This document shows, one piece after another, positions 1 through 64,000 of a stretch of 64,000 bases of DNA; within the stretch, counting starts at the first letter, position 1; each line of letters starts with the position of its first letter. A model generated the notes under the pieces. It worked only from the letters and a program-made list of their open reading frames with translations. It was not told where the DNA came from and did no database searches. Position numbers and translations under genes: made by a program. Origin of the DNA: a bacterium (GTDB lineage Bacteria > Patescibacteriota > Saccharimonadia > Saccharimonadales > UBA4665); contig JAJZMX010000005.1 in assembly GCA_021848145.1 (NCBI GenBank), positions 25,528 through 89,527 on the forward strand, read 5' to 3'.

Positions 1-117
1 TGCTTCAATTTTTAGGTTGTCCGGATTAATTATTGGCGATACCACAGTAGCTACTGGAGCCCCTGTCCTCAGTGACAATATTTCTTTATTTAAAAGTGTT
101 CCGGATAGTTGCAGCAT
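1..117 (-). CDS. N-terminus of a partial CDS running off the window (MLQLSGTLLNKEILSLRTGAPVATVVSPIINPDNLKIEA), possibly PRC-barrel-like
   Basis: My own translation of the minus strand from ATG at 117. It stays in frame to position 1. The G-x-P-V-A-x-V...I-x-P motif resembles PRC-barrel domains. Confidence 0.3.
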   Translation of the reverse strand, partial: MLQLSGTLLNKEILSLRTGAPVATVVSPIINPDNLKIEA

Positions 118-196
118 ATATTTTTAGTATAGTCCCAAGGTTAACCTAGTGGCTAGTGACTAGAGTTTTTTGTTCTTCTATCAGATAATCTAGTTA

Positions 197-682
197 ATGG
201 ACAAGATAGAAGTTAAATCGGTAATACTAAATAGCCCTAACGATACTGAATTATTGGGAGCTAGTATAGGCCGCAACCTAAAGGGTGGTGAATTATTTGA
301 ACTGACTAGCGATTTGGGTGGCGGTAAGACAACCTTAACGAGGGGTATTGTACAAGGCGCTGGTAGTCATGACCATGTAAGTAGTCCTAGTTTTACGATC
401 CGTAATGACTACCAGGCAAAAGATTTATCTATAGCTCACTTTGATTTTTATCGTTTAAGTGAGCCGGGTATATTGAGGGATATGCTTGGAGAGGCAATAA
501 CTAACCAAGATATGGCTGTTATTATTGAATGGGCTCAGATTGTAGACGATGTGTTGCCGACCGATCACATTAAGATAGAACTCATGCCAGTTAGCGACAA
601 GGGGCGTAAGGCGAAAATTTCTTATCCACATCGGTTTGAATATTTGTTTAAAGGAGTTAACGATGCTAACGCTGTTGCTTAA
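197..682 (+). CDS. tsaE: tRNA threonylcarbamoyladenosine (t6A) biosynthesis ATPase TsaE
   Basis: P-loop SDLGGGKTTLTRGI, SPSFTI and HFDFYRL motifs typical of YjeE/TsaE. It is followed by tsaB. Confidence 0.85.
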   Translation: MDKIEVKSVILNSPNDTELLGASIGRNLKGGELFELTSDLGGGKTTLTRGIVQGAGSHDHVSSPSFTIRNDYQAKDLSIAHFDFYRLSEPGILRDMLGEAITNQDMAVIIEWAQIVDDVLPTDHIKIELMPVSDKGRKAKISYPHRFEYLFKGVNDANAVA

Positions 683-1055
683 GACTGACCAATCAGAAGC
701 AGAAATATACCTTTACCAAGAAAATAAATGTATAGCAGAAAAAGTATGGAAAGCTGATCGATCGCTCGCTGAAACTATTTCCAAACAAATTGAATCGGTC
801 ATAAAAAAAGAAGGCCTAAGCTTGGATAAGCTAGATGCTATAGGCGTTTTTAGGGGTCCAGGCAGTTTCACTGGCTTAAGAATTGGCCACAGCGTAGCTA
901 ATGCGCTTGCTTATGGGCTGGGGTTACCTATAGTTGGTGTCCAAGGAAAGGATTGGCAAAAACAGGCGATATTATTGTTAGAAGAAGGCAAGGACGAAGA
1001 GGTAGTAATGCCTGAGTATGGAGCACCGCCTCGCACAACTGCGCCTCGGAAGTGA
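663..1055 (+). CDS. tsaB: t6A biosynthesis protein TsaB (YeaZ-like, short form)
   Basis: GPGSFTGLRIGHSVANALAYGLGLPIVGV motif. I prefer ATG 663 (MLTLLLKTD) over the track start at 636. The gene overlaps the tsaE stop. Confidence 0.75.
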   Translation: MLTLLLKTDQSEAEIYLYQENKCIAEKVWKADRSLAETISKQIESVIKKEGLSLDKLDAIGVFRGPGSFTGLRIGHSVANALAYGLGLPIVGVQGKDWQKQAILLLEEGKDEEVVMPEYGAPPRTTAPRK

Positions 1056-1301
1056 ATAAGCAATTGACCTGGTAAAGCCGTGGGGGGTATAGTTTAGTTA
1101 AGCTTGATTCTTAGCAGGAGATATTTCCTTAAAGACAGGCGTTTGTATTCATAACTGTATTTAAGTATTTTGGGGTTATTTTAACTAAAATTTGAAGTAG
1201 TGTCACAAGTGGCAGTTGAACTAGTGAAGTGAAAGCGAATGTTCCTGCTAATGGCGTTCAAAAAAGCAGTTGGATGACCCATAAAATCGGAAAGGAAAAT
1301 T

Positions 1302-2816
1302 ATGGTCATATTATCCATAGTTCTAGCTGTGGTTGGCCTAGGTGTTGGCTTTGGTGCCAATAACCTTATTAGCAAACGTAAGCAAAGTGATCTAGAGGCA
1401 AAGGCAGAGAAAGAAAGAGCAAAGACTGAAAAAGAAGCAGAGAAAGCTCTAAGCCAGGCCAGAGAAGAGGCAGCTAAGCTAGCCGATGAAGCACGCCGTG
1501 ACGAACAGTCAAGACGTAAAGAGCTAAAGGAGCTGGAGAACCGTTTAGTAGTTCGCGAGGAGTCTTTAGACAAGAAATTAGACGAGTTAGATAAAAGAAC
1601 CCAAAAGTTGCGCGCTAGTGAAGACGAGGTTGAAAAATTAAAAGACGAAATCCGAGATATTAGAAGCAAGCAACAGGAGAAACTGGAAAAGATCGCTAAG
1701 CTAACTAAAGCTGAGGCGGCCGAAAAGCTTATGCAGATGACCGAGAGGGATATCAAGAATGACCTTACAGGGCTAGTCTCTAAGCTACAGAATGAAGCCA
1801 AAGATAATGCAGAAGAGACCGCTGCACTAATAATTACAACCGCAATGGAGCGCATGAGCAGTGAAGTTACTGCTGAACGCACAGTTACGTCCATTAAGCT
1901 CGAAGACGAAGAAATGAAAGGCCGGATTATTGGCAAGGAAGGGCGGAATATACAGGCGTTGCAGAGAGCTACTGGTGTAGACATTATGGTAGATGATACC
2001 CCAGGCTACATTGTCTTAAGTAGCTTTGATCCAGTTCGGCGAGAGGTTGCCCGTCAGGCTCTTGAGATGTTAATGAAAGACGGACGTATACACCCAGGAA
2101 GAATAGAAGAGGTTGTAGAAAAAGCGCAGAAGAATGTCGAAAAAGATGTAGTTAGAGCTGGCGAAGATGCCGCCCGAGAGGTTGGGATTATTGGTATACC
2201 TAAAGAAATTCTTCACTTACTAGGTGAGCTTAAATTCAGAACCAGCTACGGCCAGAACGTACTTAAACATTCAACTGAAATGGCCCATATGGCAGGTATG
2301 ATAGCTGAAGAGGTTGGAGCGGACATAAAGACCGTTAAATATGCCGCATTGGTACATGATCTTGGCAAGGCATTAACCCATAAAATGGAAGGTAAGCACC
2401 ACCATATATCTGGTGAAGTTTTGCGAAAGTATGGTGCCCCGGAAGAGATCGCTTTAGCTGCCGAGCAACATCACGATGATGTTGAGGCAACATCCGTAGA
2501 AGCATTAATTATCCGGGTCGTAGATGCCATTAGTGCGGCTCGTCCGGGTGCAAGGAATATTAGTGCTGAGAACTTTGCCGAGAGAATGAAGGAGCTTGAA
2601 AATATAGCTAACAGCTTTAGTGGAATTGACAAGTCTTACGCCATTAGCGCCGGACGCGAAGTGCGTGTATTTGTCCGACCACAGCAGATTGATGACCTTA
2701 ATGCAATTCGCTTGGCTAGGGATATAGCTACTAAGATTGAGTCATCGATGCAGTATCCAGGGACTATTAAAGTAAACGTAATTAGGGAAACTAGAGCGGT
2801 TGAGTTCGCTAAATAA
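1302..2816 (+). CDS. rny: Ribonuclease Y
   Basis: N-terminal TM helix, K/E-rich coiled coil, KH domain (IGKEGRNIQALQRATGVDI), HD domain (LVHDLGKA, EQHHDD). Confidence 0.92.
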   Translation: MVILSIVLAVVGLGVGFGANNLISKRKQSDLEAKAEKERAKTEKEAEKALSQAREEAAKLADEARRDEQSRRKELKELENRLVVREESLDKKLDELDKRTQKLRASEDEVEKLKDEIRDIRSKQQEKLEKIAKLTKAEAAEKLMQMTERDIKNDLTGLVSKLQNEAKDNAEETAALIITTAMERMSSEVTAERTVTSIKLEDEEMKGRIIGKEGRNIQALQRATGVDIMVDDTPGYIVLSSFDPVRREVARQALEMLMKDGRIHPGRIEEVVEKAQKNVEKDVVRAGEDAAREVGIIGIPKEILHLLGELKFRTSYGQNVLKHSTEMAHMAGMIAEEVGADIKTVKYAALVHDLGKALTHKMEGKHHHISGEVLRKYGAPEEIALAAEQHHDDVEATSVEALIIRVVDAISAARPGARNISAENFAERMKELENIANSFSGIDKSYAISAGREVRVFVRPQQIDDLNAIRLARDIATKIESSMQYPGTIKVNVIRETRAVEFAK

Positions 2817-3618
2817 AATTAGGTTCTTATATATTGGCGACATTATGGGTAGTGTCGGCCTTAAGCTAATTGAGACCGAACTGCCCAAAATTAGGAAAGA
2901 GTATTCGATTGATTTTGTTGTAGCTCAGTCCGAGAATGTTAGTGAAGGACGGGGCTGTAATCCTGACGATTTCAAACGTCTAAAAAAAGCTGGTGTAGAT
3001 TTCTGTAGTGGCGGAAACTGGACCTTATGGCGCAAAGAGACACTACAGCTTCTTTCCGATCCGAATCAGGCAATAGTTAGGCCGGCAAATTATCCTGATG
3101 GAACTCCGGGGCTTAGATATAAGTATGCGAATGCATCATTCGGAAGAGTCTTGATGGTAAGCTTACTTGGCAAGACTGTTGGTAGAGATAGCAACCTTAA
3201 GCTGGATAATCCTCTTAAAACTATCGACACAATCATAGAACAGGAAAAAGACGAACCTAAAGTGGCCACGGTAGTAAATTTCCATGGTGACTATAGTAGT
3301 GAAAAGGTAGTCATTGGTCATTATTTGAACGGTAGGGTTAGCGCAGCGATTGGTGATCACTGGCACATTCCAACCGCTGATGCTAGGGTTTTATCTAAAG
3401 GCACTGCACATATAACTGACGTAGGCATGGTTGGGGCGCTAGATTCCAGTCTTGGCGTCAGAGTGAACAGTATTATTGAGCGTTGGCGTGATGAAATAGT
3501 AAATACTAACGTTCTTGAAGAGGATAAGCCGTGGCAGTTTAATGGCCTAATATTTGAGGTTGACCCAAAAACGGGTAAGTCCTTATCAGCAGAATCTATT
3601 AATTTTGTATACGAGTAA
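2800..3618 (+). CDS. ymdB: YmdB-like metallophosphoesterase (2',3'-cyclic-nucleotide phosphodiesterase family)
   Basis: YIGDIMG, GGNWTLW and NFHGDYSSEK motifs. It follows rny, as in Firmicutes. Non-ATG (TTG) start. Confidence 0.75.
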   Translation: MSSLNKIRFLYIGDIMGSVGLKLIETELPKIRKEYSIDFVVAQSENVSEGRGCNPDDFKRLKKAGVDFCSGGNWTLWRKETLQLLSDPNQAIVRPANYPDGTPGLRYKYANASFGRVLMVSLLGKTVGRDSNLKLDNPLKTIDTIIEQEKDEPKVATVVNFHGDYSSEKVVIGHYLNGRVSAAIGDHWHIPTADARVLSKGTAHITDVGMVGALDSSLGVRVNSIIERWRDEIVNTNVLEEDKPWQFNGLIFEVDPKTGKSLSAESINFVYE

Positions 3619-3648
3619 AGGTATAGTTTGGTATACTAACCCCTGATC

Positions 3649-3725
3649 CGGGGATTGGCGCAGTTGGCTAGCGCGCCGCGTTTGGGACGCGGAGGTCGGA
3701 GGTTCGAGTCCTCTATCCCCGACCA
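3649..3725 (+). tRNA. tRNA-Pro (anticodon TGG), CCA encoded
   Basis: Manual cloverleaf: acceptor CGGGGAT/ATCCCCG, anticodon arm CCGCG-TTTGGGA-CGCGG, T arm GGAGG-TTCGAGT-CCTCT. 77 nt. Confidence 0.9.
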
Positions 3726-3992
3726 CAATAGATGACTTTATTTAAAACAAAATATCAGGCTTTGATCAGAAAGTATAATTGAGAAATCAGTCTGCCACTT
3801 AATCGATAAGAAAACCAACGATTGATTTTTCATCAAGCTAGATAAGGAATTGTTCTAAAGCGAAAGTACTGAATACCAATATGACTTTTGCCTAGACTGT
3901 AAAACTGAAATAAGGTATGAAGTAAGTAAACATCTATCTGTCGTACGTTATTCTCGTATTATAAAAACTATATAAGCTTAAGTTTTAGGGTT

Positions 3993-4745
3993 TTATAGCT
4001 TAACTGTCACCCCGTTTGCCTTAAGTAGGTTGTCGGCGATTTTATTTGCAGCTAAGCTAACTTGTTCAGCTGTGATACCGTTGATACCATTGACCATATG
4101 GTTTAGGTAGCTGTCTACCTGGCTATTTTTTACAGATATATATGTTAATTTTTTTGATTCCTTTATGCTTAGCCAGTTGGCTATGGTGGTTGGATTTACT
4201 GACTGGCTAGAATTAGCTAAATTAACCGTGACCTGTTGGGTCATCAAGGCAGTCAATGCTTGGTTATAGTCAGAGTTATGGATCGCAATTTCATTAGGCT
4301 TTGGTTTTGGAGTCACTGGTTTTTGTGCGACTGCCATTTTAGCATCGTTCACTGCGGCCAAAATTTGCTTTTTATAAACTAAACCTGTGGCAGTCAGGCT
4401 AGCTATAATTACTGTTGCTATAGTGGCAAATATTATCGACTTACTAAAGCGAGACTCTCTTTTGTATGTTTTGCTATCAGGTGTGTAGCTTGCTTGATTC
4501 AATAGCGGTAATTCGGATTTTGCAGATATATTTTGTTCCGCGGGATAGGTTGCTGTGGCCTCAAGCATCTGCCTGAATAAATTTGGCAATAGGGTTAGTG
4601 ATTTAGGAACCTGTCTTAGGGTATTTGGGGCTGAATAATCTCGCCTGAAATTAGTTTCTCTATAAGAACTTCTTCGGGTTGTTGGACTAGGAGCATTTAG
4701 GACAAAATCATTCCCAACCATAGCCGGCCCTGTAACTCTACTCAT
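3993..4745 (-). CDS. Hypothetical single-pass membrane protein
   Basis: ORF with a central hydrophobic helix (IIFATIATVIIASLTATGLV). No recognisable catalytic motif. Confidence 0.45.
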   Translation of the reverse strand: MSRVTGPAMVGNDFVLNAPSPTTRRSSYRETNFRRDYSAPNTLRQVPKSLTLLPNLFRQMLEATATYPAEQNISAKSELPLLNQASYTPDSKTYKRESRFSKSIIFATIATVIIASLTATGLVYKKQILAAVNDAKMAVAQKPVTPKPKPNEIAIHNSDYNQALTALMTQQVTVNLANSSQSVNPTTIANWLSIKESKKLTYISVKNSQVDSYLNHMVNGINGITAEQVSLAANKIADNLLKANGVTVKL

Positions 4746-4868
4746 TTTTTTATTTTCTCTTCTTTGTTAAAAGCCTATGCTTATAACATACTATTCACTT
4801 TTTAATGATGCAATACCTTATTAATTTTCAAGTGGTATACTTTATACGTTCAAGAAGGCATAGTAATT

Positions 4869-5291
4869 ATGATTGACATAAAGCCAGCCACAGAGCATGA
4901 CTTGGATGAAATTAGAGAGTGGATTACCGGGAGTAGCCCTTCGCCTATAGGTGGAGCGTACTTTCCCTTGTCCGGTGTCATTGACCTAAGTAATCCAGAC
5001 AATGGATGGTGTGCTTGGCAAGATGAAGAGCTTGTTGCTTTCGTTTCATTAATACAAAATAGTAGCAATGATGCAATGATAGGATTTATTGTTAAGCCAA
5101 ACAGGCGCAGGGAAGGTATTGCAAAAGCATTTATACCTTTACTTCTAAAGAAAGAAGACCTTCAATCATTCAACCGTATAATTGCTACTCCTAGACTTGA
5201 AGATATAGGTGGCCAAAAAGTGCTTGAGCATGCTGGCTTTCGTAGGTCTGGTTCTGATCCCGATGGGCTACCTATATACGAAAGAAGATAA
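4869..5291 (+). CDS. GNAT-family N-acetyltransferase
   Basis: 140 aa, with motif A-like NRRREGIAKAF and a C-terminal GFRRSG segment. Confidence 0.55.
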   Translation: MIDIKPATEHDLDEIREWITGSSPSPIGGAYFPLSGVIDLSNPDNGWCAWQDEELVAFVSLIQNSSNDAMIGFIVKPNRRREGIAKAFIPLLLKKEDLQSFNRIIATPRLEDIGGQKVLEHAGFRRSGSDPDGLPIYERR

Positions 5292-5345
5292 TAGGTTCAG
5301 CTTCCAAATAACAGATCACTTAGTGGTATACTTGGTTAGATCTTC

Positions 5346-5422
5346 CGGGGTGTGGCGCAGCCTGGTAGCGCGCAGCGTTCGGGACGCTGAGGCCGTCCGT
5401 TCAAATCGGATCACCCCGACCA
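5346..5422 (+). tRNA. tRNA-Pro (anticodon CGG), CCA encoded
   Basis: Acceptor CGGGGTG/CACCCCG, anticodon arm CAGCG-TTCGGGA-CGCTG, T arm GTCCG-TTCAAAT-CGGAT. 77 nt. Confidence 0.9.
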
Positions 5423-5428
5423 AATATT

Positions 5429-6055
5429 ATGTATGTTTCTCTTAGCTTAGCTGCAATTGCCCTCTTGTTGGTAGCCAATGAATTTTGGGCTCGTAAAAAA
5501 GGTTCACATAGGGAGCATTCACGTAAAATTGTTCATATACTTGTAGGTAGCTTTGCTGCCTTTTGGCCACTCTTTATGAGTTGGAGTGATATTCGCTTTA
5601 TAAGTTTGGCTTTTTTGGTTGTGGTTGTTTTGTCAAAATCTTTAAATGTATTTGCCTCAATTCATGAAGTTGAACGTTTTAGTGTAGGGGAAATTAGTTT
5701 TGCAATAGCCATTGGGCTACTGACATTCATAACCAAAAATGACTTTATATACGCCGTGTCTATGCTACAGATGGGTTTAGCTGACGGTTTAGCTGCAATT
5801 ATTGGTTTGCACTATGGCAGGGGGAATACATATAAAATACTTGGGCATAAGAAAAGCCTGGCCGGCACCTCAACGTTTTTCGTATGCTCCTTAGCTATTA
5901 TTATAGTTGGCAGCATTTTGGCCAATTTCCATCTTAGTTGGTACTTAGTACTAACTGTTGCAATCCTAGCAACAATTATCGAGAACTTAGCGCTGTGGGG
6001 ATTAGATAATCTTTTCTTACCAATAGTCGTGGCACTTATACTAATACACTCTTAA
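5429..6055 (+). CDS. Polyprenol/dolichol/phytol kinase-like membrane protein (CTP-transferase-1 superfamily)
   Basis: Polytopic membrane protein with LADGLAAIIG..YG and KSLAGTSTFF motifs typical of the CdsA/dolichol-kinase superfamily. Confidence 0.5.
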   Translation: MYVSLSLAAIALLLVANEFWARKKGSHREHSRKIVHILVGSFAAFWPLFMSWSDIRFISLAFLVVVVLSKSLNVFASIHEVERFSVGEISFAIAIGLLTFITKNDFIYAVSMLQMGLADGLAAIIGLHYGRGNTYKILGHKKSLAGTSTFFVCSLAIIIVGSILANFHLSWYLVLTVAILATIIENLALWGLDNLFLPIVVALILIHS

Positions 6056-7892
6056 CTTTAAGGTTGTGCGCACGGAGAGCGTTAAATATTACTACCACAT
6101 CAACACCTTCTTGCAGTATAGCCCCATATATCGGCATAAATTTGCCAGTTGCAAAAATAACCATCAAAATAATACTTAACGCAATTCCCACTAGTATGCT
6201 TTGTCGGGCGACTGTAAATGTTTTTTTCGAAATCTCGACTGCTGCAGCAACACGGCTTAAGTCATCTTGCATAATAACTAAGTCTGCAGACTCGCTGGCC
6301 GCAGTGGAACCTTTAGCGCCTAAGGCTATACCAATGTCTGAACCAGTCAGCACTGGTGCATCATTGACTCCATCACCAACAAATGCCGCTGGCCGTTCCT
6401 TTATGTCTTCAAGAGCATGTAGCTTCTCGCCTGGAAGGGTTTCTGCGTAAACTGTTCTAATTCCCACAGCTTTAGCAATCGTGTCCGCGGTTGCTTTATT
6501 GTCTCCTGTAATCATGACAGTTCGTAAGATGCCCAGATTTCTTAGGTCTTGAATGGTTTTTTTAGACTCAGGTCTTACTTGGTCACTTAAGTAGATTATG
6601 CCAGCCAAATTGCCGTTTATCGCCAAATAGACTATTGTTTTAGCTTTGTTAGTTAAGTTATTTTTCGGAATCTTAACACCGTGTTCTGTTACGTAATCTC
6701 CTCTACCCAAAAGAAGATCGTCTCCTTTATATAGTGCGCTTAAACCCCTGCCGGGCGTTTCTTTAACGTTTTTAACCTTAGTGACCTTTATTTTCTTGTC
6801 TACGGAAGCCCTTACAATGGCTTGGGCTATGACATGTGCGGAGTTTTGTTCAATACTTGCCGCTATAGCCAATATTTCATCTTGGCTATAGGGATTGAAT
6901 GCCTTAATTGAGTCTATGGACAGTTCACCCTTAGTTAGGGTACCTGTTTTGTCAAAGATGACAGTCTTTGCTTCTGCCAGCTTTTCAAGAGCCGAACCTG
7001 TTTTAACTATGATGCCATACTTACTAGCACGGCTCATTCCAGATATAAGAGCGATCGGAGCTGCTAGAAGCAATGGGCATGGCGTTGCAACTACTATAAC
7101 CTCAAGAAAACGTATCGCGTGTCCGCTTAAAGCCCAAACAGTGCCGGCAATAAGATAGGACAATACTGTGAAAGGAATACTGTATCTGTCTGCAAGTCGT
7201 ACGAATGGGGCTTTTGATGCACCGGCAGATTGCACCAACTTAATAATTTGCTGGTATTGGCTATCTTTGGCTGAATGGATTGCCTTGGCGGTTATTGGAT
7301 AGTCTCCATTAATGGAACCACTTAATATTTGTTCGTTTACTGAGTGTGTTGCCGGTAAACTCTCGCCTGTTAAGCTTGATTCGTTGAAGCTGCTGGTGCC
7401 TTCAGTGATTATTGCGTCTACGGGCACAATTTCACCTGGTTTAATAATGACTTTATCTCCGACTTTTACCTCACTTGCTTTGACATCTAGAGTTTTCCTT
7501 CCGCGAATAATATGAGCCTTTTGTGGCGTGCCTTTGAGCAGGGCATCAAGCTCGCTGTGGGCTCGCCTCTCGGCGTAGTCCTCTAAGCTTTCTCCACCTG
7601 TTAACATAACGACAATAATCATAGCGGCGAAATCTTGCCTAAGAATTACGGATGTAATTATCGCTGTTAGGGCAAGGATATCTATGCCATAGGTTCCACT
7701 CCTTATATCCTCCCACATAGACTTAATAATGGGCAGACATTCAGATATAGCTACAGTACCCATTACCCACTCAGAAATAGTTTGCTGACCAAGGAAATAT
7801 AGTAAGGCGCCAACTATAAGTGCTAGTACAGCAAGAGCTAATAGGCTGTATGTTTTTACAAGCTTAAATATTCTTGCAATACTCTTTTTCAA
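6036..7892 (-). CDS. Heavy-metal (P1B-type) P-type ATPase without an N-terminal metal-binding domain
   Basis: TGES, DKTGTLT and GDGVNDAP motifs, plus a TM6 motif ATPCPLL. The start is trimmed to TTG 7892, which has an AAGGA RBS, because the track ORF start at 7961 runs through tRNA-His. Confidence 0.85.
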   Translation of the reverse strand: MKKSIARIFKLVKTYSLLALAVLALIVGALLYFLGQQTISEWVMGTVAISECLPIIKSMWEDIRSGTYGIDILALTAIITSVILRQDFAAMIIVVMLTGGESLEDYAERRAHSELDALLKGTPQKAHIIRGRKTLDVKASEVKVGDKVIIKPGEIVPVDAIITEGTSSFNESSLTGESLPATHSVNEQILSGSINGDYPITAKAIHSAKDSQYQQIIKLVQSAGASKAPFVRLADRYSIPFTVLSYLIAGTVWALSGHAIRFLEVIVVATPCPLLLAAPIALISGMSRASKYGIIVKTGSALEKLAEAKTVIFDKTGTLTKGELSIDSIKAFNPYSQDEILAIAASIEQNSAHVIAQAIVRASVDKKIKVTKVKNVKETPGRGLSALYKGDDLLLGRGDYVTEHGVKIPKNNLTNKAKTIVYLAINGNLAGIIYLSDQVRPESKKTIQDLRNLGILRTVMITGDNKATADTIAKAVGIRTVYAETLPGEKLHALEDIKERPAAFVGDGVNDAPVLTGSDIGIALGAKGSTAASESADLVIMQDDLSRVAAAVEISKKTFTVARQSILVGIALSIILMVIFATGKFMPIYGAILQEGVDVVVIFNALRAHNLKVKSVLV

Positions 7893-7916
7893 ATTATCCT
7901 TCTTTCGTTTATCTCT

Positions 7917-7994
7917 TGGGGCGAATGATGGGATTCGAACCCACGACCTCCGGGACCACAATCCAGCGCTCTAACCTACTGAGCTACATTCGCC
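7917..7994 (-). tRNA. tRNA-His (anticodon GTG) with encoded G-1 and CCA
   Basis: Reverse complement GGCGAATG..CTGGA-TTGTGGT-CCCGG..GTGGG-TTCGAAT-CCCAT-CATTCGC-C-CCA. The extra 5' G opposite C73 is the tRNA-His hallmark. Confidence 0.9.
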
Positions 7995-8019
7995 ATACAT
8001 AGCTTAAATAACAGGGGTG

Positions 8020-8048
8020 ATTATACGTAAAATTATCTTTTTGGGCAA
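8020..8048 (-). promoter_or_regulatory. Candidate sigma70-type promoter for tRNA-His (TTGCCC-17 nt-TATAAT)
   Basis: On the minus strand: TTGCCC (8048-8043), a 17 nt spacer, then TATAAT (8025-8020), about 25 nt upstream of the tRNA 5' end. Confidence 0.35.
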
Positions 8049-8087
8049 GTTACATCTGAAAATAGTAGAAAACTTGATAAAAGTAAA

Positions 8088-8107
8088 AGAACCCGTTGCC
8101 GGGCTCT
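8088..8107 (-). terminator. Intrinsic terminator-like hairpin downstream of the MMPL gene
   Basis: Minus-strand RNA AGAGCCCG-GCAA-CGGGTTCT followed by TTTACTTTT. The single G-U pair works only on the minus strand. Confidence 0.45.
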
Positions 8108-8280
8108 TTTGCTGATTTAACCGTTGCCGATTAAACCTGTCATCTTTCGATGACAACCACCTCAACGATGGTATTAACTAGTTTAGCAGCCCCGCTTTTT
8201 TATGCAAGCCCTAGCTTCGACGATTGTGTATAAGTATGTGCATAAGTAGCAATGATTAATCTGTTTTAATGACTTTATTT

Positions 8281-10593
8281 TTATTCATCCTCAACCCAGC
8301 TACCATGTCTTGAAGGCCACCAGTTCCACTTTCCTAGCAGCACAACAATGGATGGAACAAGCAATGTTCGGACCAAGAAAGTATCCATTAAAATGCCTAG
8401 TGCTAGTCCAGCTCCAATGTCTCGTACTTGTGTGTCGCTAGAGCCTGCTACTATTGCTAAGACGCTAAAAGTACCAGCTAGCACTAAACCTGCAGATGTA
8501 ACAGTAGTACCTGTGGTTGTCAGCGCTTGGGACACTGCTTTCTTTAATGTTAGTCCATGAGCCTCTTCGCGTATTCTTGTCATGACTAAAATGTTGTAAT
8601 CTTCGCCAAGGGCTAGGAGAAAAATGAACATAAGGAATGGCAAGATAAACGTTAGTCCACTTTCGCCGCCGATGGTAATAAATAGTAGTACGGCTAGCCC
8701 AAACGCCGCTAAGTAAGAGAGACCTACTGTTAGGATTAAATATAGGGGGGCGATCAAACTTCTTAATAAGATCGCCAAAAGAGCGCCTATAACTAAAATT
8801 GCAATTGGTATTACGCGAATAAGGTCATTATTCGATATCTTATTTATGTCATATAGAGCAGGGGCTTCACCGGCTATACCACTATTTGTAGCACCGACAC
8901 TTTTCTCTATTTGGCTAACCCTAGACCTTTCAGCTGGCGTGGCATTCATTGCGGGCGTCGAGTTAGGGTTTCCAGCTGTAAGGCCTACTTCATACTGAAC
9001 TATCCTGCCGTCAGGGCTAATATAGTTCGATAGTGATTTATATGCTCTATAAATACCTTGGGGCAAGCCTCCTTTTAATAAAACAGCCGGTTCAAGTGGG
9101 GGCAGCTTGTGGGGTGAACCTAGATTTGCATATAGCTCCTTAATTTCTATAGGCGTCAGGCTTGCTCCATTAGGGCTAAGGGGCCCATTTATGTTATTAA
9201 ACTCTGGTGCAGCAGACAGTTTTTCCTGAAGGGCAGTGAGTGGCTTGGGGTTTTGCCATACTGATTGGGGCAAAACGAATAATACACCAGTTGGATTGGC
9301 GCTAGTTGAAGGGAAATGCTTGGCTAGTAGGGCATTGCCCTTTGCTGCATTACTTCCTGGGGGGGCTTTAGTGTTGCCTCCGAATCCAGCGGCCTTGTAG
9401 TTAGTTACGGAAATTGCTAACCCGCCAAAAATAACAACGCCTACAATAAGGACAATAAGAGGACGTTGTACTACAGAGGCGCTCACTCGTCCCCAGAACC
9501 CATCTTTGCTATTTGGTTTGTACTTGTTGGACGGCCAAAAAGCCGTCCTGCCAAATATAGCTAGTAAAGCAGGTAGTAAAGTAAGTCCAGCGAGTAACAT
9601 TAACGCTATTCCAATAGCCAGTGGGCCCCCTAGGTCTGAATACAACTCAAAACTAGCCAACATTAACGATAGCAGTGCTGCTATTACGGTAGCGGCTGAA
9701 AAAGTTATTGATTCACCAACTCGGCTTAGTGCTTTAATGATTGCTTCCTTTTGGTCTAATCCACTACGCATTTCTTCTCTAACTCGGAAGATTAAGAACA
9801 GTCCATAATCTGTTCCTGCGCCTACTATGAGGACCGTTAGGAGGAGTTCGGTAAATGAGGAAACCTTTAGACCGTGTTTAGCAAGCTCGGCTATTATTGG
9901 GCCAGCCATCGTTGTTACTAGAATAGGGGGTAATAATGTAATTATTGGCGCCAAGGGGGCACGAAAAATTAACAGCAGTAGCAGGATTATGAACAACACT
10001 GAACCGATCTCCAGTTCTGTATTTGTTGATCCGGTATTTTTGCTGTTGTCAACTGAAGTTGCAATGTCTCCTGCAGGATAGGCGTGCATATTCCCAGGTA
10101 AATTTGCTTGGCTGATAGCAGATTGAATATTATCTATGGTCTTTGTCGGATTTATGCTCCCCCCTCTAGAGAGAGTAATTAGCTCATCTGCCTGTCCGTC
10201 ATTAGATAAACCCGCGTCTTTAACGGCTTTAATTTGAGGAACTTCACCAAGTTTTGTTTTTAACTTAGTAATAGTCGCCAAATCTGAAGAGTTCAGTTTC
10301 TGTCCGTTATTAGTGGCAATAATAACTGGAATTGGGTTTACGCTGCTGGAATTACCAAAGGCCTTAGAAATTTTGAGTGCATTTTCAATAGGTGCATCAG
10401 AGGGCAAAAAGTTACTGTTATTAGACTGTACTGCCCCTGAAAGAGGTGGCAAAAAATGTGCTGCAGCAAAAGCGCCAACAACCCAGATTATAAGGACTAA
10501 CCAACGGTATTTTACCGAGAAACGTCCGATAGCAGCAAAAAAACGAAAACCAATATGTTCAAGATCTGCTTTTTTCGTTTTTGATTTAATCAC
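8281..10593 (-). CDS. MMPL-family (RND superfamily) membrane transporter
   Basis: Two 6-TM bundles, each followed by GTDYGLFLIFRVREE or GEDYNILVMTRIREE. Large extracytoplasmic loops. GTG start. Confidence 0.8.
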   Translation of the reverse strand: MIKSKTKKADLEHIGFRFFAAIGRFSVKYRWLVLIIWVVGAFAAAHFLPPLSGAVQSNNSNFLPSDAPIENALKISKAFGNSSSVNPIPVIIATNNGQKLNSSDLATITKLKTKLGEVPQIKAVKDAGLSNDGQADELITLSRGGSINPTKTIDNIQSAISQANLPGNMHAYPAGDIATSVDNSKNTGSTNTELEIGSVLFIILLLLLIFRAPLAPIITLLPPILVTTMAGPIIAELAKHGLKVSSFTELLLTVLIVGAGTDYGLFLIFRVREEMRSGLDQKEAIIKALSRVGESITFSAATVIAALLSLMLASFELYSDLGGPLAIGIALMLLAGLTLLPALLAIFGRTAFWPSNKYKPNSKDGFWGRVSASVVQRPLIVLIVGVVIFGGLAISVTNYKAAGFGGNTKAPPGSNAAKGNALLAKHFPSTSANPTGVLFVLPQSVWQNPKPLTALQEKLSAAPEFNNINGPLSPNGASLTPIEIKELYANLGSPHKLPPLEPAVLLKGGLPQGIYRAYKSLSNYISPDGRIVQYEVGLTAGNPNSTPAMNATPAERSRVSQIEKSVGATNSGIAGEAPALYDINKISNNDLIRVIPIAILVIGALLAILLRSLIAPLYLILTVGLSYLAAFGLAVLLFITIGGESGLTFILPFLMFIFLLALGEDYNILVMTRIREEAHGLTLKKAVSQALTTTGTTVTSAGLVLAGTFSVLAIVAGSSDTQVRDIGAGLALGILMDTFLVRTLLVPSIVVLLGKWNWWPSRHGSWVEDE

Positions 10594-10665
10594 GAGTTTA
10601 TTTTGCCGTAAATTTGGTTAGGTTACAAGTTAACCAGGAAATCCTGAAAGTAAGCTAATATCCGA

Positions 10666-11475
10666 CTATCTTACCAAGTCTCTTCTTCTAAAACTAAACC
10701 AAGATACAAATATGCAGACAAATATTATGCCCAACATAACTAAGAAGTCTGGCCACCTGTAATGGCCCTCAAGCATACCAGCTACATGGTAGTAATGAAA
10801 AGGCATAAACTTCGCTGGCCACTTCAGAACACTGGCGGTAGCCGAGAGGGAATTTATAATGTAACCACCAAGGGCGATAAGTACCGCCAACCCTATGCTT
10901 GCTCTTTTTGCTTTACCAATAGTTGTAATCATGAATGCTATTGACCCGTAAGCTGTGGCCATTAATAGACAGGCCAATGCGGTCATCAGTAGCGGCATAA
11001 CTCCAACCGGCAAACCTACTTCATGTACCATAATTATGGTAGATAAGAAGGCGAAAACAGACACAATCCCGAGTATTGCCATTCCTGCTGTCAGTTTTCC
11101 AGCCAATAGTTTTACCCTAGATATGGGGCGGGCGAGTAATAGTTCTATTGTTCCATCGCTTTCCTCTTTTGCAATCAGAGAGCTCCCTATTCCAATAGAT
11201 AGTATGCTAAGCAAAATAGGTAAAAACAGATAATATATTTGGCTACTTAAATAACCTATGGGAGACAGATAGTTTGGGGTATCTGATATAAACGCCCTAG
11301 CCGCAGATGGTATCTGTTTGTTAATTGTTTGGTCCAGCTTAGCCGCTTGGTCCCTGAATGGCGGGTAAAAAGCCAGAATTATAGTGATAAAAGCAATTAC
11401 ACCAATAATCCACCATAAGCTTGACCAGCGTCTTTGCCATAGAGTCCACTTGGTAAGGGAAAAGTAACTTTTCAT
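10666..11475 (-). CDS. ABC-2 type transporter permease
   Basis: 6-TM protein translationally coupled (4-nt overlap) to the upstream ABC ATPase. Confidence 0.65.
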   Translation of the reverse strand: MKSYFSLTKWTLWQRRWSSLWWIIGVIAFITIILAFYPPFRDQAAKLDQTINKQIPSAARAFISDTPNYLSPIGYLSSQIYYLFLPILLSILSIGIGSSLIAKEESDGTIELLLARPISRVKLLAGKLTAGMAILGIVSVFAFLSTIIMVHEVGLPVGVMPLLMTALACLLMATAYGSIAFMITTIGKAKRASIGLAVLIALGGYIINSLSATASVLKWPAKFMPFHYYHVAGMLEGHYRWPDFLVMLGIIFVCIFVSWFSFRRRDLVR

Positions 11476-12368
11476 TTTTCCCTCTCATAAAAATGCATAA
11501 ATTCTTGCTCCAAGCTCACTTCCCTACGATCTAGTGAAACAACCTTGTAATTAGCTAAGACTTTGAATAGAGGGGAGAGCTCACCCTTAACGTGGATCAT
11601 TAGACTGTTTGGGCCTGTAGTCTCAAACGTGAAGTATGGTGATTTAAAAATGTCAGTTGGGACAGGGCCGGAAAATGTTACATCAAAAGTATGTGAGGCG
11701 TTTTCTATAAGATTGGCAATTTTTTGTTCTGCAATTAGTTTGCCATCTCGGATAAATCCCACTCGGTCACACATTTTTTGGACTTCAGAAAGATCATGGC
11801 TACTTAAGAAAACACTGACTCCTTTAGACTTAACCTCCCTTACATACTGAAAAAAAGTTGCCTGCATCAAAGGGTCTAAGCCTGAGGTTGGTTCGTCCAA
11901 AATTAATATTTCTGGTTCATGCATAAAAGCTTGGATGAGGCCGATTTTTTGCCGGTTGCCTTTACTTAACTGGTTGATGGGCTTATCTAGTTGTGCCTGG
12001 TAGGTATTGATTAGTTCCTTTAAGTAAGCTTTATTCTTAACCGGCGTAAGTTCGCGCATATATTCAAGCAGTTGATTGCCGTTCATGCGTCCGTATAGCG
12101 AAACGTCACCTGACAGATATCCTATTGATCGCTTTAGTTTTACGCTATCTTTAACAATGTCCAGGCCTAAGATAGATGCACTGCCGCTAGTTGGTCGTAT
12201 GAAATTTAAAAGCAACCTGATCGTAGTGGACTTACCGGCCCCGTTTGGACCTAAAAACCCATATACTTCACCTGGATAAACTTTAAGATCCAGGTTTTTT
12301 AAAGCATACTCTCTACGAGAGGAATACTTCTTGCTTAATTTATGTATTTTTATTGTGGGCTCTACCAC
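11472..12368 (-). CDS. ABC transporter ATP-binding protein
   Basis: Walker A GPNGAGKST, signature LSKGNRQK, Walker B ILILDEPTSGLD. Confidence 0.9.
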   Translation of the reverse strand: MVEPTIKIHKLSKKYSSRREYALKNLDLKVYPGEVYGFLGPNGAGKSTTIRLLLNFIRPTSGSASILGLDIVKDSVKLKRSIGYLSGDVSLYGRMNGNQLLEYMRELTPVKNKAYLKELINTYQAQLDKPINQLSKGNRQKIGLIQAFMHEPEILILDEPTSGLDPLMQATFFQYVREVKSKGVSVFLSSHDLSEVQKMCDRVGFIRDGKLIAEQKIANLIENASHTFDVTFSGPVPTDIFKSPYFTFETTGPNSLMIHVKGELSPLFKVLANYKVVSLDRREVSLEQEFMHFYEREK

Positions 12369-12456
12369 AACTACAGTATAACTAAATTCTTAAGCTTATT
12401 TGAGAAATATTATTGATTCTTGCAGTAAGTGCTATTAGGTTGGAACTATAAATCAA

Positions 12457-12533
12457 TGGCGCCCCGGGATGGATTCGAACCAACGACCTTAGGCTTAGAA
12501 GTCCTCTGCTCTATCCAGCTGAGCTACCGGGGC
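12457..12533 (-). tRNA. tRNA-Arg (anticodon TCT), CCA encoded; weak anticodon stem
   Basis: Acceptor GCCCCGG/CCGGGGC, loop CTTCTAA, T loop TTCGAAT. The anticodon stem GAGGA/GCCTA has only 3 Watson-Crick pairs. Confidence 0.75.
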
Positions 12534-12538
12534 ATTAA

Positions 12539-12613
12539 TGGTGCGGGTGGGGAGAGTCGAACTCCCGTCACCAACTTGGAAGGTTGGGATAATAGCCGTT
12601 ATACCACACCCGC
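12539..12613 (-). tRNA. tRNA-Gly (anticodon TCC), CCA encoded
   Basis: Acceptor GCGGGTG/CACCCGC, anticodon arm CCAAC-CTTCCAA-GTTGG, T arm GGGAG-TTCGACT-CTCCC. 75 nt. Confidence 0.88.
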
Positions 12614-12652
12614 GTTGGTTTAACAGAGGCGATTATATCATCTTTTGTTTAC

Positions 12653-14176
12653 TTAGACTTCATGTAATACGGAGATACGTGCTCCAAGGGAGTTTAATCT
12701 CAATGCAAGATCCTCGTAACCGCGATTAATAGTATAGACATTTCGCAAAATAGAAACTCCAGGAGCTGCCAGCATGCCTATGAGCAGCATTACTGCGGGC
12801 CTGATGCCGCTAGGCGCTACAAGATCAGCCGCTTTAAACCTTGATGGACCTGTTATGAAAATTCGGTGTGGGTCAGCTAGCTCTAGATTTACGCCAATTT
12901 TTTTCATTTCCGTGTACATAAGAGCGCGATCTTCATACACCCAGTCATGTATTAGGGTGCGTCCATGCGCGACTGCCGCTATTGGTACAAAATATGGAAG
13001 GTGGTCGATATTTAGGCCAGGAAAAACGTTTGGATGGATTTTTTCGGCTGGGGCTATTAGCTTGCCGTCGTGCTTTTGTAGCTTAATGTCCACAAGGTCG
13101 GTGTATCCGTTATCTGCCTTATATGAGGGACTCAAGTCGTATTTTAAACCCATTTTCTCTAATTTGAGTAGCTCAAGTTCGAGAAACTCAATTGGTGACC
13201 GTCTAATAGTTATTGACGAATTTGTAGTAATTGCTGCTGCAATAAAAGTCATTGCCTCTACAGGATCCTCGCTAGGCGAAAAGGAAATGTTCTTATTAAT
13301 CTTGTCTAATCCGTGAACTACTACTGTTGAGGTGCCTATTCCTTCTATCTTGACCCCAAGTTTATGAAGAAAATAGCACAAATCCTGGACCGCATAGTTT
13401 GCGCTGGCCATCTTAATCGTTGTTATTCCAGGAGTTAAGGCTGCTGCCATTAGTATATTTTCAGTAGTAGTATCACCGGATTCATATAGAACAACATTTC
13501 TTTTAGGTAGCCTTATTTTTGATGTTATTAGGTAATGGGAAGATTTAGTATCTACATTAACTCCAAACTCCTCTAAGGCATAAAGGTGGGGCAGAACTGT
13601 TCTCCGGCCTAAGTTACATCCCCCCGCATAAGGAATAATGAAGGCTTTTGAGCGGTGAATGAGGGGACCTATTAGCATAAGCACACTTCTAGTTTTGCGT
13701 GCTGATTCGTGGTCTATGTTATCCAATGATAGCTTATCTGGCACTTTTATTACGAGGTCATTTACTCCTTGCCATTTAATATTGACGCCAATACTGGCCA
13801 AAACCTCTACTATGCGGTTTACTTCTTCAATTCGGGCAACATTTTTTAGAAGAGTCGTGCCATGGTTAAGTAGGCTGGCACAAAGTAACCCTACTGCCGC
13901 ATTCTTGCTTGTCTTAAGCGAAATTTCGCCCTTAAGTTCACGTCCTCCTTCTATTCTAAGGTTGACTGCTGAGCCCGTGACGCTAATTAGTTGTTTGTTT
14001 AAAACATCACTAATCCGCCCAAGGGTTTCCAGACTTAAATTCTGCCTGCCATGCTCCATACGGTTTACTGCTGATTGAGAAGTTGACAGCCTTTTTGCAA
14101 ATTCACTTTGAGTTAAGCCACGTTCCTGGCGTATCTGTGCGATTAATTGACCGATTTGTTGGTTAGTTGTAGACAT
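12653..14176 (-). CDS. murA: Fusion of an XRE-type HTH domain and UDP-N-acetylglucosamine 1-carboxyvinyltransferase (MurA)
   Basis: N-terminal 65 aa (GLTQSEFAKRLSTSQSAVNRMEHGRQNLSLETL) is a Cro/C1 HTH. The rest is MurA (KTSKNAAVGLLCASLL, active-site loop PYAGGCNLGRRTV). Confidence 0.85.
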   Translation of the reverse strand: MSTTNQQIGQLIAQIRQERGLTQSEFAKRLSTSQSAVNRMEHGRQNLSLETLGRISDVLNKQLISVTGSAVNLRIEGGRELKGEISLKTSKNAAVGLLCASLLNHGTTLLKNVARIEEVNRIVEVLASIGVNIKWQGVNDLVIKVPDKLSLDNIDHESARKTRSVLMLIGPLIHRSKAFIIPYAGGCNLGRRTVLPHLYALEEFGVNVDTKSSHYLITSKIRLPKRNVVLYESGDTTTENILMAAALTPGITTIKMASANYAVQDLCYFLHKLGVKIEGIGTSTVVVHGLDKINKNISFSPSEDPVEAMTFIAAAITTNSSITIRRSPIEFLELELLKLEKMGLKYDLSPSYKADNGYTDLVDIKLQKHDGKLIAPAEKIHPNVFPGLNIDHLPYFVPIAAVAHGRTLIHDWVYEDRALMYTEMKKIGVNLELADPHRIFITGPSRFKAADLVAPSGIRPAVMLLIGMLAAPGVSILRNVYTINRGYEDLALRLNSLGARISVLHEV

Positions 14177-14298
14177 AAATCACTTTATATCATATATGGT
14201 ATAAAACTGGAAATTGGTTTTTTATTTTAGTTTAATAAGTTCATTTTATTCCAACTGTTCGCTTGCTACAATACTGTTAATACCCAAGGAGAGCATTA

Positions 14299-15576
14299 AT
14301 GGATGATAAGACTGTTTCTAAATTAATTGCCGCCGAAGAAAAAAGGCAGCGCGAAGGGCTCGAGTTAATTCCAAGTGAAAATTACGTCAGTCGGGAAATT
14401 CTTAAAGCCATGGGGAGTGTATTCACAAATAAGTATTCTGAAGGATATCCAGGCAAGCGTTATTATGGTGGACAGGTCAATACTGATGTTGTTGAGCAGC
14501 TGGCTATTGATCGCGCTAAGGCCTTATTTAAAGCGGATCATGCAAACGTCCAGCCACATTCAGGAGCGCCGGCAAATGAGGCCGTGTACCACGCATGGCT
14601 AGAGCCAGGGGACACAATAATGGGCATGGAGTTGAGTCATGGCGGCCATCTTACACATGGTCGTCCTGGAACCATCTCTGCCAAGCTCTTTAATTTTGTA
14701 CGTTACGGCATAAAAGATATTGAGACCGGAGAAATTGACTACGACCTCATGAGGGAAATAGCCCTTAAAACTAAGCCTAAAGTAATATTGGCTGGTTTTT
14801 CCTCATATCCAAGAGAGCTAGATTATGGGAAATTTGCTTCAATAGGCAATGAAGTTGGCGCAGTGCTTATGGCGGATATTGCCCACATAGCAGGACTAAT
14901 TGCCGGTGGCGTTCTGGCTAACCCGCTTGATTTCGGATTTCAAGTAATGACCACCACAACCCATAAAACATTACGAGGTCCTCGTGGAGCCATGATTTTA
15001 TCCAAGGGCAAAGTTGGTAATCCTTTACAGGGCGTAGATAAAACAGTAGAAAACCTACCTACTTTAATTGACCGCACCGTCTTTCCTGGATTGCAAGGCG
15101 GACCCCACATGCATATTATTGCGGCTAAGGCAGTTGCGTTCCATGAGGCCAGCCAGCCGGAGTTCAAAGTTTACTGCAAGCAGGTACTGAAAAACGCTAA
15201 AGCATTAAGTGATGCACTAATGAAGAAGGGCTTTAAGCTGATTACCAACGGAACCGACAACCATATGATGGTTGCGGACATACAAAGTAGTTTTGGTTTT
15301 GACGGTAGTATTGCGGAAAAAACTTTGGATAGAATAGGACTAACATTGAATAAGAATGTCATACCTGATGACCCTTTACCTCCGTACAAACCTAGCGGTG
15401 TACGATTGGGGACACCCGCAATCACTACTAGGGGTCTTGGCGTAGAGCATATGGCTCAGGTGGCTGAATGGATGAACAAAGCTCTAAGAGCAAGGAATGA
15501 TGAAACTGAACTGGGAAAAATTGCTAAACAGGTTAAAGCTTTTGCATCTAGTTTTCCCTTGCCTAGCGACAGCTAA
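14299..15576 (+). CDS. glyA: Serine hydroxymethyltransferase
   Basis: NKYSEGYPGKRYYGG, SHGGHLTHG and the PLP-lysine motif TTTTHKTLRGPRG. Confidence 0.95.
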   Translation: MDDKTVSKLIAAEEKRQREGLELIPSENYVSREILKAMGSVFTNKYSEGYPGKRYYGGQVNTDVVEQLAIDRAKALFKADHANVQPHSGAPANEAVYHAWLEPGDTIMGMELSHGGHLTHGRPGTISAKLFNFVRYGIKDIETGEIDYDLMREIALKTKPKVILAGFSSYPRELDYGKFASIGNEVGAVLMADIAHIAGLIAGGVLANPLDFGFQVMTTTTHKTLRGPRGAMILSKGKVGNPLQGVDKTVENLPTLIDRTVFPGLQGGPHMHIIAAKAVAFHEASQPEFKVYCKQVLKNAKALSDALMKKGFKLITNGTDNHMMVADIQSSFGFDGSIAEKTLDRIGLTLNKNVIPDDPLPPYKPSGVRLGTPAITTRGLGVEHMAQVAEWMNKALRARNDETELGKIAKQVKAFASSFPLPSDS

Positions 15577-16601
15577 GTAATTAACTCTGGTTCCTGGATT
15601 AGCTCAATTCCAAAGTCCTGAGCAACTTTAGACTTTATCTTATTCGCAAATTTTATTAAGTCGGCTGTTGTTTTGGCAGATCGGTTAGTAAATATTAATG
15701 ACTGGTTCGGCCAAGTAGCTATACCAGTTTCTTCATCATAGTAATTACTGAACCCAGCCTGATCTATTAACCATGCAGCTGACAGTTTTTCCTGTTTTTC
15801 GTCTATGTGCCAGTGTGGTATGTCTTTATACCTTTCTTGAAACTCAGACAACTTGTTTAGGTCTACGACTGGATTAGCAAAGAATGAACCACAATTTGGA
15901 GTTACGCTTGGATCGGGAAGTTTGAGTCGTCTAATATCGCAAACAGCATTCCGTAAGGCCGAGGGAGTGTAGTCAGTGATCAAATGCTCTTCGAGGTAGT
16001 GGCTAACTGCAGGGTAAAAAGGTGGCATTGGCGAGTTCTTGCTTAGTAGTAGGGTAATAGCCGTAATCAGGTATCTATCCTTGGCGCTGGTTTTGAAGAT
16101 ACTACTCCTATAAGCAAATTTACAGTCCGCTGCGGGGAGGGTTACTATTTTAGCTTCCTCAAGATCATAGGCAGTAACCGTGACAAGTGTTTGTGATATA
16201 TCCTGGCCATAAGCACCAACGTTTTGGATTGGAGTTGCACCCGCTGTACCAGGTATCATGCTCAGGCATTCTATGCCGGATAATCCCATGTTTACACAGC
16301 GCTCTACAACTGAATCCCATCTTTCGCCTGCACCAATTGTGATGTAGGTTCCAAAATCATCTTGGCTGGCAACTTTAAAGCCTTCTATACGGTTTAAAAT
16401 TACTAAACCAGGAAAACCTTCGTCACTCCAAATAATATTACTGCCACCACCAATAACCTTTATTGGTATGTTATATGTCTTAGCATTAGCCGCAGCTTCA
16501 GTTAAGGTTAGCTGGTCCTTGGCTTCAATGAAATAAGCGGCTTGACCGCCAAGCTTCATTGTTGAATATTGTGCAAGGGGTACGTTTTCAATCATTTCCA
16601 T
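15573..16601 (-). CDS. murB: UDP-N-acetylenolpyruvoylglucosamine reductase (MurB)
   Basis: STMKLGG and GGGSNII FAD-binding motifs and a MurB C-terminal domain. I prefer the start at M25 (16601); the track start at 16673 would overlap the divergent gene. Confidence 0.85.
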   Translation of the reverse strand: MEMIENVPLAQYSTMKLGGQAAYFIEAKDQLTLTEAAANAKTYNIPIKVIGGGSNIIWSDEGFPGLVILNRIEGFKVASQDDFGTYITIGAGERWDSVVERCVNMGLSGIECLSMIPGTAGATPIQNVGAYGQDISQTLVTVTAYDLEEAKIVTLPAADCKFAYRSSIFKTSAKDRYLITAITLLLSKNSPMPPFYPAVSHYLEEHLITDYTPSALRNAVCDIRRLKLPDPSVTPNCGSFFANPVVDLNKLSEFQERYKDIPHWHIDEKQEKLSAAWLIDQAGFSNYYDEETGIATWPNQSLIFTNRSAKTTADLIKFANKIKSKVAQDFGIELIQEPELIT

Positions 16602-16664
16602 GTCAACACTTAGTATACAAAATGACTTGCGTTTATTCTTCAAATAGCGATACCATTGAAGTAT

Positions 16665-17207
16665 ATGAATCAACCTTCTATAGGCCCAAAGCCGTACGAG
16701 GAATTGGGAGAAAAGTTAAAGTCACTGAGAAAATCAAACCACGAAACCTTAGCTGAGGTTTCTGGTGCGGTAGAGATTGAAGAAAACATACTTGAGCGTT
16801 ACGAAGCTGGAATGGATAGACCAGACGAGGAGATTCTTAACCTATTAATAAGTCACTATCGTTTGGCCGATAATTCGGCTTCTCAACTTTGGGAATTAGC
16901 AGGATATGACCGTTTCGCTGATGAGACTATTGTGATTGAAGAAGCGATGGCTGCAGCCAAACAGTTAGTTATGGTTTTAGCGACAGATATGCGAACTATA
17001 TATACGGACGGTGTAAGTATTGATTGTAATAAAAGCGGCCTCCAAGTAACCTTCACCCAATCAACTTCGCAAAACAAAGTAATGCCTGTTTCGCGCCTTG
17101 GGATGAGTTATGACCAGGCAGAAGAAGTCATGAAAGCATTAGGCATTGCATTAACTTACGCCAAGTTTGGTCAGGATAAGCTACTTCTTCCTCCTCCGGC
17201 TAATTAG
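16665..17207 (+). CDS. XRE-family HTH domain protein
   Basis: The N-terminus LGEKLKSLRKSNHETLAEVSGAVEIEENILERYEAG resembles HTH_3. The C-terminal domain is unknown. Confidence 0.5.
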   Translation: MNQPSIGPKPYEELGEKLKSLRKSNHETLAEVSGAVEIEENILERYEAGMDRPDEEILNLLISHYRLADNSASQLWELAGYDRFADETIVIEEAMAAAKQLVMVLATDMRTIYTDGVSIDCNKSGLQVTFTQSTSQNKVMPVSRLGMSYDQAEEVMKALGIALTYAKFGQDKLLLPPPAN

Positions 17208-17383
17208 TAAAAAATATTACAGTATTACGCTTATTCTTAGGCATATGATTAATGGATCGTTCACAAAAACGATTTATTAAAAAGAGAAGGAAAAATATAA
17301 TATGACGATTGAGCAAATGCTAGGCAATTTGCATAAAATGGCAGAAAAAACGCCCCAATCCCCAAAACCTCTTAAAAAATAAC

Positions 17384-17812
17384 TTATTCTTTTTCGGCTG
17401 AATGCAGACGACGCAAGCCGTGAACCGCTAAAGAAAAACTCATTATAGCCATAGGAATTTCTCCAAGTAACGCCATTGCCATGGCTTCATTAAAACCCCG
17501 GGCACCTACCTTATAACTTAAGATATCGAACCAGGCATCCGTTGAGAATAAGGTACCTGTAATAACGGCAGCAAGCACCATATATATAGACTTCATCTTA
17601 GCTAATATACCAGTCAGTAGAAGTGAGCCTATTAGTGCAGCATCAAAACCGACCCAAGTGATATCCCAGTTTCTAGACAAATGGTGTTCTGGAAGAGCGA
17701 AGCTTAAATAAACTGTCCACGGTACGAGGCCTATAGAGATTACAATATATGCAACAGCCAGCCAGGAAGGTATGGTTACTTTGACTAAACGACGCTTTTT
17801 CACTACTGGCAT
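17384..17812 (-). CDS. Hypothetical 4-TM membrane protein
   Basis: Hydrophobic ORF. The start is moved to M27 to avoid overlapping the upstream gene. Confidence 0.4.
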   Translation of the reverse strand: MPVVKKRRLVKVTIPSWLAVAYIVISIGLVPWTVYLSFALPEHHLSRNWDITWVGFDAALIGSLLLTGILAKMKSIYMVLAAVITGTLFSTDAWFDILSYKVGARGFNEAMAMALLGEIPMAIMSFSLAVHGLRRLHSAEKE

Positions 17813-17834
17813 AATAACAAAATCTTTAAGTTTG

Positions 17835-18929
17835 CTATGAACCGCCCGTATAGCCTGCAGCGTAATGAATGACGAAATATGCCCAACCAATAGTGAATAA
17901 TGCCAGAACTAAGCTATAAGCAAGATTGGAACGTTTAGTTTTAGAATAGAGCATGAACTGTAAGGGGAAAGCCATCAGAACGTAACGGCTATATCCGGCG
18001 AAGTTTCCTCCAATGAATGGCAAGAGGGCGAATATAAGGCTATAAATCGCGAAACTTAGTTTCTTTTTCCACCAATAGATTACGCTAACAATTACAAGGA
18101 TAAGAAGTATTACATCAATCGCCGTTATTGAACTCGCTATTGTACTAAAGTAGTGTGAGCTTAACCAATGATTATGTTCTTGGGAGTTAACGAAAGCCAA
18201 AGGGTTTCCTCTTGAGTACCAAAGGTAGGACATATAACCAACAATGCCGATACACCCCAGTGCTACTGAAGCTGTAATTTTCGATATCTTTATCTTTTTT
18301 TCCCAGAGTACTAGAGCAATTAAAGGAAGTATAAATACTCCAGTCGGGTGAGTCGCGGTCGCAACAGCCGTAAATAGACCTGACCATAAGTACTTACCTT
18401 TAAGGGCAAAATAAAGAGCAGCTAGAGCGCCAAAAGCAAATAAGGCTTCAGTATATGTTGCAGCTAAAAATACCCCAGTAGGAAACATTATAAACAGGAG
18501 TACGCCCATAACCTTATTGTTAATATCCGAGTTAAATAGTGTTTTTAAGATTTTTAGGTAGAAATAGATAGCGCCAATCAAACATGCCCAGCTGACTATA
18601 AGCGCACTGATAATGGGAGAGTTTACAACAAACAGGACTAATCTTATTAGTAGTGGGTATAAAGGAAAGAATGCTGTTAATTTTTGGTTAGGAATATAAC
18701 CATGCTGAGCGATCTCCAAATAATGTGGGCCATCCCATTCGGACATAAAGTCCAAATGCGTCCCGGGCTCAGCAAGATATCTGGCGTTAATGTCAGTATT
18801 AGGAGGTATTACGAGGTTTGAGTATGATCCCAACGCAAGAGTTATTAATATAAAACCAATTCCAATTAGAGCTGCGAGAATTAATTCTTGCTTTATGTAT
18901 TTTTTAAAGGTAAGGGTTAATCGCTCCAT
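17835..18929 (-). CDS. GT-C fold membrane glycosyl/mannosyltransferase (PIG-V / DUF2029-like)
   Basis: About 10 TM helices and a loop motif EWDGPHYLEIAQHGY typical of PIG-V-like mannosyltransferases. Confidence 0.55.
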   Translation of the reverse strand: MERLTLTFKKYIKQELILAALIGIGFILITLALGSYSNLVIPPNTDINARYLAEPGTHLDFMSEWDGPHYLEIAQHGYIPNQKLTAFFPLYPLLIRLVLFVVNSPIISALIVSWACLIGAIYFYLKILKTLFNSDINNKVMGVLLFIMFPTGVFLAATYTEALFAFGALAALYFALKGKYLWSGLFTAVATATHPTGVFILPLIALVLWEKKIKISKITASVALGCIGIVGYMSYLWYSRGNPLAFVNSQEHNHWLSSHYFSTIASSITAIDVILLILVIVSVIYWWKKKLSFAIYSLIFALLPFIGGNFAGYSRYVLMAFPLQFMLYSKTKRSNLAYSLVLALFTIGWAYFVIHYAAGYTGGS

Positions 18930-19004
18930 TGCGGCTTGGCCTAATTATACTCGTTTCCAAGTAAACGCTAACCATAACTTACGCAGTGTATACTGGCCAT
19001 AAAG

Positions 19005-19733
19005 ATGTTTGGCAATAAAGTCATAGAAGAAATAGAAAATGAATTCGGAACATTTACAGTAGAGGAGCTTGTCTATGAGGGCCGTCGGGCGAGGGTGTTA
19101 TTCAGTTCGCCGCAGCATGCCGCCCAGGCTGGCATTCCTCTAGATAATGACCCAAGGCTGCTCTTTGACTATAATCAGCGTTTTTTTGAATTAGCTTCAG
19201 AACTTGAACCTAAGAATGTGCTAATACTGGGAGGTGGTACATTAACTTTAGCTATAGCTTTAGTGAACAACTTTCCAAAATTAAAAGTAACGACAGTAGA
19301 GGTAAATAAAGATCTAATTGATCTGGCTGCCAAATATTTTGATTACAAACCAAACCCAAGGCTAAGAGTGATAATTGGTGATGCTAAGACTTTTATGCTT
19401 CAAGCTAAGCCTACGTTTGATTTGATTATTGTGGACATATACGACAACTTCACTATTCCCAAGTACTTTAGGAGTAGAGTCTTTGCTGGACAGCTCAAAA
19501 AAGGCTTAATGGAAGGAGGAGTTGTAGCTACGAACTGTATATCTACTATAAGCAGAGACAAAGCGTCACCACTAAATCAGATAGTCAATGCATATAGAAA
19601 CGAAATTGGTAGAGTTAGAGTTTTTAAGCCTGATGATAGGTATATCGAATGGTTGCCACAAAACCTTTTAATAATAGGCGGTATTAGGATCGACAATGTA
19701 CTTAAATCACTGACAGAAGTCAATCTAGACTAA
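19005..19733 (+). CDS. Spermidine-synthase-like class I methyltransferase-fold protein
   Basis: VLILGGGTLT (motif I) and IIVDIYD motifs. Confidence 0.55.
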   Translation: MFGNKVIEEIENEFGTFTVEELVYEGRRARVLFSSPQHAAQAGIPLDNDPRLLFDYNQRFFELASELEPKNVLILGGGTLTLAIALVNNFPKLKVTTVEVNKDLIDLAAKYFDYKPNPRLRVIIGDAKTFMLQAKPTFDLIIVDIYDNFTIPKYFRSRVFAGQLKKGLMEGGVVATNCISTISRDKASPLNQIVNAYRNEIGRVRVFKPDDRYIEWLPQNLLIIGGIRIDNVLKSLTEVNLD

Positions 19734-19791
19734 AGAACAAACTCTGGTAAACCGCTTGCGATTAGATTATATTATTTGCTAGTTATACAAA

Positions 19792-21159
19792 ATGAAAAAG
19801 AGCTTAATAGAAAAGACGATAGAGGCCCCCGCAAAAGCACTGGAGCACGGCGTAGAGGGCGGGCAAAAGATAGCCGAAACTATTCCTTTCGGTTCGACTC
19901 AACCAATTAAGAAGGCCAAAGACTATTGGTATTTGTTGGGCCCAGGATTAACTACTGGCGCATCCGATGATGACCCTTCTGGCATTGCAACATATTCCCA
20001 GACCGGGGCTCAAACCGGTTTTAGTTTTCTTTGGACTGCTGTTGTTACTTTTCCGCTAATGGCTATAGTCCAAGAAATTTGTGCACGAATTGGACTAGTT
20101 ACAGGCAGGGGTCTAGCTTCAAACGTCCGTATGCATTTCGGCAGGAAAATTCTTTATGGGTCAACTCTTCTCTTATTTGTCGCTAATGCTTTTAATATTG
20201 GAGCAGATATCGGCGCCATGGCAAGTGCTATACGCTTACTTGCAAACATAAACACTTCCTTGCTCGTCGTGGTTATTAGCCTGTTAATAATGATGCTCCA
20301 AATTTTTACCCCATATGTTCGTTATGCTAAGTACTTAAAATGGCTTGCAATGGTACTCTTTGCATATATAGCATCCTCAATACTTGCCCATCCTCACTGG
20401 TCTACGGTTGCTCACAGCGTTTTTCTGCCTCATTTAATTTTTGATAAAAGCAACTTGATTTTATTATGTGCAGTCCTTGGAACCACTATTACTCCTTATC
20501 TATTCTTCTGGCAAACATCCCAGGAAATTGAGGAAGAAATTGCCCAAGGCAAGGTAACGATTGCCTCAAGAAAGGGTTCAGGGAAAGAGGAGCTAAAGAA
20601 AATGCGCATTGACGTTTGGTCAGGGATGTTCCTGTCCAATGTTGTCATGTTCTTTATTATCGCTGCCTGTGCGAGCGTTCTGTTTACTCACGGCATTACA
20701 GATATTAATACTGCTGCACAGGCTGCACAAGCATTAAGGCCTTTTGCTGGAGCCGCTAGCTATTATCTTTTTGCTGCAGGAATAATAGGCATGGGTCTTT
20801 TAGCTATACCAGTCTTAGCCGGTTCTAGTGCCTACGCTATTAGTGAAAGTTTAGGTAAACGACAGGGTCTTAACTCAAAACTTAAACAAGGACATGCATT
20901 CTACGGAGTAATCATTATTTCCATGATGGTTGGATTAGGCTTTAACTTTATTGGGCTTAACCCAATAAAAGCCTTAATTTACGCAGCAGTAGCTAACGGT
21001 ATTGTAGCTCCCGTAATCCTAGTCCTTATAATGTTAATTGCTCGTAACGAAAAGACAATGGGTGAATGGAAAAACGGAAAGCTTAGTGGACTCTTTGGCT
21101 GGATACTCGTAGGGTTAATGGTGTGTTCGGGATTGGCCGCAATTTATAGCCTTTTTTAA
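19792..21159 (+). CDS. NRAMP-family divalent cation transporter (variant ASDDDPSG motif)
   Basis: GPGLTTGASDDDPSGIATYSQTGAQ and 11 TM segments. Confidence 0.8.
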   Translation: MKKSLIEKTIEAPAKALEHGVEGGQKIAETIPFGSTQPIKKAKDYWYLLGPGLTTGASDDDPSGIATYSQTGAQTGFSFLWTAVVTFPLMAIVQEICARIGLVTGRGLASNVRMHFGRKILYGSTLLLFVANAFNIGADIGAMASAIRLLANINTSLLVVVISLLIMMLQIFTPYVRYAKYLKWLAMVLFAYIASSILAHPHWSTVAHSVFLPHLIFDKSNLILLCAVLGTTITPYLFFWQTSQEIEEEIAQGKVTIASRKGSGKEELKKMRIDVWSGMFLSNVVMFFIIAACASVLFTHGITDINTAAQAAQALRPFAGAASYYLFAAGIIGMGLLAIPVLAGSSAYAISESLGKRQGLNSKLKQGHAFYGVIIISMMVGLGFNFIGLNPIKALIYAAVANGIVAPVILVLIMLIARNEKTMGEWKNGKLSGLFGWILVGLMVCSGLAAIYSLF

Positions 21160-21179
21160 GCATGTAGGAGGGTGGAGTA

Positions 21180-23669
21180 ATGGAGAAAGCATTAACCTTA
21201 GATAATAGATATTCTGAGCTTAAAAGCAGTCCTCTTGGTCTAACTGGGCAAGAAGCTAAAGACAGGCTAAATCATTACGGCCCAAACACCCTAAGAAAAG
21301 AAAGTAATAATAGGATAGTCAAGCAACTCTTAAAGCAGTTTAAGAGTTCTTTGATCCTGTTACTGCTTGTAGCAAGCATCATTTCCCTTTTCTTAAGTGA
21401 TTATTCTGACGCTATTGTCATTGCAGTCATATTGCTAATAAACACTGGTTTAGGCTTTTTTCAAGAATATAAATCAGAGAAGGCCATAGATAATCTCCAG
21501 AAGCTAGTGAGTAAGCAAGTTCTGGTAATTAGGGACGGCGTACAACAATTGATTAATGAAAAATTACTAGTTCCTGGTGACGTAATAGTACTTAAAGAAG
21601 GGGATTCCATAGCAGCCGATGCACAGTTGATAAGGATAGAGGATTTCTCGGTTAACGAGTCCTCCTTAAGCGGAGAGTCGGTGGGCGTAGTGAAATCTCT
21701 TAAAAATGGGCAAAATCTAGTGTTTGCCGGTTGTAGCGTTGAACAGGGTGAGGCTACGGCTATCGTTTTTGCAACAGGTAATAATACAAGATTGGGCAGT
21801 ATAGCTAAATTATCTACAGACACTCACAGGATAACACAATACGAGAAGTCTCTAGCTCAATTTAGTTCCTTTCTAATTAAGGTTACTTTCATTACCTTAA
21901 TATTTGTTTTTATAACTAAGCTAGCTATAAACGGTAATTTTCATGCCTTAGGAGCTTTACTATTATTCATGATTGTCCTTTCGATTGCTGTAGTACCGGA
22001 AGCTATGCCCGTTATTGCAACCGTCACATTGTCTAAGGGAGCATTAAAACTTGCTAAAAAACACGTCATAGCTAAAACTCTTACTGCAGTCGAAGATCTC
22101 GGCAATATTAATGTTCTGTGTAGTGACAAAACTGGTACTCTTACTGAAAACCACCAGAGCGTAAAGCACTTAATAGCTGACGATAAGCAACTGTTCATGC
22201 ATCTAGCTATAGCTTCCTTGGAAACAAGTGACATTAAACACCATCTCAATATGAGCTCTTTTGACCAGGCTCTGGTGAATTTTATTCCGGTTAATATCCA
22301 GCAATCAGCTAAAAATGTCGAGCGCTTAGAAGAGTTGCCGTTTGATCCGCTGTCTCGCCGTCGTAGGGTTGTGTTTCGTGAGCGTCACAAAACCTATATA
22401 GTGGAAGTTGGTTCTGTAGAGACGCTGCTTGAATTATGTAGCCATCCTAACAAAAAAGATTATCTTGAAACAATAAAGGAGGATGGGGCTTCAGGACTTA
22501 GACACCTAGGTATAGCCTACAAAGAAATTAACTATGACAACACTAAGCAGTTTGATATTAAAGAACACGAAAAAGATTTAGATTTTGTAGGATTTGTAGC
22601 CCTAGAGGATAAACTTAGACCTTCCGCTAAAAGAACGATCGCTACAGCCCGTAAACTAGGTGTAGATATAAAGATATTGTCCGGTGATAGTCGGGAAGTT
22701 ACTGCTTATGTAGCTAAAGAAGTGGGATTAATAGATGAAGATGAGGTGGTATACATAGGGGATGAAATTGCAAAGATGAGCGATTTGTCACTTGCCAAAA
22801 CTTTGCAGACACATAGCGCATTCGCAAGGTTAACCCCGGAACAAAAACACCGCATAATTAATGTCTTAAAGTTGCAGGGCAATGTCGTTGGCTATCAGGG
22901 TGACGGAATTAACGACGCCCCATCGCTTAAATTAGCCGACGTAGCCATTGCCGTCGATCATGCAACTGACGTCGCACGTGACAGTTCGGACATCTTGCTT
23001 CTAAGTAGTGACCTAGGAGTAGTAATTAACGGAATAAAGTATGGTCGGGGCATATTTGCCAATATTAACAAATATATCCGTTACACGATGATTGGTAATT
23101 TTGGTAATTTCTTTGCTCTTTCGGCATTGTTTTTACTTAATGCTAGCCTACCTTTGCTTACACTACAGCTGTTGCTTACAAACTTACTGGGAGACCTTCC
23201 GCTCATCGCAATCTCAACAGACAATGTTGACCCTAAAAGCTTGTTAAGGCCTAGTCATTACAGTATGCATTCGTTAATTTCAATTTCGATAATACTCGGT
23301 AGCTTTACTGCTATTTTTGAAGTCTTGTTCTTTGCCCTACTTCACAACCGACCGTTAGGAGTTGAACAGACTAGCTTGTTCTTATATCTAACCTATATCG
23401 GTTTTATAGTCATTGTCGCTGTAAGAAACAGGGAGCACTTCTATAAAGCAGTGCGCATGTCAATGCCTCTAAAACTTGCCTTCTCGATCATAGCACTTAT
23501 AACTATTGCGGTTGTTTATTTCCCGCCAACACAAAAATTATTTTCTTTCAGTAGTCTATCGATATCTATTTTGATACAGATTGCTGTTTTGACACTAATA
23601 TACTTCTTCCTACTGGATATCATAAAGGTTTGGTTTTACCGTACACCACTAGCTAATCGTATTGAATAA
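21180..23669 (+). CDS. Cation-translocating P-type ATPase (P2/P3, MgtA- or Ca-type)
   Basis: SGES, CSDKTGTLTEN and GDGINDAPSLKLADVAIAV motifs, with 10 TM topology. Confidence 0.85.
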   Translation: MEKALTLDNRYSELKSSPLGLTGQEAKDRLNHYGPNTLRKESNNRIVKQLLKQFKSSLILLLLVASIISLFLSDYSDAIVIAVILLINTGLGFFQEYKSEKAIDNLQKLVSKQVLVIRDGVQQLINEKLLVPGDVIVLKEGDSIAADAQLIRIEDFSVNESSLSGESVGVVKSLKNGQNLVFAGCSVEQGEATAIVFATGNNTRLGSIAKLSTDTHRITQYEKSLAQFSSFLIKVTFITLIFVFITKLAINGNFHALGALLLFMIVLSIAVVPEAMPVIATVTLSKGALKLAKKHVIAKTLTAVEDLGNINVLCSDKTGTLTENHQSVKHLIADDKQLFMHLAIASLETSDIKHHLNMSSFDQALVNFIPVNIQQSAKNVERLEELPFDPLSRRRRVVFRERHKTYIVEVGSVETLLELCSHPNKKDYLETIKEDGASGLRHLGIAYKEINYDNTKQFDIKEHEKDLDFVGFVALEDKLRPSAKRTIATARKLGVDIKILSGDSREVTAYVAKEVGLIDEDEVVYIGDEIAKMSDLSLAKTLQTHSAFARLTPEQKHRIINVLKLQGNVVGYQGDGINDAPSLKLADVAIAVDHATDVARDSSDILLLSSDLGVVINGIKYGRGIFANINKYIRYTMIGNFGNFFALSALFLLNASLPLLTLQLLLTNLLGDLPLIAISTDNVDPKSLLRPSHYSMHSLISISIILGSFTAIFEVLFFALLHNRPLGVEQTSLFLYLTYIGFIVIVAVRNREHFYKAVRMSMPLKLAFSIIALITIAVVYFPPTQKLFSFSSLSISILIQIAVLTLIYFFLLDIIKVWFYRTPLANRIE

Positions 23670-23738
23670 ACTACAACTACGTAAGACCACTAACAGGGTT
23701 CATTAGATAAGCGCTTTCATTATACAATTAGAAGACTT

Positions 23739-25415
23739 ATGGAAAAAAAGAAGCCACAAAGAAACCAGTATTTTAGTGGCAATACCTCTATTGATGGAAT
23801 ATATCGGCCCGTTACTAATAAAAAGCTACAAATAAATACCCAACCCGTAAGACAAGAGCATACTATAAGTCATTTTTCGAGCACTAATAACCAAAGGAGA
23901 GATCTGGATACATCTGTTAGCCAAACTAATGAACATGAGGTTAGACCCTGGCGATCACCAAGAATACAGGAAAATACCTTAATTAGTTCAGCTTTACCTC
24001 CAAGTAATTCATTCTCCAGAAAATCTCAGCAACCAGTCAAACCTAAATCCAAATTTAAAAAAGCAATAAAGCCTACGGCTATTTCCTTGGGAGTCTTGGT
24101 ACTTGTTTTTGGTATCTGGTTTGGCTCAAATATTCTCGGAAGCATTAATAAGATATTTCATGGCAATGTCTTCTCGGATACAAAGGCCCTATTTAGCAAT
24201 ACTCCACTGAAAGAATCAAATGGACGGGTGAATATATTGTTAGCCGGCAATTCTGTTGGAGATCCCGGTCACCAGGGAGCGGCACTCGCAGATTCAATAA
24301 TGGTTATTAGTTATGACCCAGTGTCCAAAAAAGGCTTTATGTTGAGCATTCCGCGCGACCTGAGAGTGTACATACCCAGTATGGGATACCAGAAAATTAA
24401 CGCCGCTATGGATGCTACGAACTTTCATAAAGCCGGTTTTCCTTCCGGTGGCATGGGTCAATTGCAGGAAATTGTTGAAAATGACCTCGGAATACCTATT
24501 GATTACGAGGCATTAATTAACTATGCAGCTTTTAGGGATGCTGTTAATGCAGTAGGTGGAATCACGGTTAATATTAAAAGCCCCGATCCAAGAGGAATTT
24601 ACGATGCCTTTACTCATTTAAGGTTGCCTAACGGAGAGGATAAACTCAATGGACAACAAGCCTTGGACTTGGCTAGGGCAAGAGGAGATAACGTAGCTGG
24701 AGATGTCTCATATGGTCTTCCGAACAGTGATTTTGATAGGACCATGCACCAAAGGCAGATGCTGAAAGCCTTGTTTAAGAAGGCTATGACCCTAGGTGTA
24801 TTGTCTAATCCGATTAAAATAGCAAACCTATTCAGTAGTTTCAGTAACAATATACAAACCAACCTAAGTCTAGGGGATGTACTAAGTTTAAAGGGCTTAG
24901 CTAATGGTTTAAGTCTTTCGGGACTGCAGTCTACTACGTATAGTTTTGGTGGAAGTAATGCTCTTTTAACTGATTATGTATCCTCAAGCGGGCAGGATGA
25001 CCTTGTACCAGCAGCAGGTAAAAATGACTTTAGTCAACTTAAGCAATATTACCAAAAGCTTGCATCCAATAATCCTGTTAAACAAGAAGGTGCTACTGTG
25101 ACAATATTGAACGCCAGCAACGTCTCCGGACTAGCAGCAAGAGAAAAAAGTGTTTTATCTTCCCAGGGATTTGATGTTACATATATAGGCGATGCCATAG
25201 GAAATTATTCATCGTCTATGATCGTAGATAACAGCAATGGGTCTATGCCGGCAGCTAAAACGGAGCTAGAGAAGGATATCCGGGGTCAGGTAGTGCCACC
25301 TACAAACGGTTCTCAAGAGGCTTCAGAGGCCGTTAACTACTCTTCTAACTTTACGATCATTATGGGTCGAGATTGGGATTCGACAAAGCCAACAGGTATC
25401 CCGGTCCAGAATTAG
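23739..25415 (+). CDS. LytR-CpsA-Psr (LCP) family cell-wall polymer transferase with LytR_C domain
   Basis: TM anchor, RVNILLAGNSVGDPGHQGAALADSIMVISYDP...SIPRDL, and C-terminal TILNASNVSGLAA. Confidence 0.85.
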   Translation: MEKKKPQRNQYFSGNTSIDGIYRPVTNKKLQINTQPVRQEHTISHFSSTNNQRRDLDTSVSQTNEHEVRPWRSPRIQENTLISSALPPSNSFSRKSQQPVKPKSKFKKAIKPTAISLGVLVLVFGIWFGSNILGSINKIFHGNVFSDTKALFSNTPLKESNGRVNILLAGNSVGDPGHQGAALADSIMVISYDPVSKKGFMLSIPRDLRVYIPSMGYQKINAAMDATNFHKAGFPSGGMGQLQEIVENDLGIPIDYEALINYAAFRDAVNAVGGITVNIKSPDPRGIYDAFTHLRLPNGEDKLNGQQALDLARARGDNVAGDVSYGLPNSDFDRTMHQRQMLKALFKKAMTLGVLSNPIKIANLFSSFSNNIQTNLSLGDVLSLKGLANGLSLSGLQSTTYSFGGSNALLTDYVSSSGQDDLVPAAGKNDFSQLKQYYQKLASNNPVKQEGATVTILNASNVSGLAAREKSVLSSQGFDVTYIGDAIGNYSSSMIVDNSNGSMPAAKTELEKDIRGQVVPPTNGSQEASEAVNYSSNFTIIMGRDWDSTKPTGIPVQN

Positions 25416-25479
25416 CATAAGCACTATTGTTTTATCTAAGTTTTTGTTAGATAATGATCCTATAATTTAGGAGATAAAT

Positions 25480-25788
25480 ATGGACTGGCAATTGTACGTC
25501 TACAGCTTTTTAGCAGGAGTTTTAGGCGCTAACGGTGTACCTCATTTTATAATGGGAATAACTGGTAAAAAACATCAGACACCTTTTGGTAGACCTTCAT
25601 CAGCAATAATTAACGTGTTGTGGGGATGGGTTAACTTTGTGGTCGCAGGAGCGCTGCTATATTGGGGTAACGTGCACCAACATTTACTACGTGCATTTGC
25701 CCTAGTTGCTGTCGGTGCGTTACTTATTGCCTTGTTGTTGGCCTACACATGGAGTAAACATCCAGAATATAACGAAGACAAAAAGTAG
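25480..25788 (+). CDS. Small 3-TM membrane protein, unknown function
   Basis: ORF with a GGAG RBS and hydrophobic segments. Confidence 0.4.
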   Translation: MDWQLYVYSFLAGVLGANGVPHFIMGITGKKHQTPFGRPSSAIINVLWGWVNFVVAGALLYWGNVHQHLLRAFALVAVGALLIALLLAYTWSKHPEYNEDKK

Positions 25789-25911
25789 AATAGAACATTT
25801 TCGTTCAATCAAGTCTTTGGCATTTACTTGCCAAGGACTTTTTATTTTTGTATGCACAATCAAAATTAAGTATTTAGCTTAAGGCTATCTATATATTTAC
25901 TACTGTTAAAT

Positions 25912-25939
25912 TTGACACAATTTTTAGATTTGGTATCAT
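25912..25939 (+). promoter_or_regulatory. Candidate promoter (TTGACA-16 nt-TGgTATCAT) for the rpf-like gene, giving a leader of about 130 nt
   Basis: TTGACA at 25912-25917 and an extended -10 TGGTATCAT at 25931-25939. Confidence 0.4.
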
Positions 25940-26077
25940 CAGATCTTGTGTTTTTCGGTCGGCCACCGTTAAAGCACGGAGTCCATTTGTATTTCGCAAA
26001 AAGAAAAACCGGTGACCTTTAATGAGGGCCAACGATTAAGTAATTAATCGAAGTATGAGTGGGCATAGGGAGGTGCA

Positions 26078-26776
26078 ATGCGTTTATACGCAACGATTGC
26101 GGCGCTAACAAGCGTCGTGGCTATAGCCTCGGCAGGCTCATCAGCTTTTGCCGATGCAGTAAACACAAATGTCAGCAAAAACAATACTAACCAGGCACAA
26201 AGTTACACCGTACAGGCTGGTGATTATTTGTCTGCAATTGCAGCCAAATACAACACCACATATGTACGGCTTTTTGATGCCAACTCACAAATAAGCAATC
26301 CGGATTTAATTTATCCCGGACAAGTGCTTACAATTCCGGCAGCTAACGACCAGCTGCCAAACCGTCTTGCGCCATCTAGTGGCGCTACTGCAAGTACAGT
26401 TAGTAGTCCAGTAGACAACGACACTGATGCACAGCAACAGACGGCGTCACCAGCAACTCAGGCCACGCCAGTTATGGATTCTGAGACAGAACCACAGCAG
26501 AGTAGCAGTCCGAGCACAAATATAGCTCCTGCAGTAGCAAGTGGAAGCATATGGGACGAATTAGCGCAGTGTGAATCAAGTGGAAATTGGGCAGCTAATA
26601 CCGGCAACGGTTATTACGGTGGCTTGCAGTTCACTCTTTCTAGCTGGCAGTCTGTAGGCGGCACTGGTTATCCTAACCAGGCAAGCCGTGACGAGCAGAT
26701 AATGCGTGCACAGATGCTTCAGGCTAAACAAGGATGGGGTGCTTGGCCAGTTTGCTCCACCAAAATAGGCCTTTAA
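26078..26776 (+). CDS. rpf: Secreted LysM + resuscitation-promoting-factor (Rpf, transglycosylase-like) protein
   Basis: Signal peptide, LysM (YTVQAGDYLSAIAAKY...PGQVLTIP), Rpf domain (WDELAQCESSGNWAANTGNGYYGGLQF). Confidence 0.85.
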   Translation: MRLYATIAALTSVVAIASAGSSAFADAVNTNVSKNNTNQAQSYTVQAGDYLSAIAAKYNTTYVRLFDANSQISNPDLIYPGQVLTIPAANDQLPNRLAPSSGATASTVSSPVDNDTDAQQQTASPATQATPVMDSETEPQQSSSPSTNIAPAVASGSIWDELAQCESSGNWAANTGNGYYGGLQFTLSSWQSVGGTGYPNQASRDEQIMRAQMLQAKQGWGAWPVCSTKIGL

Positions 26777-26802
26777 ATAAGCCTCAATACAAGGGCGCAG
26801 AG

Positions 26803-26834
26803 TTATGGCTGCCCTATAGTTCGGGCAGCCATAA
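26803..26834 (+). terminator. 12-bp hairpin downstream of rpf
   Basis: TTATGGCTGCCC-tatagttc-GGGCAGCCATAA. The T tract is weak. Confidence 0.45.
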
Positions 26835-26858
26835 ACTTTATAGGTTATTATTAAGCTT

Positions 26859-27440
26859 ATGGAAGAACAAAAACAGTTAACTATAGCCGTGATCGCAGGT
26901 ACTACGAGAGAAAGGCGCGAGTCTATAAAGGCAGCCGGATTTATCGCGGACTATGGTAAAAAACTTAATAACACTAAAATAGTGTTTGTTGACCCGAAAG
27001 ATTTCTATTTTCCCGGAGACGGAAATGATCCCGAGGGCAAGGATAGCAGATATACAGACATAACCAAGAATGCAGATGCATTCTTTATAGTTACTCCTGA
27101 ATATAACCATAGCTTTCCTGGTACTTTAAAACGTATGTTGGATAGCGAGCTTGAAAACTATATTCACAAACCAGTTGCTCTAGCAGGCGCCAGCAATGGT
27201 GGGTGGGGAGGTGTGCGTGCTGTTGAATCATTGGTTACTGTAGTTAGGGAGATGGGTCTTGTGGTAACTAGCTATAGCGTCTACTTTCCGAGAATCCAGG
27301 AATTATTTTATGAAGACGGAAGTATTAAGGAAGAGTTTAGTGACCGATACAACAAGAATCTTTATGAAGCATATAAGGAATTACTTTGGTTTGCTTACAT
27401 ACTGAAAGATGGCAGGGAAAACTTTAGTCTTGATTTATAA
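26859..27440 (+). CDS. NAD(P)H-dependent FMN reductase family oxidoreductase
   Basis: IAVIAGTTR...FIVTPEYNHSFPGTLK motif. Confidence 0.75.
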   Translation: MEEQKQLTIAVIAGTTRERRESIKAAGFIADYGKKLNNTKIVFVDPKDFYFPGDGNDPEGKDSRYTDITKNADAFFIVTPEYNHSFPGTLKRMLDSELENYIHKPVALAGASNGGWGGVRAVESLVTVVREMGLVVTSYSVYFPRIQELFYEDGSIKEEFSDRYNKNLYEAYKELLWFAYILKDGRENFSLDL

Positions 27441-27454
27441 GAAAACACCACGAC

Positions 27455-27895
27455 CTAGGTGTTAACTAAAAATTTATCTGCCGCAGCCTTGGATAAAGGG
27501 CTCAATTTATCTGGTAGAGCGTCTTTTGGCCACCATAGATACTCCTCGATCTCATTTCTATCATGTTCTATGGCTAAATTGGATGCTTTTCCAAGATAAT
27601 AAGAGTCAGTAATATGTCGCCAATCCATTCTCCCGCTAACATCGCCTAGATACTGAAGTTCTAGGCTTAATCCAACTTCTTCCTTTAATTCTCTTTCAGC
27701 AGCCCTTTTGGGGTTTTCATTATTTTTTCTCCCTCCACCAGGGAAGAACCAATAAGAGCGGTGCCCGTACGTCTGACGGACTAATAATACATGACCATCT
27801 TTCTCGACTATTACACAAGATCCTAAAACCCGGCATCTTCTAACAAACCAATATACATATGCAAAATACCAGCCATACCTATAAAAATACTTCAT
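27455..27895 (-). CDS. NUDIX hydrolase
   Basis: Nudix box GGGRKNNENPKRAAERELKEEVGL. Confidence 0.8.
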   Translation of the reverse strand: MKYFYRYGWYFAYVYWFVRRCRVLGSCVIVEKDGHVLLVRQTYGHRSYWFFPGGGRKNNENPKRAAERELKEEVGLSLELQYLGDVSGRMDWRHITDSYYLGKASNLAIEHDRNEIEEYLWWPKDALPDKLSPLSKAAADKFLVNT

Positions 27896-27924
27896 TGATT
27901 TAATGGTAACCCATAAAAGTTGTT

Positions 27925-28269
27925 CTATTTAGTTTTTGGGTTACTTTTTTGATCTGGGATAGAGTGCTCAATAAGTTCGATGAAGAAAATTAACACCGCT
28001 CCGGCAATTGCATACATTACTAAAGCGAATAAGGCAGTAAAGTCTAGGACATACCCATTATGGATGACGGCATTTGGGAAAATGCCCCGGAATGGCTCTA
28101 ATAAGGTATTGCTGGTCTTATAAATCCAATGCACAAAAGATGCATTTGGGTTTGCCGAAAAAAGCCTGAATACAATTCTCAAAATCAATACCGCTTCAGC
28201 TAACCAGACAACAAAGCGTATTAAAACCGCTAGGAAGGAATTTTTCTTGTACAAATCCAAAGTTGGCAT
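27925..28269 (-). CDS. YggT-like small membrane protein
   Basis: 114 aa with 2-3 TM segments. The LRIVFRLF...LLEPFRGIFP pattern resembles YggT/Ycf19. Confidence 0.4.
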   Translation of the reverse strand: MPTLDLYKKNSFLAVLIRFVVWLAEAVLILRIVFRLFSANPNASFVHWIYKTSNTLLEPFRGIFPNAVIHNGYVLDFTALFALVMYAIAGAVLIFFIELIEHSIPDQKSNPKTK

Positions 28270-28661
28270 ATTGAGTCTTAACTTAGATTATTAGTAGATT
28301 AAGGGTCTGTAATAATACCCACATAGCCATTGTCTTTTTTATATTTATAAATCTCAAAGCAAGCGCATATTAATCATTCTTATTCGCTTATTCTTAAAAA
28401 GAATAGATACATGGATCTAGCAATTTGGGCGTGAGTGTATCCAATGGGGGGTATGAATGTTACAAAACAGGAACAATTGATCAATGAATGGCTTAAAAAA
28501 CCATTCTTACCGTCCCCATCAGGCCCAAGGATATTTAACTCACAATGAATACAGGGCCAAAATACAAAAGGAAGAAGTGGCGCTCATCATATGAATCATG
28601 ACAGCATATTGATGCAAAGATGCCCATATGCTACACTGAGTTTGTTGCAAGAGGAGTATAT

Positions 28662-28880
28662 ATGCGTACAACAATTACACTAAATGACAAAATCTATAAA
28701 GCTTTAAGGATTCGTGCAGCTGAAAGCGGTGAAACAGTTTCTGCCCTAGTAGAAGATGCTGTTATGGAGCAGGTTCTCGAAGACTTAGATGACTTACAAA
28801 CCGTAAAAGAACGTGAGAATGAGCCAGCTATAGATTTCAAAGACTTCGTGAAAGAACTTAAAGCCGATGGTCTCTTATAG
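28662..28880 (+). CDS. Ribbon-helix-helix antitoxin (RelB/ParD-like)
   Basis: MRTTITLNDKIYKALRIRAAESGETVSALVEDAV is an RHH motif. GAGGAG RBS before ATG 28662. It overlaps the toxin start. Confidence 0.7.
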   Translation: MRTTITLNDKIYKALRIRAAESGETVSALVEDAVMEQVLEDLDDLQTVKERENEPAIDFKDFVKELKADGLL

Positions 28881-29136
28881 AGTTAAAATTAAAAGCTCTG
28901 CCCAAAAAGAAATCCACAAACTTCCAAGCAAAGGTCTGCGAAATAAAGTGGTGGATATAATTGATAGCCTAAACGCCAATCCTTTTCCCGAGGGGTCCAA
29001 GAAAATAAAAGGCTCAAATAATATCTATCGCATCAGACAAGGTACATATCGAATCGTATACCAGGTTTATAAAAACGAGCTACTTGTTCTGATTATTAGT
29101 GTTCGACATCGCAGGGACGTTTATAAAGATTTATAA
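28867..29136 (+). CDS. RelE/ParE-family type II toxin
   Basis: [33 protein letters not shown] is the RelE/ParE C-terminal signature. Confidence 0.85.
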
Positions 29137-29141
29137 GATGT

Positions 29142-29218
29142 TGGTACGCCCGAAGGGATTCGAACCCCCGACCTTTGGTACCGGAAACCAACGCTCTATC
29201 CAGCTGAGCTACGGGCGC
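29142..29218 (-). tRNA. tRNA-Arg (anticodon CCG), CCA encoded
   Basis: Acceptor GCGCCCG/CGGGCGT (G1-U72), anticodon arm TTGGT-TTCCGGT-ACCAA, T loop TTCGAAT. Confidence 0.9.
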
Positions 29219-29306
29219 ATATTTTAGTTGGCATAAACAAGTGTTGTTAAGTATATGTACATAAAGGCTTCATGTGCAACGTCGTTTTAGTTTTTTTTCT
29301 TCTGGC

Positions 29307-30605
29307 TTAAGCATTTCTCACAAGGTCGTCTACAGGTTCTGGGATTCCGTTTACAACCAGTTTCCCGCTTTGTTTTAACACTAACCTTCGCAAACGGTTG
29401 TCGTAAGAATGTGCAATTTCTTGTATACCATTATGCTCTTGTAGCATGTCTAGGACATGCATCCTGCTTCTATATGGCTTAGTTGCGTAATGCTTAAAAT
29501 GTTCAATGTTTACGATTCGGGCTTTCTTAACGGTGGGTGGTTTAATAAAAGCTTGGTGGTTATATATTAATACGCCATTATCAGATAGAAGGCTGCATAA
29601 TTTATCGTGCAATAAGCGCCTTTCCCAAGAAGGTACTTCTTGGGTTACGAAGTTCGCCATAATAATGTCAAAAGTACCCGAGAAACCTTCTTTCAGAAAA
29701 TAATAGTCTCTTTCGTCTAGTATATTTCCCTCAAAGAAAGAGTAGGGGCTATTTTCGTCATATCCTTCAGAACCGATATTCTTTTTGTCTAATAGGCTTT
29801 GTAAAGTGTTCATATAATTAACATCCTTCCTCTCACTTGGTCTTAATCCATTAAGAGAAAATCGTGTTATGGCTGTGTCATAGTGTTTTTTCTGATTATG
29901 ATAATAAGCGTATTGATCCATGCCCACTATCCTGGAAAATATTCTCTTCCTAGAGAGTATGCTATTAGCTTTGTCGGTTAAATCTTCTTTTTCTGGTTCA
30001 TCGTCAGTGACTTTTTCAAAACTCATTGGATACTCATCCTTATACAGTAACTGCAGGGATCCTAACCCCAGGCTACAGCCATAATCTAATCCTGTTGCGC
30101 CTTTAGGAAAACGCTCTGCTAAGAGTTGGCAAATTAGTTCATCAGTGTAGGATCTTTCTTTAGCTGGAGTAGGCGCATTACGAAAGAGTAAGTCTGAATA
30201 CAGCACCTCTGTTACTTGATCATCACTATTTAGAATTGAATCAGATAAAATTTTCATGGGTTCACCCCAATCATCTTCACTTATTAGATCAGGATAAGTA
30301 AAAGTTTTCCCCCTGGATTCGTAGTAAACAGAAAAAAAATCAATAAAAGAAGCTCTGAACAGGCTGGCAGCAGGCCCTACGTCCAGATGTCTTCTCTGTA
30401 ATACCCATTCTGACATCTCTTTGAGGAACTGATGTACATTATTATCTGAATTGAGAATGGCTTTAAACATAGCCGCTGTGGGTAGCTCAACGTTAGGGCC
30501 TCCCGAGGATTGAATTTCAAATTCATCTATTAGAGTGATGTAGGCTTCATTGATACTGGAAACTCCTAGATTTAGAAAATCACTGTTATCTTTCATAATT
30601 ATCAA
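29307..30605 (-). CDS. Hypothetical 432-aa protein with a split class I SAM-methyltransferase-like core
   Basis: Motif I-like GLDYGCSLGLGS and motif IV-like FDIIMANFV, separated by an acidic insertion. The N-terminal 170 aa are unknown. Confidence 0.35.
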   Translation of the reverse strand: MIIMKDNSDFLNLGVSSINEAYITLIDEFEIQSSGGPNVELPTAAMFKAILNSDNNVHQFLKEMSEWVLQRRHLDVGPAASLFRASFIDFFSVYYESRGKTFTYPDLISEDDWGEPMKILSDSILNSDDQVTEVLYSDLLFRNAPTPAKERSYTDELICQLLAERFPKGATGLDYGCSLGLGSLQLLYKDEYPMSFEKVTDDEPEKEDLTDKANSILSRKRIFSRIVGMDQYAYYHNQKKHYDTAITRFSLNGLRPSERKDVNYMNTLQSLLDKKNIGSEGYDENSPYSFFEGNILDERDYYFLKEGFSGTFDIIMANFVTQEVPSWERRLLHDKLCSLLSDNGVLIYNHQAFIKPPTVKKARIVNIEHFKHYATKPYRSRMHVLDMLQEHNGIQEIAHSYDNRLRRLVLKQSGKLVVNGIPEPVDDLVRNA

Positions 30606-30710
30606 GATATATTCATGCCATATTTATTATATATTTTAGAAAAAATACGTAAATTGCTTAAGTATAGTTTTATTGCTCCAACTATTAATTAAACGTTATA
30701 CAATTTAAAT

Positions 30711-31379
30711 ATGGTCCCAAATAAGCTAAGCAACATAATGAGAAGTCTAGGTAAGATAGAATTTTATAAGAAAGACGAAATCTATCACTCACAGCACTTT
30801 GCTAATAGAATGTTTATGCTCAAAAAAGGGTTTGTTAAGCGTTATCAGGTGACAAATGAAGAAAAGGTAATAGAGTTAATTTATGGACCGGGATATATAT
30901 TTCCCCTATCACAGCTGTATAAAGAACTTTTCGGAATCAACCAAAACGAAGAAAACTTTATATATGTCTACCAGGCAATGACTGACATAGAGGCTTATTC
31001 TTTAGACGATAAAATCATAATGGAGAAAATTGAAAAGAATCCTTTACTTTATATTGACCTATATTATGAGTCAGGTCTGCGCATAAAGTCTAATATTGAG
31101 CGTCTTGCAAGTAATTCATATAGAGACGACTATAAAAAAGTAGCACATCAGTTATTTTGTCTAGCTAGAGAGTTTGGCAAGAAAGCTGTGGTTAATAAGA
31201 AAGAACATATTAAGATTAACGTTCCTCTTAACGCAAAAGACATAGCCGAACAATTGAATATATCCGAAGAAATAGCCGCATCGGTTATTGATAATCTAAA
31301 CAAACGCAAACTCATTAAAACTTATAAGAATTTTATATACATATCGAGCTTGAATTTATTAAAAGACGTTTATATTTAA
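30711..31379 (+). CDS. Crp/Fnr-family transcriptional regulator
   Basis: N-terminal cNMP-binding-like beta-roll and C-terminal HTH (AKDIAEQLNISEEIAASVIDNLNKRKLI). Confidence 0.65.
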   Translation: MVPNKLSNIMRSLGKIEFYKKDEIYHSQHFANRMFMLKKGFVKRYQVTNEEKVIELIYGPGYIFPLSQLYKELFGINQNEENFIYVYQAMTDIEAYSLDDKIIMEKIEKNPLLYIDLYYESGLRIKSNIERLASNSYRDDYKKVAHQLFCLAREFGKKAVVNKKEHIKINVPLNAKDIAEQLNISEEIAASVIDNLNKRKLIKTYKNFIYISSLNLLKDVYI

Positions 31380-31609
31380 TTCTTGAAGCCGTCACTTAAT
31401 TATCGTACGCATCAACCTTAGACCTATTGACGTTAAGATACTTAAATATAGATTATTATCAAATTATGCTTAATGTTCTCTTGGACAACACTGCACTAGT
31501 TTTAATATTTCGGCAAGAGTCCATTAATTTTTAGCAACTAGCTTTCATTAATATTTCAACAAATGGTATATAATTACGAGGTACTTAACGGACAGCAACT
31601 AAAATTAAT

Positions 31610-32149
31610 ATGAATTCTATAATAATATTTTGTGCTCAGTACCTATTTTTACTGGTCATATTACTTGAGGTATTTGCAGTAATAAGATTGGGGAAGGACG
31701 TTGACCAAAAAGTAAAATTTCTTGTAGCTATAATTATTGCAGGAGTGATTGCTTTTATTCTTTCTAGAATTTCCAGCAAACTATACTATGACCCTAGACC
31801 ATTCGTTAGGAATCCTCATATAAAACCACTTTTCCCGCATATACCGGACAATGGTTTCCCTTCTGACCACGCTTTATTAACCGGAACACTTACCGCTATC
31901 ACGTACTTCTTTAGTCGTAAGTACGCAACTATTATGCTTATTCCAACCCTAATTATTGGCTGGGCTAGAGTGTACGCTAACGTCCATTCACCTATAGATA
32001 TAGCTGGCGGATGGGTGTTTGGTATTATTGGTTCTTTTGCGGCTTATTACTTTGTAAAGTGGTCACTTACAAAACCTTGGGGAAAGTCCCTAGAGAAGAA
32101 ATTAATTCAACTAGTTAAGTCTACGCCAATACTAAGTAAAGTCATGTAG
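31610..32149 (+). CDS. PAP2-family phosphatase (undecaprenyl-diphosphatase BcrC-like)
   Basis: The three PAP2 motifs: YYDPRPF, PSDHA and RVYANVHSPIDIAGG. Confidence 0.75.
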   Translation: MNSIIIFCAQYLFLLVILLEVFAVIRLGKDVDQKVKFLVAIIIAGVIAFILSRISSKLYYDPRPFVRNPHIKPLFPHIPDNGFPSDHALLTGTLTAITYFFSRKYATIMLIPTLIIGWARVYANVHSPIDIAGGWVFGIIGSFAAYYFVKWSLTKPWGKSLEKKLIQLVKSTPILSKVM

Positions 32150-32586
32150 CCGTTTGGGTTACTTGAAAATAACTAACCTAAAGTCGTTGGAACGGTAATG
32201 GTTTCCAAGAATTAATTGGAGTAAGATAATAGCCAAAGTCGTTTTCTCCTAGCCTTTTTAGGTTGTGTAGGTAGGTAAGTTCAATGTGCCTTGGGCCAAA
32301 TCTAGCTCATATTTTAATAGAGCAAATCCATCCTTGTAGCTAACAAGATCACTATTTTTTTGGGGCTAATACTTCAACTCCCGCTTTAGAGAATTATTCA
32401 TATGATAACTATATTTTCGGAAAATGCTTAGTGAAGTTACCATGTATTACAAGCGAAACTTACCCATATTCATAGTTAATGCAATTTTGCTCCATATATG
32501 AAATATGAAGAATAGTGTTAGAAGGTTTACTCTCTTTAAGCCTATTCAGTGGTAGAGTTTTCTTTGTTTATTGGGAGGATGGCAAA

Positions 32587-33081
32587 ATGAGCAGCAATAA
32601 AGATTCCCTAGGAGAGTATGCGGCCAATCGACACTTTGCTGAACAGCTGAAATACCTATATCCTATCGAAAGATTTAAGCATGCTTGCGACGCTATTTCT
32701 GAACTTGAATTTCAGTCATTAGTTAGGCCGCAAAATATAGAAATTACTGATACAATCATCGCTGAATTTACAAGACTAAATGACTTTGGCCCAATAGTTA
32801 GCGATAATCCAATTGCTGGGTTAGGGGTGGTTATTATATCCGAAGGAAAAAGATTTCCAACCGGTCGAATTGCTCAAAACGTAAAGTTTAGGTCTGATAC
32901 AAGTGGATATGAGGGCGCAATTTATTACAGTAAATCGGGCGACAGACTAGATGGAACTGCTCATCAAGTTAACTTCAGAAACCCTGAAGGACTAATGGAT
33001 ATTAAAATCCCCGACTTCAAGGCTGGTTTAGAGGCAGCTGTTAGAGCTTACGACAAACTAATTAGCGATTCTATTATATAG
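32587..33081 (+). CDS. Hypothetical protein
   Basis: ORF with a GGGAGG RBS before ATG 32587. No recognisable motif. Confidence 0.4.
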   Translation: MSSNKDSLGEYAANRHFAEQLKYLYPIERFKHACDAISELEFQSLVRPQNIEITDTIIAEFTRLNDFGPIVSDNPIAGLGVVIISEGKRFPTGRIAQNVKFRSDTSGYEGAIYYSKSGDRLDGTAHQVNFRNPEGLMDIKIPDFKAGLEAAVRAYDKLISDSII

Positions 33082-33167
33082 AATCTATTGTTCCGCCATG
33101 CAATTTCTAATTATCCGGTTCTACATGAAAATTAACTATTACCACAGATGCCTAACTTTTTTCAAAA

Positions 33168-33427
33168 GATTCGAATAGATTGAAGCTGTATTTTAGAAGT
33201 TCTTTAGACAAGGGTAGTTATTGTGCCAGGCTTGGCAGAGGTGATACCTCAAATGTCTCGTGCCACCACAGCAATTCACTCTTGAGACGGTTCCAAGACG
33301 AAACTGGAAGGTGTACCATCGAAACGTTTTTAACGATCACCTCTGTTACTGAAATTCTAAATAATTAGCGATCCTGACTGACTGACTGGATTTACTTCTT
33401 TAAATCGGTTCGAATCCTGTTAGGTCA
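33168..33427 (+). repeat. Repeat family copy 1: inverted short tail (33168-33212), 106-nt core (33213-33318) and long tail (33319-33427) ending in GGTTCGAATCCTGTTAGG
   Basis: Manual alignment to copies at 34224, 42556(-), 36953(-) and 37755(-). Confidence 0.8.
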
Positions 33428-33477
33428 ATCCCATAACTCATCCATGCTTACTAGTTATCTAATGTTATGATTACTAC

Positions 33478-34200
33478 ATGGATCTAAAAATTGTTGATGA
33501 TTTAAAAGTTCTGTTTGAAAAAGATTCGAAGGTCCATGCCATGTGGATTGCTGGATCTGTTGCAGAAGGCAACAATGATGAGCTATCCGACGTTGATTTA
33601 TGGCTGGATATAGACGACAACCAAGACCAGCAAGTACTAGATAAAGTTGAGGGGTTTTTAGCCACTAAAGGAACCATTGACGTCAATTTTGGAGAAGGTT
33701 TAACGCCGCCTTTTACTCATAAGGTTTATCATCTAGCCCAAATGGATCCACTTCATTTTATTGAAATTAATCTTCATTCTCACTCACATAAATTTGGCTT
33801 ATTCGATAGTCTGCGCAAAATAAAAGTATTGTTTGATAAAGACGGTTCAACCGATTTTGAATCTTTTGATGAAGCCAACTATAGCAAAATGCTGAATGAG
33901 CGTAAGCAATTCCTATTAGAAAAGATTGAGTTTGGTGAATTATCGGTCAGAAAAGAAATACAACGCAAACATTTCTTGGAAGCACTGCATAATTACCAGT
34001 TTTGGTTAGTCGAGCCTATAATTGAAGTCATTCGAATTAAACACACGCCATTAAAAATAACTTACGGCTTAAAACATGGCAGCAGGGATCTTCCTAATGA
34101 AGCGGTGGCTGCAATAGAGTCGTTATATATCATCAAATCGATCAGTGACTTGAATAATAAGATCGGTGAGGTGAATGAGCTCGTTAAGCAATATAGGTAG
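33478..34200 (+). CDS. Nucleotidyltransferase (aminoglycoside/lincosamide ANT-like, Pol-beta superfamily)
   Basis: GSVAEGNNDELSDVDLWLD matches the GS-x(n)-DxD NTase motif. A roughly 130-aa helical C-terminal domain resembles KNTase-type enzymes. Confidence 0.65.
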   Translation: MDLKIVDDLKVLFEKDSKVHAMWIAGSVAEGNNDELSDVDLWLDIDDNQDQQVLDKVEGFLATKGTIDVNFGEGLTPPFTHKVYHLAQMDPLHFIEINLHSHSHKFGLFDSLRKIKVLFDKDGSTDFESFDEANYSKMLNERKQFLLEKIEFGELSVRKEIQRKHFLEALHNYQFWLVEPIIEVIRIKHTPLKITYGLKHGSRDLPNEAVAAIESLYIIKSISDLNNKIGEVNELVKQYR

Positions 34201-34208
34201 GTTACTCA

Positions 34209-34329
34209 GTTCTAATCCAGCACGGTAGTTACTGTGCTAGACTTGGCAGAGGTGATACCTCAAATGTTTCGTGCCAGCGCATCAGTTCACTATTGAGGCG
34301 GTTCCAAGCGGAGACAGGAAGGGGTACCA
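34209..34329 (+). repeat. Repeat family copy 2 (core 34224-34329), beginning 9 nt after the NTase stop
   Basis: 8 mismatches in 106 nt versus copy 3 by manual alignment. Confidence 0.85.
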
Positions 34330-34378
34330 AGCATAAGCTTTATAGTATTGCATAAGATCTTCTTGTTATTATTAACGA

Positions 34379-34651
34379 GTGCAGAATTATTTATCACTAG
34401 CTTTGCTAGCAACAGGGTTAGCGTCAGTTGTAGCCGCTTTACCACAACTAATACGCGTCCTAAAGCTAAAAACTTCTCGAGAATTAAGTATTTTTAGTTG
34501 GACTGTTTGGCTACTTTACCAGTGCGTATCAGTAGCATATTCCTTACACATACACGCTAAAGCATACGCTTTGATTAATGTGCTTTGGGTTTGTTTTTAT
34601 GCAAGCATGGTCGTTCTAATAATTAGGTATCGACGTTCCCAAAGACAATAG
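34379..34651 (+). CDS. SemiSWEET / PQ-loop 3-TM transporter
   Basis: 90 aa, 3 TM, PQ motif (VAALPQLIRVLK). GTG start. Confidence 0.6.
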   Translation: MQNYLSLALLATGLASVVAALPQLIRVLKLKTSRELSIFSWTVWLLYQCVSVAYSLHIHAKAYALINVLWVCFYASMVVLIIRYRRSQRQ

Positions 34652-35145
34652 TATTAAGGTTCTGACTTCTCGGACTAGGGCGTACCGCCACGATTTCACT
34701 TCCATTAACCCTACTTGTCACCAAGCAGAATTTAAATTTGCAAAAAGTTATAATTGTTATATGTCTAACAAACAATCTGTGCATATGCCAGTTTTTATAC
34801 TTTTTGCGATAGTTATATTAATCGGTTTAACGGTACTACTTTAGAAATATTTCGAATACTTATTATTTTGTCAGTCTGAAAACTCCGGGGCGTATAGTAT
34901 ATAAAACTTCCTCGCAGTGTAATCTGGGCGTAATTCATGTTCAGACCATAACAAGAGACGATGTTTATTTTTACTATGATAAATTCAGGTTAACGGCCGA
35001 TAACAAAACCGGTCGGCTAACCGACTTTACGACTGACGAAAAAATGCAAGTAACGACTATCGACAAGACCAAGAATATATCAAAAATCAGAGCATTAAAC
35101 TGACATAAAGGATCAGATTTTCACTGGTTTGCACAAAGAAAGTAG

Positions 35146-35175
35146 TTGACGTATTGGTATAACTTTCGTTATACT
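35146..35175 (+). promoter_or_regulatory. Candidate promoter TTGACG-18 nt-TATACT placed 7 nt before the antitoxin ATG (leaderless mRNA candidate)
   Basis: Hexamers at 35146-35151 and 35170-35175. There is no Shine-Dalgarno sequence between the -10 and ATG 35183. Confidence 0.4.
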
Positions 35176-35182
35176 TATTTAC

Positions 35183-35419
35183 ATGAAAACAGCAGTTTCT
35201 ATACCGGATAACGTATACGCTTCAGCTGAAAAACTTGCTAGACGCTTAGGCAAATCACGTAGTCAGCTTTATGCCCAAGCTTTAAGTAATTATTTATCTA
35301 AGCATCAAAAAGAAGGCATAACAACTAAATTGAACGAGATTTATCTTAATAGTGACTCAAGGGTTGATAAAGTACTTGCAAAACTGCAAGCCCAGTCCCT
35401 ATCAAAGGAAGATTGGTGA
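35183..35419 (+). CDS. RHH (CopG-type) antitoxin paired with MazF
   Basis: MKTAVSIPDNVYASAEKLARRLGKSRSQLYAQAL is an RHH motif. It overlaps the toxin start. Confidence 0.7.
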   Translation: MKTAVSIPDNVYASAEKLARRLGKSRSQLYAQALSNYLSKHQKEGITTKLNEIYLNSDSRVDKVLAKLQAQSLSKEDW

Positions 35420-35754
35420 AACGTGGTCAAATCTGGTGGGCAGAATTACCAGAACCAAGTGCTTCAGAGCCAGGGTTTAAACGACCAGTAATTATTGTCC
35501 AGGCGGATGAGTTCAATAATAGTCGCATTAGTACAGTAATAGTAGTGGCAATAACCTCTAATTTGAGGCTCGCTGATGCACCTGGTAATTTACACCTTCC
35601 AAAATCGAAAACTGGGTTAACAAAGGATTCAGTCGCTAATGTGTCTCAAGTACTTACCCTCGACAAGACTTTCTTAACGGAACAAATCGGACGGCTTGAT
35701 AGAGTAACTGTTCAGCAGCTAGATGAAGGCTTGCAACTAGTTCTTTCTCTATAG
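35413..35754 (+). CDS. mazF: MazF/PemK-family endoribonuclease toxin
   Basis: RGQIWWAEL...KRPVIIVQADEFN...VIVVAITSN is the PemK signature. Confidence 0.85.
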   Translation: MVKRGQIWWAELPEPSASEPGFKRPVIIVQADEFNNSRISTVIVVAITSNLRLADAPGNLHLPKSKTGLTKDSVANVSQVLTLDKTFLTEQIGRLDRVTVQQLDEGLQLVLSL

Positions 35755-35823
35755 AACCATGTGACCCAGTTCACGGAAAACCTATTGACAAACTTTATAA
35801 AGTTTTAATATATTTATAAAGTT

Positions 35824-36738
35824 ATGAATTACTCTAAACAACTAAGGGCTATATTAGATGCAAGTGGCTGGACGCAGGAAGAGCTTGCCAAACAATTAGG
35901 TGTATCGTTCGTAACTATAAACTCATGGATTAACGCTCGGGCTAAGCCTCGTAAGAGGGCGCTTGAATCTATACGTATTCTGTACTTTGATGTGCTGGGT
36001 GACAACAGTTTAGATGTAGGCTATCTTGAAGAGCTGAAAGAGAAAATTAAACTTCTTAGCATTAAGCTTTCTCAGATCACTGAAAACAAGGAAGTTTTCG
36101 ATAAACTCGTACTCCATCTGACCTATCATACAAATGTTATAGAGGGCAGTACCATGACGCTTGATGACACAAGAGAAGTTCTTTTCGAAAACAGAGTCCT
36201 AACTAACAGAACGCAAATTGAGCAGGCCGAGGCCAGGAACCACAAAGCCGCACTAGTTTGGCTACTGGGTGCGTTACAAAGCAAGAGTTTTGTAATTGAT
36301 GATAGTTTAATAAAAGGGCTACACCTCAGGCTCATGAATGGCATTATAGAAAATGCAGGACTGTACAGAAACCATTCAGTTCGCATAATGGGTGCGCATG
36401 TTACTGTTGCCGATCATATAAAAGTGCCTGAATTAGTGCATGAGCTGCTTACGAAAATTAATGCTAAGGCTAAAGAAGAAGTTACAGAAAAATTATCTGA
36501 AACTCATGCTATTTTTGAGAAGATACATCCATTTAGTGATGGTAACGGAAGAGTGGGCCGATTACTAATGCTTGCCCAAGCCTTACAAATAGGTATTGTG
36601 CCACCTTTGGTGCTGAAAGAGAGAAGGCAGGCATACTATAAGTATTTAGGGCTTGCACAGACTCAAGATAACGTGATGCCTTTACAGCTTTTTATAGCTG
36701 AATCTATAGTTGCAGCCAATGATCTACTATTTAAGTAG
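35824..36738 (+). CDS. HTH(XRE)-Fic fusion protein (AMPylase family)
   Basis: N-terminal HTH (WTQEELAKQLGVSFVTINSWINARAKP) and the Fic motif HPFSDGNGRVGR. Confidence 0.85.
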   Translation: MNYSKQLRAILDASGWTQEELAKQLGVSFVTINSWINARAKPRKRALESIRILYFDVLGDNSLDVGYLEELKEKIKLLSIKLSQITENKEVFDKLVLHLTYHTNVIEGSTMTLDDTREVLFENRVLTNRTQIEQAEARNHKAALVWLLGALQSKSFVIDDSLIKGLHLRLMNGIIENAGLYRNHSVRIMGAHVTVADHIKVPELVHELLTKINAKAKEEVTEKLSETHAIFEKIHPFSDGNGRVGRLLMLAQALQIGIVPPLVLKERRQAYYKYLGLAQTQDNVMPLQLFIAESIVAANDLLFK

Positions 36739-36747
36739 CAAAAGGCG

Positions 36748-36953
36748 CTAACAGGATTCGAACCAGTTTTAAGAAGTAAATACTCTCAGCTAGGCAGGGT
36801 TGTTAATTATTTAGAACTTCAGAAACAGAGGCGATCAATGAAAAAGTTTTGATGGTACCCCCTACCTGATGTGTTCAGAAAGAAGTATTACCAAGTAATA
36901 CTTGGATTTGCTAAGGATATTGAGTTTGCAAAGTCTTATCTAGGCACTACGCC
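36748..36953 (-). repeat. Repeat family member R_a: divergent-centre core (36853-36953) plus long tail (36748-36852)
   Basis: The ends match the 106-nt core family. The tail aligns with the copy-1 tail and contains CAGGATTCGAACC and TGGTACCCCCT, both identical to tRNA-Arg(TCG) segments. Confidence 0.7.
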
Positions 36954-36961
36954 AGTTTTAT

Positions 36962-37243
36962 CTACTTGCTAGCTGTTGCAAGTTCTTCGTCAACTTTTTC
37001 GCTTAGATATACTTTCATTAACGACTGATATGGTACACCTTTCTCATTGGCTAAAGCTTTAATATGTGCAAGGAGTGGGCCAGGAATCCGCATGGATATA
37101 GATTCAGAGGTCAATTTCAAGTTGGGAAAGACTACTTCCTCAGCTTTAGACCAATCAATATATTCCCCAGAGTCGTGGGTATCCCAAAATTCAACTTCTT
37201 CCTCCTCATTTCTAAAATCAGGTATTTTTTTAAGTTTTTTCAT
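36962..37243 (-). CDS. brnA: BrnA-type antitoxin
   Basis: EEVEFWDTHDSGEYIDW and a C-terminal RHH-like segment (ISMRIPGPLLAHIKALANEKGVPYQSLMKVYL). Confidence 0.75.
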   Translation of the reverse strand: MKKLKKIPDFRNEEEEVEFWDTHDSGEYIDWSKAEEVVFPNLKLTSESISMRIPGPLLAHIKALANEKGVPYQSLMKVYLSEKVDEELATASK

Positions 37244-37526
37244 AATTGCTCCTCTCTATTCTCTTCATATCTCTTACAGATATAACCCTTATTTTTTCGT
37301 CTCTTATCGTAAACGCTACGAATAATAATCTATTGCTCTTTGTTTTACCTAGGCCAGTGAATCTTTGCTCAGACGATGAAGAATGTTTGACGTCTTGTTT
37401 AATATAGAAGGGTTTTCGTACAAATATTTCTTCAGCTTCTTGAGTGGTCACATTGTGTTTAATAAGGTTCTTGTGAATATTACCCGTATCCCATTGAAAA
37501 GCAATTGGTTTAGGCAATACCCGCAT
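37230..37526 (-). CDS. brnT: BrnT-type (DUF497) toxin
   Basis: FQWDTGNIHKNLIKHNVTTQEAEEIF and RVISVRDM signatures. The toxin precedes the antitoxin, as in brnTA. Confidence 0.8.
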   Translation of the reverse strand: MRVLPKPIAFQWDTGNIHKNLIKHNVTTQEAEEIFVRKPFYIKQDVKHSSSSEQRFTGLGKTKSNRLLFVAFTIRDEKIRVISVRDMKRIERSNYEKT

Positions 37527-37586
37527 CTTTATAGTATATTCTTAGTATATACATATGTCAATAGTCTGTTTTAAATAATTGATAAA

Positions 37587-37755
37587 CCCCTAGAGGATTC
37601 GAACAGATTGAAGCTGTAATTCGGGAAGACTTTCAACTGAGGTAGTTGTTCAAATGGTACCCCCTACCTGGTATGTTCAGAAAGAATTATTACCAAGTGA
37701 TGATTGAAATAGCCAAAGAAATTGTGTTGATAGACAGTTTATTGTTCCAGCTTTA
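37587..37755 (-). repeat. Repeat family member R_b: short tail (37587-37654) plus divergent-centre core (about 37655-37755)
   Basis: The short tail aligns with 42383-42450. TGGTACCCCCT lies at 37655-37665. The CCAAG-loop hairpin is shared with R_a. Confidence 0.65.
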
Positions 37756-37845
37756 AGTACTATATTATAAAAACATCTAATTGCCATACCATACTTTCTC
37801 AACTTTTTATTAGGTGATGCCAATCTGTTGTATTATTAGTGTATT

Positions 37846-38391
37846 ATGTCATTAATATTCATTACTGGTATATCTGGTTCGGGAAAATCAGCAGTCTGGC
37901 AAGAACTAAAGAGCAGAGGCTATGAAGCATATGATGTTGATGAAGATGGCTTAGCAAAATGGCATAATAATGACACTGGCTATGTTCACCCTAAATCATC
38001 AGTAAAAGCTCATCAGCGTACCCCAGAGTTTTTAGCAAGTCATTCATGGAAAGTTCCTCGTAATGAAGTAGAGGAATTAGCTAAGCATGCTGTAGATAAG
38101 AATGTCTATTTGTGTGGTGTAGTTGCTAATGAAAACGAGCTTTGGGATTTATTCGGTAAAGTAATTGCTCTAACAGTTGATGAAGATACACTTAGACATC
38201 GCATTAAATCTCGTACTAATAATGACTTTGGTAAATCTGAACACGAGTTCGAGCAAATTATTGGCAGGCAAGAAGACGCAAAAGACTCATATAAAAAGTT
38301 TGGGCATATAACAATAGATGCAACTAGACCATTAGACGAGGTGGTAGATGATGTCGTCGCAATAGCTAGTTCAGGAATTAAAAATGGTTAG
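37846..38391 (+). CDS. P-loop kinase (AAA_18/33, shikimate/adenylate-kinase-like)
   Basis: Walker A GISGSGKS. 181 aa. Confidence 0.6.
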   Translation: MSLIFITGISGSGKSAVWQELKSRGYEAYDVDEDGLAKWHNNDTGYVHPKSSVKAHQRTPEFLASHSWKVPRNEVEELAKHAVDKNVYLCGVVANENELWDLFGKVIALTVDEDTLRHRIKSRTNNDFGKSEHEFEQIIGRQEDAKDSYKKFGHITIDATRPLDEVVDDVVAIASSGIKNG

Positions 38392-39379
38392 TAAATATTT
38401 TGAGCGCCTAGGCTACAAGGATGATAGCGAACTTTTAATCGCAGAAATTAGTGATGGGTATGATTTAGGGGCTGTTCAGGAAGCGTCAGTTTTAACAGTT
38501 GGTTTTGAAGACTGTAATGTCAGAGTTAGAACTGACACTGGACAATTTGTTATTAAAGCATTTGGTAAGTTTCGAGATGACGCAGATATTGATAGATATG
38601 TCGATGTTATGCAAGCAGTTACTGAAGGCGGTGTTCATCACCCTGCCTTACAGGATACTAGAGATGGAGGTGTGCTTTTCAAACACTCAAGTGGTGTTTC
38701 GGCAGTAGCGATGGATTTCATTGAAGGTCATACCTACTTTGATACTAAGACTGTACCGACTGATGAGGAATTAGAACTAGTAGCCGCTGAAGCTGTTAAG
38801 ATTCATGCTCTAGATATAGACCCGCCATACGTCTTTGATTCATGGGCTATCCCACATATCCATAAAATGCATGAAGCTGCCCTACCATTTCTAGATGAAG
38901 GTGGTAGAAAAATAGCAGACGCTGCACTTGCACGTTATGACGCTATTGACCTTAGTAAACTAGAAATGCGGTTTATCCATGGCGATATTATTTCAACTAA
39001 TACTTTACTGGGTAGTGATGGTAAAGTATGGATTCTAGATTTCGCTGTATCTAATGTATATCCAAAGATACAGGAGCTGGCAGTAATTGCTAGTAGCCTA
39101 CTTGCTGGAAGTGAATTTGTGCCACTTGGTCATAGAGTAGAGCAAGTTAAGAAAGCATATCTTGTTGTTGGCGGTAAGCTATCAGATTATGAGCAACACG
39201 CCTTAATGGACTATGCTATTGCAGCAGCAGCTATGGAGTTTATGGGTGGCCATAAAGCTAAGTTTATTGACAAAGAAGAGGTTGAAGAATGTGATTATTG
39301 GATTGATGTGGGCAGGAAAGCACTCCAAGAATCATTAGGGCTATTTGACCATAAACAAGGTGAAGGCAAGAAAAAATGA
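38384..39379 (+). CDS. Aminoglycoside phosphotransferase (APH)/homoserine-kinase-II family kinase
   Basis: Catalytic loop FIHGDIISTNTLL and Mg-binding WILDFA. Confidence 0.75.
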   Translation: MVSKYFERLGYKDDSELLIAEISDGYDLGAVQEASVLTVGFEDCNVRVRTDTGQFVIKAFGKFRDDADIDRYVDVMQAVTEGGVHHPALQDTRDGGVLFKHSSGVSAVAMDFIEGHTYFDTKTVPTDEELELVAAEAVKIHALDIDPPYVFDSWAIPHIHKMHEAALPFLDEGGRKIADAALARYDAIDLSKLEMRFIHGDIISTNTLLGSDGKVWILDFAVSNVYPKIQELAVIASSLLAGSEFVPLGHRVEQVKKAYLVVGGKLSDYEQHALMDYAIAAAAMEFMGGHKAKFIDKEEVEECDYWIDVGRKALQESLGLFDHKQGEGKKK

Positions 39380-40005
39380 TAATCTTCATCTTCGGCGACA
39401 GCATTACAGAAGGTCTTTGGGATAGTAAAGGTGGTTGGGCTGATAGAATTAAGGCATTCGTACAAAGCGAAGAGGTAAAATCTGGAATTAAGAATTATCA
39501 TGAGGTGTATAACTTAGGTGTAGATGGCAATACTACTAAGCAAATAATTGACAGATTTGAATCTGAAACAAAAGCTAGACTATGGCCTGATGAAGAATAT
39601 GCATTTATTTTCGCTACAGGCACTAATGATACTCTGCATAGAAACAATCAAGAGTTTGAATCAACCCCAGAACGTTATAAATCTGAGCTAAATCAATTAA
39701 TAGGACTTGCTAGAATGTACTCATCAAAGGTCATGTTCGTAGACATGCTGCCAGTTGACGAAAACCTAACTAACCCAATTAAATCTTCATCTAGTGGTAA
39801 ATGTTATACCAATGAAAGAATCAGAAGCTTTAATGAGGTTCTTCATGAGGTATGCGATAACCAATCATTAACTTACATAAAAGTCAGCGAAAAGTATCTT
39901 GAGCAAGACTACAAAACGTTACTCGCAGATGGCATACACCCAAATGACCAGGGTCATGAAGTAATTTTTGATTTAGTTGTTGAATATATAAGGGGGCTGC
40001 TATGA
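39376..40005 (+). CDS. SGNH/GDSL hydrolase
   Basis: Block I FGDSITEG, block III GTND, block V DGIHPN. Confidence 0.8.
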   Translation: MIIFIFGDSITEGLWDSKGGWADRIKAFVQSEEVKSGIKNYHEVYNLGVDGNTTKQIIDRFESETKARLWPDEEYAFIFATGTNDTLHRNNQEFESTPERYKSELNQLIGLARMYSSKVMFVDMLPVDENLTNPIKSSSSGKCYTNERIRSFNEVLHEVCDNQSLTYIKVSEKYLEQDYKTLLADGIHPNDQGHEVIFDLVVEYIRGLL

Positions 40006-40901
40006 GCAAAACTATAGAAAAGAAAATCCTTCCTGAATACTTTGAAAAGGTAGCTAGTGGCGAAAAGACCTATGAGCTTAGACTTGCGGACTGGGATTGT
40101 CGGCCTGGCGATATACTAGTATTAAATGAAATTGACCCTAAAACGAGAGAGCTTACTGGTCGTTCATTAAAGCGTAAAGTTGGTTATGTTGGCAAAACTA
40201 AAGATATAGATTTCTTTTCAACAAAAGAGATAGATGAATATGGCTATCAGATAATATCGCTACTTCACGATTTGCCAGAAGTTCGTATTAAGGACGCATG
40301 GTTAGTTAGAGAAAATGTTTCAACCCATTTGCATGAGTTGTGGGGTAAAGGCAAAGAACTTGCAGACGATGAATGGATGGAGAAAAGAGTCAAAGACTAC
40401 CAGAAAGCCTGGAGGCCTTATCAACAGAAAATATTGCAAGGCATGACAGAAACAATAGGCTTATATTTTAGGCAGGACATAATTGATGTTTACATTGCTC
40501 CCTGGTTTAACGCATTTAGTGACCCTATGATAATTGGCGTAATGCGCGAACCAGATGAGTTTATAGACACTCTAACGCATGAGTTAATACATAGACTTCT
40601 TACTGATAACACAACAATCCCACACGAAACCAAGTTACTAGGTGAATGGCAAAAATTATTTGGTAAAAATCATTCATTTTCAACGCTGGTACATATTCCT
40701 GTTCATGCTATACATAAGTCAATTTATTTAGATGTGCTTGATGCTCCTAATAGACTAAAAAGAGATATTAATGGAAATAAAAAGTTCAATGCTACTGATT
40801 ATGTTAAAGCCTGGGATTATGTTGAAAAACACGACTATAAAAAGATTATTGATAAGCTAAAGGATTCATACCTAACCTTGCATCGGAGTGTCAATGAGTA
40901 A
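40002..40901 (+). CDS. ASCH/DUF3850-like N-terminal domain fused to an HExxH putative metallohydrolase domain
   Basis: EKTYELRLADWDCRPGDILVLNE is DUF3850-like. HELIHRL is an HExxH motif. Confidence 0.45.
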   Translation: MSKTIEKKILPEYFEKVASGEKTYELRLADWDCRPGDILVLNEIDPKTRELTGRSLKRKVGYVGKTKDIDFFSTKEIDEYGYQIISLLHDLPEVRIKDAWLVRENVSTHLHELWGKGKELADDEWMEKRVKDYQKAWRPYQQKILQGMTETIGLYFRQDIIDVYIAPWFNAFSDPMIIGVMREPDEFIDTLTHELIHRLLTDNTTIPHETKLLGEWQKLFGKNHSFSTLVHIPVHAIHKSIYLDVLDAPNRLKRDINGNKKFNATDYVKAWDYVEKHDYKKIIDKLKDSYLTLHRSVNE

Positions 40902-41412
40902 CTTCGTATTAGCAATAACAGGCCCTGCAGGCTCTGGTAAAAGTACAGTTGCTAGTAGGCTAGCAAAGCGGATAGAAAAATGCGTGAATATAGACGCTGA
41001 TTATGTAAAGCATATGGTGGCCAATCCTTTTATTTATGATGATTCTCCTGAAGGCATTGTTCAGTGGGAGCTACTTGGTGACAATATAGGACTGATTGCA
41101 AAAAACTTTAACAGAAGTAGCTATAACGTAATAATTAATGGCTATATCAACGAACCCGCCTGGCGCAAAATCTTAGAGCATATTGAGCTAACTCACAAAG
41201 TATTGCTATTACCTGAACTAGAGGAAGTCATAAAACGTGATTCACTAAGACAAGAAAGTGATGCTATGGGCGAGGACGCTATAAGGGTACACCATGACTA
41301 TTTCTCAAATAGTCATTTTTTTGATGATTTCACTAACATTGATTCAACTGCACATACAGACCAGGAAACAGTTGATGATATCAAAAAGAACGTATTAAAG
41401 AATGGTCTATAA
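40888..41412 (+). CDS. P-loop kinase (AAA_33 / chloramphenicol-phosphotransferase-like)
   Basis: Walker A GPAGSGKST followed by the NIDADY segment. Confidence 0.55.
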   Translation: MSMSNFVLAITGPAGSGKSTVASRLAKRIEKCVNIDADYVKHMVANPFIYDDSPEGIVQWELLGDNIGLIAKNFNRSSYNVIINGYINEPAWRKILEHIELTHKVLLLPELEEVIKRDSLRQESDAMGEDAIRVHHDYFSNSHFFDDFTNIDSTAHTDQETVDDIKKNVLKNGL

Positions 41413-41414
41413 AT

Positions 41415-41807
41415 ATGGACTACGAAGGAGTAATAATTGAAGAGAGCCTAAAAGATAAAGGTGTACTAAAACTGGTTGAGGTAGTTACCACTAAAGTTGA
41501 ACCAGTAACCAAAGAACATAAAACTCCCTGGCTAAAACAATGGACATTGCACACTGTTAAGATATCTGAAAGTAATATAGATAAAGTCGCTGAGGTTATA
41601 AGTAAGTCACTTGAACCTAACTACTGGTATGCTGACTTTAAGAATAGCAAGCATCACTACATAATTTTTCCAAACAAAGTATTCAAAGTAGACAGAAGTA
41701 AGCCAGAGCAATATAAACAAGTTAGTAGTTATGGACTAGGTTTAGGTATCCCAGATTACCAACTAGACTTTTCGCCAGTAATAAGACAATGGGAAAGGCC
41801 AGAATAA
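41415..41807 (+). CDS. Hypothetical protein
   Basis: ORF tightly packed within the operon. No motif recognised. Confidence 0.4.
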   Translation: MDYEGVIIEESLKDKGVLKLVEVVTTKVEPVTKEHKTPWLKQWTLHTVKISESNIDKVAEVISKSLEPNYWYADFKNSKHHYIIFPNKVFKVDRSKPEQYKQVSSYGLGLGIPDYQLDFSPVIRQWERPE

Positions 41808-41813
41808 TAGTAA

Positions 41814-42389
41814 ATGGCATTTGACGAAAATAGCTTAAAGCAAGTTATTGATAAAATCAAATCAATAAATAAGCCAATAAAACCCGTAATCATTGGTATT
41901 GAAGGTTTTGGTGGGTCTGGTAAGTCTACTCTAGCTAAGATGCTGAAAGAGAAACTTAATAATTGTGAAGTTATTAGTATTGACGCATTTATTATTAAAG
42001 AAAATGCCCGACAAGCTAAACCACAGGAGGAAACCTTTGACATTACAAGACTAGAGGAACAGGTATTAAAGCAAGCTAGCGGCGATAAGCAAATCAGCTA
42101 TCAAGTTCTTGATTGGGCAAGTAATACTTTAGGTAAAAATATAGATTTGCCGAAAATGGATTACCTAATCATAGAAGGGATAACTTCATTTCACCCAAAC
42201 ATAGAACATTACTATGACTTTAAGATTTGGGTTGATGTACCCATTGAGGTAGCAAAAAGGCGAGGACAATTAAGAGATAAAGGCAACGAAAACGAGGGAA
42301 TGTGGGACAAGTGGGCAGCTTCTGATTTAGCTTATAAAGAAAAATTTCACCCCGATAAAAAAGCTGATTTTAATATCGATAACCCCTAG
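41814..42389 (+). CDS. Uridine-kinase/phosphoribulokinase-family P-loop kinase
   Basis: GIEGFGGSGKSTLAK and LIIEGI motifs. Confidence 0.6.
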   Translation: MAFDENSLKQVIDKIKSINKPIKPVIIGIEGFGGSGKSTLAKMLKEKLNNCEVISIDAFIIKENARQAKPQEETFDITRLEEQVLKQASGDKQISYQVLDWASNTLGKNIDLPKMDYLIIEGITSFHPNIEHYYDFKIWVDVPIEVAKRRGQLRDKGNENEGMWDKWAASDLAYKEKFHPDKKADFNIDNP

Positions 42390-42571
42390 AGGATTCGAAC
42401 AGATTGGAACTGTAGTTTTGGAGTACTTTCGACAGGGGTGATTGTGCCAATGGTACACCTTCCTGTCACCGCTTGGAACCGCCTCAAGAGCGAACTGCTG
42501 CGGTGGCACGAAACATTTGAAGTATCACCTCTGCCAAGTCTAGCACAATAACTACCGTGCTGTATTAGAAC
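42383..42571 (-). repeat. Repeat family copy 3: core (42451-42556), short tail (42383-42450) and 15-nt leader; starts 1-2 nt after the antitoxin stop
   Basis: Manual alignment. The core is enclosed by the inverted repeat ATTGTGC...GCACAAT. Confidence 0.85.
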
Positions 42572-42572
42572 C

Positions 42573-42836
42573 CTATCTGGCAGCGGCCTTATGTAAAACC
42601 GATGAAGCGTAAGTCTGATAGGGTATGCCTTCAGCTATAGCTTTAGCCTTAAGTCTATATAAATCCTGTTCAGATAACCGAATACTAATGTTTCTTGTTT
42701 TATTAAGGGTGGCTTTAGCGGCAGCCTTGGCTTTTGCGTGCTCTTCTTTGGGATTGTTGACCTGAACAAACTCTCCTCGATTGTAGGCATCGAGTAGTTC
42801 CCGTTCATCTGGATCGAGGTCGTAATCTATCATCAT
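42573..42836 (-). CDS. BrnA/CopG-like antitoxin
   Basis: C-terminal RHH-like ISIRLSEQDLYRLKAKAIAEGIPYQTYASSVLH. 4-nt overlap with the upstream toxin. Confidence 0.65.
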   Translation of the reverse strand: MMIDYDLDPDERELLDAYNRGEFVQVNNPKEEHAKAKAAAKATLNKTRNISIRLSEQDLYRLKAKAIAEGIPYQTYASSVLHKAAAR

Positions 42837-43114
42837 AGCTTTTCTCCTTTCAAATACTTTTTGGTGGCTTTTCTACTTGGGATTATAGTTTTTAGGAAGA
42901 TCTTTTCCTCGTCTTCTACATAAGGAACGAGGTATGAATAATCATCTATCCTTACAATATATACTTTTTGATGAGCGTATTTCTTTATATTGGGGTGGTT
43001 GATTGTGTCAAGTAGCCTATCATCATTGATGGCTGCCACAACGTCCTCAAATGAAACCTTCCGTTCACTTTTTAAAATCAAGTTTTTAGACTCATTCCAA
43101 TGAAAAGGTTTCAC
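42833..43114 (-). CDS. BrnT-like (DUF497) toxin
   Basis: FHWNESKNLILKSERKVSFEDVVAAI and FLKTIIPSRKATKKY resemble the BrnT N- and C-terminal signatures. Confidence 0.6.
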   Translation of the reverse strand: MKPFHWNESKNLILKSERKVSFEDVVAAINDDRLLDTINHPNIKKYAHQKVYIVRIDDYSYLVPYVEDEEKIFLKTIIPSRKATKKYLKGEKL

Positions 43115-43143
43115 AAACCCATTATACTACAAAAGATACGTAA

Positions 43144-43220
43144 TGTAAATAATTGGTACCCCCTGCAGGATTCGAACCTACGACCTTCTGTTCCGAAGAC
43201 AGACGCTCTAATCCGCTGAG
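43144..43220 (-). tRNA. tRNA-Arg (anticodon TCG), CCA encoded
   Basis: Acceptor GCCCCCT/AGGGGGT, anticodon arm TCTGT-CTTCGGA-ACAGA, T arm GTAGG-TTCGAAT-CCTGC. Confidence 0.9.
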
Positions 43221-43277
43221 CTAAGGGGGCAAGACTAACGTATACTATCTTATCAGCGGAGGAGATTTTAACAAGCT

Positions 43278-44540
43278 TTGGACTATTTTAATAGGATAAA
43301 CACTGAACTCAATAAGGTAGCATTTCCAAATTCGTTAATACCCAACGACAAGGACGTGCTTAGTCGGACAAGACAAATAATGGAGTTTCTTGGCAATCCC
43401 CAGAATAAATTAAAAATTATACATATTGCTGGTACTAGCGGTAAAACGTCAACAGCTTATTACATGAGTGCTTTACTCACTCAAACAGGATGCACGGTTG
43501 GGCTCACAGTGTCGCCATATGTAGATGCTATTACAGAAAGATTGCAGGTAAATAATATACCACTCGATCCAAAAGATTTTTATGACCTACTTGTAAAATT
43601 TCTTGAACTTGTTAATTCAACAAGCGTTAAACTATCATATTTTGAGCTTCTTTATTGTTTTAGTTTTTGGGTATTTGCGGGTAAAGGAGTTGACTATGCG
43701 GTTGTTGAAACTGGCATGGGAGGACTCTATGATGCGACAAACATAGCCGATAGGCCAGATAAGGTTTGCCTTATTACAGACATAGGTCTAGATCATACAT
43801 CGAGGCTCGGCAACAGAATAGAAGAAATAGCAAAGCATAAAGCCGGCATAATACACCATCTAAACCCAGTATTTACTTTCAACCAACCTGAACCAGCACT
43901 TTCTGTAATCAAGGAACAATGCTTACGCCGCGACAGTAAATTAACAATTGTCAATTCTTATACTAGCCACGACCAATTATCAGGCTTGCCTTCTTTTCAG
44001 TCACGAAATTGGACGTTGGCGCACGAGGCTTACTTATATATATGTGAAAGGGACAATCTACGAGTAATTAACAACACAAGACTAATTAAAACAAAATTAA
44101 CTTACATACCTTGCCGCATGGAAATCGTCAATTATGGGGATAAGGAAATAATTATGGATGGTGCCCATAACGGCCAAAAGATAAAAGCACTAGTTAATTC
44201 ATATACGGCTATATACCCGAATACTAAAGCTATTTTTCTATTGGCTCTCAAAGCAGGTAAGAATATAAAAGAAATATCAAGCGCCATAAAGCCTGTTGCG
44301 ACTACTGTTATAGTAACCACTTTTAAGTCAAACGAAAATCTACCCTCTAAAGCCGTCGAGCCTAGTGAAATAGTAAAAGCACTCCAAAATATCGGCATAA
44401 CTTCCGTAGCAATAACGGATCAGGATAGAGCCTTAAATTATGCAATATCTGGGGAGGATAAAGTATTAATTATATGTGGATCGTTTTATTTACTTAGCCA
44501 ACTCAGATCGACGCATAGTTGGCTGAAGCAGAAAAGCTAA
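43278..44540 (+). CDS. folC: Folylpolyglutamate synthase/dihydrofolate synthase (Mur-ligase family)
   Basis: HIAGTSGKTSTAYY P-loop, ETGMGG and DGAHN motifs. TTG start. Confidence 0.8.
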   Translation: MDYFNRINTELNKVAFPNSLIPNDKDVLSRTRQIMEFLGNPQNKLKIIHIAGTSGKTSTAYYMSALLTQTGCTVGLTVSPYVDAITERLQVNNIPLDPKDFYDLLVKFLELVNSTSVKLSYFELLYCFSFWVFAGKGVDYAVVETGMGGLYDATNIADRPDKVCLITDIGLDHTSRLGNRIEEIAKHKAGIIHHLNPVFTFNQPEPALSVIKEQCLRRDSKLTIVNSYTSHDQLSGLPSFQSRNWTLAHEAYLYICERDNLRVINNTRLIKTKLTYIPCRMEIVNYGDKEIIMDGAHNGQKIKALVNSYTAIYPNTKAIFLLALKAGKNIKEISSAIKPVATTVIVTTFKSNENLPSKAVEPSEIVKALQNIGITSVAITDQDRALNYAISGEDKVLIICGSFYLLSQLRSTHSWLKQKS

Positions 44541-44602
44541 ACATCTGCAATAAAATATATATCACAATAAAATCAGTCAAAACTCAATAAAATTATGTTA
44601 CT

Positions 44603-45763
44603 ATGCATAATATGAGGCACACTAAATCTAGTTCCCCTGGTAATGCTTCGAGCAATAATTTTGCCAGCCCAACGTTTAGAACATCGTATGAACGGGTTGG
44701 TAATGCTGAAGCTGTAATTGACGAAAAGAGAAATAAACCAAGGATCAGGCGGTGGATTAAACGCACGGTATTAATTTCGGTTGCAATTGTAGTTATAGTT
44801 GGCGGAGTTTTTGGATATGAACTTTATTCTGAAGCATCAAAACTAACGAACCAGCCTAATCCATTTTCTTTATTTACTTCCTTGTTACCACAATCACCTA
44901 AGGAGACTAATGGCAGGGTTAATATTCTTCTTGCGGGCTATTCTGTTGGTGATCCTCATCATCAAGGTGCCCAGCTTACTGATTCAATTATGATAATTTC
45001 GATAAACCCTAAGACTAAGTCTGGTGTTCTATTAAGTGTTCCCAGAGATCTTTGGATTCATATTCCTGGTAATGGCCAAAGTAAAATTAACGCAGCCTAT
45101 GAAGATGGCCAGGCAGAAAACTTTAATGAACCCGGCTACTTTCTTGGAGGTATGGGCTTGCTTGAAAAAGTGGTTAGCCAACGGTTCGGCGTAAAGTTCG
45201 ACTACTACGCATTAATTAATTATGCAGCACTTCGTGACGCTGTAAATGCAGTAGGAGGGATAACAATTAATATTAACAGTCCGGATCCTCGTGGGATCTA
45301 TGATCCATATACTCACTTGAAGTTGCCCAATGGCAAGGTGCATTTAAATGGACAGCAAGCATTAGACTTAGCACGAACCAGAGGTGATGGTCCTGGAAGT
45401 TATGGAATCCCAAATAACGATTTTACACGAACGCAGTACCAACAAAAGATGATAGTGGCGATAAAGGACAAAGCTAGTTCATTGTCTTCCTTCGTGAATC
45501 CAATAACAGTTCTTAAGCTAGTAAATGCAGTTGGTAACAATGTTAAAACTGACCTAAAAATTGGCCAGATGGAGTCTTTATATAGTGACGTTAAAGGCAT
45601 ATCCAACGGTAGTATCAAAGAAGTAACACTGAATAACTATAATGGTCATAATCTCCTGGCCAACCACTATATTGATGGTCAAGATGCCTTAATACCCGCA
45701 GATGGTTTAGGCAATTACGGAGCGATTAAAACGGCAGTAAATAATCTGTTGTACGGCAATTAA
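44603..45763 (+). CDS. LCP (LytR-CpsA-Psr) family protein, second paralog
   Basis: RVNILLAGYSVGDPHHQGAQLTDSIMIISINP...SVPRDL, closely parallel to the protein at 23739. Confidence 0.85.
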   Translation: MHNMRHTKSSSPGNASSNNFASPTFRTSYERVGNAEAVIDEKRNKPRIRRWIKRTVLISVAIVVIVGGVFGYELYSEASKLTNQPNPFSLFTSLLPQSPKETNGRVNILLAGYSVGDPHHQGAQLTDSIMIISINPKTKSGVLLSVPRDLWIHIPGNGQSKINAAYEDGQAENFNEPGYFLGGMGLLEKVVSQRFGVKFDYYALINYAALRDAVNAVGGITININSPDPRGIYDPYTHLKLPNGKVHLNGQQALDLARTRGDGPGSYGIPNNDFTRTQYQQKMIVAIKDKASSLSSFVNPITVLKLVNAVGNNVKTDLKIGQMESLYSDVKGISNGSIKEVTLNNYNGHNLLANHYIDGQDALIPADGLGNYGAIKTAVNNLLYGN

Positions 45764-45804
45764 GGCGTTGCTAAAAAAGCTAAGCTTAAGCATAATATTG
45801 CCTG

Positions 45805-47577
45805 ATGGGCATCAAAACAAAAAAAGATGTGGGAGCTAACGTAAAGAGTAATGGTGTAATGTTCCGTGTTTGGGCTCCTTTCGCCGAAAATGTTGCTGTT
45901 ACAGGCTCATTTAATAACTGGGGAGAAGAAGCGTTAACTAGTGAAAATGACGGCTATTGGTCATTGTTTGTTCGCGGGGCAACTACTGGGCAAGAATACA
46001 AATACGTTATTTATAGAGACGGTGAAAAATTATATAGGAACGACCCCAGGGCTCTGCATTTTACAACTAGCGCTGGTAACTCTGTGATAGCTAGTAGTTC
46101 GTTTAACTGGGAAGGTGATTTCTTCCAAAGTATACCTATAGAGAAACAAGTAATTTATGAGCTGCATGTGGGTACATTTAATCGTCCGGATCCAGCAATC
46201 AATGGAACATTTTATGATCTTATAAATAAATTGGATTATCTAAAAGATTTAGGTGTAAACATGATTGAGATTATGCCGGTCAGTAGCATGATGATGGATC
46301 GTGGTTGGGGATATGCTATTGATTACATTTTCGCTGTGGAGAGCCTATACGGTGGACGACATGCCTTCCTGCAGTTCGTTAAGTCCGCGCATGCAAGAGG
46401 TATTGGTGTAATTCTGGATGTGGTCTATAACCATTTTGGACCCGATACTCATTTAGATTTGTGGAATTTTGATGGTTGGCACGAGGAAAATTACGGAGGA
46501 ATTTATTTCTATAATGACTGGCGAGCAGAAACCCCTTGGGGGAATACACGACCTGACTTTGGGAGACCAGAGGTCAGGCAATATATTCTAGATAACATTA
46601 CTATGTGGATTCATGATTGTCACATAGATGGGCTGAGAGTAGATTCAACGATATTTATGCGAAACGTTAAGGGTTCAAATGATGATCCGGCTCACGATCT
46701 GTCAGAGGGATGGTTACTGCTTCAGCAAATAAATAGTATAGCTAAGAAAATTAATCCAACCGTAATCACTATTGCTGAAGATGTTGCTGATAACGACTAT
46801 ATAGTAAAACCAACCAAAGAGGGTGGGGCCGGCTTTAGCTCTCAGTGGGAGCTTGGTTTCCCTGGGGTATTAAGGCAGGCACTCTACTCAAATGAAGTTC
46901 CTAAAATTGACCTAAGTGGTCTTTTGGGGGAATTGCCCAGACGCTATAATAATAATCCTTTTGAGAGAGTAATTTTTGCTGATTCACACGATAGTGCAGC
47001 TAACGGTTCATCAAGACTTATTGAGACAATTGCCCCTGGAAAGTCGGATAGTCTATTCGCTAGACAACAAGCTCTTCTAGCGGCAACAATAGTCTTAAGT
47101 ACCCCAGGGGTACCTATGCTATTTCAGGGACAAGAGTTTATGCAGGGGGGTAGTTTTAACGATTGGCAGGGAATGGACTGGAGTAAATCTAGCCGTTTTT
47201 CCGGCATTATTATGGCGCACAAACACCTGATCGAATTAAGAAAAAACATTTGGAATAATACCGCCGGACTCATGGGTCCCAACATAAATATTATGCACGC
47301 CGATAAAGACAATAAGGTTATCGCATACCATCGCTGGAATAATGGAGGCCCGAAGGATGATGTTGTTATTGTGATCAATTTTTCTAATCGTAGCTTCGAA
47401 GAATACGTTGTGGGCTTTCCTCGTAACGGAACCTGGAAACTTAGGTTCAATAGCAGTTGGAAAGGATACGACAGGGATTTTCAAGAAATTACCATAGGTG
47501 ATGTAAGGGTAGAAAATGGTGGTGGTAGCTTTGCCTTGCCACCAGGAAGTGCTTTAATCTTTTCACAAGACGATTAG
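45805..47577 (+). CDS. GH13 alpha-glucan enzyme with N-terminal CBM48 (TreZ/branching/debranching-like)
   Basis: GH13 regions DVVYNHFGPD, DGLRVDS, IAEDV and FADSHD. N-terminal FRVWAP...VTGSFNNW is the CBM48 part. Confidence 0.75.
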   Translation: MGIKTKKDVGANVKSNGVMFRVWAPFAENVAVTGSFNNWGEEALTSENDGYWSLFVRGATTGQEYKYVIYRDGEKLYRNDPRALHFTTSAGNSVIASSSFNWEGDFFQSIPIEKQVIYELHVGTFNRPDPAINGTFYDLINKLDYLKDLGVNMIEIMPVSSMMMDRGWGYAIDYIFAVESLYGGRHAFLQFVKSAHARGIGVILDVVYNHFGPDTHLDLWNFDGWHEENYGGIYFYNDWRAETPWGNTRPDFGRPEVRQYILDNITMWIHDCHIDGLRVDSTIFMRNVKGSNDDPAHDLSEGWLLLQQINSIAKKINPTVITIAEDVADNDYIVKPTKEGGAGFSSQWELGFPGVLRQALYSNEVPKIDLSGLLGELPRRYNNNPFERVIFADSHDSAANGSSRLIETIAPGKSDSLFARQQALLAATIVLSTPGVPMLFQGQEFMQGGSFNDWQGMDWSKSSRFSGIIMAHKHLIELRKNIWNNTAGLMGPNINIMHADKDNKVIAYHRWNNGGPKDDVVIVINFSNRSFEEYVVGFPRNGTWKLRFNSSWKGYDRDFQEITIGDVRVENGGGSFALPPGSALIFSQDD

Positions 47578-47595
47578 AATTAAAAAATTGTTTGG

Positions 47596-48225
47596 CTATT
47601 TTTTATCGCTTAAAGTTTCAAGAGATTGTCGGCGTTTAATATACCACCAAACAATTAGCGCAACTATAACTACTCCGAACACTACACTTACCGGTGTAGA
47701 GTATTTGGAAATGCTTTTCCAATTTCCTGCTACAGCATAACCAGAATATGCGAGCGCAAAAGTCCAAGGCAAGCTACCTATAAAAGTAAATAATCCAAAC
47801 TTTGCCACTGGCATCTCAGCGATTCCAGCAGGCAAACTGATGAATGTTCGTACAACTGGTAGTATTCGTCCGATAAGTACTGCAATATCACCATGCTTTT
47901 TAAAAAAAGCTTCAGATTTGTCTAAATCTTTTTTTCTTAAAAGAACATAACGGCCCCACTTCTCAACCACTACCCGCCCGCCAGTTCTTCCTACTGCGTA
48001 TGCTATAGCGGCACCAATTAAGTTACCAATAGAGCCTATTAAAGCAACCCAGAAAACATTAAGATGTCCTACTGCTCCAGCTACAACGATTCCTGAGGCT
48101 AAAGCTCCTCCGAAAAGCATTATTGCTTCACTAGGTATTGGAATGCAAGCAGATTCAAGAATCATTAACAAAAAGATCGCCAAATACCCATGGCGACTAA
48201 TCTCTGATACTAGAAAGTGTTCCAC
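47596..48225 (-). CDS. DedA-family membrane protein
   Basis: PIPSEAIMLFGGAL and GRILPVVRTFISLPAG motifs. Confidence 0.8.
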   Translation of the reverse strand: MEHFLVSEISRHGYLAIFLLMILESACIPIPSEAIMLFGGALASGIVVAGAVGHLNVFWVALIGSIGNLIGAAIAYAVGRTGGRVVVEKWGRYVLLRKKDLDKSEAFFKKHGDIAVLIGRILPVVRTFISLPAGIAEMPVAKFGLFTFIGSLPWTFALAYSGYAVAGNWKSISKYSTPVSVVFGVVIVALIVWWYIKRRQSLETLSDKK

Positions 48226-48522
48226 TTAGATCTTCTTTTACTAAATTTACTCTTTTAAAGCATAGGTGAGAAACTTAATACAGTAAAGCCTAAATATGTC
48301 TTTTTGCAGTACAATCTCAGAATCAAGAGTAATTAGCCAATATATTCAATTAAGTTAATTCGCTCACTTTTTAAGGTTAAATGCCTATCAATCCTTGTTC
48401 AAGTGATTTTGATGCTTGGTAAAGCGCGTAGATTGGCAATTTGCCATCATATAGGTAATCCATCCCATTTTCAAAAGTACTAATTTATATCTGTTAATTA
48501 AACTGGCGAATCTTAGTGCACG

Positions 48523-48972
48523 CTATCGCAGCTGTGGTGTCGAATCAAGCAAGTACTTCCAATAGGCATATGTACTCGTAATTTTGCCTATATTCAGTAC
48601 GCGGTGTTGACGAAGTGCGATCCGTAGCCGCTTCTCACTCATTAAGAAGACTAAACTGTTTTCTTCTGGATTTGCCCTAAGTGTTAATTTGTCTGCTGGA
48701 AGACATATCGAATAGCTATATATGAAATTTCGATTTATTTGAGTTTTCGTCGAATGATTGAATTTTGTCTTACCGATGAAGTAAAGTTGACTAGGCTCAA
48801 TACTAATACCTAATTCTTCTTTAACTTCCCGGGCAGCTGCTTGCTTAGGCTGTTCCCCTGCATCAACACCGCCGCCTACCGATACTTCAATTTCATCGGG
48901 ATGATATTTAAGGGAAGGAGAGCGTTTCTGCATCACAATCTGTTTATCGGGCGTGTAAATAAGAACGTGCAC
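48523..48972 (-). CDS. NUDIX hydrolase (IDI-like), apparently 5'-truncated
   Basis: Nudix box GGGVDAGEQPKQAAAREVKEELGI. The conserved KGLWHRG segment lies in frame upstream of the only usable start (GTG 48972). An in-frame stop lies 11 codons upstream. Confidence 0.6.
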   Translation of the reverse strand: MHVLIYTPDKQIVMQKRSPSLKYHPDEIEVSVGGGVDAGEQPKQAAAREVKEELGISIEPSQLYFIGKTKFNHSTKTQINRNFIYSYSICLPADKLTLRANPEENSLVFLMSEKRLRIALRQHRVLNIGKITSTYAYWKYLLDSTPQLR

Positions 48973-49026
48973 ACCACGGTGCCATAATCCCTTGACGTCA
49001 AGACGCTAAAGCGCTAAGATGTTTTT

Positions 49027-49263
49027 ATGAGCAACGATTCTAAAACTACTCTATATTTTAGCCCAGCAGTACGAAAAGCCTTAAAAAAACGTATAGTCGA
49101 TACTAACGAGACGATGTCTGAGTACGTTGATAGGGCAGTAGCTAATGCAATTGCCGAAGATTTGGAAGACATAGAAATGATTGAAGAGCGTCGTAATGAT
49201 CCTACCGAGTCACTAGATGAGTTCCTTAAAGCGTTAAAAGCAGATGGCATTATACAAGGTTGA
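49027..49263 (+). CDS. RHH antitoxin, paralog of 28662-28880
   Basis: TLYFSPAVRKALKKRIVDTNETMSEYVDRAV is an RHH motif. It shares the C-terminal tail FLKALKADGI with the other antitoxin. Confidence 0.7.
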   Translation: MSNDSKTTLYFSPAVRKALKKRIVDTNETMSEYVDRAVANAIAEDLEDIEMIEERRNDPTESLDEFLKALKADGIIQG

Positions 49264-49507
49264 GATAAGCAAGAACGTACGTAAAAAAGATTTGAATCAT
49301 ATTCCGCCAAGGGATGTTAGAAGAATCACGGAACGATTAAGGTCACTTACAGAAGACCCCTACCCAGCTGGTGCGATTAGGCTTAAAGGCAGAGAAGAAT
49401 GGAGGATTAGGCAAGGTGACTACCGAATTCTATATTTAGTTTATGAACAGATAGTTACAGTTATTGTCATTAAAGTTGGTCACAGAAAAGACGTATATAA
49501 AACATAA
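49244..49507 (+). CDS. RelE/ParE-family toxin, paralog of 28867-29136
   Basis: WRIRQGDYRILYLVYEQIVTVIVIKVGHRKDVY. Confidence 0.85.
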   Translation: MALYKVEISKNVRKKDLNHIPPRDVRRITERLRSLTEDPYPAGAIRLKGREEWRIRQGDYRILYLVYEQIVTVIVIKVGHRKDVYKT

Positions 49508-49554
49508 CTTCGTTGGAGGGCCATCGTAATGGTTATATCAACTAACTTATTAAC

Positions 49555-50241
49555 CTAAATAGTATCAGCGTTCCTAACAATTCTTTTAGCCCTGAGATGA
49601 GCTGCCCTAGGAGAAAGCACATAACCAGTAAGTAATGCCGCTTCACCTAAGCCGAGTGCACCTATTACACCTGCTAAACTATCTGAAGGAATATCAGGAG
49701 AAGTTGATAGTTGGGGTAAATGCAAGTGTTCAGCTCTATCTTGTGCGTTTAAGTTTTTTGCAACAGATACCTGAGCACGTGCAGTTAACAAACCCATTCC
49801 AGCTCCGCCAATTAATGCACCAGATAAGGCCATTACAGCTATGAATCTTCTAGAAAGCCGCTGTTGTTGCATTTTAACTACACTAATTCTCGAATAATCG
49901 TCCCATGCAATATCTTCTTCCTCAGACCCTTTAGCAGATGCAGCCTTTGCAGCTAAGTAATCTTGTTGAGCTTTGGCCCTATTGTTAGGATTGCCAAAAA
50001 GGATATCATGCTCAGCTCTTATAGCATTTTGAGTTAATTCTCTTGAAGAATGACCATGCTCAACTAAAACATTTACAGCATTTTTACTAGATTCCTTAAT
50101 TACTGCTGGACTTATTTCAGCAATTACTCGAATGGCTGGATCAACACTTATTGATTCAATAGCACTTGCAAAGTTATAAGCCTCAACGACAGGATTATTT
50201 GACATATTTGACATTAAATTATAAAATATCACAAAAGACAA
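49555..50241 (-). CDS. Hypothetical protein with two C-terminal TM helices
   Basis: ORF only. The start is uncertain (several Met near the N-terminus). Confidence 0.4.
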   Translation of the reverse strand: MSFVIFYNLMSNMSNNPVVEAYNFASAIESISVDPAIRVIAEISPAVIKESSKNAVNVLVEHGHSSRELTQNAIRAEHDILFGNPNNRAKAQQDYLAAKAASAKGSEEEDIAWDDYSRISVVKMQQQRLSRRFIAVMALSGALIGGAGMGLLTARAQVSVAKNLNAQDRAEHLHLPQLSTSPDIPSDSLAGVIGALGLGEAALLTGYVLSPRAAHLRAKRIVRNADTI

Positions 50242-50435
50242 TAATGGTCAAGTATATTAACCATAACGCTTGTAGGCCTGGGTGTTAGTTAACTATTACC
50301 GATAAAATGACAAGTATAATAATTTTGGAGGGCCCAGTGGGACAGCGCTTCCCTCGCTAAAGCTCATCGCTTCTCCGTTCGCTACGCTCACATACGACGA
50401 ACCCCATTGGGTTCGAGAACTCAATAGATCAACCA

Positions 50436-50461
50436 CGAAAAAACCGCCCAAAAGGACGGTT
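50436..50461 (-). terminator. Intrinsic terminator directly downstream of tRNA-Lys
   Basis: Minus-strand RNA AACCGTCC-TTTT-GGGCGGTT followed by TTTTTT. Confidence 0.6.
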
Positions 50462-50467
50462 CTTTCG

Positions 50468-50544
50468 TGGAGGGCCAGGAGGGACTCGAACCCTCGACAC
50501 CCTGCTTAAGAGGCAGGTGCTCTAACCGGCTGAGCTACTGGCCC
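50468..50544 (-). tRNA. tRNA-Lys (anticodon CTT), CCA encoded
   Basis: Acceptor GGGCCAG/CTGGCCC, anticodon arm CCTGC-CTCTTAA-GCAGG, T arm GAGGG-TTCGAGT-CCCTC. Confidence 0.9.
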
Positions 50545-50642
50545 GTAAAAGTACCAAAAAACTTTAGCAAATTACCTCTGTTTTTGCAATAGAGTTACTA
50601 TTATAAACAGATTAGCTCCACCTTTGGTAAAATAGGTAAATC

Positions 50643-51452
50643 ATGAAATTGTTACTTGGTAGTGAACTGGCTGGTTTTATTAAAGAACGTCAAGCGCATA
50701 ATGTGCGTTCATTAAAGCAGTCAAAGGGAATATTCCCAAAACTTGCAATTATTAAGACCATAGATAATCCAGTTATTGATCTCTATGTTAGTTTGAAACG
50801 ACGTTACGCGGAAGATATTGGCATACAAGTAGAGGTGTTTAGAGTAAACCAAAAAGAAGCGTCAAGCCTTCTAGAACAGCTAAATAATGACTCGTCAGTA
50901 CATGGAATAATAGTTCAATTACCGCTAGAAGATCCCAGCGAAACTGACCAGTTGGTAAATTTGGTTTCTCCCAGGAAAGATGTCGACGCACTGGGAGAAA
51001 AAGCCAAATTCGATCCTGCTACACCTATGGCAATTTTATGGTTACTGTCTGGGTTTAATGTTGACCTTCAAGGCAAAAAGGTAGTTTTGGTCGGAAGGGG
51101 AAAACTAGTTGGAGCTCCGCTTGAGAAAATGTTAAAAGCAAGTGGTGTTGATGTGTCGGTTGCAGACAGTAGCACTAAGGATGTGGCAGTCATGACTAGA
51201 GAAGCTGACATTATTGTGACAGCTACGGGACGGCCCGCAATTCTCACTAGTGACATGATAAAACCTGGGGCAGTTGTCGTTGATGCGGGTGTTGCTAGCG
51301 AAAACGGCAAGACTTTAGGTGACGTAGATAAAGAAGTGTTGGAGAGAGAAGATTTAACTATTACACCCGAAAAGGGCGGAGTTGGCCCCTTAACTGTATG
51401 TGCCTTATTTGAAAACGTTATCCGATCTGCCGAGAGGACCGATAACTCTTAA
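50643..51452 (+). CDS. folD: Bifunctional methylenetetrahydrofolate dehydrogenase/cyclohydrolase
   Basis: GIIVQLPL, VVLVGRGKLVGAPL and GGVGPLT motifs. Confidence 0.9.
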   Translation: MKLLLGSELAGFIKERQAHNVRSLKQSKGIFPKLAIIKTIDNPVIDLYVSLKRRYAEDIGIQVEVFRVNQKEASSLLEQLNNDSSVHGIIVQLPLEDPSETDQLVNLVSPRKDVDALGEKAKFDPATPMAILWLLSGFNVDLQGKKVVLVGRGKLVGAPLEKMLKASGVDVSVADSSTKDVAVMTREADIIVTATGRPAILTSDMIKPGAVVVDAGVASENGKTLGDVDKEVLEREDLTITPEKGGVGPLTVCALFENVIRSAERTDNS

Positions 51453-52728
51453 TTAGTTGATCCAGTATTTCAAAAATTTCTTCGGGCATATTGTGTCTCC
51501 CTAGTATCCTGTAATCATAATTTTTATCAAGCTCAAAGGTAAATCTGTCTTTAAGTTCTGGATACTTATCCTGGCACATCCTCATAGCTGCCCGGCTCTC
51601 TTTTATTTCTCCTACACATTCTAGGGGCTTATCTCCAGAAATGCCTAGTAAGTTACGATATGTTTCATCAAGTCCATTGTCTAGAAGTAAGTTTTTATGG
51701 AAAATAGTATTCAAATCGACCTCACTTACAAACGGGGTTAACACCATGTAAACAAAGGCGCATTTTGGACACTCTCCACACCAAGAAAGTAAATGGTTGC
51801 CATAACGAAAAGTCCTATTGCAGGAGCTGAATTTATATCTGTACTTATCCCAAGCAGTTTTAGAAAACAATTCAGCAATGAATAGCTCACTAAGTGGCCT
51901 TAGAAACGAATAATAACGAATAGAATTTCCGTAAGTCCTTTGAAGTAGGTCTTGGTAGTCTTGTTCATATTCTTGGGACTTGGAATATTGATGGTTTATA
52001 TCTACTCCTTGGTAGTTAAGGGTTGGTTCGTTTGCCGCTTGCTCATTGGACACGACAATGTCTCTGTAGCCTGTAAGGATTGCAGTAACAGTACCGGCAC
52101 AGCCAATTATTGCGGAGATAGGAACATGGCCATTGAGCGCTCCCTTGCTGTTAAGTTCAAGTAATTTCTTATCCCAGGACCTATCGACAAAGAAGTGTTT
52201 AAGGCCAATCTTATCCACTAATTCTTGGAGCAATTCTCTGTGCCCCAAACTCCAAGTCGCAATTGGTTTATCTGATTTTTTGAGTGCTTCAACGCTTAAC
52301 AGTGAATCCTTTCCGCCGCCAATACCAATTAGCATACCGCCGTTTGATTGAGCTTCCATTTGTATTTCTGGTTCCGTATTTGGATTAAAAGGGATATTTA
52401 TTGAAGGGTTAAGCTTATTGACATAATAGAATTCGCCGAGTCCTTTAGAATATGTTTTGGCGAAAAAAGAGGCGTCTGCTTTATCTAATAGTATGTTACT
52501 TAATTCAATTTCTTCAGGCATAAACGTTTTATAATATGAAACCCCAGCCATCAAGAAAAGCGTGCGTAACGCTCTATCTAGCGCCTTCGGGTCATAGTTT
52601 ACGAAATCAAAATCAAAGAAGTAGCTTTCTTTGAAGCCGAGCTCATGGTCCAGGCTATAGTTCAATTCAAGTCTGTGGCTTTTGGGGTCGAACTCATAAC
52701 CTTCAAAAATAAATTTACGGTATTTCAT
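51418..52728 (-). CDS. PP-loop (GGGKDS) ATP-pyrophosphatase-fold protein coupled to murD; candidate MurL-type UDP-MurNAc-L-Ala-L-Glu epimerase
   Basis: IGIGGGKDSLLS PP-loop and a CxxCxKC cluster (WCGECPKCAF). 4-nt overlap with the murD stop. The MurL assignment rests on context, not on a search. Confidence 0.45.
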   Translation of the reverse strand: MKYRKFIFEGYEFDPKSHRLELNYSLDHELGFKESYFFDFDFVNYDPKALDRALRTLFLMAGVSYYKTFMPEEIELSNILLDKADASFFAKTYSKGLGEFYYVNKLNPSINIPFNPNTEPEIQMEAQSNGGMLIGIGGGKDSLLSVEALKKSDKPIATWSLGHRELLQELVDKIGLKHFFVDRSWDKKLLELNSKGALNGHVPISAIIGCAGTVTAILTGYRDIVVSNEQAANEPTLNYQGVDINHQYSKSQEYEQDYQDLLQRTYGNSIRYYSFLRPLSELFIAELFSKTAWDKYRYKFSSCNRTFRYGNHLLSWCGECPKCAFVYMVLTPFVSEVDLNTIFHKNLLLDNGLDETYRNLLGISGDKPLECVGEIKESRAAMRMCQDKYPELKDRFTFELDKNYDYRILGRHNMPEEIFEILDQLIKSYRSSRQIG

Positions 52729-54026
52729 AGCTTATCTACGGCTTGGTTGAATTTATTACCCCTATCGATGAAGTTTGTAAACATATCAAAGCTTGCAAAC
52801 CCAGGGCTTAACACTACAGCATCTCCAGGTTTGGTGAATTGCCTGGCTTTATTAACTATCTCTTCCATGATTTTATCTTCACTTACGGTATACAACTTCA
52901 CACCCACGGAATCTAACACCCTTGCCAATCTTTGGGCCGATTGCCCAATGAGTAGCAGCTGTCTTATGTTATCTAAGTTTTGTTTGATACCGTTTGCAAA
53001 GTCCTCGAGGGGTAGATTTCTCTCGTATCCACCAAGTATCAAAACCTTTTTACCTGGTATAGCTTCGATTGCTGCTAGTGCAGCAGGAGGTGCGGATGAA
53101 AAGGAATCATCATAATAGCGAACATTGTCTTTCTCACCCCTGAATTCAAGTCGGTATGGTAGCCCCGAAAAACCAGTTATTGCTTCTTTAAAGGCAAGCG
53201 GGTTGCGCTCGACTTGCCAAGAGGCTGTTATAGCAGCTGCGACATTTTGCCAGTTATGCTTGCCTAATAGTTTCAGGTCTGTAACGGAGCAAATAATTTC
53301 ATTTCCAATTACGAAATTGTCGTCTTTAATTATTGCTCCTGGCTTGTCCATGTATGGCAGTTTAAAGCCTTTACTGGTGGAAGCGATACGCCTTGAACCT
53401 TCGCTTAAGGCATAATATATTGCAATATCATCTGAGTTCTGGTGTCTAAAGAGGTTAGTTTTAGCGTTATAGTACTCATCAATATCTGCATGCCAGTCCA
53501 AATGCTCTGGTTCTATCATCAGGCATACCCCTATATGGGGTGAAATGTTAGCATCAATCAACTGATAGCTAGAGAGCTCTAAAACTACCCAATCCTCCTG
53601 CTTAATACCTTCTTTTAGTAAGTCCAGAGCCGGTAGGCCAATATTTCCTCCGAGAAAAACCCTCTTACCCAGTTTCTCTATAATCTTGGTAATTAAAGTA
53701 GAAGTAGTACCCTTACCCTTAGTTCCGGTTACGCCGATAATGTTTCTCGTTGGAGAAACTTTAATAAACTCATTTGTATTAGATGTGACCTTTTCTAAAA
53801 TGTCCCTCCCAGAAGCTTCTACAAGTGCGTTTGGTTTTACGGCTGGTGATCTTACTATAACGTCAAAGCGCGAAAGGTCTGCCAAATAGTTAGGGCCACT
53901 CTGTAGGTAAGTTCCTTCAGGAACATCTACGTGATTTACATCACATATAGTTATAGTACCTTTATCTTTGTAATAGTTATAGGCGGCCTGACCTTCGAGG
54001 CCGTAACCGACGATGGCTATATTCAC
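52725..54026 (-). CDS. murD: UDP-N-acetylmuramoyl-L-alanine--glutamate ligase (MurD or MurD2)
   Basis: GVTGTKGKGTTSTLI P-loop and Mur-ligase middle and C-terminal domains. Confidence 0.88.
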   Translation of the reverse strand: MNIAIVGYGLEGQAAYNYYKDKGTITICDVNHVDVPEGTYLQSGPNYLADLSRFDVIVRSPAVKPNALVEASGRDILEKVTSNTNEFIKVSPTRNIIGVTGTKGKGTTSTLITKIIEKLGKRVFLGGNIGLPALDLLKEGIKQEDWVVLELSSYQLIDANISPHIGVCLMIEPEHLDWHADIDEYYNAKTNLFRHQNSDDIAIYYALSEGSRRIASTSKGFKLPYMDKPGAIIKDDNFVIGNEIICSVTDLKLLGKHNWQNVAAAITASWQVERNPLAFKEAITGFSGLPYRLEFRGEKDNVRYYDDSFSSAPPAALAAIEAIPGKKVLILGGYERNLPLEDFANGIKQNLDNIRQLLLIGQSAQRLARVLDSVGVKLYTVSEDKIMEEIVNKARQFTKPGDAVVLSPGFASFDMFTNFIDRGNKFNQAVDKL

Positions 54027-54035
54027 AATTATTTC

Positions 54036-54404
54036 CTAATCGAGATGTTTCTTTACCAGCTCGAACACTTGTCTAGGGGTCATATTGGCTTTAAGAACTA
54101 CTGCGGTTACGCCCAATGATTTAACTGATTGGGGTATTTCCTGCTCACCCATATTGGTTAAAATTATTACCTTAATTTTCTTACCCCAGTCAGACTTACG
54201 CATAGTATCCAGTACTTGGTCGCCAGTCATTTCAGGCATCATTAAATCAAGCAAAACAATGTCTGGCTTCATTGATTGTATAAGATCCAATCCAAGCTTG
54301 CCGTTTTCAGCTGTCTCTACGTGATAACCTTCGGCCTCAAACTTAAAACGATACATTTGTGAAATTGTTTGGTCATCTTCTACGATCGCAATGTTTACGG
54401 CCAT
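54036..54404 (-). CDS. Stand-alone response-regulator receiver (CheY-like)
   Basis: EDD acidic pocket, phospho-acceptor in VLLDLMMP, conserved T and K. No output domain. Confidence 0.85.
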   Translation of the reverse strand: MAVNIAIVEDDQTISQMYRFKFEAEGYHVETAENGKLGLDLIQSMKPDIVLLDLMMPEMTGDQVLDTMRKSDWGKKIKVIILTNMGEQEIPQSVKSLGVTAVVLKANMTPRQVFELVKKHLD

Positions 54405-54443
54405 AATTATTATCCTATTCTAAGATTCTCTCTTTTACAACGT

Positions 54444-54812
54444 TCATGCTAAAACTTCCTCTATGATACCTACTATTTGTTTTGGTGTATGGTGGGCCTT
54501 AACGACGTAACGGTCTACATTCAAGAATCTTAATATTGGTGGGGCCTCATCTTTGCTAATGTTAGTTAGAACAATTACTTTTATGCCAACGCCACCATCC
54601 TTAGACCTCAACTTTTCCAGCATCTCGTCGCCACTCATTACGGGCATCTTTAAATCTAAAAGGATTAAAGAAGGCCCGAATTCTTCTACTTTATCTAGGC
54701 CTTGTTGCCCATCATGTGCAACACCAACAAGATATCCTTCGTTCTCTAGTTTAAAGCGATACATCTCAGCAATTGGGTGCTCGTCTTCTACTATTAGTAT
54801 TTTTGTTTTCAT
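54444..54812 (-). CDS. Stand-alone response-regulator receiver (CheY-like), paralog of the adjacent gene
   Basis: IVEDEH, ILLDLKMP, VLTN...VKA. 122 aa, the same length as its neighbour. Confidence 0.85.
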   Translation of the reverse strand: MKTKILIVEDEHPIAEMYRFKLENEGYLVGVAHDGQQGLDKVEEFGPSLILLDLKMPVMSGDEMLEKLRSKDGGVGIKVIVLTNISKDEAPPILRFLNVDRYVVKAHHTPKQIVGIIEEVLA

Positions 54813-54859
54813 TTATTAATGCCGTCAAATAGTTTTATTGTTAGCTAATTACGTAATTA

Positions 54860-54888
54860 TTGACATTTTAAAGCAGTTATGGTAAATT
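54860..54888 (+). promoter_or_regulatory. Candidate promoter TTGACA-17 nt-TGgTAAATT
   Basis: TTGACA at 54860-54865 and TAAATT at 54883-54888, preceded by TGG. Confidence 0.45.
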
Positions 54889-54915
54889 GCAAATGTTCTT
54901 TAGCAGAAAAAATTT

Positions 54916-54949
54916 GCACCTGATCTTCAAAGGTTAGGTGCTTTTTTTT
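54916..54949 (+). terminator. Strong intrinsic terminator/attenuator hairpin plus T8 inside the leader, 12 nt before ATG 54962
   Basis: GCACCTGATCT-tcaa-AGGTTAGGTGC (11 bp including 2 G-U) followed by TTTTTTTT. Confidence 0.6.
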
Positions 54950-54961
54950 GGAGAAATTTAG

Positions 54962-56215
54962 ATGAGCATAAATGTAGGTAATGAGAGTTTGGGTTTAGAA
55001 CAAAGCGTAGAGTTTAGGCCACGTTGTTTTTCTACTGATGACCCTTCAGTTATTGAAGAGGCCCGTAGACTAACGGCAAGAGTATATTTACAGCAAGGTT
55101 TTATCTCATTGGATCAAATTAACGAACGGCAAACCATTATTGATGATGCTGACCCATACATACCTCATTCTGAATATTATGTATTAATGGATGAAAACTG
55201 GAACGAGATTGTAGCAACTTCAAGGAAAATAAAATTTGATGAAGCTAGTGGTCAAAAATCTTTTCCTCTTTTAGACCATGAAGATAGTCTTGACCCAGTG
55301 TTATTTAGAAAAATTGAAGAAGTTGGCTTAGATAAAGTTATAGAGATCTCTGCTTTAGCCAAAGATAAAAATCTTGATTCGGATGATTTAGCAACTCTCA
55401 CAATTTATAAAGAGCTATTCCAAAATGCTTTACGCAATAGTAAGGACGAAAAATTATTCATAATGGCATGTAATCCTGCCTTATTCAGGAATTTCAAACA
55501 ACTGTTTAACGGTGCAATGCAACAAGTTGGCCCTGCGTTAGATTATCCGGGTCAGATAGCTATTCCCGCTATGTTTGATCTTCACGACGGACCCATATCA
55601 GTAATAGAAATGTCTAATGATGAGAATGACCCAAAGGCTGACTCTTACAAGTTCATAGTTGAATTTATGTTCAAAGGTTTAGCCAAAAGTGAAGTAGATC
55701 CCGATATCGTAAATGCCTTAGATAGTAACGGTCATGAAAATCTTTTAATCGATGATTTGAATAGCGATGATCAAATGCAAGATTCAATAAATGAAGGAAA
55801 GAAAAATTTTTGGAAAAGAAGGAGACCAGAACTAATTAGTGGCCTTGGACTAATAGCTTACACTGCAGCTAGAACTGCGGCAGTTGCAAAAGGACTTAGT
55901 CCATATAGTGCAGTAGACTGGAAAGTTTTTTTGGGGATAGAATTAGCCACAACACCACCTTATGTTTGGGGAGTCGGTGATTTAATTAGATCCCTTAAAA
56001 GCCCCGATGATTATTCCAAAAAGCAAAAAGTTGTTGCTGCTGCAATGGCTGGATCTACCTTATTGGCACCGTACGCATATATAGCCGCAGAAGGGGCTGG
56101 TATGCCCGAGCAGGCTTGGATAGGATTCTTTTCTGTAGCTGCGCTATGTCTTGCGATTCCAGCTCGAAAATTAATAAAAAATATAAGAAATAGGACTTTA
56201 AAAACCAATACCTAA
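54962..56215 (+). CDS. Hypothetical: N-terminal FeeM/LuxI-like (GNAT-fold) acyltransferase-like domain fused to a C-terminal 3-4 TM domain
   Basis: EEARRLTARVYLQQGFIS...YYVLMDENWNEIVATSRKI resembles N-acyl amino acid synthase families. C-terminal hydrophobic helices. No search was run. Confidence 0.3.
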   Translation: MSINVGNESLGLEQSVEFRPRCFSTDDPSVIEEARRLTARVYLQQGFISLDQINERQTIIDDADPYIPHSEYYVLMDENWNEIVATSRKIKFDEASGQKSFPLLDHEDSLDPVLFRKIEEVGLDKVIEISALAKDKNLDSDDLATLTIYKELFQNALRNSKDEKLFIMACNPALFRNFKQLFNGAMQQVGPALDYPGQIAIPAMFDLHDGPISVIEMSNDENDPKADSYKFIVEFMFKGLAKSEVDPDIVNALDSNGHENLLIDDLNSDDQMQDSINEGKKNFWKRRRPELISGLGLIAYTAARTAAVAKGLSPYSAVDWKVFLGIELATTPPYVWGVGDLIRSLKSPDDYSKKQKVVAAAMAGSTLLAPYAYIAAEGAGMPEQAWIGFFSVAALCLAIPARKLIKNIRNRTLKTNT

Positions 56216-56245
56216 CTTACTTAAGCTTTAGTATAATAAACATTA

Positions 56246-58465
56246 GTGGAACTAGTTTTACTACTTATTGGTCTATTTTTCAACTTAACTATAGGGATTA
56301 TTGTACTATCCAGTAATCACACTAGGTTAGAGAATAGGTTTGTTGCGCTTTCGGCGCTTTCATTATTGATCTGGGAGGTTTCCAATTTTCTGGCGGATCA
56401 AACAAGCAGACTCACATTATTCTGGAACAGAGCTACTTTTATTGGTCCTATTTTTATACTACTTTTTGCCGAGCTATTTATTTTATACCTTAGCGGTAAA
56501 AAAATTTCTAAAAAATCAGTTTTGCTACTCTTTGGTTTTTCTTTTATTGCTGCTGGTATTTCTTTATCTCCGTTTATGATAACTGGAGTTGAAGCTATTA
56601 AGGTTGGTAGGGTAATAAGTGGCTATAATCCAATTAATGGACCAGCTTATTTTGCCGTAATAGCTTGGACTCTCTATTTAATTGTTCGACTGATTGTTAG
56701 AATCACTCTTGCAAGGAAGCTTGCATTTGGAAAGTTAAAATCTCAGCTTAATGTAATTGTTATAGGAGCGATTGCTGCAGTACTCATATCTCTGTTAACC
56801 AATTTGGTTATTCCTAATATCACAAATAATACTTCAACCACTGAATTTGCTCCTTTTGCGAGCATCATTTTTATGGGCTCCTTGGCGTTGGCTATCGTTC
56901 AACATGGTTTGTTTGATATACGCTTAATAATTGCTAGAACTCTAGGTTATATATTTTCTTTGGTTACTCTGGGAGCGGCCTTTGTGGTAGTGGCGTATCT
57001 CTTAACGGGTACTATTTGGGCGCAGGCCAACCTTTCTTCATTAAGGTGGATATATGCAGTTTTAGCAGTTGTTTTAGCTATTGGATTCCCTCCATTAAAA
57101 AAGTTTTTTGATAAGGTGACTAACAAAGTTTTCTATAGGGATGCTTATGACGTACAGGCATTCCTAGATAACTTCAATAAGATAATTGTTTCTACCTTTG
57201 AGTTAAACAAGCTACTAAACAATATATTGGAGCTTGTAGGCTCAAACCTTAAACCAACTTACTGTCTATTTGGCCTAAAGGAAGACGACTACACCCCTAG
57301 AAAAATAGTAGGAACAATGAATTCCCCAGATTTTAAGGAAGAAGATATAAGCTATGTTCGAAGCATGACTCCTAAAATGCACCAGAAGATAATAGTTGCA
57401 GACATGCTTGAACCAGAGTACTCTCTGTTTCAGAAAAAACTTCAGCAAATTGACGTCTCTGTAATTGCCAGAATGACAACCTCTGTTGAAACTGAGGGCA
57501 TAGGATATTTAGTATTAGGTCCAAGAAAAAGTGGTAATGCATATAGTTCTCAGGATGTAAGAGCGCTTGAAATAATAGCCAATGAACTGGTTGTGGCTAT
57601 CCAAAACGCATTGCATACAGAAGAGATAGAAAGCTTTAACGTGACCCTTCAGGAAAAGGTTAAAGAAGCCACACGAAGATTAAGAAAATCTAATGAGAAA
57701 CTACGGGAACTCGATGAAGCTAAAGATGATTTCGTTAGTATGGCGTCCCACCAGTTGAGGACTCCTTTAACTAGTGTTAAGGGTAATATTAGCCTAGTTC
57801 TAGATGGTGACGCAGGACAAATTAGCGACCTTCAAAGACAATTACTTCAACAGGCATTTGCAAGTTCCCAACGAATGGTATTCTTAATTGCCGATTTACT
57901 TAATGTCTCAAGGCTTAAAACCGGGAAATTTGTCATTGATCGTGCGCCTGTAGATCTTGCTGCCGTTATTGAGGAGGAGGTAGGACAGTTAATGGACACT
58001 GCTGGATCGAGGAACTTAACGCTTGCATATAATAAACCTGAGCATATAACTTCTTTGATGCTAGATGACAATAAGACCCGTCAGGTAATAATGAACTTTG
58101 TAGATAACGCTATCTACTACACTCCTTCTGGAGGTAAAATCGACGTTCAGTTAACAGAAACACCCTATGCGGTGGAATGCAGGGTTGTAGATAATGGTAT
58201 TGGTGTACCTAAAAGCGAAGAGCACCACCTGTTTACTAAGTTTTACCGGGCCGCTAATGCCAGAAAGGCTAGACCAGACGGAACTGGATTAGGTTTATTT
58301 ATGGCCAAAAAGGTTATCGTATCTGAAGGCGGAGCCTTAATATTCAAATCCCAAGAGGGTAAAGGCAGTACTTTTGGCTTTAGTTTCCCCAAGTCTTCAT
58401 TATCTGTAGAAAATTTTCCCAAAAATAAAGTACCTCCAAAAAAGAACGAAAAAGTACCAGCATAG
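56246..58465 (+). CDS. Membrane sensor histidine kinase
   Basis: About 8 N-terminal TM helices, H-box SHQLRTPLTS, N box, G boxes DNGIGVP and GTGLGL. GTG start. Confidence 0.88.
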   Translation: MELVLLLIGLFFNLTIGIIVLSSNHTRLENRFVALSALSLLIWEVSNFLADQTSRLTLFWNRATFIGPIFILLFAELFILYLSGKKISKKSVLLLFGFSFIAAGISLSPFMITGVEAIKVGRVISGYNPINGPAYFAVIAWTLYLIVRLIVRITLARKLAFGKLKSQLNVIVIGAIAAVLISLLTNLVIPNITNNTSTTEFAPFASIIFMGSLALAIVQHGLFDIRLIIARTLGYIFSLVTLGAAFVVVAYLLTGTIWAQANLSSLRWIYAVLAVVLAIGFPPLKKFFDKVTNKVFYRDAYDVQAFLDNFNKIIVSTFELNKLLNNILELVGSNLKPTYCLFGLKEDDYTPRKIVGTMNSPDFKEEDISYVRSMTPKMHQKIIVADMLEPEYSLFQKKLQQIDVSVIARMTTSVETEGIGYLVLGPRKSGNAYSSQDVRALEIIANELVVAIQNALHTEEIESFNVTLQEKVKEATRRLRKSNEKLRELDEAKDDFVSMASHQLRTPLTSVKGNISLVLDGDAGQISDLQRQLLQQAFASSQRMVFLIADLLNVSRLKTGKFVIDRAPVDLAAVIEEEVGQLMDTAGSRNLTLAYNKPEHITSLMLDDNKTRQVIMNFVDNAIYYTPSGGKIDVQLTETPYAVECRVVDNGIGVPKSEEHHLFTKFYRAANARKARPDGTGLGLFMAKKVIVSEGGALIFKSQEGKGSTFGFSFPKSSLSVENFPKNKVPPKKNEKVPA

Positions 58466-58516
58466 TCTAATACAACAGAATTGACAAAAAAGCATAAATA
58501 GTGTAGTATTACTACT

Positions 58517-59413
58517 ATGAATTTGGAGTCCTTTGGGGAGGTTGCCAATTATGTTGTTCCTGCCGCTACAGTAGCAGGTTGTGCTGTTGGTGTCTTAGGT
58601 GAAACTTTGGCTTTAAGACATATAAAACAAAACCGCGAAGCAGCGTTAGTCGGATATCAGGACGTGGACTTACGAGTAAAAAGCAACAGATTACTTAGGC
58701 CTTTTGCGACCTTAGCATTAATCGGGGCAGCAGTAGGTTTTTCTGCAGGAGAAGCAGCAACAGCTACTTCAACCGTTGAGATGGCAGGTCATGCCGCTAT
58801 AACAATAGCTATGGACCAGAGCAGGATGACAACTATAGGTGGGGTCAACAATGAAATGGATAAAATAGCTGAAACTATCCATGCAGACAATGGTCTGAGT
58901 GAAACTTGGGTATCATCATCCGCTAGCACAAGCTTGCCTGTTAGCTACAATAAACTTATAAATACACAACCCTTTGGCCAACCATCTATAGATCAAGGTT
59001 ATGCTACGGCTACTGCGGTTATTGCTGGTTCAAACAACGGCGTAAACAAGGCAGAGGCGATAGTGGTTTTGACTGATGGAAATGATATTGGCGGTATTGC
59101 TCAAATTAAGTCAGAAGATGCTACAAATACGCCTACATACATCGTCAACTTTGGAAATAATGCAGATAAGGCTGCGTTGAGCCAAGCAGCTATCTCTACT
59201 GGCGGAAAGTATATTAACGCCAAGAGCGTAGATCAGGTCATGAAAGGCATCAAGCATGATATATCCCCTAAGCCTATTAAAGAAAAAGTACGTAATAACC
59301 CATGGCCTTGGGTTGGAATATCGGCTTTCTTAGCTGCAGTTGATACTAAATATTTTTTCCATAGACGAAAACATTCGGCTGTCACGACAAGTAAATCAAG
59401 GATAAAGGAGTAG
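58517..59413 (+). CDS. Membrane-anchored von Willebrand factor A (vWA)-like protein
   Basis: N- and C-terminal TM helices, with AIVVLTDGNDIGG and STGGKYINAKSVDQV segments typical of vWA/BatA-like proteins. Confidence 0.5.
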   Translation: MNLESFGEVANYVVPAATVAGCAVGVLGETLALRHIKQNREAALVGYQDVDLRVKSNRLLRPFATLALIGAAVGFSAGEAATATSTVEMAGHAAITIAMDQSRMTTIGGVNNEMDKIAETIHADNGLSETWVSSSASTSLPVSYNKLINTQPFGQPSIDQGYATATAVIAGSNNGVNKAEAIVVLTDGNDIGGIAQIKSEDATNTPTYIVNFGNNADKAALSQAAISTGGKYINAKSVDQVMKGIKHDISPKPIKEKVRNNPWPWVGISAFLAAVDTKYFFHRRKHSAVTTSKSRIKE

Positions 59414-59416
59414 ATT

Positions 59417-60502
59417 ATGAAACCACTAGTACCATCTTTAGAAGCCAACCCTAGCGTTTTAGCTCAAGGTTTTTATGAAAATGTCCATGATCGTATGGAT
59501 ATAGTTATTGCCGGTGAAAGCCAGGCAAAAGACATGATTTCCACTCTCCTCATAACAGGGGCCACCGATGGGATGGCAGGAATTCTTATGGGCCCTCCGG
59601 GAGGCGTTAAATCTGGTTTTCTAGAGTATGCTCCTCTCCTAGTAGAGGGCACACAGAGCGATGAAATAGCTAGACTAAAAGGTCGTGTGGATGTTACACC
59701 AGGACAGGTTCTAGGTAAAGAAACAAGACTTAAAAAGGTCGCAGATGGAGTAACTTCTATATTGTCAGCTAAGCAGGATCCCTTAATAAATCGGTATACC
59801 AGGTTTATAACTGCCGACGAGGCTAACAGAACATCGCCTCACTTAAATAATGCTCTACTTGACCTTATGCAAAGAGGAAGAATAGAAGCATACGAGGACG
59901 GTCGTCCAGTAGAAGTTGAAGATATTGATCTTATTCTGGCGGCTATTAACAACTATGGAACTAGACACACCTTTGATCTAGATCCTGCACATATCAGCCG
60001 AATGGCCTTAGGTGCATTTGTAGGAATAAGGCGTAAAGGTGAATTAAGCTCTGGGGGTATGTCACTTTTGTATAGTGATAAGTATGATTCGAACAATCAA
60101 GTTGACATAAATGATCTTGCAAAAGACCTATCAACAGGCTATACGCGCAAACACATACTTAAGATCAGAGAGAATATACCTCAAGTATTACTTAGTACAG
60201 AGAAAAAAGCACTAATTGAACGCCTAGCTGTAAGTGCACTAGACCGCTTTGAATATGATCATGAAGCCGACGGTAAGCACCAAAGAGCACTTGGACTTAC
60301 AATTGCAGACGGTAGATTCATTAAGCAAATGAAGAAAACATCAAGGGTTATCTCGATGATGAAGGGTAACGAAAAGGTTGAAGATACAGATGTAATAGAC
60401 AGCTTTAATTTTGCTTTAACTGCAAAGATTGGAGCAATTGGACACACTGCCCTTCAAACTGCAGAAATTATACATGACATATTTGAAGAGGCTGCGTCCT
60501 AG
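59417..60502 (+). CDS. MoxR/RavA-family AAA+ ATPase
   Basis: Walker A GPPGGVKSG and Walker B/sensor region ITADEANRTSPHLNNALLDLMQRGRIE. Confidence 0.7.
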   Translation: MKPLVPSLEANPSVLAQGFYENVHDRMDIVIAGESQAKDMISTLLITGATDGMAGILMGPPGGVKSGFLEYAPLLVEGTQSDEIARLKGRVDVTPGQVLGKETRLKKVADGVTSILSAKQDPLINRYTRFITADEANRTSPHLNNALLDLMQRGRIEAYEDGRPVEVEDIDLILAAINNYGTRHTFDLDPAHISRMALGAFVGIRRKGELSSGGMSLLYSDKYDSNNQVDINDLAKDLSTGYTRKHILKIRENIPQVLLSTEKKALIERLAVSALDRFEYDHEADGKHQRALGLTIADGRFIKQMKKTSRVISMMKGNEKVEDTDVIDSFNFALTAKIGAIGHTALQTAEIIHDIFEEAAS

Positions 60503-60515
60503 AAGGGAATAGGAA

Positions 60516-61343
60516 ATGGCAGTCTTGAATGAGACAGCAAGAGCAGTATCTAATTTAAAGGGCAATTTTCCCCAATATGGTAACCACTTGAGTACCTCAA
60601 TAGGTATTGGGGAAACGGGTATATTGGTTGGAGAAGAGATGTTTGATGCTGACATCCATGAAGTTAGTGATATAGACCCCCTTTCGTTAACTGGCTTTGC
60701 CCTCGGAGAAGACTTTAACTTTGTTAACCAAGAAATACCTTTTAGGGCAATGGATATGAGAGTTGTTGTTGAATCCGACCTTGGCCAGTCTAGAATGGAT
60801 TGGTTAAGACCTGTCGAAAAAGCCAAAGAAGATGCAGCGCGCTCTTTCATAGATACTTTATATAGAGTTAAAAACCCCGAAGATCTTCTTAGTCTTTATG
60901 TAATTGGTTCTAAAGAAAATAGTGAAGCTTTCGGTCCAAGAGCTATATTTGAGCAAACAGAAGATCCTGAAGATAACGCTGACGCAATAGCAGATTTATG
61001 TCGCAAGGGTCTAAATATTGTAATTAGTAATTTTGAGCTACCGATTAGGAGGGAAAGGCATGACTTTAGCCGAACCCTAGGAATCAAGATAAACCATGAG
61101 AGAGAGCTTCAGTTATTACCAAATACAGGTTTCTGGAGCATGGGCGGCATTGAAGATGTCGACACCCATAAACGTAAACAATTGGTTCATGCTAACGAAC
61201 GTTTGGCTATAAAACACACAGCTATAACTGATAGGCTTCAAAAAGCAGGTATGCAAGTTGTTCAAATTGCGGTTAATGGTAAGGGAGTAGACTGGCAGTC
61301 GTATGATGAAAGAATAGCAAGAGCTGTGGAAAAGATAAACTAA
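60516..61343 (+). CDS. DUF58-like/vWA-fold partner of MoxR (tentative)
   Basis: Its position is that of the DUF58 gene in MoxR operons. Sequence cues are only weak (NIVISNFELP). Confidence 0.35.
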   Translation: MAVLNETARAVSNLKGNFPQYGNHLSTSIGIGETGILVGEEMFDADIHEVSDIDPLSLTGFALGEDFNFVNQEIPFRAMDMRVVVESDLGQSRMDWLRPVEKAKEDAARSFIDTLYRVKNPEDLLSLYVIGSKENSEAFGPRAIFEQTEDPEDNADAIADLCRKGLNIVISNFELPIRRERHDFSRTLGIKINHERELQLLPNTGFWSMGGIEDVDTHKRKQLVHANERLAIKHTAITDRLQKAGMQVVQIAVNGKGVDWQSYDERIARAVEKIN

Positions 61344-61452
61344 TAAGGTACTTGACAATAAGCCAATACAATGATATCCTTTATACGAAATAATAGAGAC
61401 AGCGCGAAAATAGTTAGGGTGGGCTATGGGTGTTTTAAGAAGGAGGCCCACT

Positions 61453-63135
61453 GTGAATAGAGAATTATTAAACTTATATTCTCCAGAAAATTACGGAATT
61501 CATTCAATTGCTGAAAGACAGGCCATAGCAAATAGCCATAAGTCACAAGCTGGTGTAATTAAAGAAGGCTCTGTAGTTGCAGAACCTAATATGGCTGTAG
61601 TGCCTGAAGAAGCTGTCTCAACTTCTTCGATACCAACACCAACACCAACTGTAAACCATTTATCCAACTTCAGTGATACATTGCGTTACATCAATGGTGG
61701 AGAACTTACTACCGAAGCTGAAGATAATGGCTCTCACCCTAATAGACTGAAGGGGATTCTAGCAGTAGCTAGTAAAAAAGTAAGTAATGGCATAGATAAG
61801 ATAAAGAATCCTTCTGAGTGGCTAAGGCGTCGCCGGATAGTACCTGCCGTCGGAGCTTTAGCTTTAGTACTTGCTGGGTGTTCTACGACCGCATCTAACC
61901 ATCATGCTAGCAGCAGCCCGATTGTTTCTAAGAGCGCTAAAAGCAAAGACGGTAGCATGGATCTTACTAGTTCAATTCCGGCTAGCTGGTCTAACGGTGC
62001 CTTTTTCCCGAGTAATTCTGTGAATAGCTACAGTAGTGCAGCCAACCGTGTAAAGAGCTGGTTCTCCAAAGAGCCACTAAACGCTAATGGCATAACGGAA
62101 AGAGCTTCACTGGCTATTGGTGAAGTTATAGCCCAAGAAGCGTTGGACCAAGGCGGCGCTATTAAGAATACTACTGATTTCCAAAGTGCATATAAGACTG
62201 CTTATGACAACATGGAAGGTTCTAACGGAGTTAGCTATGCAAAGAAGTATCTAAGTGAAGTTGGGTCTGTTTTTGAGAGTACCGAAACTTATACGGGCAA
62301 CTTTCCTGGAACAACCTACTTCCAGCTTACATCAACTTCTGGTGATGCATTAAATATTAATGAAGTCACTAACCCTGCGACTAAGGGTCTTGAGTTTAGT
62401 GTTCCTAAGGGAACATACGTTGAAGTAAATGGTAAAAAAGTTCCTCTGCATAGCATTGATCCAATTTTGGTTGCTAACGATGGAACTATTTATGTTGCAG
62501 GTTTGATGCCAATGGGCGGAAACAAGCCAAATACAGTTAACCAATCTAGTGCTGCCCCTAACAAGACGCCAAACCAGAACAATAATAACCAGAACCAAGC
62601 TCCTAGTGGCTCTCAGTCTCCAAACAATACTAATCAGGGGCTAGGCATTGGCAATACGCCTTCCGGTAACGCTTCTGAAACATCTACCGTTAATAATGTT
62701 GGCGCAGGCGTAGCCGCTAGTGGTACGACAGGAAGCCCTCAACCTACTAAAGGGACAGGTCCTGGCACGATCACTGGAACTAAAGGTACTGGCGCTGGCA
62801 GCGGTGGCGAAGGTGGTGGCGGTGGTACCTCAACTCCTGGTCCTGGTGCTGGTAATGTAGGCTCTGGCGTTGGAGTAGGTGGATCAGGCGCTGGCAGCGG
62901 TGGCGAGGGTGGTGGTGGCGTAGTTGGTACTCCACCCGAAGTTCCACCAACACCAACACCAACTCCGACTCCGACACCAACACCAACACCAACTCCAGAA
63001 AAACCTCCAGTTCCTGTAATTGTTGACAATCAAGGTTCAGATCCATTTCAAGCAAATGGCTCAATGGCCAACACTTCCACATCGCCAATTTCTTCTAGTA
63101 CGACAACTTCATCAACAGGTGGGCTAGCGCAATAA
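61453..63135 (+). CDS. Low-complexity lipoprotein/surface protein (Asn/Gln-rich, Gly-rich and (Thr-Pro)n segments)
   Basis: Lipobox-like LAGC after a TM segment. Repeats GAGSGGEGGGG x2 and (TP)12. I prefer GTG 61453, 6 nt after AGGAGG, over the track ATG 61426. Confidence 0.6.
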   Translation: MNRELLNLYSPENYGIHSIAERQAIANSHKSQAGVIKEGSVVAEPNMAVVPEEAVSTSSIPTPTPTVNHLSNFSDTLRYINGGELTTEAEDNGSHPNRLKGILAVASKKVSNGIDKIKNPSEWLRRRRIVPAVGALALVLAGCSTTASNHHASSSPIVSKSAKSKDGSMDLTSSIPASWSNGAFFPSNSVNSYSSAANRVKSWFSKEPLNANGITERASLAIGEVIAQEALDQGGAIKNTTDFQSAYKTAYDNMEGSNGVSYAKKYLSEVGSVFESTETYTGNFPGTTYFQLTSTSGDALNINEVTNPATKGLEFSVPKGTYVEVNGKKVPLHSIDPILVANDGTIYVAGLMPMGGNKPNTVNQSSAAPNKTPNQNNNNQNQAPSGSQSPNNTNQGLGIGNTPSGNASETSTVNNVGAGVAASGTTGSPQPTKGTGPGTITGTKGTGAGSGGEGGGGGTSTPGPGAGNVGSGVGVGGSGAGSGGEGGGGVVGTPPEVPPTPTPTPTPTPTPTPTPEKPPVPVIVDNQGSDPFQANGSMANTSTSPISSSTTTSSTGGLAQ

Positions 63136-63154
63136 TAGCTAAGGAGTAATGACA

Positions 63155-64000
63155 ATGAATATTTTTAAGAGAGTATTAATATCAGGAGCGGCTACAGTCT
63201 TAGCTACGACAGCTATGCTCATAGGAATGGGCGGTAGTGCATTTGCCGACTGTTTCCAGTACAACCAAAATGGTTTCCAAACATCATCCACGCCAGTGTT
63301 TAACAACATCTGTGGAGTACCTGGTGTTGGCAACGAATCAGACTTTGTTAGGATTCGTCAGGACGTAAGCGGCAACGATACCAATAACAATAACAACCCG
63401 GCTTACACTGCAGGAACATTAGCTTCCCAGTGTAGCGATGGTACTAAGTACGATGTCTGGAACTATCTCCATAACGATGCCTACTCACAAGATAACAACA
63501 ATGGTACCGGTTCTGCTATAGCTCAAGGAGTTATTAGCACTATGACAGCACCCCTAGGCACTAAAGGATCAAGCTTTAAGTTTAGAGACCAAGTTAGTGC
63601 TACTAATGCCGCTAGTGTTCACGATAGTGTGATCTTAAATTGTAATGACCAAAACGTTACTCTTAGCTTAGTTCCTGGAACAGTAAACATTTTTAGCGCT
63701 CCATATGGCAGCGCATGGAAAAACTTACCAGATACTACTATTAACAATCCTCTCCAGCTAGGTAGTCCAAACTTTGGTAGCGGCACTATGTGGGGATGCT
63801 GGGAATACCGTATGGTAGTCGTTTATCAGGTTAAAGTTACTAGCGTTAAAGTACCACCCAAAGTTCCTCCTAAGGCTCCACCGACTACACCTCCTACAAC
63901 CCCTCCAACTACACCACCCTCTACTCCACCAAAAACTCTAGTTAATACTGGCCCTGGTACTAGTGGCATAGTTGCAGCTTTCACTTTAGTTACGATAATT
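63155..64000 (+). CDS. Secreted surface protein with LPXTG-like (LVNTG) sorting signal; 3' end runs to or past the window edge
   Basis: My own translation: AAGGAG RBS, signal peptide MNIFKRVLISGAATVLATTAMLIGMGGSAFA, Pro/Thr stalk, then KTLVNTGPG followed by a hydrophobic stretch at the window end. This ORF is not in the supplied track. Confidence 0.65.
   Translation, partial: MNIFKRVLISGAATVLATTAMLIGMGGSAFADCFQYNQNGFQTSSTPVFNNICGVPGVGNESDFVRIRQDVSGNDTNNNNNPAYTAGTLASQCSDGTKYDVWNYLHNDAYSQDNNNGTGSAIAQGVISTMTAPLGTKGSSFKFRDQVSATNAASVHDSVILNCNDQNVTLSLVPGTVNIFSAPYGSAWKNLPDTTINNPLQLGSPNFGSGTMWGCWEYRMVVVYQVKVTSVKVPPKVPPKAPPTTPPTTPPTTPPSTPPKTLVNTGPGTSGIVAAFTLVTII

Follow-up and report, generated by a model that had tools for sequence, protein, structure and literature searches.

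The question raised by this locus is what role is played by the repeats of about 100 nt found at the ends of individual genes in a 64-kb window (the whole stretch of DNA analysed, 64,000 nucleotides) from a bacterium of the Saccharimonadales; the initial annotation had considered a cassette recombination site, possibly attC-type, a structured RNA, and a MITE. The reading that we favour, with a probability of roughly two in three, is that in Saccharimonadales (Saccharibacteria, CPR) small gene cassettes are stacked head-to-tail behind tRNA-Arg genes, and that the repeats are the end-pieces of these cassettes. The cassettes are 0.35 to 4.8 kb in size, and each has its own promoter; the cargo consists mainly of toxin-antitoxin pairs and other accessory genes. 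A cassette would start at the base that follows ...GTACCA, provided either by the encoded 3' end of a tRNA-Arg gene or by the end of the preceding cassette; as the right arm of the cassette itself finishes in GTACCA, the target would be recreated. The right arms are the 122-nt A element (c1-c3), the 101-nt A' element (c4, c5), or 30-nt sites that resemble the T-loop-to-CCA segment of a tRNA; a left arm, the B or C module, is present in many cassettes as well. The features of the window are listed in Table 1.

Table 1. Cassettes, arms, anchors and mini-ORFs in the 64-kb window.
Feature	Position	Strand	Comments
Second anchor	28603..29218	-	tRNA-Arg(CCG) 29142-29218, then directly ParD-ParE cassette
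A element c1	33197..33318	+	122-nt cassette right arm, end ...GGTGTACCA; first 16 nt degenerate
c1 mini-ORF	33218..33319	-	33 codons + stop; MVHLPVSSWNRLKSELLWWHETFEVSPLPSLAQ, then stop; A of the ATG is the first base of the adjoining B arm
B module	33319..33423	+	Left arm of nucleotidyltransferase cassette; first base T, directly after CCA; ends in T-loop-like GGTTCGAATCCTGTTAGG; GAGGTGAT on opposite strand
Nucleotidyltransferase cargo (Polbeta family)	33478..34200	+	
A element c2	34208..34329	+	Right arm of nucleotidyltransferase cassette; begins 8 nt past stop codon
c2 mini-ORF	34229..34330	-	TTG start; LVPLPVSAWNRLNSELMRWHETFEVSPLPSLAQ, then stop
Short separator, 30-nt class	34658..34690	+	Follows PQ-loop gene; GGTTCTGACTTCTCGGACTAGGGCGTACCGCCA
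MazE-MazF cassette cargo	35183..35754	+	A arm missing here
Truncated Fic cassette	35753..36852	-	B left arm 36748-36852; Fic 35824-36738 (+); Fic promoter region
A' element c4	36853..36953	-	Right arm of BrnTA1 cassette; end ...AGGGGGTACCA
Complete 802-nt BrnTA1 cassette	36853..37654	-	C left arm 37585-37654; BrnT1 37230-37526; BrnA1 36962-37243; A' right arm
A' element c5	37655..37755	-	Right arm of 4.8-kb kinase/APH/GDSL cassette; adjoined by an inverted truncated A
Large cassette (probable borders)	37655..42450	-	C left arm 42381-42450; seven cargo genes 37846-42389 (+); c5 right arm
c3 mini-ORF	42450..42551	+	GGGGTGAT 7 nt upstream of ATG, within C arm
A element c3	42451..42572	-	Right arm of BrnTA2 cassette; begins 1 nt past BrnA2 stop codon; adjoined by an inverted truncated A
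BrnT2-BrnA2 toxin-antitoxin cargo	42573..43114	-	
tRNA-Arg(TCG)	43154..43230	-	Anchor of minus-strand array

The initial description of the repeat family is partly confirmed: the family is real, but only in part as described. Three near-identical 106-nt cores are indeed present at 33213-33318 (+), 34224-34329 (+) and 42451-42556 (-), with pairwise identities of 85.8%, 87.7% and 92.5%, the mismatch counts given for them (8 between c2 and c3, 13 between c1 and c3) are exact, and BLAST inside the window matches them with E-values of 1e-30 to 1e-37. The length of 106 nt did not hold, as the A unit has 122 nt (GGTTCTAATCC...GGTGTACCA), its 5' end lying 15-16 nt further out; with this corrected end, the reported gene stops 1-9 nt before the unit are found. 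Saccharimonadales genomes and metagenomes contain about 40 further A copies, sharply bordered and set in unrelated flanks, the element being carried by 15 genome loci and 19 metagenome loci. The 38 unique copies have a mean column identity of about 90%, which falls to noise directly outside GGTTCT...GTACCA; over 106 nt, c1 matches the family consensus at 92% identity. Conserved ends around a variable centre had been read as an attC-type pattern; in the A family the centre, not the ends, is the best-conserved part. Likewise c4 and c5, taken at first as divergent members, align to c1-c3 only over the last ~16 nt, and constitute a second family, A' (82% identity between the two over 74 nt), which has the end ...GGTACCA in common with A. 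The end of c4 matches the last 11 nt of tRNA-Arg(TCG). The nucleotidyltransferase gene is bracketed by c1 and c2, and BrnT-BrnA by c5 and c4, as had been noted.

A tRNA-Arg gene (GCG, CCG, TCG or TCT) in the same orientation lies 343-2508 nt upstream of 14 of the 21 assessable A copies; no other type of tRNA occupies that position in any of the 21, and the remaining 7 have no tRNA-Arg within 4 kb upstream. No anchoring tRNA was found within about 4 kb of c1 and c2, which have the opposite orientation. The tRNA end and the arm end may have just 6 nt (GTACCA) in common, far fewer than typical att cores. Arms that are absent from a cassette in the window can be found elsewhere: the ParD-ParE cassette has an A arm in loci L020 and L037, and the MazEF cassette in L009, L014, L033-L036, and L037 (partial cassette homology). 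The separator at 34658..34690 is homologous to the site ahead of the MazEF cassette in L014. In L012 the B module directly follows tRNA-Arg(GCG), in the order tRNA, B, Fic, A; the Fic cassette of the window is 94% identical to this one over 1018 nt, and of the A arm at its end the opening 6 nt (35753-35758) are left, fused with the MazF stop region. BrnT2-BrnA2 has its own promoter-like site (43149-43121) directly after the tRNA. The left part of the large cassette differs between strains.

The idea that the repeats mark cassette boundaries is supported by the precise ends at ...GTACCA and by the different neighbours that one cassette has in different genomes. A ParDE-like cassette with its A arm (709 nt, 89% identity) follows the CCA of tRNA-Arg(GCG) in L019, and the CCA of an A element in L011. 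The unit C-BrnTA-A' (window 37663 to 36853) recurs with 96-99% identity in L060, L063, L065 and L069, and also in L066 and L067, where the contig ends within it. Its first base directly follows the CCA of the left neighbour: in L065 this is an intact tRNA-Arg(GCG), in L060, L063 and L069 an A arm, and in the window the A' element c5. Its right neighbour is a B arm or a TrmB cassette, and GCG, CCG or TCG tRNA genes anchor the arrays in which it is found. Strains differ exactly at cassette borders, a comparison proposed in the initial annotation: over 7.3 kb on the FolC side L042 matches the window at 100% identity, up to a break at position 43151 (the tRNA end), past which a B-type arm directly follows the tRNA in place of the array. 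No circular form or empty-site pair with identical flanks on both sides was recovered. Judged by sequence comparison, the units have sharp borders, one and the same cassette can follow genes for three tRNA-Arg isoacceptors as well as A or A' arms, and strains break at these borders. A site-specific recombinase that acts in trans would insert and excise the cassettes, crossing over at or beside GTACCA; since no integrase, resolvase or transposase was found in the 64-kb window or beside the arrays in the loci examined, we can only infer this enzyme.

It had also been stated that no conserved ORF spans the repeats, but a 33-codon ORF with consensus (M/L/V)VHLPVSAWNRLKSELLRWHETFEVSPLPSLAQ followed by a stop is conserved on the opposite strand of the A element. 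This mini-ORF is intact in 33 of the 38 copies and broken in 5; the start is ATG, TTG or GTG in 35, CTG in two and TTA in one. Minor-allele counts at codon positions 1/2/3 are 54/21/100, and pN/pS is 0.23 in this frame, 0.31 in the complementary-strand frame that has the same third positions (and contains stop codons), and 0.75-2.06 in the remaining four frames. The distinct variants comprise 35 synonymous and 35 non-synonymous changes, against an expectation of 24% synonymous (p = 1.6e-6); in the other two phases of the same strand the synonymous excess is not significant. In L020b, an A copy that was retrieved by blastn and not selected by any search pattern, the protein is kept despite many synonymous changes (codons read by hand). 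Purifying selection acts on the mini-ORF. It is no piece of a larger protein: database searches for a parent returned about 10 tiny ORFs (48-105 aa) and nothing else, and the position of the motif in them varies.

These observations bear on the possibility, to which we assign a very small probability, that the repeats are structured non-coding RNAs on the CCA-ending strand, either 3'-UTR elements of cassette genes or standalone small RNAs. The unit often begins 1-10 nt past a stop codon on that strand, and a few double changes occur in a local hairpin GCACGGT-AGTT-ACTGTGC and a helix CTTGG/CCAAG; these amount to 6 pairs, in one sequence each, and are equalled in 8 of 500 shuffles. Substitutions had been described as preserving helices: the description is correct, but the wobble-type changes are no evidence of pairing, because they fall on synonymous third-position sites of the opposite-strand mini-ORF (ACCTC>ACTTC is GAG/GAA at Glu24, GTCTC>GTTTC is GAG/GAA at Glu21, and GAGAC>GAGGC is CGT/CGC at Arg11). 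The wobble-preserving look of the A substitutions arises from coding constraint on the other strand. Folds of the repeats are no better than those of shuffles (z-scores of about 0 to -1.8; 0.06 to -0.96 for single-sequence RNA folds), RNAalifold on 37 sequences gives -7 kcal/mol with 0 compensatory pairs, and in a hand-built structure 91.3% of cells pair versus 90.7% in shuffles, its covariation score being matched by 56 of 500 shuffles. Covariation in the copy alignment is not significant, and an Rfam search of the repeats gave no match even at E<=1. A MITE is likewise unsupported, as terminal inverted repeats are absent.

Given the intact frames and the strong signal of purifying selection, the A unit might instead be primarily a small multi-copy protein gene (e.g. 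a toxin-, antitoxin- or regulator-like micro-protein, for which a single helix is predicted) residing in accessory islands, its coincidence with cassette borders being secondary. We consider this highly unlikely: the ~22 nt past the stop codon are conserved as strongly as the coding part, the other border of the unit is, to the base, a tRNA-like CCA end, ORF-less 30-nt and A' arms take equivalent positions, and no Shine-Dalgarno sequence or recognisable promoter was found for most mini-ORF copies.

The closest analogues of the proposed cassette system are integrons and tRNA-anchored islands such as tycheposons. As in integron arrays (attI/attC/IntI), small cassettes rich in toxin-antitoxin genes are arranged head-to-tail, each made up of cargo and, downstream of it, a site by which the insertion point is recreated; the same cassette occurs in varied array positions and genomes, and site classes vary in length around short common ends (here GGTTCT...GTACCA). 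Vibrio VCR-type attC sites are of comparable length and conserved within a clade, as the 122-nt repeat is. That the repeats are attC sites of a true integron or of a CALIN (an attC cluster without integrase) nevertheless deserves hardly any credence. The arrays are anchored at the 3' end of tRNA-Arg genes and not at attI, an IntI-type tyrosine recombinase was not found, and the ends are GGTTCT/GTACCA rather than RYYYAAC/GTTRRRY. Unlike attC, the sites are strongly conserved in sequence and are not imperfect palindromes, no end-to-end hairpin being found in RNA folds or in ssDNA folds of both strands; moreover, the cassettes bring their own promoters and often a left arm too, and the main site class holds a protein-coding ORF. 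As far as the sequences tell, the earlier interpretation is therefore partly supported, in its cassette boundaries and not in its attC-type or structured-RNA part.

The islands (Prochlorococcus tycheposons, 10.1101/2020.12.28.424599, and integrase-less CIME-type accretion) share with the arrays a proximal intact tRNA gene, partial-tRNA-like repeats between segments, additions next to the tRNA, strain differences confined to the island, and cargo-only segments without integrase. They differ in that the units here are far smaller (down to 0.35 kb) with exact, recurring borders, no more than 6-11 nt are identical to the tRNA, the segments are separated by conserved families (A, A', 30-nt, B, C) and not by plain tRNA fragments, and no integrase-bearing master element was seen. 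The likeness raises the alternative that the arrays are passive debris of decayed integrase-bearing elements (prophages, ICE- or tycheposon-like) once located at tRNA-Arg genes, with addictive toxin-antitoxin genes and partial-tRNA scars left behind, and cassettes shuffled after DNA uptake by homologous recombination between A/B/C repeats, with no dedicated recombinase. Accretion of this kind is described by the tycheposon island-growth model (10.1101/2020.12.28.424599), no recombinase was found near any of the arrays examined, the arms have the length and similarity (85-97%) that RecA-dependent exchange needs, and there are scars of rearrangement (the inverted truncated A copies and the head-to-head junction at 35753-35758). 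We regard this alternative as unlikely, because cassette homology begins 0-3 nt from CCA even behind a tRNA whose match to the arms spans just 6-10 nt, too short a stretch for homologous recombination, one unit keeps identical borders in at least 4 contexts, and no integrase fragments were seen in the arrays.

For the cassettes that we propose, a further parallel concerns the mini-ORF. In SSV-type archaeal integration attP lies inside a gene, and the gene split in SSV1 is the integrase itself. Here too the target is a tRNA-Arg gene and the att core shares bases with a coding sequence, so that the integrity of the gene depends on the sequences joined at the junction; unlike in SSV1, the gene is an orphan 33-codon ORF, to which the partner arm gives only the first base and the ribosome-binding site. 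The start codon is NTG, in which TG is the reverse complement of the CA in CCA and N comes from the neighbouring sequence; as all B and C arms start with T, they supply a true ATG, and they also carry a GAGGTGAT-type Shine-Dalgarno sequence. Because both signals come from the B or C arm, an A-B or A-C junction would be the best equipped for translation of the mini-ORF; this is the junction that a circularised cassette would have.

The three near-identical repeats in the window (copies c1, c2 and c3; see table) are real: their cores share identities of 85.8% (c1/c2), 87.7% (c1/c3) and 92.5% (c2/c3), with BLAST E-values inside the window of 1e-30 to 1e-37, and the mismatch counts of the initial annotation (13 for c1/c3 and 8 for c2/c3) are borne out. 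The 3' end originally placed after the CCA is exact, while the start of the 106-nt core is not, as conservation begins 15-16 nt further upstream. The complete unit, referred to here as the A element, is 122 nt long (GGTTCTAATCCAGCACGGTAG...GGAAGGTGTACCA); mean column identity in the family is ~90%, and the flanks are unrelated between copies. Copies c4 and c5, which had been taken for divergent members of the same family, can be aligned to c1-c3 over no more than the final ~16 nt (...CAGGWAGG(G)GGTACCA), and are 82% identical to each other over 74 nt; we refer to them as A' elements.

Elsewhere, scanning a single genome from each species for exact patterns returned 15 A loci in about 12 MAGs (several labelled Saccharimonadales or Saccharibacteria, others just "bacterium", and one Candidatus Dormiibacterota), and a peptide-pattern scan returned 19 further loci in JGI metagenomes. 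With the extra copies found by blastn within these loci (designated by L numbers below), the collection comprises 38 unique A copies. In one locus (L009, 1809-1856), a PIN-domain (VapC-like) gene on the other strand has the initial 48 nt of an A element (98% identity) joined to its 3' end, and thus the stop-codon-proximal part of A also exists detached from the remainder. No A copy was found in viral contigs, plasmids or phage records, including PLSDB and INPHARED (blastn). A phage or plasmid origin was rejected, as IMG/VR scans with two A patterns and with the tRNA-Arg(TCG) end gave 0 matches, and the only matches there to the tRNA-Arg(GCG) end were phage-borne genes of the tRNA-Arg(TCT) type with no relation to the A family. 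Two IMG/VR sequences (L045, 4040-4127; L055, 3900-3984) are tRNA-Arg-like with normal 5' and 3' ends and a long odd middle, are not called by ARAGORN, and may represent an interrupted phage tRNA gene.

The proposal that the repeats bracket individual gene cassettes was right in substance, since the same units with exact ends are found in different contexts. The most telling case for discrete cassettes is the BrnTA1 unit. Proteins with the same sequence as BrnA1 are encoded in at least 6 contexts, and homology (96-99% identity) always runs from 37663/37664 to 36853 of the window, spanning 802 nt with a C arm, BrnT, BrnA and an A' arm. The left neighbour of this unit is an intact tRNA-Arg(GCG) in L065, an A arm in L060, L063 and L069, and the A' copy c5 in the window; its right neighbour is a B arm or a TrmB cassette, and the arrays that hold it are anchored at GCG, CCG or TCG tRNA-Arg genes. 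In the BrnTA cassette the right arm ends with ...GGTAGGGGGTACCA and the left arm starts with TTTGAACAACTACC. Similarly, a ParDE-like cassette with its A element (709 nt, 89% identity) lies behind tRNA-Arg(GCG)-CCA in L019 and behind A-CCA in L011, with homology beginning ~2 nt past the CCA. The ParDE cassette of the window lies directly behind tRNA-Arg(CCG)-CCA; its homologue in L020 is preceded by a site ending ...GCGTGTACCA, and the homologues in L020 and L037 are closed by an A arm. In L014 and L036 the MazEF cassette starts 6-7 nt past a GGTTCT...GTACCA site of 30 nt. In L009, L014 and L033-L036 it is ended by an A arm (part of the cassette is present in L037); in the window this A arm is lost. 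The Fic cassette of L012, arranged as tRNA-Arg(GCG), B, Fic and A, is 94% identical to window positions 35753-36770. These comparisons identify B and C, two repeat modules missing from the initial annotation, as left arms, and A, A' and the 30-nt sites as right arms.

Strain polymorphism at the repeat borders, which the initial annotation had named as a check, is present. Locus L042, a contig from another sample, matches the window at 100% identity for 7.3 kb from position 43151 onward and breaks 3 nt past the tRNA end, beyond which a B-type arm and an unrelated gene take the place of the array; the BrnTA1 unit is found in at least 4 contexts. In other strains the left part of the large cassette differs, or an IS3-like insertion is present; an IS3-like rve fragment lies next to a PRK gene in one of them (L040, 703-1179, +). 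Short-read contigs often stop in or just past the repeats (L003-L005, for example, stop ~38 nt after the nucleotidyltransferase stop codon). Comparison of the loci shows that the units move from one tRNA-Arg gene to another and between array positions.

Features of the window associated with the cassette arrays, with other repeats and tRNA-Arg genes
Feature	Position	Strand	Context
A copy c1	33197-33318	+	plus-strand series, 1
A copy c2	34208-34329	+	plus-strand series, 2: B, nucleotidyltransferase, A c2
30-33-nt site GGTTCTGACTTCTCGGACTAGGGCGTACCGCCA	34658-34690	+	plus-strand series, 3: PQ-loop gene, then this site; 30-nt GGTTCT...GTACCA separator class
Non-coding stretch (~450 nt), then MazEF		+	plus-strand series, 4: MazEF without arm
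tRNA-Arg(TCG)	43230 to 43154	-	minus-strand series, 1
A copy c3	42451-42572	-	minus-strand series, 2: BrnTA2, A c3
A' copy c5	37655-37755	-	minus-strand series, 3: C, seven genes, A' c5
A' copy c4	36853-36953	-	minus-strand series, 4: C, BrnTA1, A' c4
6 nt of lost A arm	35753-35758	-	minus-strand series, 5: B, Fic, these 6 nt; faces plus-strand series head-on
B module	33319-33423	+	adjoins c1; not in initial annotation
B module	36748-36852	-	adjoins c4; not in initial annotation
C module	42381-42450	-	after c3; not in initial annotation
C module	37585-37654	-	after c5; not in initial annotation
C module, partial copy	33168-33222		not in initial annotation
tRNA-Arg(CCG)	29142-29218		end GTACCA
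tRNA-Arg(TCT)	12457-12533		end ...GGGGCGCCA
Direct repeat, 189 nt	24501-24689 / 45200-45388		74% identity, in two paralogous LytR_cpsA_psr genes; unrelated to cassettes
Short GGC/GGT-rich tandem-like repeats	62791-62933		in 569-aa ORF (glycine-rich protein)

The genes around the repeats in the window encode BrnT/BrnA (twice), MazEF, Fic, a nucleotidyltransferase, kinases and similar proteins. No anchoring tRNA was found for the plus-strand series. At the point where the two series face each other, the AACC after the MazF stop codon, together with the bases before it, is the reverse complement of GGTTCT, with which the A arm of the inverted Fic cassette would begin, and the two arrays seem to meet here head-on with both A arms deleted. 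The C arms beside c3 and c5 open with ~31 nt that repeat, in inverted orientation, the first ~31 nt of A; this inverted piece and the head-on junction would be scars of rearrangement between inverted copies. Separators of the 30-nt class are also found in L014, L015, L020, L022, L025 and L036.

The right arms are linked to tRNA-Arg by both sequence and position. The A end, GGTGTACCA, coincides with the 3' terminus of the tRNA-Arg(GCG) genes in L010, L012 and L019, with 9-10 nt in common, and the end of c4 and c5, AGGGGGTACCA, corresponds to the 11 nt that close tRNA-Arg(TCG) of the window. Exact identity between arm and tRNA can be as short as 6 nt, and the 30-nt sites resemble the tRNA from T-loop to CCA with 5 extra nt. 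The possibility that A descends from tRNA-Arg as a whole element was rejected: global alignment gives z values of 2.3 (GCG) and 0.9 (TCG), and since unrelated tRNAs score similarly, only the terminal ~10 nt of A can be claimed as tRNA-like. A same-orientation tRNA-Arg lies 343-2508 nt upstream of 14 of the 38 non-redundant A copies, 17 of which come with too little sequence to judge; in the other 7 of the 21 assessable copies there is no tRNA within at least 4 kb upstream. No other tRNA type occurs at the upstream position. The usual order is tRNA-Arg, one small cassette and A, and in the window c3, c5 and c4 all lie behind tRNA-Arg(TCG). The tRNA-Arg genes with GCG, CCG and TCG anticodons (those of the window, L010, L012 and L019) encode the CCA, have a G1-U72 pair and terminate with GTACCA, and the window's tRNA-Arg(TCT) has a different end.

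The initial annotation had pointed to substitutions that preserve helices, and had considered a structured RNA, an attC-type site or a MITE. Single-sequence folds of A are not more stable than dinucleotide shuffles on either strand (z = 0.06 to -0.96), and RNAalifold consensus structures (-7 kcal/mol with 37 sequences, -16 kcal/mol with 19) contain 0 compensatory pairs. A five-helix structure, built by hand to take in the helices originally noted, was scored against 500 shuffles: 91.3% of the cells pair versus 90.7% in the shuffles, and the covariation score is 0.134 versus 0.127, a value of 0.134 being reached by 56 of the 500 shuffles; double changes occur in six pairs, each confined to one sequence. 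Rfam 15 at gathering scores returned only tRNAs, the A copies having no match even at E<=1. Thus, with folding and covariation no better than in shuffles and no Rfam family, the structured-RNA reading does not hold. As for attC, integron sites are imperfect palindromes with RYYYAAC / GTTRRRY cores, whereas A has the ends GGTTCT / GTACCA and its ssDNA folds on both strands are local hairpins (z -0.3 to -1.75) with no end-to-end stem. The same ends are not inverted repeats, and there is no flank duplication beyond the units' own GTACCA, which argues against a MITE. A role of the A hairpin as an intrinsic terminator was discarded, as no copy has a terminator-like site.

The substitution pattern is explained instead by a putative mini-ORF of 33 codons. 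Contrary to the earlier statement that no conserved ORF spans the repeats, every copy reads NTG GTA CAC CTT CCA ... TAA on the strand opposite to the one annotated, with translation (M/L/V)VHLPVSAWNRLKSELLRWHETFEVSPLPSLAQ* and peptide stretch MVHLPVSAWNRLKSELLRWHETFEVSPLPSLAQ; the supposedly helix-preserving changes are the synonymous pairs GAG/GAA (Glu24), GAG/GAA (Glu21) and CGT/CGC (Arg11) of this frame, which is open in 33 of the 38 copies. In the 19 copies picked by DNA pattern, and thus unbiased as to coding, minor-allele counts at codon positions 1, 2 and 3 are 54, 21 and 100, and pN/pS is 0.23 versus 0.75-2.06 in four other frames; the complementary-strand frame that shares the third positions of the mini-ORF has a value of 0.31 and contains stop codons. 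When distinct variants are counted once, 35 are synonymous and 35 non-synonymous (expected synonymous 24%, p=1.6e-6), and the synonymous excess in the other two phases of the same strand is not significant. A copy found by blastn outside all search patterns (L020b, codons read by hand) keeps the protein despite many synonymous differences. As ~22 nt past the stop codon are also conserved, and non-coding, the A unit is under both coding and non-coding constraint.

Relatives of the peptide are limited to about 10 to a dozen accidentally called small ORFs (48-105 aa) returned by two protein searches (a word-indexed search of 5.8 billion clusters at 90% identity, and HMMER on 1.84 billion representatives at 50% identity), and no Pfam match was obtained at E<=10. 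AlphaFold predicts a single helix (residues 6-25, pLDDT 76). The idea that A is the C-terminal piece of a larger gene, or of a gene split by integration, was rejected because neither protein search returned a parent protein and the cassette left ends have no N-terminal coding piece in common; half of a ribbon-helix-helix antitoxin was also rejected (hhalign probability versus MazE 0.1%, one helix in the prediction). A forward-strand mini-ORF (ATGTCTCGTGCC...) after an internal GAGGTGAT was dismissed, as its variable sites, judged by hand on the alignment, fall on second codon positions. A second opposite-strand frame, +1 relative to TGG (WYTFQFPLGTASRVNCCGGTRHLKYHLCQV*), is open in the consensus but gains no support from the substitution pattern. 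The A' elements (c4 and c5) have a conserved stretch of their own, which reads ...FRK(K/N)YYQV(I/M)... on the opposite strand, in few copies and in a frame different from that of the junction ATG; two other genomes also contain the stretch (L011, 3245-3304; L006, 6387-6449), there lacking the GTACCA end.

The start of the mini-ORF depends on the neighbour of the A arm: the TG of its first codon is the reverse complement of the CA in CCA, and the first base is supplied by the adjoining sequence. The first codons are ATG (15), TTG (12), GTG (8), CTG (2) and TTA (1), so that 35 of the 38 are ATG, TTG or GTG, and C is depleted as first base (2 observed versus about 7 expected). All B and C arms start with T, which yields ATG, and carry GAGGTGAT or GGGGTGAT, complementary to the anti-Shine-Dalgarno, 7-16 nt upstream; the Shine-Dalgarno-like GAGGTGAT is found only at copies adjoining a B or C arm. 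The mini-ORF, for which no clear promoter was found, would therefore be best equipped at the junction between a right and a left arm, which would also be the junction of a circularised cassette.

Units start right after GTACCA and finish with GTACCA, and with this sequence at both borders every insertion recreates the target. Within 16 nt past the CCA, CTTATG or CATAAG is present in 9 of 38 junctions versus a background of 0.5% (p about 5e-13), as in window copy c2 (34330-34345), L011, L022, L029, L031, L033, L036 and L038; the motif also directly follows tRNA-Arg(TCG) in L025. No recombinase emerged from Pfam scans of window ORFs of at least 150 aa, from the precomputed Pfam annotation of matching contigs, or from the ORFs beside the arrays in the loci. 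In L035 an IS110 transposase (DEDD_Tnp_IS110 + Transposase_20; 7588-8685, +) is directly upstream of MazEF, where other genomes have the GTACCA separator; a link to IS110 and its bridge RNA was rejected, this being a single case with no recurring association. We propose that a site-specific recombinase acting in trans would exchange strands at or beside GTACCA. The most far-reaching reading, with a probability of roughly 0.3, is that Saccharimonadales own an integron-like cassette system in which tRNA-Arg 3' ends serve as docks, right arms of 30-122 nt mimic the tRNA end, B and C act as left arms and the recombinase is provided in trans; the gene for a 33-residue micro-protein would receive its ATG and ribosome-binding site only upon joining of right and left arms, and would thus signal or regulate whether the cassette is excised or joined.

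These results can be compared with known systems. The layout resembles integrons in its cassette arrays; however, the system departs from integrons in having no IntI-type tyrosine recombinase in the window or the array-flanking ORFs, no palindromic attC, and a tRNA gene as anchor in place of attI. The cassette layout also resembles the tRNA-anchored island accretion described for tycheposons (10.1101/2020.12.28.424599), where an intact same-orientation tRNA likewise stands at the proximal border (here 14 of 21 assessable A copies). Elements that integrate at tRNA genes have border repeats of the tRNA 3' segment; every unit here ends with GTACCA, and its exact identity to a tRNA end spans 6-11 nt. 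The content of such elements differs between close strains at the att border, as in L042 versus the window; but they are defined by their own integrase, and the cassettes examined encode cargo only. In the literature library searched, we found no publication that links Saccharibacteria to integrons or attC, or to tRNA-anchored toxin-antitoxin islands, and none that describes the present system.

The mini-ORF, missed by gene callers, offers a concrete candidate micro-protein that would be new, and it also carries a caution: an antisense ORF that has escaped annotation can, through its synonymous transitions, produce changes that look as if they preserved structure. The system would show integron-like logic in a new form, assembled from different parts, with cassette arrays anchored at all tRNA-Arg genes and common to many species. 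Saccharibacteria and other CPR bacteria have tiny genomes with few recognised mobile elements, and little is understood of how they exchange accessory and defence genes; cassettes with exact borders would offer this phylum a compact route for gene flux.

Follow-up and report, generated by a model that had tools for sequence, protein, structure and literature searches.

In Prochlorococcus, elements termed tycheposons build additive genomic islands that are seeded at tRNA genes (Hackl et al., bioRxiv 10.1101/2020.12.28.424599). The defining feature of tycheposons is a tRNA-specific tyrosine recombinase of their own, which is carried by 474 of 501 tycheposons (bioRxiv 10.1101/2020.12.28.424599). 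Site-specific accretion at tRNA 3' ends is also known for the CIMEs (cis-mobilizable elements) of Streptococcus, which are decayed ICEs or IMEs that coexist with integrase-bearing relatives (review PMC5704250).

In the window, which is the whole 64,000-nucleotide stretch of DNA that was analyzed, tRNA-Arg(CCG) and tRNA-Arg(TCG) lie 14 kb apart. We interpret the intervening stretch, with a probability of roughly 0.65, as an accretion island built by the repeated, oriented insertion of cassettes that carry no integrase. Such an integrase-less form of tRNA-seeded island accretion would be new.

tRNA-end repeats and the layout of the array

The 3' end of tRNA-Arg(TCG), ...AGGGGGTACCA, reads TGGTACCCCCT on the plus strand at 43154-43164 and is the seed junction of the array. 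ARAGORN and Rfam place this gene 10 nt away from the 43144-43220 given in a sequence-only reading of the locus (Table 1). GTACCA is the 3' terminus of just two of the eight window tRNAs, tRNA-Arg TCG and CCG, and also of the tRNA-Arg(GCG) genes of related loci. The array adjoins the ACCA end of tRNA-Arg(TCG) at 43154, an arrangement that recurs at eight other loci; in the window, the tRNA gene is at the head of the array, with folC beyond.

That reading had also proposed that fragments of the tRNA end are reiterated within the island, and every recurrence that it listed is present, including a decayed copy at 33168. The matches exceed chance expectation. TGGTACCCCCT is found exactly at 36853, 37655, and 43154 and, on the minus strand, at 34319-34329 with a single mismatch (4 matches versus 0.58 expected). 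Three matches, compared with an expectation of 0.03, were obtained both for CAGGATTCGAACC (exact at 33407 on the minus strand, at 36752 on the plus strand, and at 43166 in the tRNA) and for CCCCTAGAGGATTCGAAC (exact at 37587 and 42383, and in the tRNA with two differences). With at most one mismatch, GGTTCGAATCC has four sites outside tRNA genes, every one of them within the island, against 0.42 expected in the whole window. A self-BLAST of the whole window restricts these repeats to 33.1-42.6 kb. The recurrences are genuine, greatly exceed what chance predicts, and are limited to 33.1-43.2 kb.

These partial tRNA 3'-end repeats bound the units of the array, either as GTACCA mimics (B, D, and G) or as T-loop-like copies (A, C, and the 5' end of B). 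The permuted tRNA order suggested earlier dissolves on this anatomy, in which B and D, the elements that terminate cassettes, have the acceptor-end pieces (...GTACCA) as their outer ends. The T-arm-like pieces are separate partial tRNA-like copies, located at the 5' end of B and at the far ends of A and C, short modules that come after the junction. The core TGGTAC[CA]CC[CT]T, which is ...GTACCA-3' read as its reverse complement, is common to six junctions, whose arms of 60 to 120 nt are interchangeable.

Table 1. Features of the array and its two tRNA-Arg seeds, listed from tRNA-Arg(TCG) leftwards
Feature	Position	Strand	Content and remarks
tRNA-Arg(TCG) gene	43154..43230	-	ARAGORN; Rfam 68 bits; intact
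Cassette 1	42572..43153	-	BrnT-like toxin gene 42833-43114, BrnA/CopG-like antitoxin gene 42573-42836 (Pfam); sigma70-like promoter 43149-43121, TTTACA-17-TATAAT, 11/12 matches
B element copy 3	42451..42571	-	121 bp; terminal module of cassette 1; minus strand 5' GTTCTAATAC...GGAAGGTGTACCA 3'; reverse-strand ORF (window +, 42450-42551) MVHLPVTAWNRLKSELLRWHETFEVSPLPSLAQ, then stop
Module A copy 2	42364..42450	+	Opens with decayed tRNA 3' end AACCCCTAGAGGATTCGAAC (42381-42400) and extends to junction; GGGGTGA 10 nt upstream of B-ORF ATG
Cassette 2 cargo	37729..42389	+	Eight genes, 37846-42389 (Pfam); antisense to array direction
Module D copy 2	37654..37728	+	Minus strand ends ...CAGGTAGGGGGTACCA; closes cassette 2; decayed short ORF MVPPTWYVQKELLPSDD, then stop
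Module A copy 1	37566..37653	+	Decayed tRNA 3' end at 37585-37604
Cassette 3 cargo	36927..37565	-	BrnT 37230-37526, BrnA/CopG 36962-37243 (Pfam); promoter at 37561-37533, ahead of BrnT
Module D copy 1	36852..36926	+	83% identity to D copy 2; core TGGTACCCCCT at 36853-36863
Module C copy 2 (C' on minus strand)	36748..36851	+	T-arm-like CTAACAGGATTCGAACC first, junction last
Fic unit	35753..36772	+	HTH-Fic gene 35824-36738
MazE/MazF (RHH/PemK) unit	35130..35757	+	87% identity to L011 313-939
Decayed G-type end	34661..34689	+	TTCTGACTTCTCGGACTAGGGCGTACCG; behind PQ-loop gene (34379-34651)
B element copy 2	34209..34329	+	Ends in GGGGTACCA; reverse-strand ORF 34229-34330 (-), TTG start
Nucleotidyltransferase cargo	33424..34208	+	Polbeta/NTP_transf_2 gene 33478-34200 (Pfam)
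Module C copy 1	33319..33423	+	Inverted relative to copy 2, 82% identity; GGTTCGAATCCTGTTAGG at 33407-33423
B element copy 1	33198..33318	+	Degenerate 5' end; reverse-strand ORF 33218-33319 (-); overlapped by decayed A-like fragment 33168-33222
Second seed	28603..29218	-	tRNA-Arg(CCG) 29142-29218 and RHH-ParE cassette 28603-29141, which adjoins the ACCA end of the tRNA

The products of cassette 2 include an AAA_18 kinase, an APH phosphotransferase, a GDSL hydrolase, a DUF3850/ASCH protein, a P-loop kinase, an unknown 130-aa protein, and a PRK-like kinase, the stop codon of whose gene is overlapped by module A copy 2. Module D, which closes this cassette, is a second type of tRNA-end mimic. A third, the G-type end, is decayed in the window and intact in L019 (...TTCTGACTTCTCGGACCGCGGTGTACCA), where it lies immediately ahead of an RHH-ParE cassette; the two G-type ends were matched by eye. 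In L011, the MazE/MazF unit is followed by a B element, which, by this comparison, has been lost after the unit in the window. The two inverted copies of module C flank 33424-36747, a stretch that runs opposite to the tRNA-proximal array, and the segment from 33.2 to 36.7 kb was probably flipped later through recombination between them.

Insertion polymorphism and cassette boundaries in related genomes

Synteny comparisons at the tRNA-Arg locus revealed insertion polymorphism, with L003, L037, L023, and L025 all differing from the window. From 43151 rightwards, strain L003 matches the window at 99.97% identity, and homology stops at 43151-43154; to the left of the tRNA end, L003 is without cassette 1 and has a C-like arm and a nitroreductase gene in place of the window's array. 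The two tRNA-Arg genes are separated by one Phd/PIN cassette plus B in L037 and are only ~1 kb apart in L023 and L025, which represent near-empty sites. The breakpoints of homology between strains and species coincide exactly with the ACCA end.

The same families of post-junction sequence are found behind tRNA-Arg genes or behind B, D, and G ends. The RHH-ParE cassette occurs after tRNA-Arg(GCG) in L021 and L040, after B in L013, and after a G-type end in L019. The complete cassette with its B element aligns over 709 nt at 89% identity between the copy in L013, which lies behind a B, and that in L021, which lies behind a tRNA, and the homology spans GTACCA to GTACCA and no further. The module C family is represented behind tRNA-Arg(TCG) in L003, behind tRNA-Arg(GCG) in L014, and behind a B in L015, L019, and the window. 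Over 1020 nt, the Fic unit shares 94% identity with that of L014; in L014, one end lies within the first nucleotides of B (2222-2226; TAGAAC at 35752-35757 in the window) and the other at a T-loop-like motif (~1207-1231; where module C begins in the window). By contrast, FolC of the B-bearing L037 and L018, the two compared, is just 46% identical to that of the window. As is usual for mobile cassettes, the cargo includes PIN (11 ORFs), MazF, Fic, ParE, BrnT, and Mrr. These comparisons demonstrate that the cassettes spread horizontally, and they establish the junction anatomy, the polymorphism, and the boundaries of the cassettes.

Serial site-specific insertion at the tRNA 3' end, as first proposed from the window itself, is supported by the polymorphism and by the ACCA breakpoints, although the permuted order and the integration scars that were part of that proposal are not. 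Each cassette would insert right behind GTACCA, in a fixed orientation, and would consist of cargo (toxin-antitoxin pairs, Fic, nucleotidyltransferase, or kinases), often with its own promoter, and a distal terminal module whose last nucleotides imitate the 3' end of tRNA-Arg (...GGTGTACCA). Every insertion would add a fresh copy of the target, and later cassettes could land at the tRNA or behind any resident cassette; because a new target would arise at each insertion, junctions would come to have a common core with swapped arms. The T-arm-like partial tRNA copies (inner A/C boundaries and the 5' end of B) are recombination breakpoints as well, and the putative recombinase would act in trans.

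The junctions have no conserved sequence on the post-ACCA side and the cassettes no conserved left end, and such an absence of post-junction conservation is unusual for the classical core sites of tyrosine recombinases. The loci examined yielded no excised circle, and no single cassette gave an exact empty/occupied pair within the same species. Pfam scans agree with the earlier observation that the 10-kb island contains no integrase. Pfam and PHROGs scans, with a motif scan of the island, detected no tyrosine, serine, DDE, or HUH recombinases in the island, in the ~84 kb around it, or in ~40 related loci, the sole recombinase-type exception in the related loci being an IS3-type rve gene in strain L001. 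No recombinase was found beside B elsewhere, nor was an integrase-bearing relative present at any tRNA-Arg locus examined. Because integrases are missing from the cassettes, the ~84 kb, and the related loci examined, the cassettes cannot be ordinary self-sufficient islands. Joining by site-specific recombination, given that no recombinase was found, and the direction of array growth are both inferred.

Element B and competing explanations

The terminal module is usually B, with D and G as other types. B is a sharply bounded element of 121 bp, present as 32 near-full-length and 2 truncated copies in ~20 Saccharibacteria genomes and metagenome contigs; the copies were gathered by patterns drawn from B, such that conservation within the pattern regions is inflated. 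In the 32 near-full-length copies, similarity ends exactly past ACCA. At nine loci, a tRNA-Arg(TCG/CCG/GCG) gene that ends in GTACCA lies upstream of B in the same orientation. Some loci have T4SS pilin genes close to B. B is conserved among distantly related Saccharibacteria, its copies across loci being 75 to 93% identical to the window copy, and copies from the same genome are no nearer to one another than to those of other genomes.

The reverse strand of B, opposite to that of the tRNA, contains a conserved 33-aa ORF that is intact in 29 of 32 copies. Its start codon (NTG) spans the junction, and its TAA stop is invariant in 30 distinct aligned copies. Variation by codon position is 3-periodic (65/89/196; permutation P of ~5e-4 with the search-pattern regions left out), and pN/pS is 0.21, demonstrating that the reverse strand of B is constrained by protein coding and that purifying selection acts on the peptide. 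Direct reading of the upstream sequences revealed no recognizable Shine-Dalgarno sequence in most copies, and gene-caller predictions of the ORF number 9 among 1.8 billion cluster representatives (~15 billion predicted proteins). The 33-aa peptide may have a role. The three 106-nt cores originally viewed as scars (33213-33318, 34224-34329, and 42450-42556) do exist, but they belong to this conserved, coding-constrained element.

Recombinase-free exchange could also have assembled the array, although we regard this as unlikely. Transformed DNA would be joined by RecA at a B and/or tRNA anchor and at its other end through GTACCA microhomology, a process amounting to homology-facilitated illegitimate recombination after natural transformation. 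Natural competence is known in Patescibacteria, and RecA, RecX, and a type IV pilus/competence-like cluster (T2SSE/F, N_methyl pilins, and a weak ComP_DUS match) lie immediately left of the window. The lack of any recombinase found near the arrays is consistent with such exchange, for which B (121 bp, 85 to 93% identical) and the tRNA (97 to 100%) are possible anchors. Strains L001 and L002 differ inside the cassette 2 block, and L002 departs from the window at 41415, a repeat-free point, indicating that other recombination routes operate here. However, at least eight combinations of left and right partners join exactly at ACCA, where illegitimate joins would be expected to scatter: C' follows tRNA-TCG, tRNA-GCG, B, and D, and the ParE cassette follows tRNA-CCG, tRNA-GCG, B, and G. 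Moreover, identity at the join between tRNA and B amounts to only 6 to 11 nt, and 121 bp at 85 to 90% identity is a poor substrate for RecA.

It is improbable that an unlinked HUH enzyme (IS200/IS605-like or IS91-like) transposed the cassettes as single strands, with insertion 3' of GTACCA and B as the right end. This mechanism would account for a single conserved end, for strictly oriented insertion directly 3' of a short motif, and for the absence of target duplications and terminal inverted repeats. Against it, a Y1 or Y2 HUH transposase was not detected in any locus examined, the conserved left end is absent, and the subterminal hairpin of B is invariant, lies within coding sequence, and displays no covariation.

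Very little probability attaches to the view that B is a structured noncoding RNA gene (tRNA- or tmRNA-like, with an ACCA 3' end) and that the repeats are copies of this gene, not recombination sites. B does start with the T-loop-like GGTTCTAATCC and finish with GGTGTACCA, which a hairpin-like segment precedes. In a four-helix model built by hand, 93% is paired, and the ACCA strand has many transitions from G-U to Watson-Crick; the observed values were, however, reached by 29 to 228 of 500 shuffles. ARAGORN returned no match to B, and Rfam returned none even at E values of up to 5. Folding z-scores are weak (-1.3 and -2.1), and RNAalifold yields -11.6 kcal/mol with one compensatory pair. The covarying column pairs in 30 copies form no helices, and 3-periodic substitutions point to coding, not base pairing.

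Equally far-fetched is an integron-type array without an integrase (CALIN) in which B is the attC site: toxin-antitoxin pairs and small enzymes resemble the cargo of chromosomal integrons, and one conserved ~120-bp repeat stands behind each cassette with the recombinase not adjacent, but B is conserved in sequence and not in structure, folds and direct reading reveal neither an end-to-end imperfect palindrome nor terminal GTTRRRY R''/R' boxes, many cassettes are antisense to the array with promoters of their own, the array begins at a tRNA gene and not at intI/attI, and we found no literature linking Saccharibacteria to integrons.

Comparison with known systems

Integration sites in tRNA genes were reportedly sorted by Williams in 2002 into sublocation classes, which describe attP/attB pairs whose integrase is identified and whose identity block is at least 17 nt long. 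The acceptor/CCA end and the T-loop are known integrase sublocations, and the junctions of the window likewise sit at the extreme 3' (acceptor/CCA) end, with other breakpoints at T-loop-like motifs; unlike in those classes, the block shared at the ACCA junction is only 6 to 11 nt long, and no integrase is assigned.

Chromosomal integrons and CALINs (Vibrio VCR type) have a repeat of ~120 bp per cassette, are rich in toxin-antitoxin pairs, and keep their recombinase outside the cassettes. Each insertion regenerates a site in integron arrays and, on our reading, would do so in the window. The attC sites of integrons are imperfect palindromes with R''-L''...L'-R' (GTTRRRY) boxes and are conserved in structure, not in sequence. 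In contrast to integrons, B is without attC architecture, its folds not pairing the 5' with the 3' end, and is under coding constraint, a tRNA seed replaces attI/intI, which a CALIN need not have, and the cassette genes are mixed in orientation and have their own promoters.

The window cassettes and CIMEs both lack integration genes, have att-type repeats at both ends, and lie in tandem at a tRNA 3' end. They differ in that no trace of an autonomous relative, a conjugation module, or a decayed integrase was seen here and in that the terminal module B is conserved across organisms whose FolC proteins are just 46% identical.

Like tycheposon islands, the window island would have grown from specific tRNA 3' ends via successive integrations, newcomers displacing older elements inward. 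In both, partial tRNA copies lie between neighbors and are also dispersed across the island, the cargo has adaptive or defensive functions, and heterogeneity between strains peaks beside the tRNA. Unlike tycheposons, the window cassettes and related loci have no detected tyrosine recombinase, and their units are far smaller (0.6 to 5 kb) and end in a 121-bp module that mimics just the last 9 to 11 nt of the tRNA and encodes a 33-aa ORF.

Repeats and modules around tRNA-Arg(TCG)

The repetition of tRNA-Arg fragments within the island (approximately 33.1 to 43.2 kb) is confirmed as real. The parent gene, tRNA-Arg(TCG), is one of eight tRNA genes in the window and lies on the minus strand, as the sequence-only reading had it, but at 43154-43230, displaced by 10 nt from the position first assigned to it. 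The reported recurrences are all present: TGGTACCCCCT has exact matches at 36853, 37655, and 43154 plus a single-mismatch match on the minus strand at 34319-34329 (4 matches versus 0.58 expected); CAGGATTCGAACC matches exactly at 36752, at 33407 on the minus strand, and within the tRNA (3 matches versus 0.03 expected); and CCCCTAGAGGATTCGAAC occurs at 37587 and 42383. Outside tRNA genes, the T-loop motif GGTTCGAATCC (up to one mismatch) occurs four times, always within the island, against 0.42 expected, and a self-BLAST of the 64-kb window restricts the repeats to 33.1 to 42.6 kb.

The tRNA-like fragments are parts of larger modules, which meet at six junctions sharing the core TGGTAC[CA]CC[CT]T (on the tRNA strand, ...A(G/A)GG(G/T)GTACCA). 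In modules A and C, the short modules that follow junctions, the junction-distal end is a decayed tRNA 3' end extending from the T-loop through the acceptor strand. The acceptor and T-arm pieces thus come from different partial tRNA copies, which accounts for the seemingly permuted order of the tRNA end and removes the need for any permutation. Strong sigma70-like promoters adjoin two of the junctions, and the cargo comprises toxin-antitoxin pairs, Fic, a nucleotidyltransferase, kinases, APH, and a GDSL hydrolase. The segment from 33.2 to 36.7 kb lies in the opposite orientation between inverted copies of C (82% identical); a single inversion between these copies would restore one co-oriented array.

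Coordinates and composition of the cassette, junctions, and proximal array units in the window. Junctions are given as left arm, core, and right arm in plus-strand order; B and D are cassette-terminal modules, and primes mark modules read on the tRNA strand.
Feature	Position in window	Orientation or strand	Composition or neighbor
RHH-ParE cassette	28603-29141		6 nt from the ACCA end of tRNA-Arg(CCG), 29142-29218
Junction S1	33199-33423	inverted	C-core-B
Junction S2	34209-34329	inverted	unique-core-B
Junction S3	36748-36926		C-core-D
Junction S4	37566-37728		A-core-D
Junction S5	42364-42571		A-core-B
Junction S6			unique-core-tRNA
Array unit 1		tRNA strand	tRNA to ACCA, then promoter-BrnT-BrnA-B to ACCA
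Array unit 2		tRNA strand	A'-(eight genes, antisense)-D' to ACCA
Array unit 3		tRNA strand	A'-BrnT-BrnA-D' to ACCA
Next after unit 3		tRNA strand	C'-(Fic, MazEF and others)

Several shorter similarities accompany these modules. An inverted CAGAGGTGAT, resembling GGCAGAGGTGA, is found in modules A and C, 10 to 20 nt ahead of the junction. The motif (A)GCATAAGC(A/T)TTAT stands right after ACCA at four junctions (window 34330 and, in related loci, L013 6313, L030 11487, and L037 1794), comprising two B ends, a tRNA-Arg(CCG), and a tRNA-Arg(TCG), and the cargo past it is unrelated in each; it may reflect a sequence preference on the far side of the junction. Two LytR_cpsA_psr paralogues (44895-45557 and 24205-24867) are 62% identical over 680 nt.

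Distribution and coding capacity of module B

Pattern scans for B, a cassette-terminal element of 121 bp, recovered 13 stretches from a collection of species-representative genomes and 14 from JGI metagenomes, 4 of the latter lacking B by BLAST. Including the window, there are 32 near-full-length copies and 2 truncated ones. The ends of the element are sharp: similarity begins at its T-loop-like 5' start, GGTTCTAATCC, and stops exactly after ACCA, the module closing with ...GGTTCCAAGCC...GGAAGGTGTACCA. In nine loci, a tRNA-Arg gene (anticodon TCG, CCG, or GCG) has B downstream in the same orientation, and all of these tRNA genes end in GTACCA, unlike the other tRNAs in the window. The truncated copies (L011 1810-1856 and L013 3423-3478) retain the first 47 to 56 nt and break at or just past GGCAGAGGTGA.

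All named genomes matching B are Saccharibacteria/Saccharimonadales MAGs, with the exception of one contig (L021, DATLRC010000009.1) labelled "Candidatus Dormiibacterota". This contig carries a Saccharibacteria-type tRNA-Arg/B array and is identical to L040 in every stretch compared, namely the tRNA-Arg(GCG) with the flank downstream of it and the sequence that follows B; the label is probably a binning error, unless it marks a real transfer outside the phylum. On another B-carrying contig, an arginyl-tRNA synthetase gene (L161 5531-7186) lies 3 kb from the element, probably by coincidence. A phage or plasmid origin of B was rejected after pattern scans of IMG/VR and searches of INPHARED and PLSDB yielded nothing real, and a 15-mer scan returned 120 chance matches, none containing B. 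Limited literature searches found no description of the element.

Unexpectedly, the pattern of variation suggests that B encodes a protein. Among 30 distinct copies, variation is strongly 3-periodic (65, 89, and 196 by phase; permutation P of ~5e-4 with the search-pattern regions left out), and this periodicity is absent from the 20 nt of B outside a 33-codon open reading frame (ORF). The ORF lies on the strand opposite the tRNA and reads (M/V/L)VHLPVSAWNRLKSELLRWHETFEVSPLPSLAQ*, with the peptide stretch MVHLPVSAWNRLKSELLRWHETF...; it is intact in 29 of the 32 copies, its TAA stop is invariant among the 30 distinct aligned copies, and its start codon, which spans the junction, is ATG in 12 copies, GTG in 10, TTG in 8, and CTG in 2. 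The pN/pS ratio is 0.21 in this frame, versus 0.33 to 2.0 in the other five. Most copies have no obvious ribosome-binding site, as judged by reading the upstream sequences. The peptide has no relative in Pfam or PDB and is predicted by AlphaFold2 to form one helix, and module D holds a decayed, related short ORF.

Other assignments for B fared less well. Coding on the tRNA strand was rejected, the open frame there having neither start nor stop and pN/pS favoring the reverse frame; its translation has no match among 5.8 billion protein clusters. A structured RNA is not supported by single-sequence folds, which are unremarkable, by RNAalifold on 3 and 21 copies, which was unconvincing, or by a hand-built four-helix model and an all-against-all pair scan of 30 copies, which found no helix-forming covariation. 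As a known RNA or tRNA, B was dismissed because neither Rfam, run with the gathering threshold and with E values up to 5, nor ARAGORN matches anything but true tRNAs, and a search for a long parent gene of the peptide gave only tiny ORFs and one spurious repeat protein.

Insertion polymorphism and the proposed landing site

The array varies both between strains and between more distant relatives. Strain variants occur among contigs whose FolC, a housekeeping protein encoded beyond the head of the array, is exactly identical: one contig (L003) is 99.97% identical to the window rightwards from 43151, but on the left side of the tRNA end it carries, in place of the BrnTA cassette, a C-like arm together with a nitroreductase gene. 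Contigs of other samples terminate within the repeats. The distance between tRNA-Arg(CCG) and tRNA-Arg(TCG) is 14 kb in the window and ~1 kb, with one gene inside, in two more distant Saccharibacteria (L023 and L025); L037 has a tRNA that matches that of the window at 100% identity, and its gap holds a single Phd/PIN cassette and B. The sequence-only reading would have been undermined by an absence of insertion polymorphism or by matches at chance density; given the strain variants, the differing gaps, and repeat counts above expectation, neither is the case. Its proposal of insertion at a tRNA 3' end is right in outline, the details being those of integrase-less, tRNA-seeded accretion.

Other kinds of change also affect the eight-gene cargo block. 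An IS3-type insertion (L001 77-1179; an HTH gene and an rve DDE transposase gene), mapping just left of window position 41490, disrupts its 130-aa gene, and this rve gene is the sole transposase seen near the island. In L002 (1-2105), proteins of 203, 167, and 175 aa and a glyoxalase lie upstream of the 130-aa gene, unlike in the window; the breakpoint, 41415, is a gene start with no repeat, implying that recombination also occurs at sites other than tRNA-like junctions.

The 110 nt past each ACCA sort into families, and one family may stand behind a tRNA in one locus and behind a cassette end in another. C' stands behind tRNA-Arg(TCG) in L003, behind tRNA-Arg(GCG) in L014, and behind B in L015 and L019; in the window it occurs behind both B and D. 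For the antisense-ParE family, the preceding sequence is tRNA-Arg(GCG) in L021/L040 and B in L013, whereas in the window it is tRNA-Arg(CCG) (29142). The ParE cassette of L019 follows a third type of end (G), ...TTCTGACTTCTCGGACCGCGGTGTACCA, a decayed form of which was matched by reading at window positions 34661-34689. L013 and L021 share an entire RHH-ParE+B cassette at 89% identity across 709 nt, with homology running from the preceding GTACCA to the GTACCA that ends the cassette's own B and nothing beyond; this comparison is the strongest single result in favor of units moving and landing after GTACCA. Versions of the window's RHH-ParE cassette (75 to 89% identical) occur in four other genomes behind tRNA-Arg(GCG), B, or a G-type end; in the window, the far side of the cassette shows neither B nor any other end module.

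Individual units are highly similar between loci. The window's Fic unit is 94% identical to that of L014 over 1,020 nt and its MazEF unit 87% identical to that of L011, where B follows, whereas the FolC proteins of two B-bearing relatives, L037 and L018, share only 46% identity with that of the window. Since, in addition, the window's three B copies (86 to 93% identical) are no closer to one another than to copies in other genomes, the units have been exchanged horizontally and arrived separately.

The evidence best supports a model in which cassettes were inserted one after another, each in a fixed orientation and directly behind GTACCA. By carrying a mimic of the tRNA end, each cassette would renew the target. 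This would explain why the junctions share a core but differ in their swapped arms, why units are co-oriented with tRNA-Arg, why cassette boundaries are exact, and how the island grew. No recombinase was detected by Pfam among the island ORFs, 84 ORFs of 13 loci, or the cassette ORFs of other loci; by PHROGs among the large unknown proteins; by regular-expression motifs for tyrosine and serine recombinases; or within 10 kb past each window end and the B neighborhoods of ~40 loci. The joining enzyme would therefore act in trans.

In the chief alternative, cassette DNA would be taken up by transformation, anchored by RecA on B or the tRNA, and joined at the microhomology GTACCA. Genes for RecA and for a pilus of the competence type are nearby, but the many independent joins, all exactly at ACCA, argue for a site-specific step. 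The cluster, type IV pilus/competence-like and beside recA-recX (L163 1-8339, ~10 kb left of the window start), contains T2SSE/F, N_methyl pilins, and a weak ComP_DUS match, and bears on the route by which foreign cassettes could enter the cell.

Serial insertion after GTACCA can be extended to a hitherto undescribed, integron-like gene-capture system of Saccharibacteria, a version we consider rather unlikely. The tRNA-Arg 3' end would act as attI and B as attC, an unlinked candidate enzyme would insert promoter-bearing cassettes after GTACCA, and the junction-spanning 33-aa peptide would join in recombination or report its state. Because the ORF spans the recombination junction, its start codon would be completed by whatever lands adjacent to it.

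Relation to known systems

Strains of Saccharibacteria and other Patescibacteria differ in gene content even though their genomes are tiny and contain few recognized mobile elements. Cassettes aimed at tRNA-Arg would account for the traffic of toxin-antitoxin, defense, and small-enzyme genes despite FolC identities of ~46%, and such a system, bringing its own copy of the target, would not need a linked integrase. Such arrays can be sought in metagenomes with the conserved B as a marker, and the missing recombinase and the conserved peptide overlapping the junction offer concrete targets for study.

The closest described phenomenon is the tycheposon of Prochlorococcus, in which successive integrations build an additive, tRNA-seeded island with partial tRNAs scattered inside (bioRxiv 10.1101/2020.12.28.424599). 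Tycheposons are defined by their own tyrosine recombinase, a trait that the window array lacks, such that an integrase-less case is added to the tRNA-seeded island model from Prochlorococcus. CIMEs and streptococcal accretion at tRNA 3' ends (PMC5704250) are the closest integrase-less analogue, but CIMEs are expected to have an integrase-bearing relative, and none was seen for the window array at the tRNA-Arg loci examined. Chromosomal integron arrays follow a similar logic, but B lacks the architecture of attC sites. Our verdict is that the array represents a new form of tRNA-seeded accretion, one that has no integrase of its own and is widespread among Saccharibacteria.

Follow-up and report, generated by a model that had tools for sequence, protein, structure and literature searches.

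Two kinds of described systems come closest to the locus studied here: tRNA-linked islands with tandem accretion, and integrons (sedentary chromosomal integrons and CALINs), whose arrays carry cargo of the same kind. The window (the whole stretch of DNA analysed, 64,000 nt) belongs to the ~0.95-Mb genome of a tiny symbiotic bacterium (Saccharimonadales, CPR) and contains an island in which seven tightly packed ORFs, g1 to g7, follow one another on the positive strand. As in tRNA-linked islands, this array adjoins a tRNA gene on the 3' side, the tRNA's 3' end recurs in partial form as direct repeats between the segments, the GC content is below that of the flanks, toxin-antitoxin (TA) modules occur together with accessory cargo, and the content varies between close relatives. 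Unlike in those islands, no integrase was found in or adjoining the array, the segments measure only 0.7 to 4.8 kb and often consist of one gene or one TA pair, each segment has the same A flank besides the short tRNA core, and cargo is exchanged at exact start codons within a segment. With integrons the array shares the organization of a capture platform, i.e., a fixed leader followed by promoterless, co-directional, small and packed genes, with interspersed TA cassettes, recurring boundary repeats and strain-variable content. It differs from them in that no IntI integrase was found with it, its repeats are pseudo-tRNA-like and not attC-like (their folding was unremarkable, z -0.1 to -2.2), no repeat occurs between g1 and g7, one "cassette" comprising up to seven ORFs, and several of the TA cassettes lie on the opposite strand. 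We consider it likely that g1-g7 are the current exchangeable cargo of one slot in a cassette array anchored to the 3' terminus of tRNA-Arg(tcg). The features on which this reading is based are listed in Table 1.

Table 1. Genes, repeats and flanking elements of the array (positions in the window)
Feature	Position	Strand	Description
Nucleotidyltransferase gene	33478-34200		Upstream gene; Polbeta 27.6 bits (cut-off 26.9)
Repeat C, inverted	36748-36861	-	Partner 33310-33423; 82% complementary over 114 nt
Repeat D, copy 1	36852-36926	+	83% identical to copy 2 (37654-37728)
BrnA antitoxin, BrnT toxin	36962-37243, 37230-37526	-	CopG_antitoxin 109 bits, BrnT_toxin 77 bits
Repeat A, copy 1	37585-37663	+	Left boundary of the seven-gene cassette; 81% identical to 42381-42459, 79 nt
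Repeat D, copy 2 (37654-37728) and conserved leader	37654-37845	+	Ends at the first start codon
g1	37846-38391	+	P-loop kinase, AAA_18 family, 181 aa; AAA_18 42.5 bits
g2	38384-39379	+	APH-fold (protein-kinase-like) phosphotransferase, 331 aa; APH 46.9 bits
g3	39376-40005	+	SGNH/GDSL esterase, 209 aa; Lipase_GDSL_2 79.3 bits
g4	40002-40901	+	ASCH/DUF3850 + zincin-like metallohydrolase fusion, 299 aa; DUF3850 59.6 bits
g5	40888-41412	+	P-loop kinase-like protein, 174 aa; GTG start
g6	41415-41807	+	130 aa; large family without a name, represented in CPR bacteria and DPANN archaea
g7	41814-42389	+	PRK/uridine-kinase-family ribonucleoside kinase-like protein, 191 aa
Repeat A, copy 2	42381-42459	+	Overlaps the g7 stop codon; right boundary of the cassette
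Repeat B, inverted	42451-42571	-	93% complementary to 34209-34329
Second BrnA/BrnT-like pair	42573-42836, 42833-43114	-	CopG_antitoxin 30.5 bits
tRNA-Arg(tcg)	43154-43230	-	Anchor of the cassette array, towards which its 3' end points

The GC content of the island was 0.34-0.39, against 0.40-0.44 in the flanks; tRNA-Arg genes are present at both island ends, and the content includes five TA pairs and one Fic gene. Composition and content fit an island, in agreement with an earlier note on this DNA that had described it as mobile-looking. No recombinase was found in the island, the genome's only two tyrosine recombinases being located elsewhere. The same note had proposed an eight-gene operon; the packed co-directional arrangement stood, as did the spacing, which is exact by ORF coordinates (from g1 to g7, overlaps of 8, 4, 4 and 14 nt and gaps of 2 and 6 nt), while the gene number was corrected to seven, since the ORF calls on both flanks gave no eighth co-directional gene and the array is bordered on each side by a BrnT/BrnA pair in the negative strand. 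The tight packing by itself is not unusual for this genome: by crude longest-ORF calls, 39% of 651 same-strand neighbour pairs had gaps of 10 nt or less, and four runs of at least seven such closely spaced genes were counted.

Profile searches with the array products matched the earlier assignments of g2, g3 and g4 (APH, Lipase_GDSL_2, and DUF3850 plus an HExxH motif, respectively), and the four kinases, previously ascribed to three folds, were found to have two (three P-loop, one APH-fold). The Walker A sequence of g1 is GISGSGKS, and a paralogue 30% identical to it is encoded on contig C3 of the same genome. In g2 the HGDxxxxN catalytic loop and a DFA motif were recognized, and g3 presented all the expected blocks (GDS, G, GxND and DxxH). 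The Walker A sequence of g5 is GPAGSGKST; this protein matched Pfam AAA_28, AAA_18 and AAA_33, all close to the cut-offs, and its nearest solved relative is the uncharacterised BH3686 (2bdt, E 3.7e-12). CPT was not among the g5 matches, and with g7 it stayed at 18.6 bits, below its cut-off of 22, so that the description of g5 as chloramphenicol-phosphotransferase-like had to be dropped.

These assignments bear on the proposal of a stacked antibiotic-modification locus, in which an APH kinase, Gar-/CPT-like P-loop kinases, an esterase and a nearby ANT-like nucleotidyltransferase would act on drugs. Membership of g2 in the Pfam APH family, the weak CPT match of g7, a Polbeta-superfamily nucleotidyltransferase in a neighbouring cassette and the best NCBIfam match of g5, to the Gar/GrdA gentamicin-resistance ATP-binding protein (E 3.2e-7), would agree with it. 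However, none of the NCBIfam resistance models was reached: Gar/GrdA scored 30.2 bits with g5 against a cut-off of 170, and for g2 no APH resistance family was listed, its best matches being homoserine kinase models, with 46 bits where 256-271 are required. The relatives of g2 are annotated in the sources as "phosphotransferase" or "RdoA", and 8/120 among those listed are fused to an LMWPc phosphatase domain. The upstream gene that had been called ANT-like barely passed the general Polbeta model and matched no resistance ANT or Lnu model, the best match being the MntA antitoxin (20.6 bits against 60). A resistance locus thus seems very improbable.

The fusion protein g4 consists of an ASCH/DUF3850 domain (residues 1-90) and a zincin-like metallohydrolase domain with HExxH (residues 90-297); fused and split forms are both common. 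The structure searches that had been suggested for this protein gave counterparts for both parts. Residues 1-90 superposed on 3iuw, the DUF3850 representative (VIA Z 10.5, rmsd 2.2 Å over 78 residues; Foldseek TM 0.81), and on YqfB 9kyf (Z 6.4). Like the YqfB-type/GKER-type ASCH amidohydrolases (ac4C erasers), g4 carries the G-x-K-x-x-E-x-R motif, its GEKTYELR fitting this octapeptide; unlike them, it is fused to a zincin-like domain of ~210 residues without a Pfam family. A preprint (bioRxiv 10.64898/2026.02.27.708502) reports, in its accessible part, that the ASCH proteins tested cannot remove ac4C without Lys and Glu of the motif, and in that part no mention was found of DUF3850-type ASCH proteins, 3IUW, faecalis or PF12961. 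The C-terminal HExxH part gave no match in Pfam or NCBIfam. Residues 90-296 superposed on the catalytic domains of 5fwq, 3cia, 1z1w and 8sw0 (Z 9.9-10.3, ~160 residues), i.e., on gluzincins of the M1 aminopeptidase/leukotriene A4 hydrolase (LTA4H) type, with a sequence identity of only 9-12%. The HExxH motif was invariant in 39 sequences and conserved candidate ligands are D202, N203 and H231, but in contrast to the M1/LTA4H gluzincins there is no conserved Glu in the stretch that follows HExxH, and the N- and C-terminal domains of the M1 enzymes are missing.

The product of g6, listed in the earlier note as an unknown 130-aa protein, was likewise assigned to no Pfam or NCBIfam family by the profile searches; its N-terminal half has a ferredoxin-like fold. 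Among 30 family members chosen by length, two of these long proteins are fused to ASCH or DUF3850 and three to NUDIX. The uridine-kinase-like character of g7 was confirmed by its Pfam PRK match (37.7 bits, cut-off 22), the only one in this genome and of a family present in 6/40 relatives. Alignments covering the greater part of the protein were obtained with uridine kinase (E 2.1e-9) and nicotinamide riboside kinase 1 (NRK1; E 1.6e-7), which together with uridine-cytidine kinase are the nearest characterised relatives of g7; the best relative of known structure, 1rz3, is itself uncharacterised, and g7 scored 42 bits against the udk equivalog, far under the cut-off of 220. Since g7 resembles uridine kinase and NRK and g4 has an ASCH domain with GxKxxExR, some array members may plausibly have a role directed at nucleosides or nucleotides.

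The link of such a role to phage defence fared less well. An anti-phage system depleting or modifying nucleotides would be consistent with the position of the array amid TA modules and a Fic gene that matches the PADLOC candidate family PDC-S04, with a weak match of g7 to the PADLOC model VakA (E 5.3e-8), and with restriction-modification genes in comparable variable islands of relatives. The PADLOC matches, however, reflect generic P-loop similarity only, with none at all for g3, g4 and g6; the sensors, nucleases and other effectors that characterize known systems were not found, and the array genes circulate singly. We find a defence system scarcely credible.

The cargo reading draws first on the repeats that frame the array. 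Repeat A copy 1 reproduces, in degenerate form, the 3' two-thirds of tRNA-Arg, the tRNA 3'-terminal bases come after each A copy, and in loci L039, L125, L126, L130 and L131 of relatives the A element directly adjoins a tRNA-Arg gene. Repeat D copy 1, read in the positive strand, opens with 11 bases of the tRNA-Arg(tcg) 3' end, with further D copies in L039, L125, L126, L128, L130 and L131, and repeat C includes a tRNA T-arm-like stretch. In the own genome the A-D elements are confined to this island except for one B copy on C3, ~550 nt from a different tRNA-Arg-like gene. The left BrnA/BrnT cassette sits between D and A elements, and a homologous pair lies in L128 between A+D junctions, of which that locus has four. 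On the right, repeat B and the second BrnTA pair, whose BrnT-like gene is under the cut-off (BrnT_toxin 29.1 bits, 34.5 required), form a 703-nt insertion missing from other populations: in contigs of runs X5, X6 and X9 the joint 42450->43154 skips these bases and A copy 2 meets the tRNA directly. In L127 this tRNA stands ahead of a Mur ligase gene, and in L131 an amylase gene follows it after ~1 kb; the window has counterparts of both genes to the right of the tRNA. Repeat D copy 2 and the leader (37654-37845) were together 80% identical to positions 1332-1525 of L125, there ahead of an SGNH gene, and part of this stretch was 81% identical to the sequence preceding a PNPOx gene in L130; contigs of X5, X6 and X9 covered it, X5 and X6 with 12 differences over 190 bases. 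The leader was not detected in L039 and L131. It presumably carries a promoter, none being called in it by a consensus scan.

Within this frame, relatives carry other cargo. L125 presents D and leader, then directly a g3 homologue (87% identical, aa), a stand-alone DUF3850 gene, A and tRNA-Arg, whereas the order in L039 is D, HicAB, a g6-g7 pair (79% and 77% identity; 78% DNA identity through A) and tRNA-Arg. In the X5 (3717 nt) and X6 (7970 nt) contigs the leader is followed by 789 unrelated letters that replace g1-g3, and then by g4-g7; the breaks fall at 37844, one base before the g1 ATG, and at 40002, exactly at the g4 ATG. From there through A copy 2 they showed 131 differences in 2449 bases (about 95% identity), with the tRNA following directly. 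A search with the A-element pattern revealed seven loci in six MAGs, five of them new; one of these five ends at the left just before A and four have different cargo. The cargo consists of an NT5C 5'-nucleotidase between D and A in L131, the PNPOx gene after the leader and inside the leader/A frame in L130, a Peptidase_S51 gene in L127, and HicAB, a P-loop fragment and a Ser_hydrolase gene in L128.

Across relatives, homologues of the array genes were rare and mostly apart from one another. In 60 related genomes, the window's own left out (g4 at E <= 1e-3, the others at E <= 1e-10), homologues were detected in 11 for g1, 12 for g3 (one the unpublished G019), 8 for g4 (three with the C-terminal domain only, two with the DUF3850 part only, three weak), 1 for g5 and 5 for g7 (one with stop codons); g6 occurred in 11/300 genomes of the order and in 0/12 of the same family, and nearly all same-genus genomes lacked every array gene. 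Ten relatives had two of g1, g3, g4, g5 and g7, in nine of them on different contigs, which is weaker evidence than a measured distance because these genomes are mostly fragmented MAGs. A g2 homologue in L014, 83% identical, has entirely different neighbours (a hydroxyacid dehydrogenase, a PNPOx gene, an alpha/beta hydrolase and an unknown gene), and a g5 homologue in L037, 63% identical, follows a g6 homologue. Neighbourhood conservation, proposed as a check, was not seen: partners differ between relatives, and a strongly similar operon gene was adjacent in only 2/79 g6 loci. The array is not a conserved module, and the single pathway first suggested gives way to homologues dispersed beside different genes, the outcome that the earlier note had itself named as speaking against it.

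A narrower proposal is that at least g4-g7 make up a coherent route by which modified ribonucleosides are salvaged. In it, the ASCH domain would strip the N4-acyl group from cytidine and the zincin or the SGNH esterase other decorations; the nucleoside set free would be phosphorylated by g7 and then again by g5 or g1, with g6 as a ligand-binding or accessory subunit. The kinases nearest to g7 and its standing as the genome's only PRK-family gene, the ASCH motif with its reportedly essential residues, the fusions of g6 domains and the retention of the g4-g7 block in a second population argue for this, as does the frequency of nucleotide-acting cargo (NT5C, NUDIX, HD_3, His_Phos_1) in the hot spot and in comparable arrays. 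Against it, the expected partner kinases were adjacent in only 2/79 g6 loci and in 0/10 g4 loci, DUF3850-type proteins are not named in the part of the preprint cited above, the g7 score is far from the udk equivalog, and the genes are all missing from nearly every same-genus genome. We hold such a route to be rather unlikely.

We thus return to g1-g7 as exchangeable cargo. The slot would be bordered on the left by the pseudo-tRNA repeat A, the D element and the conserved leader up to the first start codon, and on the right by the second A copy overlapping the last stop codon. Between these borders cargo would be swapped, gained or lost at exact gene boundaries, so that in close relatives the frame would enclose other subsets of these genes, or enzymes unrelated to them. 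Given the spacing and the leader shared with relatives, the array is probably transcribed as one unit, starting at the leader. Each of g1-g7 is intact with catalytic motifs preserved, and dN/dS was 0.06-0.11 for g2, g3, g6 and g7 compared across contexts; each product is a complete enzyme in its own right, kept by purifying selection. Judged by family membership, the products (a Udk/NRK-like kinase, two further P-loop kinases, an APH-fold kinase, an SGNH esterase and an ASCH amidohydrolase-like domain joined to a zincin hydrolase) are most plausibly auxiliary enzymes that would salvage or clean up host-derived nucleosides, nucleotides and small metabolites. Some sub-blocks persist, namely g4-g7 (X5, X6), g6-g7 (L039), g3 followed by DUF3850 (L125) and g6 followed by a g5-like gene (L037); together with the g6 fusions they could mean functional links, with some of the array genes perhaps working jointly. 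A nested pattern of this kind would arise from accretion and equally from differential erosion of a longer ancestral operon. We see in the array a mosaic of genes that circulate independently, and the g1-g7 set is likely hot-spot cargo that varies between close relatives, not a fixed pathway.

We found seven ORFs, g1 to g7, on the positive strand between 37846 and 42389 of the window, which spans positions 25528-89527 of contig C2 in genome G000 (950,254 bases in five contigs, ~40% GC). An earlier note on this DNA had counted eight genes; the overlaps of 8, 4, 4 and 14 nt and the gaps of 2 and 6 nt are exactly as given there. No eighth gene joins the run, because BrnT/BrnA toxin-antitoxin pairs flank it on both sides on the opposite strand. 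All seven are genuine, intact genes that are probably transcribed together. A scan for promoters and terminators returned sites no more numerous than in shuffled sequences and none within the leader, i.e., the stretch between the preceding repeat and the g1 start codon. Tight packing of this kind is common in G000: gaps of 10 nt or less separate 39% of 651 same-strand neighbour pairs genome-wide, and there are four runs of seven or more tightly packed genes, both counts resting on crude ORF calls. Searches in Pfam and NCBIfam (see the table) confirmed the identities proposed for g1, g2, g3, g4, g6 and g7, and that of g5 as a P-loop protein. The label of g5 as chloramphenicol-phosphotransferase-like did not stand, since CPT (PF07931, gathering score 22) was not listed among its Pfam matches; g7 reached 18.6 bits with that model. 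From the same assignments the kinases belong to only two folds, P-loop/PRK (g1, g5 and g7) and APH (g2), and not to the three that had been described.

All seven proteins look functional from their sequences. Each of g1, g5 and g7 has a Walker A motif, and dN/dS relative to homologues in other contexts was 0.06 for g2, 0.10 for g3, 0.11 for g6 and 0.09 for g7. Sequence comparison of g1 with the PDB gave P-loop stubs only, and the nearest solved relative of g5 is the uncharacterised BH3686 (2bdt, E 3.7e-12). The g7 protein aligned with the uncharacterised 1rz3, uridine kinase, nicotinamide riboside kinase 1 and uridine-cytidine kinase; it passed Pfam PRK (37.7 bits vs 22) and remained below the udk equivalogs TIGR00235 (42.1 bits vs 220.3) and PRK05480 (42.7 vs 180). 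It is the sole PRK-family match in G000, the family being found in 6 of 40 relatives, including G019, an unpublished genome. The esterase g3 matched Pfam SGNH/GDSL (79.3 bits, cut-off 32.9) and presents the four SGNH blocks: GDS (residues 7-9), the G in NLGVDG, GTND and DGIHPN. The g2 kinase scored 46.9 bits with Pfam APH (cut-off 23.2), and its loop HGDIISTN (HGDxxxxN) plus DFA agree with the catalytic loop of APH resistance enzymes, HxDxxxxN with a DFG-like motif. At E <= 0.01 it reached none of the NCBIfam APH/MPH-type resistance models and matched only homoserine kinase models (46 bits vs 256-271), CotI and Bud32. Relatives of g2 are named "phosphotransferase" or "Ser/Thr protein kinase RdoA (MazF antagonist)" in their source records, and 8 of the 120 relatives listed carry a fused LMWPc phosphatase domain.

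The earlier note had regarded the run as a candidate resistance, defence or salvage locus. We rejected a stacked resistance locus since no curated resistance model was reached by the array proteins: no APH resistance model applied to g2, g5 scored 30.2 bits with Gar/GrdA (NF038208), far under the cut-off of 170, and no ANT or Lnu model matched the nearby nucleotidyltransferase that had been called ANT-like. As to phage defence, PADLOC had no match for g3, g4 or g6, and those for the other four proteins (g1, g2, g5, g7) were weak and of the P-loop type only.

The run is part of an island (29.2-43.2 kb) with a GC content of 0.34-0.39 vs 0.40-0.44 in the flanks, limited by a tRNA-Arg gene at each end and containing ParDE, RHH-MazF, Fic and two BrnTA pairs. 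Four repeat elements, A to D, were found in it. By its sequence, A corresponds to the 3' two-thirds of tRNA-Arg in degenerate form; after each A come the first 9-11 bases of the tRNA 3' end, and after these D, B or the real tRNA. The seven genes fit exactly between the left A copy (A1) plus the following D copy (D2) and the leader, and the right A copy (A2), which overlaps the g7 stop codon; the repeat elements bracket cassettes. An Rfam search of 28500-43500 found nothing beyond the two tRNAs, and the border repeats folded no better than shuffled sequences, B excepted (z -2.15). Neither a tyrosine recombinase nor any other recombinase was found among 32 flanking ORFs, and the only PF00589 matches in G000, C3:175721-176248 and C1:101037-101555, are both outside the island.

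Features of the island and of the seven-gene run
Feature	Position	Strand or orientation	Description	Source
tRNA-Arg(ccg)	29142-29218	-	left end of low-GC stretch	
tRNA-Arg(tcg)	43154-43230	-	right end of low-GC stretch	
Repeat A	37585-37663 and 42381-42459	direct	81% identical over 79 nt	
Repeat A, partial copy	33168-33222			
Repeat B	33213-33319 and 34209-34329; 42451-42571	third copy inverted		
Repeat C	33310-33423; 36748-36861	second copy inverted		
Repeat D	36852-36926 and 37654-37728			
g1			P-loop AAA_18 protein	Pfam, NCBIfam
g2			APH-fold kinase	Pfam, NCBIfam
g3			SGNH esterase	Pfam, NCBIfam
g4			DUF3850/ASCH domain and C-terminal HExxH part without family	Pfam, NCBIfam
g5			second P-loop protein	Pfam, NCBIfam
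g6			130 aa, no family match	Pfam, NCBIfam
g7			PRK/uridine-kinase-family protein	Pfam, NCBIfam

Within G000 the elements A to D are confined to the island save for one B copy on contig C3 (113567-113687, 83% identical), ~550 nt from a tRNA-Arg-like gene (C3:114242-114318), which may represent a second, smaller cassette site. Inside the island, a Polbeta-type nucleotidyltransferase gene (33478-34200) forms a single-gene unit between the two direct B copies, and a 62-aa "ORF" (33180-33368) located inside repeats is probably not a gene. Also on C3, a g1 paralogue of the AAA_18 family (C3:31910-32386, 30% identity) adjoins a Fic-like fragment (C3:33132-33398), echoing the Fic gene present in the window ~1.1 kb upstream of g1.

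We searched 60 related genomes, the window's own being excluded from the counts, with g1, g3, g5 and g7 (E <= 1e-10) and with g4 (E <= 1e-3). Matches were found in 11 relatives for g1, 12 for g3 (one of them G019), eight for g4, one for g5 and five for g7 (one with stop codons); for g6 the search covered 300 genomes of the order and found matches in 11, with none in the 12 genomes of the same family. Two of the searched genes were present in ten relatives, on different contigs in nine of them; in the tenth, G043, a weak DUF3850 match of 30 residues was found 1.6 kb away from an SGNH gene. Homologues of g4 were mostly split (three had the C-terminal domain alone and two DUF3850 alone), with no other operon gene within the fetched flanks. 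Among species-representative genomes, the closest g2 homologue (L014, 83% identity) sits among genes for a 2-hydroxyacid dehydrogenase, a PNPOx, an alpha/beta hydrolase and an unknown protein, with an adjoining Phd/PIN pair. Only 5 of 79 loci with g6 relatives had another operon-like gene (E <= 1e-5) within 8 kb, close and adjacent in just two of them: a g5-like gene in L037 and g7 in L039. A neighbour scan of 65 loci with a callable g6 ORF yielded 125 neighbouring ORFs, of which 116 were analysed, omitting both neighbours of L072 (a duplicate of L071), both of L091 and five ORFs of 72-85 aa. The 116 were mixed: four NUDIX, four small P-loop kinases, four serine or alpha/beta hydrolases, two GNAT, five toxin-antitoxin parts, three archaeal RadA and many without family. 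The seven genes are not a conserved module. The earlier note had named as evidence against its proposal that the genes be "found dispersed in relatives", and this is what we observed, because the homologues are scattered and have differing neighbours.

Co-directional overlapping arrays of 8-9 small enzymes exist in other Saccharimonadales MAGs: L116 (128-5704), with a DUF3850-zincin fusion, SDR, NUDIX, His_Phos_1, Peptidase_S51, APH and Mrr, and L037 (1075-5864), with Ser_hydrolase, g6, the g5-like gene and two NUDIX genes. The A and D repeats are absent from the fetched parts of both.

The frame of the cassette recurs with other cargo. In locus L125 the order is ParE, D plus leader (80% identical to window 37652-37844), g3 (87% aa identity), a stand-alone DUF3850 gene, 358 nt, A and tRNA-Arg, and the 358 nt hold no remnant of the stretch from the g4 C-terminal part through g7. 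In L039 it is D, HicAB on the opposite strand, g6-g7, A and tRNA-Arg, with 78% DNA identity running on through A. Contigs of four sequencing runs, from four other studies, were compared with window 36700-43300. Those of X5 (3717 nt) and X6 (7970 nt) have the leader (12 of 190 bases differ), next 789 letters of different sequence where the window has 37845-40001 (g1-g3), and then 40002-42450 (g4-g7 plus A2) with 131 differences; the breakpoints fall a single base ahead of the g1 ATG and precisely on the g4 ATG. In the contigs of X5, X6 and X9, position 42450 is joined straight to the tRNA at 43154, and the 703 nt skipped (42451-43153, with B and the second BrnTA-like pair) are an insertion polymorphism.

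A pattern scan for the A element across species-representative genomes gave seven loci in six MAGs, two of them L125 and L039. Cargo consisted of an NT5C 5'-nucleotidase gene between D and A in L131, a PNPOx gene following a leader-like stretch in L130, and a Peptidase_S51 gene in two pieces with MazEF and ParDE in L127. In L128, four A+D junctions part BrnTA, an unknown gene, HicAB with a truncated, g7-like P-loop fragment, a Ser_hydrolase gene and another unknown gene. L126 has a Mur ligase gene next to a tRNA-Arg(ccg)-like gene that A abuts, and on the side of A there are genes for a cupin and for RHH-MazF. The right flank of the window recurs in part, with a Mur ligase gene after the tRNA in L127 and an amylase gene ~1 kb beyond the tRNA in L131, both with counterparts to the right of the tRNA in the window. 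The first gene after the same leader was of four different kinds: g1, g3, the 789-nt replacement and PNPOx. We consider it likely that the seven genes are the mosaic cargo of a cassette slot anchored at tRNA-Arg, and not a pathway. Such cargo may have arisen by accretion or by differential loss from a longer ancestral array; the same data fit either.

The L130 record (2965 nt), titled Acidimicrobiales bacterium MAG 2, has B, D, leader and A as in the Saccharimonadales loci and a tRNA-Arg(tcg) 96% identical to theirs; the contig may be misbinned.

Two of the cargo proteins belong to families that lack a Pfam model over part or all of their length. The predicted model of g4 has a pLDDT of 87.7. 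Residues 1-90 scored 59.6 bits with Pfam DUF3850 (vs 22.9), resembled in the model the DUF3850 structure 3iuw (VIA Z 10.5; Foldseek TM 0.81 normalised to the target), and include GEKTYELR as the ASCH octapeptide GxKxxExR; HExxH is also present in the protein. This part is an ASCH/DUF3850 domain, with a PUA-like beta-barrel in the model and a putative N4-acetylcytidine amidohydrolase activity. According to the available part of a preprint from which the GxKxxExR definition was taken, 19 tested ASCH proteins remove ac4C from tRNA, the Lys and Glu of the octapeptide being essential, and that part does not mention DUF3850-type members (bioRxiv 10.64898/2026.02.27.708502). The accessible text of a 2025 preprint describes DUF3850 as PUA-like and as occurring, in phages, in fusion with ParB-CTPase folds.

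Model residues 90-296 of g4 aligned with the catalytic domains of M1 aminopeptidases/LTA4H (Z 9.9-10.3 over ~160 residues) and with thermolysin (Z 7.4), and the HExxH (H193, E194 and H197) is invariant in 39 sequences. Residues 90-297 thus appear, from the model, to carry HExxH on a thermolysin-like catalytic fold, the combination that defines gluzincins. In M1-like gluzincins the third zinc ligand is a Glu 18-25 residues past HExxH; the 39 sequences have no conserved Glu downstream of the motif, and D202, N203 and H231 are conserved instead. No peptidase family was listed for these residues in Pfam or NCBIfam. The zincin-like domain forms a separate family without a Pfam model. Among its 380 relatives, the domain alone (~210 aa) and the DUF3850 fusion (~300 aa) are both common, and the stretches HExxH-RLLTDN and HIPVHA are almost invariant.

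The g6 family has no Pfam or NCBIfam model. In a set clustered at 90% identity it comprises 3145 proteins at E <= 1e-3, and at 50% identity 1059 clusters at E <= 1e-3 and 515 at E <= 1e-10. Judged by record titles, the family is spread over Saccharibacteria, many further CPR phyla and DPANN archaea (Woesearchaeota, Nanoarchaeota, Micrarchaeota and Aenigmatarchaeota), and the identity of its members to g6 is typically 55-70%. Ten columns are invariant in 50 sequences, E10, S11, W43, W71, Y72 and P113 among them. The AF2 model of g6 is confident (pLDDT 87.7); sequence comparison with the PDB gave chance rows only (E ~0.8), Foldseek no match at E <= 0.001, and the ESM Atlas unnamed clusters only. 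The best VIA match (Z 5.0) is confined to the ferredoxin-like first ~80 residues. With structural matches at Z <= 5 over the first half only, neither a fold assignment nor a claim of a new fold follows. Among 30 longer members, chosen by length, we found fused NUDIX (three), DUF5680 (three), ASCH or DUF3850 (two), cupin, glyoxalase, GNAT, DUF3800 and MazF domains (one each) and one weak zinc-ribbon match, with nothing in 16; a g6-ACT_7 fusion occurs at one locus. These fusions, some of which may be gene-calling artefacts, give a hint of a role connected with ligands, within the one pool of small enzymes. Together with the sub-blocks that stay joined (g4-g7, g6-g7, and g3 with DUF3850), they would allow a partial functional link among the genes, with nucleoside salvage as the best-fitting theme, a reading that we judge unlikely.

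As mosaic cargo of a tRNA-Arg slot, the array recalls two known systems. An integron was not adopted as an explanation because there is no IntI and no attC-like folding: an IntI-type tyrosine recombinase was not found beside the array at the window's locus, attC-type palindromes are missing, and no repeat separates the seven genes. With tRNA-anchored genomic islands the locus shares the site at the tRNA 3' end, direct repeats of the tRNA 3' part at the borders and an atypical composition; it differs in that the array encodes no integrase of its own. Tentatively, and with more doubt than confidence, we propose that the tRNA-Arg locus could be an integron-like platform for capture and expression without its own integrase, served by site-specific recombination in trans and drawing on a shared enzyme pool. 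The fixed leader, with a putative promoter, and the pseudo-tRNA borders (A, the tRNA 3'-terminal core and D) would admit promoterless cargo. Site-specific recombination at the core would then bring in, remove and exchange enzyme genes and toxin-antitoxin pairs, with an enzyme acting in trans as the catalyst, perhaps one of the two tyrosine recombinases of G000.

In the literature, subscription journals being outside the coverage, we found neither this array nor any tRNA-anchored cassette array from this group described. Rejecting the proposed pathway averts a false label of "resistance island" or "defence system" on a CPR genome, and two uncharacterised families merit assay or structure determination: that of g6, spread over CPR and DPANN, and the zincin-like domain repeatedly fused to DUF3850. 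The locus offers a population-level example of a 0.95-Mb symbiont genome that varies its auxiliary enzymes via a tRNA-anchored slot with fixed borders, its cargo swapped gene by gene. If the exchange is site-specific, the locus would represent a cassette platform of a new type for the Candidate Phyla Radiation, and, if the proposal is true, ultra-small symbionts would share and shuffle a pool of enzymes for salvage and clean-up.
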